Shown: piece by piece, positions 1 through 32,000 of the stretch
Layout: the number at the start of each line of letters is the position of its first letter
How positions within the stretch are numbered: position 1 is the stretch's first letter
NCBI GenBank assembly: GCA_016933055.1
Contig: JAFGBS010000008.1
Span: forward strand, 1 to 32,000
Direction of reading: 5' to 3'
Length of the DNA: 32,000 nucleotides
From: Promethearchaeota archaeon
GTDB taxonomy: Archaea > Asgardarchaeota > Lokiarchaeia > Sigyniarchaeales > Promethearchaeaceae
Position numbers and translations under genes: made by a program
The notes under the pieces: model-generated
Databases searched by the model: none
What the model was told of the DNA's origin: nothing
Seen by the model: only the letters and a program-made list of their open reading frames with translations

Positions 1-41
1 CCGCGTACAGTATAGTTACCCCTTTATACATCTGTCGTATG

Positions 42-60
42 AAAAAAAAATAAAAAAAAA
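42..60 (-). terminator. Oligo-T tract (T9-A-T9 on - strand), archaeal-type terminator candidate
   Basis: A9-T-A9 on + strand, about 30 nt downstream of the stop of the 90..752 gene. Confidence 0.45.
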
Positions 61-89
61 GCGATTAGGTTCAGCAAATGTAGATTATT

Positions 90-752
90 TTACATTTTAT
101 TTTTTTTCCGAACAAAAAACACCGCCCCGAGATAAATATACAATCCTATAGGTACGACAATCAACAAAATTAACGCTACCAGATCTCCTACCATCGTTCC
201 GATTAATACACCCAAATAAAATGGGATAATTAACCACGCAGCAGTTCGAGATGATTTAGCCCCACTAAACGAACAGATATAAAATGCAACAATTATGATA
301 AAACCAGGGATATAGTATATAGGAATATACGGTAAAAACGGAATAGGTTGTCCCAATCCTCCAAGAACCCGAAAGGATGCAAATGCTTCATCCCACCAAT
401 TGTAATATGGATAGGGATAATTTCCAGTGTCTATCCATAGAGTAATAAAGTACATTAAATCCTCAAACACAGCCATAAAAAATTGCCCCATGATAATTTG
501 TTCTAACGAAAATTTTGTCGTAAATGCTAAGATCACTATTAAAAGTAAATGCATCATTGCCCAATGTGCTATTTGTGGAATCATATTGGGAACGATTCCA
601 CTTTTCATGATATAATATTCATAAATTCCCCAAACTATAGAATAAAAAAAGGAGATGAAAAATCCGATCTTAACTGTTTTCAGATGTTTTTTCTTGTCAG
701 TTTCAATTCTAAAAGGACTTTCAATTAACCAACTGCCTAATTTGTTTGCCAT
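90..752 (-). CDS. Hypothetical multi-pass membrane protein
   Basis: 220-aa ORF with 5-6 hydrophobic segments and a polar FEDLMYF/YPYPYYNWWD loop; ATG at 752 preferred over the TTG at 758. Confidence 0.8.
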   Translation of the reverse strand: MANKLGSWLIESPFRIETDKKKHLKTVKIGFFISFFYSIVWGIYEYYIMKSGIVPNMIPQIAHWAMMHLLLIVILAFTTKFSLEQIIMGQFFMAVFEDLMYFITLWIDTGNYPYPYYNWWDEAFASFRVLGGLGQPIPFLPYIPIYYIPGFIIIVAFYICSFSGAKSSRTAAWLIIPFYLGVLIGTMVGDLVALILLIVVPIGLYIYLGAVFFVRKKNKM

Positions 753-816
753 TTTCAAAAAAAGGGATTGTTAATAGATAAAATTATTGGTGATTCCTGT
801 TTTTAACAGATTGCCT

Positions 817-1071
817 TCAGTTTCCGAACATATTCTTATATCCTTCAAATATTCCCGTTATATCGAAAACAAAGGTCTTCTTTGAACCACAATTTGAGCA
901 AACACAATCCAGTTCGTCACAAGGGAAACCTCTAAAATCCACTAACCTTTGCATTTGCATCTTATATGTTCTCTTGGATCCGCAATTCTCACAAATTTGA
1001 GTTCCAATGTATTTATACTCTTCCGCAACAGCGTTAACTTTCAAAATCATATCTCCGTCATCGTCGCTCAT
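817..1071 (-). CDS. Small Zn-ribbon-like protein
   Basis: 84 aa with two CxxCG knuckles (CENCG, CSNCG) plus two further Cys. Confidence 0.75.
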   Translation of the reverse strand: MSDDDGDMILKVNAVAEEYKYIGTQICENCGSKRTYKMQMQRLVDFRGFPCDELDCVCSNCGSKKTFVFDITGIFEGYKNMFGN

Positions 1072-1167
1072 AGGGGACTAGTTTAACTTCTTCCTAAAAT
1101 ATGCATCGACATTATTATCGCTTTAATACCAAGTCCTTTTAACGCTTGATACTGAATTCTAGGTGGA

Positions 1168-1722
1168 ATGAGTAGATTTATTCTTCGTGGATATTCCACG
1201 AAAAAAGATCCCAAAAAATATCACCAATTTCGAGTGTACTTAAAACATTCACAAGATAAAATAAAATTAAGTCATCCATCGCCTAGCACAAAACAAAAAG
1301 AACTCATTCCATTACGAGCCGTCCCTCCCATTGCACGATCTGCACGAGGAAAGAAAAATAGTGGATTAGAACGACTTGCAGCAGCGGAAGGGTGGAGATT
1401 GGACCTTATTCACTCCTATATTGATAAAATATTAGAAGAATTCAAACCTGAAAAAGAATATTTACAGACTACCGTTGAGGGAGATATCACTCACTTGGAT
1501 GATTTATCCCAGGAATACATGATAACCCAGGATTACGGGATTCGTTTGGCGGTTCTATTTAAAGTGATCGCGAGAATCCAAATCAAGTCTAAAATATATA
1601 ATATCCTTACAGTGGTTCAAAATATGGACGTGGAAGAATTGTTTTATTGGTGGAGAAAGCTATTTGAGAAAAAAGATGACAATAAAGTGGTCACAGCTTT
1701 TCGGATCCTGTTTGAGGATTAA
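1168..1722 (+). CDS. Hypothetical protein; C-terminus resembles DUF7680-like small helical proteins
   Basis: 184 aa, AGGTGG RBS directly upstream; C-terminal YGIRLAVLFK...MDVEELFYWW...AFRILF pattern (resemblance from memory, not searched). Confidence 0.7.
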   Translation: MSRFILRGYSTKKDPKKYHQFRVYLKHSQDKIKLSHPSPSTKQKELIPLRAVPPIARSARGKKNSGLERLAAAEGWRLDLIHSYIDKILEEFKPEKEYLQTTVEGDITHLDDLSQEYMITQDYGIRLAVLFKVIARIQIKSKIYNILTVVQNMDVEELFYWWRKLFEKKDDNKVVTAFRILFED

Positions 1723-1820
1723 TCTCACTCCCATAAATAGAAACTTCATATTATTCTTAATTAATCAGAATCAAGAAATACTCCATAAATTTAATAAGAA
1801 AATAAAACAAACCCATCTCT

Positions 1821-2393
1821 ATGAATATCAATCATAAATCTCGTTGTTTTGGAACTGGAAATACACTGATGGAAAAATATCATGACGAGGAGTGGGGTGT
1901 TCCAGTCCACAATGATAAGGAATTATTTGAATTCTTGATTCTAGAAGGTGCTCAGGCCGGCCTTAGTTGGAGTACAGTTCTTAAAAAACGAGAAAACTAT
2001 AGAAAAGCATTTGATAATTGGGATTATTTGAAAATTGCCCAATATAACTCTGCTGATATTGCAAGGCTTTTAGAAGATAAAGGGATTATTCGAAACAGAC
2101 TTAAGATCGAATCTGCAATACAAAATGCAAGGATTTTCAAAACAATTCAAAAAGAATTTGGATCCTTCGATTCCTACATTTGGGGATTTGTGGAGGGTCA
2201 ACCATTAAAGCATAGTATAGCAGATTGGAGTGAATCTCCCTCTAAAACACCGTTATCGGATCAAATTTCCAAGGATTTGAAAAAAAAAGGAATGAAGTTT
2301 GTCGGAAGTACTATTATTTATGCGTATTTACAAGCAATAGGCATAGTCAATGATCACCTTACCTCATGTTTTCGATATAATCAAATCATTTGA
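1821..2393 (+). CDS. tag: DNA-3-methyladenine glycosylase I
   Basis: RC...YHDEEWG, LFEFLILEGAQAGLSW, IIRNRLKI, FVGSTIIYAYLQAIGIVNDHLTSC motifs. Confidence 0.95.
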   Translation: MNINHKSRCFGTGNTLMEKYHDEEWGVPVHNDKELFEFLILEGAQAGLSWSTVLKKRENYRKAFDNWDYLKIAQYNSADIARLLEDKGIIRNRLKIESAIQNARIFKTIQKEFGSFDSYIWGFVEGQPLKHSIADWSESPSKTPLSDQISKDLKKKGMKFVGSTIIYAYLQAIGIVNDHLTSCFRYNQII

Positions 2394-3833
2394 TTAAATT
2401 AAGCATTGCATTATTACTGGGAAATGGTCTGAAGGGTAATGTTGTAATCCATCAGGTCCTGTATAGGTATCTTGTAGCACTTCACATGTCATAGCCAAGA
2501 TATCCGAACTCACGAAGATGAAATCAATCATATTTGTGGGACTATCATAAGTAAGTTCAAAACCATTGAATGTATCAATCAAATGGGGACCCGGACCATT
2601 CACAAGGTGATAAGCGCTCTTTAACGGTTTTGATCCATAATTTTCCATGAAGTTCCAGCCACTCATGGAGGAATTATAATTAAAATCTCCTGCTACTATT
2701 ACAGGAACATCCCCCGAATATTCTGCAACACGTTCATTCAACAGAACATTTGCTTTCTCACGGAATTCAGCTCCTGAATCATAATGCACCGAAACCACAC
2801 AGACTTGCTCTTGAGTGGCAATTTCTTCGAATCTTGCCCAAGAAACAACTCGATCTTTATCAAATTTTCCATGCCAGGTTTGACTTGGATAAAAAGGATA
2901 ATCAGACAACCAGAAATTTCCACCTGTAATTACTCGGTATTTTAATGAATCAAAAAGGATACATGCATGCTCCCCACTGATCACTCCATCGTCACGTCCT
3001 GCACCTATATATTTATAAGTTCGAGAGGTTAACGTTTGCATAAGGTATCGTATCTGAAAATAATAAGCTTCTTGAATACAGATAAAATCGGAATCGAAAG
3101 TATCTATATATGAAGTAAGTTCATCTTTTCTGTATCTCCAATAATCATACTCATTTTCCTCGATACCAGTTCCTAGTCGAATATTATAGGTAGTAAGTGT
3201 GACATTCATCCCTCCAGAAGGAATATAGGAAGATGGGGCGGGAATGTAGGGTCGAATAAAACCAATGGTTATGAACATTCCACCTAATAGGATGAACAAT
3301 AATGCCGAACTTATTGTGATATTTTTCATTGTTGAGGAAGTCAGTTTAGTGGGTAAGGAGACAAAGAAGGAACGAACAGGTTTGATTAAAAATAATAGAA
3401 TTCCTGCGATGAATCCCCCTAAAATCATATAGGCTATAACAAATCGCCAGAAATATATCATTATTCCAGTTCCACCTATTAACCCCAGAATACCGACATT
3501 GTTTAATACTATAATACCTATCTTTCGAGCAATTGGCATTTCGCGACTGGATCGCAATAACAAAAATTCATTGCACACTAAAAATCCCAAATATACCCCT
3601 AAAAGGGGGGGAATAAACATAGTTACAGCAAGTAAGCATAGATTTAATAATATGATTCTGTATGTCTGCTTCTTTTCCATTGTTTTTCCACGGAGTAGTA
3701 TCATGCAACTTGACAAAATTAACGCACCAAGGACATAATACCATCCAAATTCTACAGTTAAGTACCCGCTCGGAAAAAACCATTGAAAAAGGCGTTCCCA
3801 CATCGAACTGAATACTTTGTAACCAATGGCCAT
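2394..3833 (-). CDS. Membrane-anchored endonuclease/exonuclease/phosphatase (EEP) family protein
   Basis: About 190-aa N-terminal multi-TM region followed by TYNIR, CIQEA, GDFN, IDFIF and SDHFPV catalytic motifs. Confidence 0.85.
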   Translation of the reverse strand: MAIGYKVFSSMWERLFQWFFPSGYLTVEFGWYYVLGALILSSCMILLRGKTMEKKQTYRIILLNLCLLAVTMFIPPLLGVYLGFLVCNEFLLLRSSREMPIARKIGIIVLNNVGILGLIGGTGIMIYFWRFVIAYMILGGFIAGILLFLIKPVRSFFVSLPTKLTSSTMKNITISSALLFILLGGMFITIGFIRPYIPAPSSYIPSGGMNVTLTTYNIRLGTGIEENEYDYWRYRKDELTSYIDTFDSDFICIQEAYYFQIRYLMQTLTSRTYKYIGAGRDDGVISGEHACILFDSLKYRVITGGNFWLSDYPFYPSQTWHGKFDKDRVVSWARFEEIATQEQVCVVSVHYDSGAEFREKANVLLNERVAEYSGDVPVIVAGDFNYNSSMSGWNFMENYGSKPLKSAYHLVNGPGPHLIDTFNGFELTYDSPTNMIDFIFVSSDILAMTCEVLQDTYTGPDGLQHYPSDHFPVIMQCLI

Positions 3834-3915
3834 AGTAATCCTTCCTTCGAACTGATATTAAAAATCATGTCAACCGATTCTCTAGAAAAAAACTCAAATG
3901 AAAAAATGATAAAAA

Positions 3916-6279
3916 TCAGAATTTTAACCCAAATTTATCCAGATATAATCCCATGAAATTCTGGAAGATCTTTACTTTTCCGATTGGTTTTACTTTCAAA
4001 CGATTGGAAAGAACGGCTGAAACGGGATTGAGATTCATATTCATAATATCATCGAATACTTCTTGAGTTCGAAATGAAAGAGTTAAACTGGGTTTAGCTA
4101 GATTCCCTTTACCTGCTGTGAAGTCTCCATTATCTAAGCTCATCCAAATCCATTCGTCTTCAGGTTTATCTTGAATTATAAGTTGAATTCCCTCATTTAC
4201 TGTACCGAATTCCTCAAGAAAATCTCGTTCCGATTGTGCATATAAGCACACAAACTGGATATATTCAAACATTCCCTCAGAGGGCATATTATGATCTTTT
4301 AATAGAGGAATATATTTTTCCTTTAATTGTTCCATTTTCTGTAATTCTTCAGGGGTGATCCTTAGTTTCTCTTTTTCAGCTTGCAATTCTACTCCTTTTC
4401 CAATTATACCAAGTTCTTCCAGCCTTTCAGTAGTAGGTTTACCTGTTTCCCAATCCCATCCACGTAATTTGTAGTAAGTTCGGAGATTTTCTTCTAAATG
4501 AAGATCCACTCCTCCAGTTGGTCCGTGATCAAAGACTTGTAATACATGTGTAGGTAATCGATCATCTCGTCGAGTGATTCCCATATTACACGAAATTAAT
4601 CTCTTAATATTAGTCATTCGTTCTCCCATTTGGAGAATTGATTGAGGAGAGTATCTGAATCCAGTTGCTAAAGATATATATTTTGCAATATCACTAACTT
4701 TCGGTGGAGTTTCAAAAGAACAATTCACTGCAGAATCATCAATCGCTCGAATATCTTGGAATGCAATCACTCCCGCTTCTCTTCCCGTTATATCGTATTT
4801 ATCACCGGGATTTATTTCATATTCTGGAAATATGATTGCTTGACTTTCTACTTGAAACCAATCGCATTTTTCATGATTTGCACCAACACAACATGTCATA
4901 TAAGATAAAGCTTGACCCGCATAGGCACGAGGATCATGCATGGGGATTTCCAAACCTTTCACGTGGGCTGCTAGTTCGGAATCTACTTCTAATATTTCTG
5001 CCATCCGTTTTACTCCCTCCGCCAGTAGGTCCCCAATTCCTTTACGCTCTTGTATTAGTTTCAAAAGTTTTAATATTAAATTAGGATTACCCCACCTTAT
5101 CTCTTCCAAAATAGTGTACTTAAGACGTTTTCTAATCCGGCGTGTGGCTAAATTGTTTTCGACCAAGTAAATTAGAAACGCAATGGAAACTCCGCTCGAA
5201 ATCGTGTCCATTCCATACACATTTCCAAAATGATGCGCTAAGATAACCGATTTTGGATCAAACACCCCCGTGAGAGATCCATACGATGCCATGGATTCGT
5301 ATTCGGGACCATCTACACGAATTTCCTTTCCTTCATAGGGCACTATCGTCTGTTTTGCACATTTTAGTGTACAGCCTGCACATCCGGTAATGAACATGGG
5401 AAATTGTTCTTTCAGAGTTTTCGATGTGAGTAATTCGGCTGAGAATTCATTTTCTGTGAAATAATAACTTGGAACATCTCCTGCAAACATTCCCATATCC
5501 ATATAGGAATTGGTACCAAAAATGTTGAATACTTTGGGTAAAATGGATGCAACCAAATCATCTTCCAGAAGAAAATCGATTTTCTTTCGATGTTCAGTAA
5601 TTTCTTTGGGAGATGCGATTTTTGGCATGGTGGAAGACCTAATGGCTATTGCTTTCAGATTCTTTGATCCCATCACGGCTCCCATTCCACATCTTCCTGC
5701 TGCTCGTCCCTCGTCATTAATTACACATGCATATCTCACTAGATTTTCTCCAGCAACTCCGCAGCATGCAATTTTGATTTGGTCTGATTGCAACTTGTCC
5801 TTAATTGCCTTTTGGGTTTCATATGTATCCATTCCCCAGATATTAGATGCATCTTGGAATTGAATTTCTGCGTTTTCCACATACAAAAATACGGGATTCT
5901 TTGCTTTTCCAGTTATTACCAAAGCATCAAAACCACTGTTATGAAGTGCAATACAGAAATATCCTCCTGAGGTTGACTCTCCCCATTGGTTCGTTAATGG
6001 AGAGATTGCACATACGGAATACCTTCCAGAAGCGGGACGTGTGGAACCAGTGACGGGACCCGTGGCAAAAACTAGTGGATTAATGGGAGAAAAAGGATTT
6101 ATTTTTAACTCCTCATAATCTTCTTTCTTTAATAAGTCATAAATGATTTTAGCGCTTAAACCCGCTCCACCCAAATATGCTCTGGCAATGTTTTCTTCTA
6201 ATGATTTGATATCCACAGTTTTTTCAGTTAAATTTACAAATGCTATTTTTCCATTATATCCATATAATTCTGTAATTAT
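3916..6279 (-). CDS. aor: Aldehyde:ferredoxin oxidoreductase (W-pterin family) with C-terminal SCP2-like domain; start extended upstream of the ORF-track GTG at 6216
   Basis: YGYNGKIAFVNL N-terminus (6264-6229), GRCGMGAVMGSKNLKA, CAGCTLKC plus a fourth Cys (AVNC), DGPEYE, KGLEIPMHDPR; last ~110 aa resemble SCP2 (PSLTLSF...LNPVSAVLSNRLKV). Exact start (ATA 6279 or ATT 6276) is uncertain. Confidence 0.9.
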   Translation of the reverse strand: MITELYGYNGKIAFVNLTEKTVDIKSLEENIARAYLGGAGLSAKIIYDLLKKEDYEELKINPFSPINPLVFATGPVTGSTRPASGRYSVCAISPLTNQWGESTSGGYFCIALHNSGFDALVITGKAKNPVFLYVENAEIQFQDASNIWGMDTYETQKAIKDKLQSDQIKIACCGVAGENLVRYACVINDEGRAAGRCGMGAVMGSKNLKAIAIRSSTMPKIASPKEITEHRKKIDFLLEDDLVASILPKVFNIFGTNSYMDMGMFAGDVPSYYFTENEFSAELLTSKTLKEQFPMFITGCAGCTLKCAKQTIVPYEGKEIRVDGPEYESMASYGSLTGVFDPKSVILAHHFGNVYGMDTISSGVSIAFLIYLVENNLATRRIRKRLKYTILEEIRWGNPNLILKLLKLIQERKGIGDLLAEGVKRMAEILEVDSELAAHVKGLEIPMHDPRAYAGQALSYMTCCVGANHEKCDWFQVESQAIIFPEYEINPGDKYDITGREAGVIAFQDIRAIDDSAVNCSFETPPKVSDIAKYISLATGFRYSPQSILQMGERMTNIKRLISCNMGITRRDDRLPTHVLQVFDHGPTGGVDLHLEENLRTYYKLRGWDWETGKPTTERLEELGIIGKGVELQAEKEKLRITPEELQKMEQLKEKYIPLLKDHNMPSEGMFEYIQFVCLYAQSERDFLEEFGTVNEGIQLIIQDKPEDEWIWMSLDNGDFTAGKGNLAKPSLTLSFRTQEVFDDIMNMNLNPVSAVLSNRLKVKPIGKVKIFQNFMGLYLDKFGLKF

Positions 6280-6288
6280 TTTTCCCTC

Positions 6289-7587
6289 CTAATAGATAAT
6301 CTCTCCATTCCATGCAGATTTGTAAATATTCAGATAATTTTCTAACCTCAAAGGGCGATAGGATGCTAAATGAGCGATATCATTGAGTGCGTATTCAGCC
6401 ATTAATGGAATTTTAGTCTTATAATCCTCTTCCTTGATAATGGGTCTCTTGACTTCTCGCACTGCCACGGCACCTCCTACTTTTCTGATAAATGTTTGGA
6501 TATTTTCAATTAAGGATTCTAATGCTTTTTGACGCGACATTTGCTTATCCTCGACTTCAAATATTGGACATAAATCCCTCCATCGTTCGGTTACTTTCGC
6601 TTGCCATGCAACCGATTGAGGAGTGAATAATCCAACAGAATATCCATGATGCACTTCCATCAATGCACCAAAGCTGTGACCCAGAGCATGTTCTATACCG
6701 GGCATAGAATTAGAAAATCCTAATCCTGCCATCAACGCAGCCCACTGCATATGTTCCCATCCTTCCAGATCTTTTGATCCATATTTAACCAGTCGAGGTA
6801 AATACTGCAAGGTTTCTTTAATTGCAGTAATATTAATTGCTGTAGTCAATGGGTTATTCCAGTTGGATACATATGCTCCCATTGCATGGGCAAACGTATC
6901 TAGACCAGTCCCCATGATGAGGAAAGGAGGGAGATCTTTCACAAAATCTGGGTGAAGAATAACTATCGTCGGTAGAATATCATCTGCAGTGATTCCAATC
7001 TTTTTATGGGGTGCACGACGCGTATCATTTAATACTGCCGCAGTTGTGACTTCCGAACCCGTGCCTATGGTTGTCGGAATTGCAACTAAATGTTTTATTT
7101 TTCGATGTAATCCAATTGAACCGGATACTGCATCTATATTAAGTAGATTCAATTCAGGTTTCTCATACTTAATGTTTACAATTTTTGCAGTATCCATCAC
7201 CGATCCCCCTCCGATAGCCATGAGAATAGTTGGATTGAATTCTTTACAAATTTGTACTCCCTTTTCGATGGTTTCATAAGGGACTTCGGCTTTCACTCCC
7301 TCCCATAATTTAATTTCAAAATTGGTATTTGAGAACGCATCTTCCATTTTTGGTAAGAATTTCTTAGTAAAATTATCGGTTATCACTAAAATTCGTTTTT
7401 CATTATCGTATAGAGATTGATCCATATATTTTGTGGCATCTGCTATCCCATTTTCTCCAGAAAATACTAAATTGGCTTTAAATCCTGCCATTACACTTCG
7501 CATAGCCCTAGCCCCCATCAATCCCATCATTTCTTGGATAAAAGGATCTTCATACCACGGTTTTTGCTCACTGTTATCTTCTTCCAT
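6289..7587 (-). CDS. Iron-containing alcohol dehydrogenase
   Basis: GGGSVMD, PTTIGTGSEVT, GLDTFAH, EHALGH and HHG motifs; AGGTGA RBS supports ATG at 7587. Confidence 0.92.
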   Translation of the reverse strand: MEEDNSEQKPWYEDPFIQEMMGLMGARAMRSVMAGFKANLVFSGENGIADATKYMDQSLYDNEKRILVITDNFTKKFLPKMEDAFSNTNFEIKLWEGVKAEVPYETIEKGVQICKEFNPTILMAIGGGSVMDTAKIVNIKYEKPELNLLNIDAVSGSIGLHRKIKHLVAIPTTIGTGSEVTTAAVLNDTRRAPHKKIGITADDILPTIVILHPDFVKDLPPFLIMGTGLDTFAHAMGAYVSNWNNPLTTAINITAIKETLQYLPRLVKYGSKDLEGWEHMQWAALMAGLGFSNSMPGIEHALGHSFGALMEVHHGYSVGLFTPQSVAWQAKVTERWRDLCPIFEVEDKQMSRQKALESLIENIQTFIRKVGGAVAVREVKRPIIKEEDYKTKIPLMAEYALNDIAHLASYRPLRLENYLNIYKSAWNGEIIY

Positions 7588-7885
7588 TACTCTCACCTTG
7601 AAAAGAACATCAAATATACCACATATGAGTTATTAAATTTTTTTGCTAAGTTGCTAAAACTTAAGTGAAATATGAAAATATATATAAAAAAACACCATTT
7701 ATAATGGGTTTGTATAGAATTTTTTCCTCCATAGGTCACTTTCAGTTTTAAAAATACATTTAAAAAGTCAATTAGACAACCTAATATGACAAAAATATTC
7801 GTAATTATATATTCTCTTGAATAAATTTTGGTGTATACTAAGCTTGTTGAGTTTTAGCATCTCTTGTAATTCTAAAGAATATAAG

Positions 7886-7894
7886 AAAAAAAAA
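7886..7894 (-). terminator. Oligo-T (T9) terminator candidate
   Basis: A9 on + strand, about 20 nt after the stop of 7916..8467. Confidence 0.35.
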
Positions 7895-7915
7895 GTAGAA
7901 AATTTACGATGGTTC

Positions 7916-8467
7916 TTATTCTGCGGTTTTAGTGCTAGCTGTCCCTTTGAAATAGAAGACTGTGAGGTATAAAGCTACTCCTAAAGCAAGGAGGATGACA
8001 CCAATGATTGAAAATACCCCAGTCCATCCAGAAAAAAAACCAATGGAAAACCCAAAAATAAATACCACTAGACCCGGGATGAATTTCTCATATTTATCTA
8101 GATTCTTTTTAAAGGCTTCGTAAACCAAACCTGCTAATATTAGAAAGGCTAATATCATCATGGTGATTGTTGTCATATAAGCTATTCCTAGGATCAAATA
8201 GGCTAACGCTACTAAGAATAAAAATCCTATTCCACCAAAAATAACCATTAGTTTCAAGATTGCTTCTCCTTTATTGAGAAACATTTTCAGAACATATGCA
8301 AGAATTGTTACCATTCCAAAGATCCCTGCTATTAAAATAAATACCCCGAAACTAGTTCCACTTGTACCAGAAAAAACTACTTGGAACATCCAGAGGAATA
8401 TTCCAGCAAAGATCGCAATTTTTGCTATTTTTTCACCTAGTACCAATTGTTTTTCTTCAATTTTCAT
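7916..8467 (-). CDS. Hypothetical 6-TM membrane protein
   Basis: 183 aa, almost entirely hydrophobic helices; GAGGT RBS 8 nt upstream of ATG. Confidence 0.8.
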   Translation of the reverse strand: MKIEEKQLVLGEKIAKIAIFAGIFLWMFQVVFSGTSGTSFGVFILIAGIFGMVTILAYVLKMFLNKGEAILKLMVIFGGIGFLFLVALAYLILGIAYMTTITMMILAFLILAGLVYEAFKKNLDKYEKFIPGLVVFIFGFSIGFFSGWTGVFSIIGVILLALGVALYLTVFYFKGTASTKTAE

Positions 8468-8666
8468 TTATACATACCTCATTTTTGTCGATTATACTAA
8501 AGAAATAATAAATCTGGATTCCAACGGATTTCTATCCACCAGTTCCCAGAAATGTTAAGATACAATACATTTTCTCGGATATAAATCTTTCATCTGTTTA
8601 TATAGATATATATGTAATTTATAATTACACAATCTGTCGATTTTATGGCTTATTATTGAGTAAGTT

Positions 8667-10823
8667 TTACCGTTTGTGCGATATTCTACTGATAGCATCT
8701 TTCAATTTTTGAAGAACGTTACTGTTTTTTATTTGTATTTCGTGTTTTTGTAGATTTTTTTGACTTTTCGTGGATTCTTCTTTTAAATGTTGGAGTAGGT
8801 TTTTTTCTCGTAGCATTTCCTTTCGAGTAATGACTTTCACTTGTTTATATGCGTCAGGATTTGATATAGTCAATTTCTCAACACGTTTAAGTCGCGTTTT
8901 TGCCTGTTCTTCCTCTAAACGAGTTCGTGTTTCCATAGTTTGGAGTTTCTGAGCCTCAAGACAACGAAGAATATCAGAATGAGAAAGTATACCCACAACA
9001 TGCTTCTTACTGGGAGATTCTAATACCACCAGACGATCAATATCCGAACAGTAAATTGCACTTAAAGCTTGTTGTACAGCGTCATCGGGATAGATAATAT
9101 TTGCCTTTTTTCCTGCATTCTCCAATACCGACATGTTCGTTTTATCTTGTGCTAGAGCTTGTTTTACATTCGAATCCGTAATTATCCCCAGATATTCTCC
9201 TTCGGTGTTTATTATAGGATATGCAAAGTGATCCATGGATTCAGCTAGCGCAGCAAAATCACCCATTTTCATGGTATCAAGAACACAAATAACATTTTTT
9301 GTCATAATATCCATGACCCTTGTTTCGGCAAGCAAATCACTTGGACCCCCCATAGTAATGCTAAGTCCTTTTATTGCAATTTTTTGGGAGTAAATTGTTT
9401 CTTTCATAAGTAAACGACTCATGAAGTAACTAATGCTACATGTGATCATCAATGGGAGTATATTTTGGTAGGATTGTGTCATTTCCGCCGCCATAAATAT
9501 CATGGTAAGAACCGCGCGTGATGAACCAGCATAAACAGAAGCCATACCTGTTAAGGTGAACAAAGCATACATAGCTGGAGAAAAATTTAATCCACCCAAT
9601 GATAACATCCGAGCAACCCAATATCCAGCTATTGCGCCTATAACTAATGCAGGACCGAAAATTCCTCCTGAATTACCCGTTCCTACGGATAGTGCAGTAG
9701 CAAGAATTTTAAAGATGATTAATAATATCAAAGTGATTCCTAAGCTTCCAAAGATAAGTGAGAATCCAAATAATCCAGCTTCCCCGGCATTAAATGCATC
9801 TAATATCAACTTATAATCCACTCCACCAAATATGGAGGGTATATTTTCAACATCCTTTGCATAAATTTCCCGTGTCCCCAGTAAAAAGTTAATTGTAACC
9901 GAACCTTCTCGTGGGCTGATTATGCCCAGTAAGCCTGTTAAAAGAGCTCCCCCAACCAAAACCATAAAAGGTGGGATTTTTGTATGGTAAGCCCATCGCT
10001 CAATGTAATAGATGGATTTATTATAAAATAAAGCAATAAATCCACAGAATATTCCCAATACGATAAACCAATGAAGATATGGTAAATATTCCAAAAAATC
10101 AATATCCCGGAAGATATCAGGGATTTCGATAATTGCATGTGCCCCCGTTTCAAGAATTAAACGCCCGGTTACATTTGCAACTACTGAGGAAATAATAATG
10201 GGTATCAGGTTTTGTACACTCATGGATACCAGCAATATTTCAATTCCAAATATCAACCCTCCGATCGGAGCATTAAATGCTGCTGATAATCCCGCTACTA
10301 ATCCACACACCACGATTGTCTGAATATTTCTTCCTTTCAACCCTAGTTTACGCCCTAATAACGAGCTAAAACCCGCTCCAATTTGAGCAATCGGTCCTTC
10401 TCTCCCTAAACTAAGCCCTCCCCCGATGCAAATTCCTGATAGGACAAGTTTTAAATAAGGTGTCACTGTTTTAATGTAGCCTTCTTTATAAGTCAAACTT
10501 TCCATCACTTCGGGGATTCCATGTCCCCTTGCTTCAGGTGCGTATTTAATCAAAAAGGGAGCTGTAATAACAGCAGCAAGCGTAGGAAGAACAATAATCA
10601 TGATCCATTTCCACCGTTCAGGAATATTATCATAAATCACACCATAAAAAAAGAATCTTGTTCCCGAAATCAAGATCCCTAATAACCATGCAGCGATCGC
10701 TCCCATGAATCCGCTTAAAATTGCTATACAATTCATTACGAAATATTTTTTACCTAGTAGCCATTTTACCGCTTCTTTTGGATGCTGGATGAAATAACAA
10801 AAGCGTACTGCTAATCTTTTCAA
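8667..10823 (-). CDS. CLC-family chloride channel/antiporter with a CBS pair
   Basis: GHGIPE, GREGP (gating Glu), FGIEILL (inner Glu), GGIFGP motifs and C-terminal CBS repeats; the frame stays open 43 codons upstream of the TTG, so the true start is uncertain. Confidence 0.92.
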   Translation of the reverse strand: MKRLAVRFCYFIQHPKEAVKWLLGKKYFVMNCIAILSGFMGAIAAWLLGILISGTRFFFYGVIYDNIPERWKWIMIIVLPTLAAVITAPFLIKYAPEARGHGIPEVMESLTYKEGYIKTVTPYLKLVLSGICIGGGLSLGREGPIAQIGAGFSSLLGRKLGLKGRNIQTIVVCGLVAGLSAAFNAPIGGLIFGIEILLVSMSVQNLIPIIISSVVANVTGRLILETGAHAIIEIPDIFRDIDFLEYLPYLHWFIVLGIFCGFIALFYNKSIYYIERWAYHTKIPPFMVLVGGALLTGLLGIISPREGSVTINFLLGTREIYAKDVENIPSIFGGVDYKLILDAFNAGEAGLFGFSLIFGSLGITLILLIIFKILATALSVGTGNSGGIFGPALVIGAIAGYWVARMLSLGGLNFSPAMYALFTLTGMASVYAGSSRAVLTMIFMAAEMTQSYQNILPLMITCSISYFMSRLLMKETIYSQKIAIKGLSITMGGPSDLLAETRVMDIMTKNVICVLDTMKMGDFAALAESMDHFAYPIINTEGEYLGIITDSNVKQALAQDKTNMSVLENAGKKANIIYPDDAVQQALSAIYCSDIDRLVVLESPSKKHVVGILSHSDILRCLEAQKLQTMETRTRLEEEQAKTRLKRVEKLTISNPDAYKQVKVITRKEMLREKNLLQHLKEESTKSQKNLQKHEIQIKNSNVLQKLKDAISRISHKR

Positions 10824-11182
10824 TCTAGTAGGTATCGTGTGAAAAATTTTTTGCGGATTTTCATTTATTATGGTACCTGTGTATTGGGTTTTGCTCTCTA
10901 TTCGAAGAATATTGATGTCTTTTGCATTCTGTTCATCAGATTTTGTTATTGGTCATGCCCACCTTTACAGTTTGCTATTTTGAACCAAAAAAAAATAAAT
11001 TATTATCTTTCTAAGATTAAGAATAAATCCTAAATACTTATGTTTTGTTTCTGAATTGAAAATATCATATTTGAATAATTAGGATGCTGTATATTAATAG
11101 TGGATAGAAATTTAATATGATTGTCGTATTATAGATGAAAAAACTGTCGTATACAAAAAAATGAGATTTTAATTTCATATAC

Positions 11183-12562
11183 TTAAATTCGATGGTATAA
11201 ATAACGATCAAAAGTTGCATATGAAATTTTTCCTGTTTTTTCATCCCGTACGAATTGAATTTTTTCTCTTTGATCTGGGAATCCCGTAGGGATGGTAAAA
11301 ATGAGATTTTCAGGGTCTTCTACTGAAATAGGGATATCAAAATCCCCGTCATCGATTTCAAGATGAGCCATCAGTAGGGGACCCTTGGTTTCCAATTTAA
11401 GAGAATACAATTCTCTATAGCTTTTATATGTACCTTCTACCATGGAAATAAGGTTTTTGTATTTTAGTGCGGGTAGTTCTTCAGGGTCATTACCAGTTAA
11501 GATCGCTAAGATCCCTTCTGTTATCAATCGACAATTCGCATTAGCATCATTTTCCGCTGAAAATACTCCGATATTCAACTCTGGTAAAATCATTAATGAA
11601 GCTGTGGATGATGACAATCCCCCTCCGTGCTGCAATAATGTGGTCCCGAATCTTTCTTCTCTCACCCATCCCAACCCATAGTATCCCTCTCCTTTGTAAG
11701 AATATGGGCATTTAATTATGGGATTCCACAGTATTTCACAAGTTTCGGGGTGTAAAATTAAAGAGTCATGAAATTGCCCACGGTGGAGGATAAGTTGAAT
11801 ATAATTAGCCATTTCATGTGCTGAGCTAAGAATACCACCGGGAGGATCAAGAAAGTCACTGTAAGGGTGAGAATATGTGGTAACCTTATTGTCTTCTATA
11901 CAATATCCTGTGCTGAAATCGTTTAGTGAATCTTTTTTTACGTCATCTGAATTATAGCTCGTTCGTATCATTTCCAGTTTTGACAAACAATGTTCTCTCA
12001 TATACTCCGAAAATTTCTGTCCCGTTATATCTTCTATAATATACCCTATTAATGCATACATGTCATTATTATAAAAAAAACGTTCCCCAGGCTCGAACAG
12101 CCGTTCTTTTTCTGCACTTTTTACATACCATTCTAAATCCGAACGACTAATAATAGGAGTAAAATCTATATGTCGCTTATTGTGGTGTAACATTTCTATA
12201 ATCGTACCATCAAGAGCTGGAAAACCCGAGGAATGGCTTAAAAGATGTTTCAGAAGAATTGGTTTATCTGGGTTTTCCGGAAACCAAGGAAAGTACTTTT
12301 TTATGGGATCACTAATATTGAGCAATCCCTTTTCTTGCAACTGTAAAATTGCTAGTGCAGTAAAGGATTTTGATATGCTTCCGATTCCAATTAGAGTATT
12401 CTCGGTCATTGGTAAAAGTTCTTCAAGGTTCCGGTATCCAAATCCCCTTTCAAAAATAATTTTGTCGTCCTTTACCACAGACACGGATAATCCAGGTACC
12501 TTATGTTTTGCCATTAAATTCATTATTAACGATGTAAAGCAATCATCATAATTCGAGCTCAT
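11183..12562 (-). CDS. Serine hydrolase, beta-lactamase/AmpC-like (CubicO/Pab87-type peptidase)
   Basis: SxxK (SISK), YxN (YNN) and HxG (QHGG) motifs; about 100-aa C-terminal beta-rich extension; no signal peptide. Confidence 0.85.
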   Translation of the reverse strand: MSSNYDDCFTSLIMNLMAKHKVPGLSVSVVKDDKIIFERGFGYRNLEELLPMTENTLIGIGSISKSFTALAILQLQEKGLLNISDPIKKYFPWFPENPDKPILLKHLLSHSSGFPALDGTIIEMLHHNKRHIDFTPIISRSDLEWYVKSAEKERLFEPGERFFYNNDMYALIGYIIEDITGQKFSEYMREHCLSKLEMIRTSYNSDDVKKDSLNDFSTGYCIEDNKVTTYSHPYSDFLDPPGGILSSAHEMANYIQLILHRGQFHDSLILHPETCEILWNPIIKCPYSYKGEGYYGLGWVREERFGTTLLQHGGGLSSSTASLMILPELNIGVFSAENDANANCRLITEGILAILTGNDPEELPALKYKNLISMVEGTYKSYRELYSLKLETKGPLLMAHLEIDDGDFDIPISVEDPENLIFTIPTGFPDQREKIQFVRDEKTGKISYATFDRYLYHRI

Positions 12563-12683
12563 ACTCCTTGATTCGACTTTAACCTTTATATGGCTTTAGT
12601 TGACGGATATGAAAAAAGAATGAATGAAAGATCAAAGGGATCTTATGGGGTTATGTATTCTTTCGAATAATTCATAATTTGGT

Positions 12684-13208
12684 TCAATTTTCGATAATTA
12701 AATCATGAGATAATACGCTTTTCAACTGGATCACATGCTGATAAAACTCATTAATTCGTTTTCCCGATCCTTTCACGGGGATTATCAAAATACATCGTTC
12801 ATGAGCACTATGAACATGCATTTTGGTTAGCACAATGTCATGGTAAAGATGCTCCAAATGATTTATCTTTATTAGATCACTATCCGGGTAATTAAAATAA
12901 TGCGCCATAAGAATATGTGAAGCATCATCTTCTGCATGTTGAACACTGTGGGATTCGGTTGATAGCACAGTATGATCATGATCATGACCTTCCCATAAAT
13001 GTTCGAGACAAATTATAATCACTGCTGTAGTAAATTTATCGGATATCAGTTTTTCTTCTCGGGTTTCTTTAATAAGATAATCACGCATTGCTTTTCGGAT
13101 TGCATCAGATCGATTAATTCCATAGTTAGCCCGAAACGCTTCGAATTCTTCAAATTGAGCTTTTGGTAATGAAATGGAAAACCGATGAAATTCTTCTTTA
13201 TCGCTCAT
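12684..13208 (-). CDS. nikR: NikR-family nickel-responsive regulator with His-rich insertion
   Basis: N-terminal RHH (RFSISLP...NRSDAIRKAMR); H120/H131/H133/C139 have the same 11-2-6 spacing as the E. coli NikR Ni ligands. Confidence 0.85.
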   Translation of the reverse strand: MSDKEEFHRFSISLPKAQFEEFEAFRANYGINRSDAIRKAMRDYLIKETREEKLISDKFTTAVIIICLEHLWEGHDHDHTVLSTESHSVQHAEDDASHILMAHYFNYPDSDLIKINHLEHLYHDIVLTKMHVHSAHERCILIIPVKGSGKRINEFYQHVIQLKSVLSHDLIIEN

Positions 13209-13210
13209 AA

Positions 13211-14347
13211 TTAACCACTTTTCAGATTTTCTTTATGATAAAATTCGATACCATGTCCAGTTAATCGATAATAGCCCTCATATGCACATTTCATGCAATA
13301 TTCTTGATCATTTTTAATTATTTTACGGGAACTCATGGCTTTTTCTCTACACTTATCGCAATAAAAATCAGAATGTATTGGTGCTCTTGCTGGAAGGTCG
13401 TATGATATTACTTCTACATTCAATAATAAATTTGAGTTGAGATTCATCATATCAAATCCAACTTGACGGGAAGTTTTTCGATAAGCATTGATTTCTTCTT
13501 CGGTCGCGTTGCGATCTCTTACGACTTTATCAAATAATTGGGTATATTCATCCCTATTTGGAAGCAAATCCCGCCAATTATCCTTCACTGTTATACGTAA
13601 AGCTTTTCCACTACGTTCAACAAGAGTTACGGCAGTTTTTCCAATATCCTCAAAAATAAGTGAATTATTCCCGAAAGTACATCCGGTTACAAATTGAATC
13701 GCATCAGAGGCGCAATTGTTCATTTCCACGATTGCGATCAGATTCTCCATGATCCCATTTGAAAACTTCCGAAGTTCTTGCATACCCCTAGTACCTAAAT
13801 GAATTCCCAATGCTAAACCTGGGCAGTAATGACCATGCAGTTGTCCCGCTGCGTGAAATAAACTTGTCTTATCATCAGCTAATATTTTTTCTATAATCCA
13901 ACTGCGGGGAGTATCCAAAGGAACAAAAGTCAACATCGAAGTATCTAAAGGACCATTTTCTTCTTTCAAATCATATAGTGGAAAATACGGCTTGATATCA
14001 ATAACAGGGGTGCCATTAATCGCATCTAATCCCATCACCTGAATTCCTTTTTCTGTTGTTTCGAGTAATTGAACGGTAGAAATTCCTAAGGAATTAGGAC
14101 GGTGAGGTGTACGTGTGGCGAATACACCTTTGTATTCTCCATGTCGGTTAAAATGCTTTAATCGTATGGGTTCTGTGCTTTTATGCATCAAAAACACAAT
14201 AGTAACATACCTAGATTCATCCAACCGGTATAATCCATCTCGAAATTCCTCGTTAATTTCAATGACACTCTCAATATTTTGGAATTTCAGCGGATCCATC
14301 GATGCGTTTATTGAATTTTTAACGATTCCAATTTTAGTTAACTGCAT
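13211..14347 (-). CDS. TsaA/TrmO-like SAM-binding domain fused to FmdE-like domain
   Basis: GVFATRTPHRPN...LDAINGTPVIDIKPY (TsaA) followed by HGHYCPGLALG...CASDAIQFVTGCTFG and a C-terminal CxxC...CxxC finger (FmdE). Confidence 0.88.
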   Translation of the reverse strand: MQLTKIGIVKNSINASMDPLKFQNIESVIEINEEFRDGLYRLDESRYVTIVFLMHKSTEPIRLKHFNRHGEYKGVFATRTPHRPNSLGISTVQLLETTEKGIQVMGLDAINGTPVIDIKPYFPLYDLKEENGPLDTSMLTFVPLDTPRSWIIEKILADDKTSLFHAAGQLHGHYCPGLALGIHLGTRGMQELRKFSNGIMENLIAIVEMNNCASDAIQFVTGCTFGNNSLIFEDIGKTAVTLVERSGKALRITVKDNWRDLLPNRDEYTQLFDKVVRDRNATEEEINAYRKTSRQVGFDMMNLNSNLLLNVEVISYDLPARAPIHSDFYCDKCREKAMSSRKIIKNDQEYCMKCAYEGYYRLTGHGIEFYHKENLKSG

Positions 14348-15185
14348 CCATTTCCCCTTGTTTATTGGTGCTACCTTTTGGTGCTGCGTTTACTAGTTCA
14401 TGGTGTACATTTTTTTTTGCTTTTGAATTTTGGATGGGAATTAAAAAAATTCCTCCATTATCATCATGGAAAATGGATACTTTGACTTGGAATACTTTTT
14501 TTATTATTGCTTGTGTAAATATTTCGCGCCCTCCACAAGCATATATTTGGTGATCATGCACCATGATAAATTTATCACAATATTTCAATGCTAAATTCAA
14601 GTCATGAATAGCCATCACCACGGTCTTTCCTCGTTTTGATAAGTCCTTTAATAGGTCCAGAATTTCAAGTTGATGGTGTAAATCTAAATTAGCAGTGGGT
14701 TCATCCAATAACAAAATATCGGGATCTTGGGCAAATACCCGTCCAATAATGACTTTCTGACGCTGTCCTCCGGACATTTCATTAATATTGCGCAAACTTA
14801 AGTCTTTCAAACCTAAATTTAGAATAATTGAGGAGACTATTTCCAGATCGTTTTCAGTCGGACCCCATGAAAAATGTGGTTTTCGACCCATCAAAATTGT
14901 ATTGAATACTGAGGTTGGAAATTGTGTTAACTCAGTTTGGGGAATATATCCTATAGTTTTTGCAATATCTTCTAATTTCATCCCCTTTAGTGAACGTTCT
15001 CTGATTTGAATCTTCCCTGATTTAGGTTTCAGTAATTTTTGAATTAGTTTTAATATGGTAGTTTTACCAGCACCATTCGGTCCGACTATTCCAATGAATT
15101 CTCCTTTTTGTACTGTAAATGAAATATTATTTAGTACCGGTGTACTGTTATAGGCAAAACTTACTGAATCAACGTTTATTTCCAT
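14334..15185 (-). CDS. ABC transporter ATP-binding protein, FecE/BtuD type
   Basis: Walker A GPNGAGKT, signature MSGGQRQK, LLLDEPT, H-loop AIHDLN. Confidence 0.95.
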   Translation of the reverse strand: MEINVDSVSFAYNSTPVLNNISFTVQKGEFIGIVGPNGAGKTTILKLIQKLLKPKSGKIQIRERSLKGMKLEDIAKTIGYIPQTELTQFPTSVFNTILMGRKPHFSWGPTENDLEIVSSIILNLGLKDLSLRNINEMSGGQRQKVIIGRVFAQDPDILLLDEPTANLDLHHQLEILDLLKDLSKRGKTVVMAIHDLNLALKYCDKFIMVHDHQIYACGGREIFTQAIIKKVFQVKVSIFHDDNGGIFLIPIQNSKAKKNVHHELVNAAPKGSTNKQGEMDAVN

Positions 15186-15207
15186 ATTATTCGACTCTAT
15201 ATTTGTG

Positions 15208-16404
15208 TTAAGATTTTGAAATGTTTTTTTTCCGTAATAGTAAGTATAAGAATAGTGGTGCCCCTAAAAAGGACGTAAGAACACCAACGGGTAAAATAAC
15301 AGGACTTAAGATGGTTCGGGCTACAGTATCTGCAATCAACAGAAAAACACTCCCGAATACACCCGATCCGATAACTAAAAAGTGTTCATCGTTTCCAACA
15401 ATCCGCCGTACTATGTGGGGCACTACTAAACCTACATAGGCTATGATACCAAAAAATGAGATAATAGTAGCGGTCATTAACGAAGCAACAATCATCCCAA
15501 TTATCCGAATACTGGTTATTTTAACTCCTAAAGACTGTGCGACATCATCCCCCACATCCAAGATATTATAATTCCAGGAATTGAATATGAAATAAAGCAT
15601 GCTGGGTACAGTCACAATACCGATGATGAGAAATTGTGTCCAATTTGCTCGTCCTAAATCTCCAAATGTCCAATAGACTATAGCGGCCAGTTGAACTTCA
15701 TCAGCAAAATATTGGAGGGCGGTTGATCCAGCTGAAAATAATGATCCGATAATGATTCCCATCAAAATCATTGTTTGGGGTTTTGCATCAAAAAATTTTG
15801 AGATAAACAAAATAAGTAAAGTGGTTAGAACACAAAATGCAAATGCGCATATTGTAATAATATAGGGATTGTTAATGATAACAGCATCCCCATAGGTCGA
15901 ATGCATAGAGCCTGCTCCAAAGAGAATAACCGCAAATGCGGCACCAAATGCAGCTGCATTTGATATTCCTAAGGTAAAAGGTGATCCAAGGGGATTGCGT
16001 AGAATGCTTTGCATTGCCACTCCACTCACGGATAAACAAAAACCGGCTAATGCTGCCGAAAGAACTCGCGGTAAACGAATATTCCAAAGTATGGTTTCAT
16101 AGACAGGATCACCTTCCTGAAAAATTAGGATGATTATTTCCCGAAGTGGGATTCGGACGGATCCCAGAGTCATTCCAAATAGGATGAAAAAAAACAGCGC
16201 TCCTAAGGTCAATATAATAAAAGAAATTTTTCTCCCAACATGCCTTTTATATTCGTGTTTGATCTTACCAATGGTTTGGAGAATAATCGCTTGCTCTTGT
16301 TCAGTAGTAATTATTACCTTCTCTGGTTTTGAGTCTTTGTTGTTTTCTTCCTTATCATTGGACTCTTTTCCCTCAAGATTATCAGCTGCCTTAATTTCCA
16401 TCAT
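15208..16404 (-). CDS. FecCD/BtuC-family ABC permease
   Basis: IRLPRVL, LRNPLGSPFTLGISNAAAFGA, GIIAYVGLVVPHIVR, PVGVLTSFLGAP; ATG at 16404 overlaps the upstream stop (ATGA). Confidence 0.95.
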   Translation of the reverse strand: MMEIKAADNLEGKESNDKEENNKDSKPEKVIITTEQEQAIILQTIGKIKHEYKRHVGRKISFIILTLGALFFFILFGMTLGSVRIPLREIIILIFQEGDPVYETILWNIRLPRVLSAALAGFCLSVSGVAMQSILRNPLGSPFTLGISNAAAFGAAFAVILFGAGSMHSTYGDAVIINNPYIITICAFAFCVLTTLLILFISKFFDAKPQTMILMGIIIGSLFSAGSTALQYFADEVQLAAIVYWTFGDLGRANWTQFLIIGIVTVPSMLYFIFNSWNYNILDVGDDVAQSLGVKITSIRIIGMIVASLMTATIISFFGIIAYVGLVVPHIVRRIVGNDEHFLVIGSGVFGSVFLLIADTVARTILSPVILPVGVLTSFLGAPLFLYLLLRKKNISKS

Positions 16405-17642
16405 GTCCACTTGATTTTGCTTTTTAACACCAATAATGGTATAATCAACATAAAAATTACCCCGATGAGAAGAATTGGATACCCTAGTATACGGTTAGAA
16501 TTATTTTCAGGAATAAAATAGTGTTCCAAAGCATTTTGTGTGGTTTTAGCGTAATATTGAAACATTTCCATTAAATCTGGTAATACATTCTTTCCTACAA
16601 AACTCTCGTAAATTTCAGCTGCAGTGGTATTGATATCTATATCTTCAAATGCCGTAGGATACAAAACTTTTCCCACATAATACGTATTAATTAAAACACT
16701 TCCAAAATTAACTGTATACGAATTATATGGTAATAAAACGTATATATTCTGGTTCTGGACGGCTTGCAACGTGTCGAAATTACCTGTTTTAAAATCATTT
16801 TGAGTAAGGGAGAAACCTCCTCCATCAATGAAAATAATCTCTGGATCCCATACTAAAAGTTGTTCGGGATCTATAAAGGCATGATCTTGGGATATATTTT
16901 GAGCTACATTGTTCGCGTGCACCAGCACAAAAGAATCAAACATTGGCATTGTCGAATCGATTCCATGACCTCCCCTGTAACTTATTCCCCCAACATAACA
17001 AGTTTTGTTCTGAACTGACGATATATTACGGGTTCGTTCATCTAAATCATCTAATAATCCTTCAAGATATATCTTAAATTGATAGAAACGGTCAAGTGTT
17101 CCTAAAATTTGAGCGGTTATGTTTAAACCATCCCACAATAGATTCAAATTTTCACTTAAATCTCCGTATATCAAACCAATTACAGGAATACCCAGCATAG
17201 CTTGTAAATTATCTAAATCTCCTGCTTGATTTTCATTAGTAGTGATCACCACATCCGGATCAGCTTGGACTATTAATTCCGGATTTCCCCCCCATTTTTC
17301 CCCAATTGAGGGTAGATATTGTAATTCCGGATGGGCAAAGAAATAAGGTCGCATTTCAGCAGCGGAGTCTGCTTCCTCTTCTCGTTCGATATTTTCAACT
17401 CCAACCACTTTATCAGTACCATTCATATAAACAATGTATCGTAATGCTCCTGCTCCAGTTCCGACAACCCGATTCACTTCAAATGGAATTTCAACCTCTC
17501 GATTAAACATGTCCCTAATTGTAATTGACTCCGCATTCATAGCATTTGGAACTTTTAACCGATAGTTAGATGAATATTGATTATTTCCTAGTATAATTCC
17601 ACATAATAGAATAAATCCCCAAATAATCACTGATTTCTTCAT
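16401..17642 (-). CDS. Class III (FecB/BtuF-like) solute-binding protein with N-terminal signal and C-terminal TM anchor
   Basis: ITIRDMFNREVEIP, VVGVE, LPSIG...NPELIVQADPDV; GAGGT RBS 7 nt upstream. Confidence 0.9.
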   Translation of the reverse strand: MKKSVIIWGFILLCGIILGNNQYSSNYRLKVPNAMNAESITIRDMFNREVEIPFEVNRVVGTGAGALRYIVYMNGTDKVVGVENIEREEEADSAAEMRPYFFAHPELQYLPSIGEKWGGNPELIVQADPDVVITTNENQAGDLDNLQAMLGIPVIGLIYGDLSENLNLLWDGLNITAQILGTLDRFYQFKIYLEGLLDDLDERTRNISSVQNKTCYVGGISYRGGHGIDSTMPMFDSFVLVHANNVAQNISQDHAFIDPEQLLVWDPEIIFIDGGGFSLTQNDFKTGNFDTLQAVQNQNIYVLLPYNSYTVNFGSVLINTYYVGKVLYPTAFEDIDINTTAAEIYESFVGKNVLPDLMEMFQYYAKTTQNALEHYFIPENNSNRILGYPILLIGVIFMLIIPLLVLKSKIKWT

Positions 17643-17729
17643 ACATCAAACCTCATTATACACAAATAGCTTTGCATCAATTCTGATATGACTCTTTCTA
17701 GAAAAAATAACATTCGTTATTAAGTTTTT

Positions 17730-18330
17730 TTCCACTTATCAACATCTATTCTGTGATACCCAACTATCCGATAGGATAAGTGAATAGAGGGTATATAGTA
17801 TGAAGTGCGGTCAATTTAGTGCCTATCCTATCTGCCTCATGCTACTCATTCGGCTTTTGAACTATCCAAGATAGGTGTTTGACATCCTCCCTCGTTCCCG
17901 CACTTCGGACTTAAGTATTCTTCATCTGAATGGTAGTAAATTGGTTTAAATTCGTGAATTGATTCTAATTTATTCGTTTGAACGTGTTTTATGATAGTAT
18001 CATGTTAAGGGGTTTCAATTTTTGATGGATAGAGCCATAAAGATGTTGATTAACAGGATAATTCTTTAGAATTTAGACCTTCAATTTTGATTAATCAACA
18101 CCTATCCCATATCCCACACGCTCGTTTAGGGTTCATCTATCGTGTGTTTCCCTATCCCCCCTATTTCTACGGCACAACGTTACCCAAACGGTCGATCCCT
18201 AGCGATACTCATGGATATGCCCTGTCCTTGATCACATGGGTTCTAGGCACACCTACGCTAAAAAACCTATCCAACGATTTTTCGGATAGGCTTGTAGCGT
18301 AGTTCGTACGGATTAGGGTCGTAGGTACAA
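17730..18330. other. Structured, repeat-rich non-coding region of unknown class (candidate cis-regulatory RNA, operator array or MITE relic)
   Basis: Hand-counted GC of about 48% at 17801-17910 and 18101-18300 versus about 23% at 7621-7740; 8 CTATCC/GGATAG hexamers; several 7-10 bp inverted repeats. Confidence 0.55.
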
Positions 18331-18496
18331 AATTGAGTAGTCATTAACACCAAACTGATTTTACATTAAAACGACTGAAATCTGTGAAGTTAAGGTGGTC
18401 TTATTTTCATAGTTTATACTTTTTTCACTTTTGCTCGGAAATAGTCTTCATTCAATCTCTTCTTTTTATGATTTCAGCAGATGTTTCAGTACACTA

Positions 18497-19354
18497 TTAT
18501 AAAGATTTAAAACACCAATCTGCTTCCTTATATTGATTTTCGACTATATCGAAAAATTCAGTGCCAAATCTGGTTGCAGGTCCTCCATCAATTATCCGGT
18601 GATCCATTGCAAGCGTGATTGCGATTGTTTCTCTAATCACTGGTTTTCCATCGATGACCATCTGTCTATTTTCAATTCCCGCAACTGCAATTGACATGGT
18701 GTGAGGGGTTATAAAAATTCCATGCCCAAATCCTCTTATTCCCTCCTTCGCAAGCATTCCAACTGCAGTCAATCCCACGGTACCTAAGAGACGTTTTCTT
18801 ATTAATGGATTTCGAAAAATAATGTATATAATTATGCGTCGCAAAAAGCGGGGGAATTTAGGGAATATTTTCATTATTCCCAATGTTTTTTGCTTATGGG
18901 TTGAAACACCTTCGGGTTTTGTTTGTTTTGCGGCTTGGATTTCATCATTTATTTCCTTTAATGTTTTTGTATTAGCTTTACGAATTGTATAATTGAGAGG
19001 TTTTTTAATTCCCGATGGTAAAGTTCGCTCTATATTCGTTTGAACATCGACATCTTCAAATGTATAATAGTATTTCATGCGCCTATGAAACGTGTTTACG
19101 GGATATTTAAATTTCTCCACCGCACGACTATAGCATGTTATCAAGAAGGCAGTAAAGCTTATATTATAACCAGTTTTTTTATAATGCTCCCGTATCAGTT
19201 TACGTGCATCGGTGACATCTATATAACTCATTCCCCACACGGTTGAGTTGATTTTTCTTGCTATAGTTAAATAATCATCCACTACTTGGGCTACACGGGG
19301 AACTTCTTTTTTACTATATTTACCTATTAAATCAAGTTTACCTTTTTTATCCAT
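18497..19354 (-). CDS. Stand-alone 2-oxoacid dehydrogenase E2-type (CAT-like) acyltransferase catalytic domain
   Basis: DVTDA, ITLAMDHRIIDGGPATRF (HxxxDG); no lipoyl or E3-binding domain; overlaps the upstream ligase by 8 nt. Confidence 0.85.
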   Translation of the reverse strand: MDKKGKLDLIGKYSKKEVPRVAQVVDDYLTIARKINSTVWGMSYIDVTDARKLIREHYKKTGYNISFTAFLITCYSRAVEKFKYPVNTFHRRMKYYYTFEDVDVQTNIERTLPSGIKKPLNYTIRKANTKTLKEINDEIQAAKQTKPEGVSTHKQKTLGIMKIFPKFPRFLRRIIIYIIFRNPLIRKRLLGTVGLTAVGMLAKEGIRGFGHGIFITPHTMSIAVAGIENRQMVIDGKPVIRETIAITLAMDHRIIDGGPATRFGTEFFDIVENQYKEADWCFKSL

Positions 19355-21137
19355 TATTTATTTTCACCCATAGAGGATCTTGCTCTTGTAAGGTTCGATG
19401 TGCAATTTTACCCGCTGCTGTTTTTGGAATATCTTCAACAAATTCTATGTGTTTTGGAACTTTGAATTCCGCAATATTTTGATTAAGCCAGTTTCTAAGT
19501 TTTTCGGAAGTTAATGTGCCCTTTCCCTCCTCTTTAATCACTATCCATGCTTTTGCTGCTTCCCCCGTGCGTTGATCTGGAACTGATGCAACCGCGACCT
19601 CCTTGACTAAGGGATGCTGACCTATTTCGTTTTCGATCTCCGACGGAAATACTAACCTTCCGGATATTTTGATAATTTGTTTTTTTCGGTCGATGATCTG
19701 CACACGCCCATGTTCTTCCATTATTCCAATATCTCCCGTTAACAACCAGGTTCTTCCATCGTATTCCCGTAAAACTTTCGCACTTGTTTCTGGATCTTGC
19801 CAGTATCCTAACATTACATTGGGGCCAGACACACATATTTCTCCTTTTTCCCCAATTGGAACCGGTCCTTTACTAAAATCCTCCATATCAAATATTTCCC
19901 AATCAATTGAAGGACCTGGGGTTCCTAAATAACCTGGTTCGCGATAACCCCAAAGTTTGTTAGCACTAACCATTGGTCCCGCTTCGCTCAAACCATATCC
20001 TTCCGTAATCCTAGCTCCTGTCATTTGCTCAAACCTATCTCTAATATGGGGATGAAGATACCCTCCTCCGGTACCTGTTATACAAATTCTTCCGTTTAAA
20101 GGATATTTCTTCACTATCCTTGGATCAACTTCCAACATCTGAACCAACATATATTCGACAGTGTAATACACGAATTTGTTATAATCCGGGAGTTCGTAGA
20201 TCGTCTTTAATAATTCTTCTGGAGGTGGGGGTCGGGGGAATAGGATCTGAATTCCCCCCATAGCAACTGCGACATTCATTATTGCTCCCAATCCGTAAAG
20301 ATGAAATAATGGAAGAACACCAATAAGACCTGTACGATGACCAAGAACAAACTGTTCTCCTTCCTCGGGCTTTTGCTTTAAAAATAAATTCATAATTTGA
20401 TTTGCATTAGCATAGAGGTTTCGATGCGAAAGCATGACCAATTTTGGAATTCCTGTGGTTCCCCCCGTGCTCGAAATAACAGCAATATCTTTATGAGCAT
20501 CTATAGAGACGTTCGGTGCATTTGGTTCAATCCTTAAACACTCGCGAAAGTCAATCGCTCTCGGATCGGTAATTTTAGCGGTGGGAATTTTCTTTAAAAC
20601 TCTTTTTCCTATAAACTGGGCGAGCCTTGAAATGCCTGTGGCCATATCGAGCATCCCTGTATAAATTATATGATCAAATGTCCATTCAGGCTCAATTTTG
20701 GACACTACCTTAGCCCATAACACGTCTAAGGTGATTATGATTTTGGCATTAGTTCTGGAAAATAAATCTATGAGTTCTTTCCCTTTATATAATGGATTTA
20801 TTGGTAAACATTTTGCTCCAAGTTTCACTATGGCATAAAAAGCTATCGGAAATTGAAAACAATTAGGTAAATCAATTACTATTGTGTCCTGCTTTTTCAC
20901 ACCTATATTATGTAAATATGTTGCAAACGCATCCACATGTTTCTTCAATTCCTTATATGTCATCCATGTTTTTAAAAACCAAATTGCTGGGTCATCTGCA
21001 TATTTAGCACAAGATTTGTCAAACATTTGACTTAAGGATGCAGAATAATCAATATCTAAGTCATGAGGTAATCCCTTTGGCCAGAATTTTCCAAAAAAAG
21101 GGCGATTTTCTGGTAGGTTAAATCGTTCATCAATCAT
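19347..21137 (-). CDS. Long-chain acyl-CoA ligase / AMP-binding enzyme (paralog A)
   Basis: SSTGGTTGIPK, EGYGLSEA, GEICVSGPNVMLGYW, LLTGDIG, PKTAAGK. Confidence 0.93.
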   Translation of the reverse strand: MIDERFNLPENRPFFGKFWPKGLPHDLDIDYSASLSQMFDKSCAKYADDPAIWFLKTWMTYKELKKHVDAFATYLHNIGVKKQDTIVIDLPNCFQFPIAFYAIVKLGAKCLPINPLYKGKELIDLFSRTNAKIIITLDVLWAKVVSKIEPEWTFDHIIYTGMLDMATGISRLAQFIGKRVLKKIPTAKITDPRAIDFRECLRIEPNAPNVSIDAHKDIAVISSTGGTTGIPKLVMLSHRNLYANANQIMNLFLKQKPEEGEQFVLGHRTGLIGVLPLFHLYGLGAIMNVAVAMGGIQILFPRPPPPEELLKTIYELPDYNKFVYYTVEYMLVQMLEVDPRIVKKYPLNGRICITGTGGGYLHPHIRDRFEQMTGARITEGYGLSEAGPMVSANKLWGYREPGYLGTPGPSIDWEIFDMEDFSKGPVPIGEKGEICVSGPNVMLGYWQDPETSAKVLREYDGRTWLLTGDIGIMEEHGRVQIIDRKKQIIKISGRLVFPSEIENEIGQHPLVKEVAVASVPDQRTGEAAKAWIVIKEEGKGTLTSEKLRNWLNQNIAEFKVPKHIEFVEDIPKTAAGKIAHRTLQEQDPLWVKINNG

Positions 21138-21226
21138 CGTTCATCACATCTCCATGAAGATAAATAAGAATTTTGTGAAGAAAGAAAATATGTTGTTTCA
21201 TACAATTAGATTTTTCACCTTATTAA

Positions 21227-23041
21227 TTAATTAGTTTCTGAAATTTGTTGGCTGTATTGCTTATTTCTCCATAAAGGATCATTCTCTTGAAGTGTACGGT
21301 GTGAAACTTTACCCGCGGAAGTTTTGGGAATTTCTTCAATGAACTCAATGAATTTTGGAACTTTGAAATGTGCAAGATTATCGGTTAGCCATGTACGCAA
21401 CTTTTCTGGAGTTAAGGTGTCTTTCCCCTCTTCTTTTACCACTACCCACGCCTTTGCAGCTTCACCAGTTCTTTCATCGGGGATAGAAGCTACCGCTACT
21501 TCTTTTACTAAAGGATGGTACCCAATTTCATTCTCAATTTCGGTGGGAAAGACTAATCGACCTGCAATTTTTAATATCTGTTTTTTTCTATCCATTATTT
21601 TCACTCGACCGTGTTCATCCATTATACCAATATCTCCCGTTAACAACCAGGTTCTTCCCTCATATTCTCGCAATACTTTAGCAGTAGTTTCTGGATCTTT
21701 CCAATATCCCAGCATTACATTTGGTCCGGTCACACAAATCTCGCCCCTCTCTCCAATAGCTACAGGACCATTACTAAAGTCTTCCATGTCAAATATATCC
21801 CAATCAATACTGGGTCCGGGAGTTCCAACATATCCTGGCTCTCTGTGGCCATATAAATTGTTCGCACTGACCATTGGAGCTGCTTCGGTGAGTCCGTATC
21901 CTTCAGTAATTCTGGCACCAGTCATTTCTTCAAATCTATCTCGTACATACGGATGCAGATATCCCCCCCCATATCCACAAATTGCAATTCGCCCATTCAA
22001 GGGATATCTTTTAACGAACTTAGGATCAACTTCTAAAAATTGAATCAACATATATTCTATTGTGTAATGTACAAACCGATTATAGTTTGGGAGGTTGTAA
22101 ATGGTTTTTAGAAATTCTTCTGGTGCCGGGGGTCGTGGAAATAACACTTGATAGCCACCTATAGCTACAGCCATATTCATAACGGCTCCTAATCCATATA
22201 AATGGAACAAAGGTAAGATCGCTATAAATCCTGTCCGATGACCTAAGATAAATTTTTCCTCACCTTCAGGTTTTTGCTTCAGGAATAAATATCCGAGTTG
22301 AAAAGCATTAGATATCAGATTTCTATGAGAAAGTATTACCATTTTCGGCATACCGGTGGTTCCACCTGTATTAGAAATGACTGCTATATCATGATTTGAA
22401 TCAATTTCCACATTGGGATAATCGATGGGAGTCTTCAGACATTCACGAAAATCTATAGCTCGTGGATCAGTAACCTTGGCTGTAGGCACTTTTTTAAGAA
22501 CCCTTTTGGCGAAAAATTGAGCTAATTTCGAGATTCCAGTGGCCAGATCCAGCATTCCCGTATAAATTATCTTGTTGAATATCCAATCCGGTTCAACTAA
22601 AGAAATAACCTTTGCCCAAAGTACATCTAGCGTAATGATTACTTTTGTCTCAGTGCTTTTCAAAATCGGGAGTAATTCATGTTTCTTATATAGCGGATTA
22701 AGTGGAATGCATTTTGCGCCCAATTTCATTATAGAATAAAATGCTATAACAAATTGGAAGCAATTCGGCAGATCTATGGCAACAGAATCTCCTTTTTGTA
22801 CACCAATTTTATGTAAGTAAGAAGTAAACGCATCTACATGGCGTTTAAGTTCCTTATACGTCATCCAAGTATTTAAGAACCAAATGGCAGGATCTTCAGA
22901 ATATTTTTCTGCTGAATCATCAAAGAGCTGTCCTAAAGACATGGAATAATCGATATCAAGTTCTTTAGGTAAACCTTTAGGCCAAAATTTACCATAGAAT
23001 GGACGATCATCCGGAATTTTGAATCTGTGTGTCTGAGACAT
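21227..23041 (-). CDS. Long-chain acyl-CoA ligase / AMP-binding enzyme (paralog B)
   Basis: SNTGGTTGMPK, EGYGLTEA, LLTGDIG, PKTSAGK; closely similar to paralog A along its full length. Confidence 0.93.
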   Translation of the reverse strand: MSQTHRFKIPDDRPFYGKFWPKGLPKELDIDYSMSLGQLFDDSAEKYSEDPAIWFLNTWMTYKELKRHVDAFTSYLHKIGVQKGDSVAIDLPNCFQFVIAFYSIMKLGAKCIPLNPLYKKHELLPILKSTETKVIITLDVLWAKVISLVEPDWIFNKIIYTGMLDLATGISKLAQFFAKRVLKKVPTAKVTDPRAIDFRECLKTPIDYPNVEIDSNHDIAVISNTGGTTGMPKMVILSHRNLISNAFQLGYLFLKQKPEGEEKFILGHRTGFIAILPLFHLYGLGAVMNMAVAIGGYQVLFPRPPAPEEFLKTIYNLPNYNRFVHYTIEYMLIQFLEVDPKFVKRYPLNGRIAICGYGGGYLHPYVRDRFEEMTGARITEGYGLTEAAPMVSANNLYGHREPGYVGTPGPSIDWDIFDMEDFSNGPVAIGERGEICVTGPNVMLGYWKDPETTAKVLREYEGRTWLLTGDIGIMDEHGRVKIMDRKKQILKIAGRLVFPTEIENEIGYHPLVKEVAVASIPDERTGEAAKAWVVVKEEGKDTLTPEKLRTWLTDNLAHFKVPKFIEFIEEIPKTSAGKVSHRTLQENDPLWRNKQYSQQISETN

Positions 23042-23146
23042 AGCACAATAAAGATCAATTGTCTATATAAGACTTATTTGTAGAACTAACAAATCTAAAA
23101 TTAAGATATGGATAAAAAATTGGTTATACACTAGGAAGAACGACTT

Positions 23147-23389
23147 TCATCGTATTTGTACGTAATAGTTGAGAAATAAATATCGCTTTAGGTTAGATCG
23201 GAAATTCACTTTAGCTGGATGTTTAATTATGTGTAATAAGTGTGTTTTCAATTCTTTTTTCCAATTTCTTTCCATATTGGAATACTTTGAAAAAACCATA
23301 ATTCTTGCAAATGCTGAACTTATTACAACCGATACTAATCCCCCTATCATAAATATTTCTTTCTTATCTCTGAATTTAATGAGATATAT
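23147..23389 (-). CDS. Possible small single-TM protein (ATG at 23350, or ATA at 23389)
   Basis: Fills a 380-bp gap in a same-strand gene run; hydrophobic IFMIGGLVSVVISSAFARIMVF segment; GGGAGG at 23396-23391. Confidence 0.3.
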   Translation of the reverse strand: MYLIKFRDKKEIFMIGGLVSVVISSAFARIMVFSKYSNMERNWKKELKTHLLHIIKHPAKVNFRSNLKRYLFLNYYVQIR

Positions 23390-23418
23390 GCCTCCCTTTT
23401 CGCTAAAAAATAAAATAC

Positions 23419-23982
23419 TTAAGTAGGGAATAGATAAGGCCAGAAACTGTAAATAATAATACCGGAAGTAGATAAGCCAATTACTATAAGTAAATATAAC
23501 CCACTAGGCCAATTGTATTTCTTCAAAATCCTTACATCGAATAAAATTGTGGTGAGATATACTAAACCACTGCCGATAATAAGGTTCAAGAAATCTCCCA
23601 TAGGGAAAAAACGTTCTAGGCCGGTAGCATACATCCAAATACCTAAAATTTGAGTAGGGGGATGCAAAGTGATTCGTTCCACGATCACCCATTTCCGATT
23701 TTTCTTCCAATAGGTCCGATCTTTGAATCTTCGATAAAAGGAAATGTCCCAAATTGTGGTAATAATCATTGCGGGAAAGCACGCAGCTACTATACAATTT
23801 AAAAATTTAACAGAACCCCCCGCAACCATCATAAGACAAGTATAAATGTTCACAAATCGGCTGACATAAAAGCGCCGAAAGCCTAACTCATCCCTAAGTT
23901 TAAAAAAGGATAACCATATACGAAATCCCAGGAATAGACTTCCAATCACCGTTAAATACCAACGATACTGCATAAACTCCAT
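23419..23982 (-). CDS. Hypothetical membrane protein, tandem paralog 1
   Basis: 187 aa, 5-6 TM; shares FRRFYVSR, TTIWD, YWKKNR, ERxTxHPP and KKYNWP with its neighbour. Confidence 0.85.
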   Translation of the reverse strand: MEFMQYRWYLTVIGSLFLGFRIWLSFFKLRDELGFRRFYVSRFVNIYTCLMMVAGGSVKFLNCIVAACFPAMIITTIWDISFYRRFKDRTYWKKNRKWVIVERITLHPPTQILGIWMYATGLERFFPMGDFLNLIIGSGLVYLTTILFDVRILKKYNWPSGLYLLIVIGLSTSGIIIYSFWPYLFPT

Positions 23983-24037
23983 ATAATAAAAATCTCGTTT
24001 TTTTTACATTTAATCGTTTTTGCAGATGAATATTAAA

Positions 24038-24592
24038 TTACAATCCAAAACCCCAACTAAGAATATAATAAAAGGAAAAACCTAAGGTGGAAAAAATCAT
24101 TACCAATAGCAAATCCCTCCCGTTTGGCCAATTGTATTTTTTACGCAACCTGATATCAAAAATGAACGAACTTCCGAACGTTATGACTATCCCGATGATA
24201 AAGGGAACAATTTGATCATTAGGAATATAAGTCGAAATTCCGGTGATATACATATACAATCCCGTTATTAGGATGGGAGGATGCATAGTCAAGCGCTCCA
24301 CGAATAACCATCCGCGGTTTTTCTTCCAATAATTCCTCTTCTTAAAATTTTGGTAAAATTTTACGTCCCAAATTGTGGTAAATAGCATTGCGGGTAAGCA
24401 AGTAGCTACAATCACATTAAATACAATACTTTGAAAATTAAAAATTAACATCAAACAAAAATAGTAATTTACCAATCTACTTACATAAAACCGCCGAAAT
24501 TGCAATTCATCTTTTAATTTGAACATCGATAACCATAATCTAAAGAGAAAAAACACTCCCCCGAATATTGTTGCGAAATATAGGAATACCAT
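24038..24592 (-). CDS. Hypothetical membrane protein, tandem paralog 2
   Basis: 184 aa, same conserved blocks as 23419..23982. Confidence 0.85.
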   Translation of the reverse strand: MVFLYFATIFGGVFFLFRLWLSMFKLKDELQFRRFYVSRLVNYYFCLMLIFNFQSIVFNVIVATCLPAMLFTTIWDVKFYQNFKKRNYWKKNRGWLFVERLTMHPPILITGLYMYITGISTYIPNDQIVPFIIGIVITFGSSFIFDIRLRKKYNWPNGRDLLLVMIFSTLGFSFYYILSWGFGL

Positions 24593-24620
24593 TTTGATAT
24601 TTTAGAATTTTACGGGTATA

Positions 24621-24629
24621 TTTATAAAA
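24621..24629. promoter_or_regulatory. TATA-box candidate in the divergent intergenic region
   Basis: TTTATAAAA reads as a TATA box on both strands; 28 nt upstream of the ATG at 24592 (- strand). Confidence 0.4.
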
Positions 24630-24704
24630 CCAATCATTTAAAACCAAAAAAGGAAATAGCATTATAATTGAGATAGGTGAGAAACAATTCTTGATAATGC
24701 AATC

Positions 24705-27074
24705 TTGAAAGAAAAGTACGAGATCATAGTTATTGGAGCTGGACTTGGTGGTCTAACTGCTGCTGCTTTACTTGCTAAAAGAGGGTTGGATGTCTTAGTT
24801 ATAGAACAACATTTTTTGCCAGGTGGTGCATGCACCAGTTTTCGGAAACAAGATCGAATTTTTGATTGCGGTGCTGCAACAATTTTTGGCTTTGGAAAAG
24901 AGGGATTTAATCCCCTTCGATTCGTGATCAACGAGATTGAGGAAGAAATTGAGGTCATTCCTCGAAACATTTTCCATCGAATGTGGTTCTTGGGAGAGAA
25001 AATCTTATTTTGGAAAGATATGGATAAATATTTGAATGAGATTAGCCGCCTTTTTCCTGATCAAGAAGATGAATTGCGTAGTTTTTATGCATATATGAGA
25101 CAATTTTACAAAAAGTTCATCCAAAATCAAGATATGCTAACACCTGCTTCCGATATGTCATTATCCCAGAAAATGAAGATGTTTTTTCAGCGTCCCCTCG
25201 GAACTCTTAAGATTGCTTCTCTTCTCACGAAATCTGCTGGAGATATCCAGAAACCTTATTTAAAATCCCAGAAATTGAAGGAATTTTTTGACATGCTTTA
25301 TGCCGGTTATTCTTATACTTCTACAGATGAGACTCCCGCATTGATGGCATTAACGATGCTCACCGATAATCACACAGGTGGACCCGGATATATTGCTGGA
25401 GGAGCACAAGTCTATTCGAATAAATTAGAGCATGCGATTGAAAAATATCGGGGAACAATGCTATATCGTCATAAAGTAGAAAACATCTTAATGGATAACA
25501 AACATCGGGCATATGGAGTTAAACTTGATGATGGAACCGAGATTCTTGCGGACAGGATCATTTCAAATGCGATGGTATACAACTTATATGAACAACTCAT
25601 AGATTCTTCACATATAAAAAAACCCCAACTTAACTGGGTTAATAAATTAGAAAATACTTACCCCGCAATCGTAATGTATGCAGCAGTTAAAAAAGAAATT
25701 TTTCCGCCTGAAATCCACCCTGTTGAATATTTTATCTCAGATAGCTCCCAAATTGATGCAGGAGATATTATGTTGTACATTCCAGGATTAGAAGACGATT
25801 CGTTAGGACCTTCGGATGAATATGTAATCACAATTTTCTCTCCCGCTCCGAATCAACAGTGGCCATCCCCAAATGATCCCGAATACCAATCGAGAGAATA
25901 TCAACAGAAAAAAAAAAACATTGCGGATCAGATTATTAGTGAAATTGAGATTAGATTTCCTGGTTTCCAGGAGGGAATTACTATGTTATATATTTCTACT
26001 CCCAGCACCGTTGAACGGTATACTTTGAAGCGAGGAGGATGTGTTGGGGGTCCCAAACAATCCATTGGGCAAGAGTTAATGAAAAGATTGCATGCAAAAA
26101 CCGATTGGAAAAATCTTTATGCAGTTGGAGATTCCACCACAATGGGTATGGGAGTCCCAGCTGTAACCACATCAGGAATTGGTGCTACTAATGTAATATT
26201 ACGGGAATTGGGCAAAAAAGAATTTGTTCTACATCCTTTCGATAAGCAATATGTTACATTTATTAACCATAAGGCATCTCTCCCAAAAGTGATAAAATTT
26301 GATGAATCTGAAGAAAGCGCGAAGCTCTTAGCTAGGGAATGTCAACATTGCGAAACTCGACCGTGTAAAACCTGTCCTGCCGATATAGATATCCCGAATT
26401 TCATGAGGCGAATCGAAGAAGGCAATTTTTTAGGTGCATACACTCAAATTCGACATATGAATCCTTTCATGGAGATCTGTGGATATCTATGCCCTGCAGA
26501 AAAATATTGTCAAAAGAGCTGTTATCGAAACTCATTTTCGGATAAATCCGTCCGAATAAAAGAACTTCATCGTTGGTTGGGTGAACGATACAATTCAATG
26601 ACTCATACACCAATAAATCCCCCTAATGGTAGATCCATTGCAATTATCGGAGCTGGAGTGGATGGTCTCTCTTGTGCGTATTTTTTTGCTCAATTGGGAT
26701 ATAAAATTGCTGTGTATGAAAAAAACGCTGAACTTGGCGGACATTTATCGAATTTGATCCAAGAAGACAAGATTCCGAAAGAAGTAGTGGAACGAGAACT
26801 CAGCAGTATATTATTTAGCACCATAAAAATCCAAACGAATAAATCCATTTCCTTTGAAGATATAATTAAATTATCGCAACAATATGATGCAGTATATGTA
26901 TCTCCACACGATTTGCGAAATAACTTCAGCCTTACCTTCGATCTAAAACAATATCCAAACCTATTCACAAGTTCGGATGCTATCTCCCCTGAATTGAAAA
27001 GTGAAATAAGCCCCCTTGTTTTTCAATCCAGATTAAATGTACAAAAGATTCATACACATTTAAATTCAAGGTGA
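24705..27074 (+). CDS. CrtI/RetSat-like FAD oxidoreductase fused to a GltD/NfnB-type 2x[4Fe-4S] domain and a truncated Rossmann fold
   Basis: IGAGLGG...GGACTSF...FDCGA and NLYAVGDST..G.GVP; then CQHC....CKTCP, ICGYLCP....CQKSC and IIGAGVDGLSCA. The start may be ATT at 24687. Confidence 0.85.
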   Translation: MKEKYEIIVIGAGLGGLTAAALLAKRGLDVLVIEQHFLPGGACTSFRKQDRIFDCGAATIFGFGKEGFNPLRFVINEIEEEIEVIPRNIFHRMWFLGEKILFWKDMDKYLNEISRLFPDQEDELRSFYAYMRQFYKKFIQNQDMLTPASDMSLSQKMKMFFQRPLGTLKIASLLTKSAGDIQKPYLKSQKLKEFFDMLYAGYSYTSTDETPALMALTMLTDNHTGGPGYIAGGAQVYSNKLEHAIEKYRGTMLYRHKVENILMDNKHRAYGVKLDDGTEILADRIISNAMVYNLYEQLIDSSHIKKPQLNWVNKLENTYPAIVMYAAVKKEIFPPEIHPVEYFISDSSQIDAGDIMLYIPGLEDDSLGPSDEYVITIFSPAPNQQWPSPNDPEYQSREYQQKKKNIADQIISEIEIRFPGFQEGITMLYISTPSTVERYTLKRGGCVGGPKQSIGQELMKRLHAKTDWKNLYAVGDSTTMGMGVPAVTTSGIGATNVILRELGKKEFVLHPFDKQYVTFINHKASLPKVIKFDESEESAKLLARECQHCETRPCKTCPADIDIPNFMRRIEEGNFLGAYTQIRHMNPFMEICGYLCPAEKYCQKSCYRNSFSDKSVRIKELHRWLGERYNSMTHTPINPPNGRSIAIIGAGVDGLSCAYFFAQLGYKIAVYEKNAELGGHLSNLIQEDKIPKEVVERELSSILFSTIKIQTNKSISFEDIIKLSQQYDAVYVSPHDLRNNFSLTFDLKQYPNLFTSSDAISPELKSEISPLVFQSRLNVQKIHTHLNSR

Positions 27075-27080
27075 AAGAAT

Positions 27081-28442
27081 ATGGATGAGAGTCCCCTCCA
27101 TAAAAAATTTCAATTTTTGGAAGATTTAAAGGAATCTACGGAGTTTATCCGCACTTCTCGACCACTCAAATTATGTCTTTTATTGAATTTGATTTATGTA
27201 ATCGGAACTCTAATGGTTTTTTTTCTATCAGACTTCTTTTTACTTGCCCATGATTTCAGGATTTTTGGTCAATCTTCTAAAATTTTGTTGGATAATCCTA
27301 CAGATCTATATACATCTACAGATTATAGGTATCCTTTCCGTTATTTTCCCTTATTCTCATTTCTCAACATACCAATGTCTTTCCTTCCCTTTTCAGTTGG
27401 ATTTGTGATTCACACAATATTGATGGAAACTGTCCATATAGGGTCCTTCTATCTTATTTTAATTCTATGTAAGAAATTTTACCATTTGGATTTGTCTACT
27501 TGGCGGGAAATGCAATATCTAATACTCGCATTGGCTGCACCCTTACAAGTTCCAAATCTCATCATCGGACAGATCTCTGAAATTTATATCTTCTTAGTTT
27601 TACTTGCGGTTTTGTTTTTGGAAAATGCAAAAAACCCTAGATATGAACATAAATTTAACTTCTTTTTCGCTGGGGTGATGCTGGGGTTATCCATGATTTA
27701 TAAACCATTTTCTATTCTTCTATTACCGTTTTTATTTCCTATCTATCTAAATTTAAATAAAAAACACTTCAGCATAGACTTTAAGGCGATAATTCATGCT
27801 ATAACGGGATTTCTTTTACCTATTTCACCCAATTTGTACTATTGGATAAAATATCCTAATTATCTACCTGATTTTTTCGCAATAAATGCTTCAGCACAAA
27901 TCTTAGATTATCCTAGCACCAGCATCACGCGAATTATTACTTCAATTTTTGCCATGATAGGGATTCGATTCTCCGAATTCTGGTTTATGGTTGTTATTGT
28001 TCTTTTCTTATTTGGAATGATTTTTTTGTATTATATTCTACAGATTCCAGAAGATCGGAACTTCTCAGTGTATTTCGGATTCGCTATGTTGATATTGATG
28101 ATTAGCTACCCTGACTCGTGGTTCTTATATTTTCTCATTTGGTATATGATTACAGTACCCGGGCTTCTAAAGTACCGGTACATATTACAGAAATACAGAG
28201 GAGATTCCCAAGACAAGAGTTTTTCGCAAATCATCATTTATGTTGTGAGTAATTATGGAATCATTTATTTCACAATTGGAATTATACAAGCATTATTTAT
28301 AACAAAAAACGTATTTCAACCCTATTCTATTGATCTGATTCAACCAATTTCTTTAATATTACTAGCAATTGCCTTGTATATGCAGAATTTTAGAGTTAAT
28401 AAACACCTATTGCATAATGAAAAAAAATCGAAACCATTTTAA
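27081..28442 (+). CDS. GT87/DUF2029-like GT-C membrane glycosyltransferase
   Basis: DFRIF...LY...FRYFPLF, GQIS and GVMLGLSMIYKP motifs, 10 or more TMs; AGGTGA RBS 6 nt upstream. Confidence 0.72.
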   Translation: MDESPLHKKFQFLEDLKESTEFIRTSRPLKLCLLLNLIYVIGTLMVFFLSDFFLLAHDFRIFGQSSKILLDNPTDLYTSTDYRYPFRYFPLFSFLNIPMSFLPFSVGFVIHTILMETVHIGSFYLILILCKKFYHLDLSTWREMQYLILALAAPLQVPNLIIGQISEIYIFLVLLAVLFLENAKNPRYEHKFNFFFAGVMLGLSMIYKPFSILLLPFLFPIYLNLNKKHFSIDFKAIIHAITGFLLPISPNLYYWIKYPNYLPDFFAINASAQILDYPSTSITRIITSIFAMIGIRFSEFWFMVVIVLFLFGMIFLYYILQIPEDRNFSVYFGFAMLILMISYPDSWFLYFLIWYMITVPGLLKYRYILQKYRGDSQDKSFSQIIIYVVSNYGIIYFTIGIIQALFITKNVFQPYSIDLIQPISLILLAIALYMQNFRVNKHLLHNEKKSKPF

Positions 28443-28458
28443 AAAACGTGCGGAATTC

Positions 28459-30015
28459 ATGAATATGGATAAGTATGATGTTATCATTGTCGGAGCGGGT
28501 TTAGCTGGATTAACCTCAGCAGCATATCTGACGAAATATGAGAAGAAAGTATTAGTTCTGGAACAATTTAAGGATGTAGGAGGGTATTTTCGGAAATTTA
28601 CCGAGAAAGGTTATACATTTGATTCCGGAATAAAAGCTATAGAAGATGGTGGTATTCTCAAAGGAGTCATCAAAACGCTGGATTTAGAAAATAAAGTGCA
28701 ATTGCATCATAGTATAACGGGTATGATGTTTCCCGATAAATTAATTGCGTTATATTCGAGAAAAGAAATCAACCACTATTTTACCCATCTCCAAGAGAAA
28801 TTTCCGGAAGATGCACACGGGATTAAAGAAATCATGAAATTTGTTCGTGATATATCTGGATTGATTGATGCATTTCAAGGAATGTCAAATATTTTGTTCG
28901 GAAAAAATATTCTGAGTCTTTTATTTACTCCTTTTTACATTATCAGACATTTACGCTTTTTCATGAAAGTTGGGATTATGAAGAAGACTCTAAATACTGA
29001 CCTTATAGATTTCCTGCGAAGTCATGTGCACAATGAAAATTTGGTGAAATTACTGTCTCAGAAATTTTTTGATGGTACACCCGCTTTTTTTGGATTAGGG
29101 TACAGTCAGATTTTTCTGGATTATTACTACCCGACGGGGGGAATGCAGTCTATAACTGATGCACTCGCTTTTTACGTTACACAAAATGGAAATGAAATAC
29201 TCACTGAGTCTAAAGTGGAAAATTTAATTATTGAAGACGGGAAAGTAAAGGGAGTAGTTCTTTCGGATGGTGAAAGAATATTTTCTAAGGTTGTAGTGTA
29301 TGCTGGAGATGGATTTAAATTGTACAAAAACATAATTCCCGCACATTATCTATCCGAAAAACAGAAACATCAATTAAATAAGGCAAGACCATGTGAATCG
29401 AACTTTTCATTATTCTTAGGGTTGAACATGCCTACGGAAGCGCTTCCCTTTAATCAATGCGGTCATGTGTTTTATAATCCTAATTATATCGGTACCACAA
29501 TTCAAGATCGATATATTAATCCAAATTATTTTAAGCTAACCTCCCAAGAAATTTCGATTCCGACGATCTATGACCCTTATATGGCTCCCTCGGATAAATC
29601 TGTATTAAATATAAGCGTTGTTGCAGTTCCTGAATACAATAATTATTGGAATATGGTGAACGGTCAAAGAACTCCAGAATACAATCAATTAAAAAACAAT
29701 ATTGCTGATGATATTATAGATAACTTAGAAAAAATCATCCCCAACATTAGAGATCGCATAGAAGTGAAAATAACCGCAAGTCCATTTACCAATCAAGACT
29801 ATACCATGAACATTGGAGGTTCCATCACTGGTTGGAGTCAGAATCCAGATCATACTTTTAACAAAAAATCTATGATGGATATGAAAAAAATGATTGAGAC
29901 CCCCATCCAGAATCTCTATCATGTCGGACAATGGTCATTTACACCCGGTGGAGCCCCTACTTGCATGCTTGGAGGTGTTTTTTCAGCAGAGGCAATCAAT
30001 AAACAGCTAAAATAA
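28459..30015 (+). CDS. Phytoene desaturase/RetSat-like FAD oxidoreductase
   Basis: YDVIIVGAGLAG, GG...YTFDSG, YYPTGGMQSI, NLYHVGQWSFTPGGAP; true start at MNMDK (28459 or 28465), not 28369. Confidence 0.88.
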   Translation: MNMDKYDVIIVGAGLAGLTSAAYLTKYEKKVLVLEQFKDVGGYFRKFTEKGYTFDSGIKAIEDGGILKGVIKTLDLENKVQLHHSITGMMFPDKLIALYSRKEINHYFTHLQEKFPEDAHGIKEIMKFVRDISGLIDAFQGMSNILFGKNILSLLFTPFYIIRHLRFFMKVGIMKKTLNTDLIDFLRSHVHNENLVKLLSQKFFDGTPAFFGLGYSQIFLDYYYPTGGMQSITDALAFYVTQNGNEILTESKVENLIIEDGKVKGVVLSDGERIFSKVVVYAGDGFKLYKNIIPAHYLSEKQKHQLNKARPCESNFSLFLGLNMPTEALPFNQCGHVFYNPNYIGTTIQDRYINPNYFKLTSQEISIPTIYDPYMAPSDKSVLNISVVAVPEYNNYWNMVNGQRTPEYNQLKNNIADDIIDNLEKIIPNIRDRIEVKITASPFTNQDYTMNIGGSITGWSQNPDHTFNKKSMMDMKKMIETPIQNLYHVGQWSFTPGGAPTCMLGGVFSAEAINKQLK

Positions 30016-30066
30016 AATCATCCCTAACATTATTTCAAAAAATTAGCTAGAATCGGTACAAAGAAT

Positions 30067-31026
30067 ATGGATGAACTTACGAAATCCCCATCAAAGAAGA
30101 TGCGTGCCATCATAAGATGCCTTAGACCGCATCAATGGTATAAAAACGGTGTAATCCTATTAGGGATATTCTTTGGGGGTAAAATTTTGGATTATCATCT
30201 TTATCTGGAATTATTGGTAGGATTTATCACCTTAGGATTTGTGTCGTCCTTAAATTACCTTTTTAATGATCTTATAGATTATAGAAAAGATCAATCGCAT
30301 CCCGAAAAAAAAACTCGTCCTATAGCTGCGGGGAATATTAAAATAGGTAGTGCGGTAGGCATTGCCATAATTTTGATAATATTGATTGGTTTGGGAAACT
30401 GGGGAATTTATTTATTGTCATCTAAAGAGATCACCATTAATTTCAGCGCCATTTCACTTCTAATTATTATTCATGGATTATTTTACACTCTCTTATTCAA
30501 ACATTATGCAATTATCGATGTGTTGACCCTATCATTGTTTTACATATGGAGAACACTGGCGGGAATCTTTATTGCAGATGTTGTTTTCTCCCCATGGCTT
30601 TACCTCATCGTATTTTTAAGTGCATTATTACTCGCTGTAAATAAACGAAAAGCGGATCTACTTTTTTTGGGAAAGGAAAAAGCGATTCTACATAAACCAA
30701 TCTATAGTAAATATTCTACGACATTATTGACTCAAGTTTCAACCATAGCTGCAGTTGGTCTTTTTATGACTTATGCATTTTATTGTATTTTGGGTCCTTT
30801 GAGTGAATTTACTGGACCTGAATTACAAAATAATCAATATTTTATCTTATGCTCCATACCAATTGCGTTATATATCGTCCTACGTTATCTTTATATCGTC
30901 GAAACGAAACTTGAAGTAGCAAGAAAAGCAGAGAAAGCTCTATTTGACGTGGGGATTATAACGGGAGGTATAATATTAGTGATTGTGATTTACATTGCAA
31001 ATTATGTGCCTTTACCATTCTGGTAA
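30067..31026 (+). CDS. UbiA-family prenyltransferase, decaprenyl-phosphate phosphoribosyltransferase-like
   Basis: LRPHQWYKN, NDLIDYRKDQSHPEKKTRPIAAG, IIDV, KRKAD and YST motifs typical of the DPPR-synthase subfamily. Confidence 0.85.
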   Translation: MDELTKSPSKKMRAIIRCLRPHQWYKNGVILLGIFFGGKILDYHLYLELLVGFITLGFVSSLNYLFNDLIDYRKDQSHPEKKTRPIAAGNIKIGSAVGIAIILIILIGLGNWGIYLLSSKEITINFSAISLLIIIHGLFYTLLFKHYAIIDVLTLSLFYIWRTLAGIFIADVVFSPWLYLIVFLSALLLAVNKRKADLLFLGKEKAILHKPIYSKYSTTLLTQVSTIAAVGLFMTYAFYCILGPLSEFTGPELQNNQYFILCSIPIALYIVLRYLYIVETKLEVARKAEKALFDVGIITGGIILVIVIYIANYVPLPFW

Positions 31027-31049
31027 AATACCAATGATGATGAAAAATC

Positions 31050-32000
31050 ATGAAATCTGCTCAAATATACGTAAAACGAGTAACATCTAATACAATCCTC
31101 CAAGATTATGCAGACTTGATGGATTCGTCCAATTATACCAAATATTTCAAACCTTCAGAAAAAGTAATTGTTAAACTTAATTTATCTTGGTCGAAATATT
31201 TTCCCGCTTGCTCCTCTCCACCTTGGCAAGTGGATGGTGTGCTTGGGAAGTTAAAAGCCGATGGATTTACAGGCAAAGATATCTTTACCGCGGAGAATCG
31301 AACGGTTGTGACTAATATTAAAAAGGGTCTAATTGGAAACAAGTGGGAGCCTATTATTACTCGTCACAATTGTTATTTTGTTCCACTCACGCGTGTTCCC
31401 TTTGTTTCATTTCAATCTAAAATACCATTACTAGCATTGGATTCCAAGATTTTTCCCGAGGGTTTTTCTATTCCTAAATTATATATCGGAAAAAACATCA
31501 TTCATTTGCCAACCATGAAAACTCATGGTCATACAGGCGCACGAGGGGGTTCATTTTCTGACAAAAATCCCGAGATGCAAGGCGGGATAACATGTGCCAT
31601 AAAAAACTCTTTTGGGGGATTATTAACTAAACGAAGACATCATTCCCATGAATATATGAGTGAAGTGTTAGTGGATTTATTAATTATACAACAACAAATC
31701 CATCCAAACATTATGGCCATAGTAGATGGAACAGTAGCGGGGGATGGAGCAGGTCCTCGATGTTTGATTCCTCGAATTAAAAATACTATCCTTGCGGGAT
31801 ATGATCAAGTTGCAGTTGACGCTGTGGTTGCAAAATTAATGGGATTTGATCCCATGAAACTACCTTTCATTAAAATAGCTCATGATATGGGATTAGGCTG
31901 TGGTGATGTAGATCAAATAGAAATAATCGGTGAAGATATTAGAGGAGAAAATTGGGGGTTCAAAGCAAAAAGAAGCCTTGTTATTTGGGCAGATCAACAA
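31050..32000 (+). CDS. DUF362-family protein (runs off the window end; absent from the ORF track)
   Basis: ATG at 31050, open to 32000: KLNLSW, LPTMKTHGH, IKNSFGGLL, DGTVAGDGAGP, DQVAVDAVVAKLMGFDP. Confidence 0.88.
   Translation, partial: MKSAQIYVKRVTSNTILQDYADLMDSSNYTKYFKPSEKVIVKLNLSWSKYFPACSSPPWQVDGVLGKLKADGFTGKDIFTAENRTVVTNIKKGLIGNKWEPIITRHNCYFVPLTRVPFVSFQSKIPLLALDSKIFPEGFSIPKLYIGKNIIHLPTMKTHGHTGARGGSFSDKNPEMQGGITCAIKNSFGGLLTKRRHHSHEYMSEVLVDLLIIQQQIHPNIMAIVDGTVAGDGAGPRCLIPRIKNTILAGYDQVAVDAVVAKLMGFDPMKLPFIKIAHDMGLGCGDVDQIEIIGEDIRGENWGFKAKRSLVIWADQQ

Follow-up and report, generated by a model that had tools for sequence, protein, structure and literature searches.

Genes at the locus

The 32,000-nucleotide stretch of Promethearchaeota archaeon DNA analyzed here (the window) carries two adjacent genes on its minus strand, an iron-dependent alcohol dehydrogenase (ADH) gene and, directly after it, a gene of the aldehyde:ferredoxin oxidoreductase (AOR) family. 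The ADH gene (6289..7587) comprises 432 codons and a TAG stop, and its product is assigned by Pfam to the Fe-ADH and ADH_Fe_C families (PF00465 and PF25137). Its start is most likely ATG 7587, located behind an AGGTGA motif, and not GTG 7596, which lies inside that motif. The N-terminus predicted from ATG 7587 aligns with the M(S/G)EE..WYED of its relatives. The AOR gene is proposed to span 3916..6276 (786 codons and a TAA stop). Its product contains the AFOR_N domain (about 6252-5635, E 2.5e-74) and the AFOR_C domain (about 5532-4405, E 3.1e-94), both matched over essentially the full profile (positions 1-198 of 199 and 19-385 of 385), which places it in the AOR family. Eight other genes of this family are found in the genome, making nine in total.

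The protein resembles the tungsten AOR of Pyrococcus furiosus (PDB 1AOR) in its AFOR_N and AFOR_C domains and in the region of the CxxCxxxC cluster motif, and residues 1-601 of the 605 in the structure are aligned (E 4.3e-107). It differs from the P. furiosus enzyme in being encoded directly after an Fe-ADH gene and in carrying about 160 additional residues at its C-terminus (4404-3919). Within this extension, a weak SCP2-like match is seen at about 4203-3949 (E 0.0012; 19.6 bits, under the cut-off of 21.3 bits). Among the best 120 homologues, the extension is common to the Asgard proteins of 785-790 amino acids.

The ADH-AOR junction

ADH and AOR are in phase, with four sense codons following the TAG of ADH (6289..6291). 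The minus-strand frame reads ...E-I-I-Y-TAG(6291-6289)-E-G-K-I(ATA 6279)-I(ATT 6276)-T-E-L-Y-G-Y-N-G-K-I-A-F-V-N-L-T-E-K-T-V(GTG 6216-6214). Neither the sequence nor the list of open reading frames shows an ATG, GTG, or TTG in the AOR frame between TAG 6291 and GTG 6216. GTG (6214..6216) is the first canonical codon, and the open reading frame listing begins AOR there, giving a 766-aa product (P0001). An out-of-frame ATG at 6266-6264 (within TTATATGGA) was rejected as a start, as it opens a frame of only six codons that ends in TAG.

The GTG lies inside the AFOR_N domain, and a start at this codon means the loss of approximately 20 conserved N-terminal residues. Position 1 of the AFOR_N profile is the G of GKIAFVNL, 12 residues ahead of the GTG. 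Such a start would truncate the fold, since residue 1 of 1AOR aligns 17 residues upstream and the GTG itself aligns with residue 18. The initial annotation had claimed both the lack of a canonical start before GTG 6216 and the truncation of the fold, and both claims are borne out by the frame, the domain mapping, and the structural alignment. In coding score, the leader upstream of the GTG ranks second among the 502 leaders that have 15 codons or more, and no Shine-Dalgarno (SD) motif is found ahead of GTG 6216.

Two near-cognate codons, ATA (6277..6279) and ATT (6274..6276), lie behind an AGGAGG motif (6285..6290) that overlaps the ADH stop codon. This motif is complementary to the 3' end of the genome's own 16S rRNA (...GGATCACCTCCT) and would serve the AOR gene. 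Initiation at one or the other of these codons was the explanation favored in the initial annotation. The comparisons below support it and narrow it to ATT.

Homologues at the start codon

The four closest homologues (P0002-P0005) among the best 120 are 68-71% identical to the window AOR and are encoded in the same gene order, namely a 182-aa open reading frame, ADH, AOR, and Exo_endo_phos. Their N-termini read MTEL(I/L)GYNGKIAY, and the window frame reads ITEL from the ATT. At the DNA level, their junctions consist of TAGGAGG or TGAGGAG, a spacer, and ATG-ACx-GAA-TTx. The window has TAGGAGGGAAAAATA ATT ACA GAA TTA at this place, with ATT exactly at the position of the homologues' ATG. The TAGGAGG or TGAGGAG of these relatives (L031-L034) is located at an equal distance from the start. 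In the more distant orthologues L011 and L012, the ATG also falls codon for codon on the window ATT, and this codon is matched by residue 1 in the structure of H. volcanii WOR83. Translation from ATT would give 786 amino acids, compared with 785-787 in the four closest proteins and 785-788 in homologues more generally. Relative to the homologues' ATG, ATA 6279 is one codon too far upstream.

All AOR orthologues examined start with ATG or, in a few cases, TTG or GTG, and the ATT is thus not conserved at AOR. No homologue more than 71% identical was found among the best 120. A scan of JGI metagenome contigs for the exact pattern, with the start codon left free, retrieved no near-identical strain, and searching for exact copies of the 766-aa product led to no further contig. 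The same-genus genome G001 (76% complete) has no orthologue of the window AOR (best E 1e-42).

Ribosome-binding site and spacing

Among 1941 ATG genes of the genome, aligned SD spacings of 7-10 nt are the most frequent (44-74 cases at each distance), and a spacing of 5 nt occurs only nine times. At AOR, the spacing is 8 nt for ATT, within this optimum, and 5 nt for ATA, outside it. A correctly spaced SD precedes 23 of the 826 ATH codons in 5' leaders, compared with 68 of 6851 leader codons when all are counted, ATH included. The enrichment at ATH has an odds ratio of 3.8 against other leader codons (p 2e-6) and of 2.8 against A/T-only codons (p 8e-4). It is confined to spacings of 7-10 nt and is not seen at 3-6, 11-14, 15-18, or 19-22 nt. 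A first scan restricted to GGAGG-type cores gave no enrichment at ATT (5/410 vs. 68/8252). Only with an SD definition taken from the 16S 3' end of this genome, and with aligned spacing, did the effect appear.

AOR combines the lack of a canonical codon upstream of its conserved N-terminus with a near-cognate codon at the ATG position of its orthologues and at the proper distance from a ribosome-binding site. These features argue strongly that AOR is a separate cistron translated from AUU (ATT 6276-6274), and we regard this reading as highly probable. On the ADH-AOR mRNA, the AGGAGG overlapping the ADH stop would pair with the 3' end of 16S rRNA, bringing into the P site the AUU that lies 8 nt downstream. 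The initiator Met-tRNA would then begin a 786-residue protein, M-T-E-L-Y-G-Y-N-G-K..., with the AUU presumably decoded as methionine. Since the ADH stop is only 12 nt upstream of the AUU, ribosomes finishing ADH may re-initiate there, which would couple the translation of the two genes. AOR is probably produced at a lower level than ADH owing to the weak AUU codon.

Other candidate near-cognate starts

The AOR arrangement recurs elsewhere. Genes were sought in which a Pfam domain or conserved motif starts ahead of any canonical start codon, and at least seven others show a start arrangement like that of AOR, several of them kept in the separate assembly of a sister genome. Candidate ATA starts were found for an NAD-epimerase, whose Rossmann motif GGAGFLG is encoded ahead of the first canonical start, for an MFS transporter with its Pfam domain or motif ahead of the canonical start, and for a Nitro_FeMo-Co protein, in which the ATA is kept in G001. 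A methyltransferase with ATG in its orthologues has a candidate ATC start, as does a KTI12-like ATPase, and a PAPS-reductase-like protein has a candidate CTG start; in the latter two, the Pfam domain or motif again precedes the canonical codon. In a further group of ATH codons behind an SD (MFS_2, esterase, PPS_PS, ABC_tran, TauE, and Aldedh), the Pfam domain begins after the first canonical codon, and these are uninformative either way.

Two genes of the translation apparatus belong to the same class. The candidate start of uS12 is ATT in G000, same-genus G001, G002, and G020 and ATA in G015 and G023, each behind GGTG and aligned with ATG in the other members of the family. Synonymous swaps of its serine codons between TCT and AGT demonstrate that the uS12 N-terminus is coding. 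For aIF1, the candidate start is an ATA that G001 shares and that corresponds to ATG in G009 and to TTG in G004. Taken together, these comparisons support the view that the AOR ATT exemplifies a habit extending across the genome of this Lokiarchaeia-type Asgard archaeon, namely starting at ATT, ATA, or ATC, perhaps also at CTG and ACG, behind a well-spaced SD.

Alternative explanations

The in-phase arrangement of ADH and AOR, with only four sense codons between them, and the recurrence of the 12-nt in-frame spacing in many relatives could also be read as translation through TAG 6291-6289, with or without pyrrolysine, giving an ADH-AOR-SCP2 fusion of about 1220 amino acids. This possibility, raised in the initial annotation, is negligible in the light of the searches. 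In the genome, which is 91% complete, the best PylS_Cterm score was 25.8 bits (cut-off 178 bits) and the best PylD score was 19.3 bits (cut-off 150 bits). No tRNA with a CUA anticodon (pylT) was detected by aragorn, with or without introns, although tRNAs can drop out of a metagenome-assembled genome. TAG is a common stop, ending 550 of 3127 long open reading frames (17.6%). The initial annotation was right that this is the only TAG among 24 local genes, but the count is not meaningful against the genome-wide frequency, as the probability of one TAG or fewer in 24 is 0.06. The ADH stop of relatives can be TAG, TGA, or TAA, with extra stops or other frames at some junctions, and in every relative examined a stop codon is present and AOR has an SD and a start of its own. 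No conservation is seen at the four linker codons, and no fused ADH-AOR form exists among the best 120 homologues, none of which exceeds 801 amino acids within a search range of 432-1376. The recurrent in-frame distance of 12 nt is explained by the stop codon lying within the SD, which an optimal spacer follows, and the TAG here is no more than part of a TAGGAGG ribosome-binding site. Throughout the genome, 7.6% of TAG, 12.5% of TGA, and 0.6% of TAA stops overlap an SD 5-mer.

Three other explanations concern the codon itself. If translation began instead at ATA 6279-6277, the codon before ATT, a 787-residue protein would result, still served by the AGGAGG, and ATA is the candidate start of other genes in the genome, such as the epimerase and aIF1. 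However, a 5-nt SD spacing is rare among ATG genes and the ATG of relatives aligns with ATT. ATT is preferred because of this homology and its 8-nt spacing, and a start at ATA is improbable. It is slightly less probable still that the true codon at 6276-6274 is ATG and was altered by a sequencing or assembly error, of which the initial annotation had considered an ATG-to-ATA form. A single base would suffice, and an independent sample from a different study (run X2) does not cover the site, as its contigs end at 6268 and resume at 6354. This gap (6269-6353) falls exactly over the junction and may be due to strain variation, shallow coverage, or filtering. Nevertheless, the X2 contigs match the flanks with 100% identity, and an independent Logan assembly of run X1, the probable source sample, is identical over the 1001 bases of 5800-6800 at a depth of 19. 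To attribute the other genes with similar starts to error as well, mistakes would have to strike start codons at an implausible rate, and some of these cases are kept in a separately assembled genome. No RNA run turned up among the sequencing runs that contain the locus, and in two metatranscriptomes from the source study no contig covers 5800-6800, leaving expression neither supported nor contradicted.

The codon may instead be real and defective, in that a recent ATG-to-ATT mutation inactivated or strongly reduced AOR and the frame has stayed intact only because little time has passed. The canonical codons at this position in all orthologues examined would agree with such a loss, which the eight other AOR-family genes could make tolerable. 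The 786-codon frame is fully open, however, with full-length AFOR_N and AFOR_C matches, and a strong SD is retained at optimal spacing. Codons of the ATT/ATA class also start two essential single-copy genes, uS12 and aIF1, both here and in the sister genome, which makes it evident that an ATT preceded by an SD can be used in this organism. We consider a start-loss allele unlikely, although it is the least improbable of these alternatives to translation from AUU.

Relation to known systems and significance

AUU start codons are known in bacteria from E. coli infC, which encodes IF3, and pcnB, and NCBI translation table 11 lists ATT, ATC, ATA, and CTG as alternative initiators. As in infC and pcnB, an AUU behind a Shine-Dalgarno motif would open an ordinary conserved gene at AOR. 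The likeness to infC extends to a fidelity factor encoded from a weak codon, here aIF1 at AUA. The present host is archaeal, with eukaryote-type aIF1, aIF1A, and aIF2, and many genes, not two or three, appear to be affected. Non-canonical initiation codons in a prokaryote were reportedly also identified in Deinococcus deserti, by N-terminal proteomics during the refinement of its genome annotation. In that bacterium the evidence is from peptides directly, whereas the AOR start is deduced from DNA comparison.

It is somewhat more probable than the opposite that this Lokiarchaeia-type lineage has relaxed or tuned its start stringency, with AUU, AUA, and AUC (possibly CUG and ACG) being real starts for dozens of SD-led genes, including uS12 and aIF1. 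If so, a feedback like that of IF3 and eIF1 is suggested, in which the level of aIF1 would set the translation of weak-codon genes such as AOR. A noticeable fraction of Asgard proteins would then come out too short from standard gene finders. These programs shorten AOR because ATT is not a normal start codon, and the deposited or automatically called 766-aa form, which lacks the first beta-strand of the proposed 786-aa product, would mislead structure prediction, expression cloning, and phylogenetic analysis. As an example the locus is clean, with the orthologue ATG at the identical codon behind an identical SD at identical spacing. It argues for re-annotation of Asgard genomes with ATT, ATA, and ATC permitted as starts. 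Should the closest archaeal relatives of eukaryotes use such starts routinely, at the aIF1 gene too, this bears on the evolution of start fidelity between SD-guided and scanning initiation.

Such a habit lies outside published accounts of archaeal initiation, apart from one anecdotal Asgard tubulin ATT. A review of archaeal initiation names only AUG, GUG, and UUG (PMC7531240), and aIF1 destabilizes non-AUG initiation complexes (PMC6237735); both reports weigh against an ATT start. For the tubulin gene AtubA of Kariarchaeaceae, a "likely rare ATT start codon" was reported with a ribosome-binding site at a plausible distance, and the upstream ATT restores the first beta-strand (PMC13394414). AtubA is a single gene from another Asgard class, identified by structure prediction (PMC13394414), whereas the AOR case rests on orthologue alignment, SD-spacing statistics, and genome-wide recurrence.

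Reading frame and start of the AOR gene

On the minus strand, the iron-dependent alcohol dehydrogenase (ADH) gene ends in I-I-Y-TAG (6291-6289; 6420-6100 read, 7596-3916 translated). Past the TAG, the same frame continues as E-G-K-I(ATA 6279)-I(ATT 6276)-T-E-L-Y-G-Y-N-G-K-I-A-F-V-N-L-T-E-K-T-V(GTG 6216), letter for letter as the initial annotation described it. A mechanical ORF list opens the downstream gene at GTG 6216, giving 766 aa. The upstream product is an iron-containing alcohol dehydrogenase (Pfam Fe-ADH, 3e-35; ADH_Fe_C, 2e-28), and the downstream product is an aldehyde:ferredoxin oxidoreductase (AOR; AFOR_N, 2.5e-74; AFOR_C, 3e-94). Position 1 of the AFOR_N profile is the G of GKIAFVNL, 12 residues ahead of GTG 6216. 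In alignments to solved structures, the L of ELYGYNG pairs with residue 1 of P. furiosus AOR (1AOR), and the ATT codon 6276-6274 pairs with residue 1 of H. volcanii WOR83. Since the profile and both structures begin upstream of it, a start at GTG 6216 would remove the first strand of the AOR fold, and the earlier claim of a truncated fold holds.

The ADH-then-AOR pair is mostly kept in 20 orthologous loci of the same order (50-61% identity). Every AOR in them has a canonical start of its own, which is ATG, or TTG in locus L020. In two of them (L011/L012), the junction is TAG GGG GGA AAA GTT ATG TCA GAA TTG TTT GGA TAT AAT GGA AAA. It aligns codon by codon with that of the window (TAG GAG GGA AAA ATA ATT ACA GAA TTA TAT GGA TAT AAT GGA AAA), so that the alignment of relatives proposed at the outset places ATG where the window has ATT. 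The four closest AOR homologues in a large protein database (P0002-P0005; 68-71% identity, 785-787 aa) begin with MTEL(I/L)GYN(G/R)KIAY, and their contigs share the gene order of the window: a 182-aa ORF, ADH (428 aa), AOR, and Exo_endo_phos. Their junctions read TAT TAG GAG GAA AAG CAT ATG ACG GAA TTA (L031/L032), TAT TAG GAG GAG AGA AAA CAG ATG ACA GAA TTG (L033), and TTT TGA GGA GAA AAG ATG ATG ACA GAA TTA (L034). By this alignment, the ATT lies at the exact position of the homologues' ATG. The product from ATT has 786 aa, in line with the homologues, and a Shine-Dalgarno (SD) motif that embeds the stop is common to the window and the homologues.

At its C-terminus, the AOR is extended by about 160 residues (3919-4404, minus strand), with a weak SCP2 match below cut-off (E 0.0012, 19.6 bits). 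The extension is also present in P0002-P0005, and some 25 database homologues (785-801 aa, with the labels Heimdall/Asgard/Bathyarchaeia) share it; Loki orthologues of about 625 aa are without it. Labels on the database homologues include Lokiarchaeota, Promethearchaeota, Heimdallarchaeota, and Asgard. The longest ADH ORF opens at GTG 7596 (7587-7596, minus strand), inside an AGGTGA ribosome-binding motif. The true ADH start is most likely ATG 7587, which fits M(S/G)EE..WYED in relatives.

Ribosome-binding site and stop codon

The 16S rRNA of the window's genome (G000) ends in ...GGATCACCTCCT, from which the SD consensus AGGAGGTGAT follows. Among 1941 genes with ATG as the first canonical codon, the aligned spacing, counted from the last G of GGAGG to the start codon, peaks at 7-10 nt (74, 44, 66, and 49 cases), and a spacing of 5 nt is rare (9 cases). 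At the AOR gene, the spacing is 8 nt for ATT 6276 and 5 nt for ATA 6279. ATT 6276-6274 is favored by homology as well as by spacing, which supports the non-AUG start favored in the initial annotation and narrows its two candidates to ATT. In such a start, the SD would position the small subunit with the near-cognate AUU in the P site, and the initiator tRNA would then begin the protein there, presumably with methionine. Ribosomes terminating 12 nt upstream may assist by re-initiation. The sequence features are observed; decoding as methionine, coupling, and a lowered output are inferences from established SD-led initiation in archaea and bacteria (PMC6237735, PMC7531240).

Amber read-through into an ADH-AOR protein, with or without pyrrolysine, was the other option raised for this junction. 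TAG is an ordinary stop in G000: 3127 long ORFs end in TAA (1928), TGA (649), or TAG (550), and the probability of at most one TAG in 24 genes is 0.06. The stop overlaps an SD 5-mer in 42 of the 550 TAG cases, 81/649 for TGA, and 11/1928 for TAA. Overlap is more common at TAG and TGA because AGGAG and GGTGA contain those stops, so that the ADH TAG comes about as a side effect of TAGGAGG. A similar origin holds for the in-frame gap of 12 nt that recurs at these junctions, namely a stop inside the SD plus an optimal spacer. The suggested search for pyrrolysine machinery in the G000 contigs (91% complete) found neither PylS (best 25.8 bits vs a cut-off of 178), PylD (19.3 vs 150), nor a tRNA-CUA. 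At the junction, relatives show TGA or TAA, a double stop, or another frame, and the linker codons between TAG and ATT show no conservation. Fused ADH-AOR proteins, also proposed as a check, were absent from the 120 best homologues (range up to 1376 aa). On these grounds, read-through is rejected.

Candidate near-cognate starts elsewhere in the genome

Long stop-to-stop ORFs of G000 were scanned for in-frame 5' leaders. The count covers positions up to 12 codons from the upstream stop that also lie 8 or more codons ahead of the first ATG/GTG/TTG. An SD lies 7-10 nt ahead of ATT/ATA/ATC (ATH) in 23 of 826 cases and of all leader codons, ATH included, in 68/6851. The odds ratio is 3.8 against other leader codons (p 2e-6) and 2.8 against the A/T-only codons AAA/TTT/AAT/TTA/TAT (p 8e-4). 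The enrichment is gone at spacings of 3-6, 11-14, 15-18, and 19-22 (odds ratios 0.76-0.90). With the crude ORF set and a few neighboring codons counted twice, these counts hold to an order of magnitude only, and the excess of SD-led ATH starts is roughly 15-20 vs about 230 SD-led ATG starts. By coding score, the AOR leader ranks second among 502. CTG (3/41) and ACG (3/49) with a spaced SD are also high; AAG and AGG are not. The three ACG codons (C17:370464, C17:336478, and C31:14016) may be ACG starts.

In six further genes of G000, the Pfam domain begins ahead of any canonical start. A SAM-methyltransferase (C17:715865) has TAGGAGG, 8 nt, and ATC; motif I and Pfam position 1 precede the first canonical codon, which lies 60 codons downstream, and orthologues have ATG at the equivalent place. 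In an NAD-epimerase (C28:96663), GGTGA and 6 nt precede ATA, with the GGAGFLG Rossmann motif upstream of the first canonical codon; the gene has ATC in the same-genus genome G001 and ATG in relatives G004, G009, and G010. A Nitro_FeMo-Co protein (C15:150610) has the same GGTGA, 6 nt, and ATA, and the ATA is also present in G001. An MFS transporter (C6:358865), a KTI12-like ATPase (C15:190324), and a PAPS-reductase-like protein (C26:1180) have ATA, ATC, and CTG behind an SD, respectively.

The gene of ribosomal protein uS12 (C22:43178, plus strand) reads AGGTG-TAA-AAT-ATT-CCA-GGT-TCA-AAA-TCT-CCA-AGA-GGT, and its ATT aligns with the ATG of M-A-R-(S/T)-K-S-P-(R/K)-G in G006, G009, and G010. This ATT is retained in G001 and in G002, which is without a downstream ATG, and G015, G023, and G020 have ATA or ATT at the same position. 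At least four genera of the order have ATT or ATA in place of the orthologous ATG, in each case behind GGTG (G000 and loci L069, L070, L080, L087, and L089). Serine TCT/AGT swaps show that the N-terminal stretch is translated. The only copy of aIF1/SUI1 (C6:28138-28455, plus strand) lacks any ATG/GTG/TTG ahead of its CPKC...CVC zinc knuckle. G001 retains the ATA of this gene, which lines up with ATG in G009 and TTG in G004; the factor for start-codon fidelity thus seems to rely on a weak start itself.

As a check for sequence error at the ATT, an independent Logan assembly of run X1 (perhaps the source sample) reproduced all 1001 bases at depth 19. In X2, a hot-spring metagenome run of another study, both flanks matched perfectly, with no contig over 6269-6353, the ADH/AOR junction; a strain that differs at the start codon or close to it, or simply low depth, may account for the break. 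The ATT site has thus been confirmed by a second assembler, with no second sample covering it. Recurrence of the pattern is a stronger argument against error than assembly agreement.

AUU starts are textbook knowledge in bacteria (infC, pcnB), and table 11 includes ATT/ATC/ATA/CTG among the alternative initiators. A review of archaeal initiation names only AUG, GUG, and UUG (PMC7531240). In H. volcanii ribosome profiling, about 30% of putative alternative initiation sites were near-cognate and were set aside (PMC7261190). For a single Asgard tubulin gene, a 'likely rare ATT start codon' preceded by an RBS was inferred in a paper from 2026 (PMC13394414). A limited full-text search, which leaves absence unproven, found no publication on systematic ATH initiation in Asgard archaea. 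We read the AOR locus as a near-cognate start of a known kind; its main value is that it illustrates with unusual clarity what appears to be a lineage-wide feature.

Genome and paralogues

G000, which we read as the genome of a Lokiarchaeia-type Asgard archaeon, comprises 3.76 Mb in 36 contigs (35% G+C), with the window in contig C15; among its relatives are genomes of 4.3, 4.4, and 6.0 Mb, each in one contig. In a helicase (C17:~12151-12153, plus strand), an in-frame TGA breaks the conserved ...NV[x]VSTSVAEEGLDI motif at what we take to be a leucine position; the gene may be broken, or the TGA may reflect an error or recoding. An aragorn hit at c[127504,127594] is a predicted tRNA-SeC (anticodon TCA), and G000 therefore probably encodes selenoproteins. 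G000 has nine AOR-family genes. A distant AOR paralogue (40% identity) in relative G020 (C458:15906-16676) lies inside a 1149-aa open frame and is possibly an AOR fused to another domain.

What the first reader, a model, noticed from the sequence alone, without database searches (positions are those of the whole stretch)
26300..27074. CrtI/RetSat-like flavoprotein fused to a GltD/DPD-type Fe-S module
Seen: a complete ~510-aa desaturase-like domain is followed by 8 Cys (CQHC....CKTCP; ICGYLCP....CQKSC) and a second GAGxxG motif (degenerate GAGVDG). The protein ends about 90 aa after YDAVY, so it lacks the NAD(P)H-binding domain of GltD/NfnB. Known: this Fe-S domain wires electrons in glutamate synthase, dihydropyrimidine dehydrogenase and Nfn, while CrtI/RetSat enzymes normally have no Fe-S cluster. 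Inference: an anaerobic, ferredoxin-coupled C=C desaturase or saturase for isoprenoid or acyl chains.
Basis: partly seen in the sequence, partly recalled or inferred. Interest (0 to 1): 0.6.

Follow-up and report, generated by a model that had tools for sequence, protein, structure and literature searches.

The report
Carotenoid-isomerase-like flavoenzyme with built-in iron-sulfur wire
An Asgard archaeon encodes a real, intact enzyme that joins a carotenoid-isomerase-type flavin domain to the two-iron-sulfur-cluster module of glutamate synthase, with that module's NAD(P)H-binding domain cleanly cut out; the family is widespread in anaerobes and uncharacterised, and it most likely takes electrons from ferredoxin to hydrogenate (or otherwise rework) double bonds in a lipid chain.

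Summary
Window 24705-27074 (+) is one uninterrupted 789-aa gene. It has a CrtISO/CrtD-like flavin domain (res 5-501), a Fer4_20 domain with eight invariant Cys (534-632), and a second dinucleotide fold. It is not a chimera: more than 120 homologues share the join and composition is flat across it. The protein is not simply truncated. Alignment and a confident model show an internal excision of the ~160-aa NAD(P)H domain, with both halves of the GltD FAD domain kept (Z 22-25 to GltD, NfnB and DPD). The family has three grades: long (~960 aa, full GltD), short (~790 aa, ours) and mini (~625 aa, Fe-S only). The NAD(P)H domain was lost several times. After loss the remnant FAD domain evolves under relaxed constraint while the Fe-S domain stays conserved, so the invariant core is flavoenzyme plus clusters, fed by an external donor. 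The host has no phytoene/squalene synthase. Common neighbours are a glycosyltransferase, a second CrtI-like gene and, in places, PlsY. The gene is patchy (2 of 41 genomes of the host order). No paper characterises it. Best guess is a ferredoxin-fed C=C reductase of a lipid chain (about 0.4); the main rival is a reduced-flavin isomerase or hydratase (about 0.3). This scan met the same family before on other DNA.

The parts
24705..27074 (+). Whole fusion gene, 789 aa (TTG start as listed; stop at 27072-27074)
   Evidence: 100% self-hit and 60% identical orthologues of the same length
24681..24704 (+). In-frame codons upstream of the TTG that encode ETILDNAI, matching the conserved N-terminus of homologues (MRILNDAIL...); possible non-canonical start
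   Evidence: one search compared with the alignment
24717..26207 (+). CrtISO/CrtD-like FAD domain (res 5-501) with N-terminal GAGLGG
   Evidence: TIGR02730 carot_isom 275 bits over 5-501, CrtD 215 bits; Foldseek 4rep TM 0.79; prolycopene isomerase clusters TM 0.92-0.93
26208..26303 (+). Interdomain linker (res 502-533), poorly conserved
26304..26600 (+). Fer4_20 two-[4Fe-4S] domain (res 534-632); the eight Cys lie at nt 26340-26522
26631..26903 (+). First half of the GltD-type FAD domain (res 643-733): GAGVDG 649-654 (nt 26649-26666), E672, G678-G679
26904..26951 (+). Excision scar (res 734-749): short low-confidence linker where long forms carry the ~160-aa NAD(P)H domain
   Evidence: alignment gap; pLDDT dip at 735-750
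26952..27071 (+). Retained C-terminal strand and helix of the GltD FAD domain (res 750-789); AGGD motif degraded to TSSD, GR to SR, R776 kept
27081..28442 (+). GT87-like (GT-C type) membrane glycosyltransferase, 6 nt downstream; conserved neighbour in Asgard loci (6 of 7)
28369..30015 (+). Stand-alone CrtI-like paralogue (likely start near 28462); orthologues at 34-38% identity lie beside the fusion in bacterial loci
30067..31026 (+). UbiA-family prenyltransferase, DPPR-synthase-like (163 bits, below the 234 cut-off); not conserved next to the fusion elsewhere
31050..32000 (+). DUF362 protein (runs off the window; 393 aa in full)
24038..24592 (-). 184-aa multi-pass membrane protein of an Asgard-specific family; conserved neighbour (5 of 7 Asgard loci); no Pfam match; not PlsY-like
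23419..23982 (-). Tandem paralogue (187 aa, 48% identical) of the same membrane protein family

Best explanation
Anatomy (shown, about 0.95). This is a single-chain Fe-S flavoenzyme. A CrtISO-like FAD domain is fused to the N-terminal two-[4Fe-4S] domain and the FAD domain of a GltD/NfnB/DPD-type module. The NAD(P)H-binding domain of that module has been excised internally. Mechanism (inferred, about 0.4). In the full-length ~960-aa relatives, electrons would run NAD(P)H -> GltD-FAD -> two [4Fe-4S] -> CrtISO-like FAD -> substrate. This is the same wiring logic as dihydropyrimidine dehydrogenase, which reduces a C=C bond. In the short form found here the pyridine-nucleotide entry is gone and the second flavin site is decaying. 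A soluble low-potential donor, most simply ferredoxin, would therefore feed the clusters directly, and the catalytic flavin would hydrogenate C=C bonds of a long hydrophobic chain. The substrate is unknown and cannot be a phytoene- or squalene-derived product of the host's own synthesis, since no such synthase was found. The neighbours point to a glycosylated isoprenoid, polyprenyl or glycerolipid species. The gene is an accessory, patchily distributed function, not a core lipid step.
For: Intact fusion with all cofactor motifs. Full-length model pLDDT 88.9 and pTM 0.92, so the domains are predicted to pack as one unit. The C-terminal module superposes on GltD, NfnB and DPD over 251-259 of 262 residues (Z 22-25), spanning chain residues ~7-472 and skipping the NAD(P)H domain. 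Long relatives keep every GltD FAD and NAD(P)H motif (36/36), which implies a stoichiometric electron-input chain in the ancestral form. Mini forms keep only the Fe-S domain. The eight Cys are invariant, whereas the remnant FAD domain falls to 0.51-0.63 of the catalytic domain's conservation in short forms, against 0.94-1.16 in long forms. All hosts are strict anaerobes. From established redox potentials, NAD(P)H or ferredoxin to an alkene is downhill and the reverse is steeply uphill. Context: a glycosyltransferase is adjacent in 15 of 27 short-form loci, a CrtI-like paralogue in 8 of 27, and PlsY in 6-7 of 20 bacterial loci, in L009 and 6 kb downstream here. The host has no SQS_PSY.
Against: No biochemical data exist for any member. 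The catalytic domain is closest to CrtISO (275 bits; TM 0.93), which is a non-redox isomerase, not a saturase. The host already has two bona fide GGRs and an SRD5A3-like reductase, so the obvious isoprenoid saturations are covered. The fusion is in only 2 of 41 genomes of the host order and does not co-occur with PlsY there. No ferredoxin gene is conserved next to it. The neighbour loci are phylogenetically related, so the counts overstate independence.
Confidence: 0.4

Rival explanations
1. Reduced-flavin-dependent non-redox enzyme. The catalytic domain would be a cis-trans isomerase like CrtISO, or a hydratase like the Methanosarcina CrtI homologue MA0127 that makes hydroxyarchaeol. The Fe-S module would serve only to reduce the catalytic FAD and keep it reduced (built-in reductive activation).
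For: The closest family by HMM and by fold is CrtISO. From my own knowledge, CRTISO needs reduced FAD for a reaction with no net redox. A CrtI homologue in an anaerobic archaeon acts on archaeal lipid chains without being a desaturase (Mori 2015, as cited in PMC10821996 and PMC12777485). Occasional rather than stoichiometric electron demand would explain why the NAD(P)H domain could be lost repeatedly and the second FAD site allowed to decay.
Against: Long forms maintain a complete and strictly conserved NAD(P)H-FAD-2x[4Fe-4S] chain, which is a heavy investment for occasional activation. Known CrtISO and MA0127-type enzymes manage without any fused Fe-S module. No phytoene/squalene synthase was found in the host, so its own metabolism does not supply a polyene to isomerise.
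Confidence: 0.3
2. Anaerobic desaturase. The enzyme would oxidise a saturated or partly saturated chain and pass the electrons through its clusters to an acceptor protein, replacing the O2 or quinone used by CrtI and CrtD.
For: CrtD and CrtI are the next-best matches (4rep and 4dgk). Fe-S wiring could replace quinone in organisms without respiratory quinones.
Against: Long forms end in an NAD(P)-binding domain, and desaturation with NAD(P)+ or ferredoxin as acceptor is strongly endergonic (established potentials). No high-potential acceptor is encoded nearby.
Confidence: 0.1
3. Catabolic or electron-sink hydrogenase for exogenous polyenes. The enzyme would reduce environmental carotenoids, polyprenols or similar sedimentary lipids, either to dispose of reducing equivalents or to prepare them for degradation. 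This is a special case of the reductase reading but not biosynthetic.
For: Patchy accessory distribution (2 of 41 genomes in the host order). Spread across unrelated sediment and digester anaerobes. Tandem multi-copy arrays in some bacteria (L020). OYE-type dienoyl-reductase-like and SDR neighbours of long forms. Two acyl-CoA ligases lie upstream here. There is precedent for a GltD-module fusion implicated in isoprene reduction (PMC10134865).
Against: The most frequent neighbours (glycosyltransferases, PlsY, GtrA, UbiA) look anabolic. No transporter or beta-oxidation set is consistently linked.
Confidence: 0.12
4. Artefact: chimeric assembly join, lost stop codon or decaying pseudogene.
For: None beyond the unusual architecture and the degraded AGGD and GR motifs.
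Against: 128 short-form homologues have the same join, including 60% identical orthologues on long contigs. GC and GC3 are flat across the junction and there are no ambiguous bases. Both the whole protein and the module give high-confidence folds. The eight Cys are invariant.
Confidence: 0.01

Closest known systems
Dihydropyrimidine dehydrogenase (DPD; PDB 1gt8, 1h7w) and its bacterial PreT/PreA form
   Same: The same electron module (Fer4_20 two-cluster domain plus FAD domain; Z 22.2 over 251 residues) feeds a separate catalytic flavin domain in one chain to reduce a C=C bond. The long relatives of our protein copy this logic fully.
   Different: The catalytic domain here is CrtISO-like (FAD, amine-oxidase fold), not a DHODH-like FMN barrel. 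There is no second pair of clusters. In our protein the NAD(P)H domain is missing.
GltD (glutamate synthase small subunit) and NfnB (PDB 2vdc_G, 6s6t, 5jfc_L, 4ylf_B)
   Same: Best sequence and fold matches of residues 528-789 (E 1.4e-26; Z 22-25). Eight-Cys pattern and FAD-domain fold.
   Different: Those are separate subunits with an obligatory NAD(P)H domain. Here the module is fused C-terminally to the acceptor enzyme, lacks that domain, and its FAD motifs are partly degraded.
CrtISO/CrtH prolycopene isomerase and CrtD (PDB 4rep), CrtI (4dgk)
   Same: Full-length homology of residues 5-501. Fold TM 0.79 to 4rep and 0.92-0.93 to prolycopene isomerase clusters.
   Different: Scores are far below the equivalog cut-offs (275 vs 587; 215 vs 550). 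Those enzymes carry no Fe-S domain. The host lacks phytoene synthase.
MA0127 of Methanosarcina acetivorans (CrtI homologue needed for hydroxyarchaeol)
   Same: A CrtI-family enzyme in a strictly anaerobic archaeon that works on membrane-lipid isoprenoid chains rather than carotenoids.
   Different: As far as the cited papers say, it is a stand-alone enzyme with no Fe-S module. Its sequence could not be fetched, so the relationship was not measured.
Putative isoprene reductase of Acetobacterium wieringae (901-aa GltD-like oxidoreductase; PMC10134865)
   Same: A GltD-type Fe-S/FAD module fused to another part and implicated in reducing an unactivated isoprenoid C=C bond in an anaerobe.
   Different: Its non-GltD part is not CrtI-like (the word phytoene does not occur in the paper). 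It comes with Ni-insertion chaperones. It too is not biochemically proven.

Membership tests
CrtI/CrtISO/CrtD flavoenzyme superfamily (PF01593, TIGR02734) | N-terminal beta-alpha-beta FAD fold with GxGxxG and a full-length match to the Amino_oxidase model | tested here: met
   GAGLGG at 11-16; PF01593 14-498 at 71.4 bits against a cut-off of 19.8; Foldseek 4rep E 6.5e-27
CrtISO / carotenoid isomerase equivalog (TIGR02730) | Score above the curated equivalog cut-off | tested here: not met
   275 bits against a cut-off of 586.9: a sister group, not CrtISO itself
CrtISO / carotenoid pathway enzyme | Host makes phytoene-derived carotenoids (phytoene synthase present) | tested here: not met
   No PF00494 match in the 91%-complete genome; present in only 2 of 5 bacterial hosts and never adjacent
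GltD/NfnB/DPD-N electron module | Fer4_20 domain with two Cys clusters | tested here: met
   PF14691 534-630 at 80.5 bits; 8 invariant Cys
GltD/NfnB/DPD-N electron module | FAD-binding domain (both halves) with intact motifs | tested here: inconclusive
   The fold is present (Z 22-25 over 251-259 residues). GxGxxG, E672 and GG are kept, but AGGD has become TSSD and GR has become SR. The domain is relaxed family-wide in short forms. Flavin occupancy needs biochemistry.
GltD/NfnB/DPD-N electron module | NAD(P)H-binding Rossmann domain inserted in the FAD domain | tested here: not met
   About 160 residues are missing relative to long forms. Structural alignments skip that domain.
Geranylgeranyl reductase family (TIGR02032) | Full-length match above the cut-off | tested here: not met
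   Only the first 36 residues match, at 27.5 bits. Two true GGRs lie elsewhere in the genome.
Retinol saturase (RetSat) | Orthology to animal RetSat; 13,14-saturase activity | not testable with these tools
   No RetSat sequence, model or structure was available in the libraries. The resemblance of the GGxC(T/H)xF loop is from memory only.
MA0127-type hydroxyarchaeol CrtI homologues | Orthology to MA0127/MMP0146 | not tested
   The sequence was not retrievable; known only from citations.

The most novel reading that the evidence does not exclude
CrtISO-like flavoenzymes hard-wired to a two-cluster Fe-S domain would form a widespread, unrecognised oxygen- and quinone-independent system for hydrogenating or reworking lipid or polyene chains in anaerobes. 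In this Asgard archaeon it sits in a 9-gene cluster with the genome's only PlsY, itself fused to a PPDK-type phosphotransferase. It would therefore tailor a bacterial-type or mixed glycerolipid or glycolipid, making the long-debated Asgard plsY genes and the 'lipid divide' experimentally approachable.
Probability: 0.15. Interest if true: 0.8.

Novelty: new variant of a known kind. Interest (0 to 1): 0.55.

Why it matters
CrtI-family enzymes are known as O2- or quinone-linked desaturases, or as reduced-flavin isomerases whose reductant is unclear. A large family in which the same catalytic domain is permanently wired to Fe-S clusters shows how strict anaerobes supply electrons to this chemistry. 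It also gives a DPD-like design for C=C reduction of hydrophobic chains. The three-grade series (NAD(P)H-fed, excised, Fe-S only), with repeated domain loss and measurable relaxation of the orphaned flavin site, is a clean natural experiment in how electron-input modules are remodelled. In Asgard archaea the gene lies among lipid-type genes, including the host's only PlsY, whose role in these archaea is an acknowledged open question (PMC13400652). If the substrate is a membrane lipid, it bears on archaeal and eukaryotic membrane evolution. If it is exogenous polyenes, it bears on the anaerobic fate of carotenoids and polyprenols in sediments.

Tried and rejected
(1) Chimeric join or lost stop: rejected.
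(2) Simple C-terminal truncation: rejected in favour of internal excision.
(3) The small ~184-aa membrane neighbours as divergent PlsY: rejected (hhalign probability 0.2%). They are also unrelated to the C-terminal half of L009's 405-aa PlsY protein. The Atlas gave only Asgard hypothetical proteins.
(4) Carotenoid pathway enzyme: no SQS_PSY in the host.
(5) Stand-in for a missing GGR: rejected, since two GGRs score above cut-off.
(6) Archaeal alpha-polyprenol reductase filling a vacant role: weakened, because a strong SRD5A3/DFG10-type match exists (171.8 bits).
(7) Obligate PlsY partnership: not supported. In the host order the fusion is in 2 of 41 genomes and PlsY in 17 of 41, without co-occurrence.
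(8) UbiA, GtrA and the FtsX permease as conserved partners: not found beside the fusion in the other loci; a DUF362 relative appears only weakly in 2 loci.
(9) Phylum-wide tally using the C-terminal 264 aa as query: uninformative, as it hits every GltD-like protein.
(10) Literature searches for this domain pair or for Asgard CrtI-like enzymes: nothing relevant.
(12) Flavin-to-cluster distance: could not be measured because model coordinates are not exposed.
Full report
OBSERVATION. The window holds one uninterrupted ORF, 24705..27074 (+), of 789 aa. Pfam finds three features: Amino_oxidase (14-498), Fer4_20 (534-630), and the start of a second dinucleotide fold (644-696). NCBIfam places residues 5-501 nearest to carotenoid isomerase (TIGR02730, 275 bits, full length, but far below the 587-bit equivalog cut-off). 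CrtD follows at 215 bits. Residues 534-733 match GltD-, NfnB- and DPD-type models. The second motif GAGVDG (649-654) keeps all three glycines of GxGxxG. One detail is wrong: only 58 residues follow YDAVY (727-731), not about 90.

NOT AN ARTEFACT. A database search returned 496 homologues at E <= 1e-3. All but one of the best 120 carry both PF01593 and PF14691; the remaining row, P0088, is a ~957-aa long-form member by length and alignment whose printed Pfam list is cut at 15 entries. Orthologues of the same length from Loki-, Thor- and Promethearchaeota MAGs are 57-60% identical. GC and GC3 are flat across the junction and the window has no ambiguous bases. The second is half met: the architecture is common, but no characterisation was found.

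ANATOMY. Short forms (like ours) were aligned with ~960-aa relatives. The short forms lack one internal block of about 160 residues that contains the NAD(P)H Rossmann motif. They resume with the family's C-terminal segment, which includes the invariant R776. AlphaFold2 with an 83-sequence alignment gave pLDDT 88.9 and pTM 0.92. Confidence dips only in one loop and at residues 735-750, the excision scar. Residues 528-789 were also folded alone (pLDDT 88.1). This model superposes over 251-259 of 262 residues on GltD (2vdc_G, chain 33-471, Z 25.2), NfnB (5jfc_L 7-472, Z 24.9; 4ylf_B 4-462, Z 21.9) and DPD (64-510, Z 22.2). The module therefore keeps the Fe-S domain and both halves of the FAD domain and skips the NAD(P)H domain. 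The N-terminal domain matches CrtD-type 4rep (TM 0.79 on the target) and CrtI 4dgk. It also matches prolycopene isomerase clusters at TM 0.92-0.93.

THE FAMILY HAS THREE GRADES. Seventy-seven loci from species-representative genomes carry relatives. The hosts are Promethearchaeota, Thorarchaeota, Methanomethylicus, Anaerolineae and other Chloroflexota, Thermodesulfobacteriota, Caldisericota, WOR-3, Spirochaetes, Kosmotogaceae, Marinimicrobia and some Clostridia, all anaerobes. ORF lengths fall into three classes: long (952-965 aa), short (771-825 aa) and mini (617-643 aa). Pfam confirms that mini forms are Amino_oxidase plus Fer4_20 only. I built a tree of 175 members on residues 1-632. It shows an all-short archaeal clade (n=60, support 1.0) and a mostly short Chloroflexi clade. 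It also shows short clades nested within or sister to long forms (support 0.996-1.0). The NAD(P)H domain was therefore lost at least three or four times. Because both flanks of the FAD domain remain, loss is the only sensible direction.

WHICH COFACTOR SITES ARE UNDER SELECTION.
- Cysteines: all eight are invariant in long forms (36/36) and in 123-128 of 128 short forms.
- Second FAD site in long forms: every motif position is 36/36.
- Second FAD site in short forms: the acidic residue after strand 2 survives in only 75/128, the GG pair in 90-98/128, and the AGGD glycine in 86/128.
- Pairwise identity relative to the catalytic domain, long forms: Fe-S 1.01, FAD-N 0.94, FAD-C 1.16.
- Pairwise identity relative to the catalytic domain, short forms: Fe-S 0.89-0.93, FAD-N 0.58, FAD-C 0.51-0.63.
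So once the NAD(P)H domain is gone, the second flavin site is released from constraint but the clusters are not. Together with the mini forms, this identifies the invariant functional core as a CrtISO-like flavoenzyme plus two clusters. It implies an external electron partner for the short and mini forms. Our protein keeps GxGxxG, E672 and GG, but AGGD has become TSSD and GR has become SR. Whether it still binds a second FAD is open.

CONTEXT IN THE WINDOW. The gene heads a co-oriented, tightly spaced cluster:
- the fusion gene;
- a GT87-like GT-C glycosyltransferase (6-nt gap);
- a stand-alone CrtI-like paralogue;
- a DPPR-synthase-like UbiA;
- DUF362.
Beyond the window end the cluster continues with:
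- a GtrA-like protein;
- a 1018-aa PlsY::PPDK_N::PEP-utilizer fusion;
- a MacB/FtsX permease;
- an ABC ATPase.
That PlsY is the only PF02660 match in the 91%-complete genome. Upstream on the other strand lie two paralogous ~185-aa membrane proteins and two acyl-CoA ligases.

CONTEXT IN OTHER LOCI. Among loci with at least 2.5 kb of flank, Asgard loci keep the GT87-like gene (6/7) and the small membrane protein (5/7). Bacterial short-form loci have an HpnB/CruG-like GT2 (9/20), PlsY (6/20, plus L045) and the CrtI-like paralogue (5/20; 34-38% identical to ours). L009, the closest relative, has a PlsY-domain protein directly upstream. L025 has PPDK-like, PlsY, GT2 and fusion genes together. Long forms sit beside SDRs and, in L023, an OYE-type dienoyl-reductase-like enzyme. 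These loci are related to one another, so the counts are not independent.

WHAT IT IS NOT.
- The host lacks phytoene/squalene synthase. Only 2 of 5 bacterial hosts have one, and never adjacent. Host-made carotenoids therefore cannot be the general substrate.
- Two GGRs score above cut-off and there is a strong SRD5A3/DFG10-type match. The standard archaeol and alpha-polyprenol saturations therefore already have candidates.
- In the host's order the fusion orthologue (E <= 1e-120) was found in only 2 of 41 sampled genomes, and not in the same-genus genome (76% complete). PlsY is in 17 of 41 without co-occurrence. The enzyme is an accessory function and the PlsY link is not obligate.

MECHANISM. 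Shown: the domain set, cofactor motifs, excision, conservation pattern and context. Inferred: the direction and nature of the reaction.
- The long forms reproduce the logic of DPD, which runs NAD(P)H -> FAD -> 2x[4Fe-4S] -> catalytic flavin -> C=C. With NAD(P)H or ferredoxin as partner, alkene reduction is downhill and desaturation is steeply uphill (established potentials).
- I therefore favour a reductase (saturase) of a long hydrophobic chain, fed in our short form by ferredoxin or a similar carrier (about 0.4).
- The main rival (about 0.3) follows from the catalytic domain being closest to CrtISO. From my own knowledge, CrtISO needs reduced FAD for a non-redox isomerisation. The archaeal precedent is MA0127, a CrtI homologue required for hydroxyarchaeol (cited in PMC10821996 and PMC12777485). 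In this reading the Fe-S module only keeps the flavin reduced, which would also explain why its NAD(P)H entry was so often dispensable.
- A catabolic or electron-sink reading for exogenous polyenes (about 0.12) fits the patchy distribution. Its analogue is the GltD-module "isoprene reductase" candidate (PMC10134865).
- An oxidative desaturase is unlikely (about 0.1).

LITERATURE AND EARLIER NOTES. No paper in the library joins these domains or characterises a member. A 2019 study states that the role of CrtISO-like proteins in anaerobes without carotenoid synthesis is unknown (PMC6397501). Asgard plsY and plsC are an acknowledged puzzle (PMC13400652). This scan had already met the family on other DNA in all three grades, and each time judged it uncharacterised with DPD as the closest analogue. 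New here are:
- the link between the three grades;
- repeated excision of the NAD(P)H domain;
- structural proof of a clean excision;
- quantified relaxation of the orphaned flavin site;
- the glycosyltransferase / PlsY / CrtI-paralogue context;
- the patchy distribution.

VERDICT. This is a real, widespread, uncharacterised Fe-S flavoenzyme family, a new variant of the DPD/GltD-wired design. Reaction and substrate remain to be established. Interest 0.55.

Noticed in passing
beyond the window: G000:C15:32889-35945 (L087:2889-5945, +): 1018-aa fusion of a PlsY-type glycerol-phosphate acyltransferase (res 13-207) with a PPDK/PEP-synthase-type ATP-grasp domain and a swivel phosphohistidine domain. 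It is the only PF02660 match in the genome. A same-family genome (G167) has a 1024-aa counterpart, and Anaerolineae locus L025 has separate PPDK-like and PlsY genes side by side. It may make its own acyl-phosphate donor in cis, replacing PlsX.
   Followed up: partly
window 24681-24704: The eight in-frame codons between the upstream stop and the TTG start encode ETILDNAI. This matches the conserved N-terminus of homologues, so translation may begin at a non-canonical codon (e.g. ATT 24687).
   Followed up: partly
window 23419-23982 and 24038-24592 (-): Tandem paralogues (48% identical) of an Asgard-specific ~185-aa membrane protein family with many invariant Trp, Arg and Pro residues (e.g. an HPP motif). 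No Pfam or NCBIfam match. It travels with the fusion gene in 5 of 7 Asgard loci.
   Followed up: partly
window 18497-23041 (-): Two tandem acyl-CoA/AMP-ligase paralogues (596 and 604 aa), followed downstream on the minus strand by a 285-aa protein that carries only the C-terminal catalytic part of a 2-oxoacid dehydrogenase acyltransferase. They are transcribed divergently from the fusion cluster.
   Followed up: no
window 12684-17642 (-): NikR-like regulator, a TrmO_N::FmdE fusion protein (378 aa), and an ABC uptake system (ATPase, FecCD permease, periplasmic binding protein). Possibly a metal or cofactor uptake unit.
   Followed up: no
whole genome G000: Five further CrtI-like paralogues lie outside the fusion (C15:28468, C6:282082, C30:28580, C16:110350, C6:14101) although the genome has no phytoene/squalene synthase. 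It also has a strong SRD5A3/DFG10-type polyprenol-reductase-like gene (C10:75613-76074).
   Followed up: partly
L020:3857-14513 and L010:589-9028: Multi-copy arrangements. L020 (uncultured bacterium) has three tandem long-form genes plus a stand-alone CrtI-like gene. L010 (Promethearchaeota) has two short-form genes, divergently oriented, flanking the small membrane protein and the GT87-like gene.
   Followed up: no
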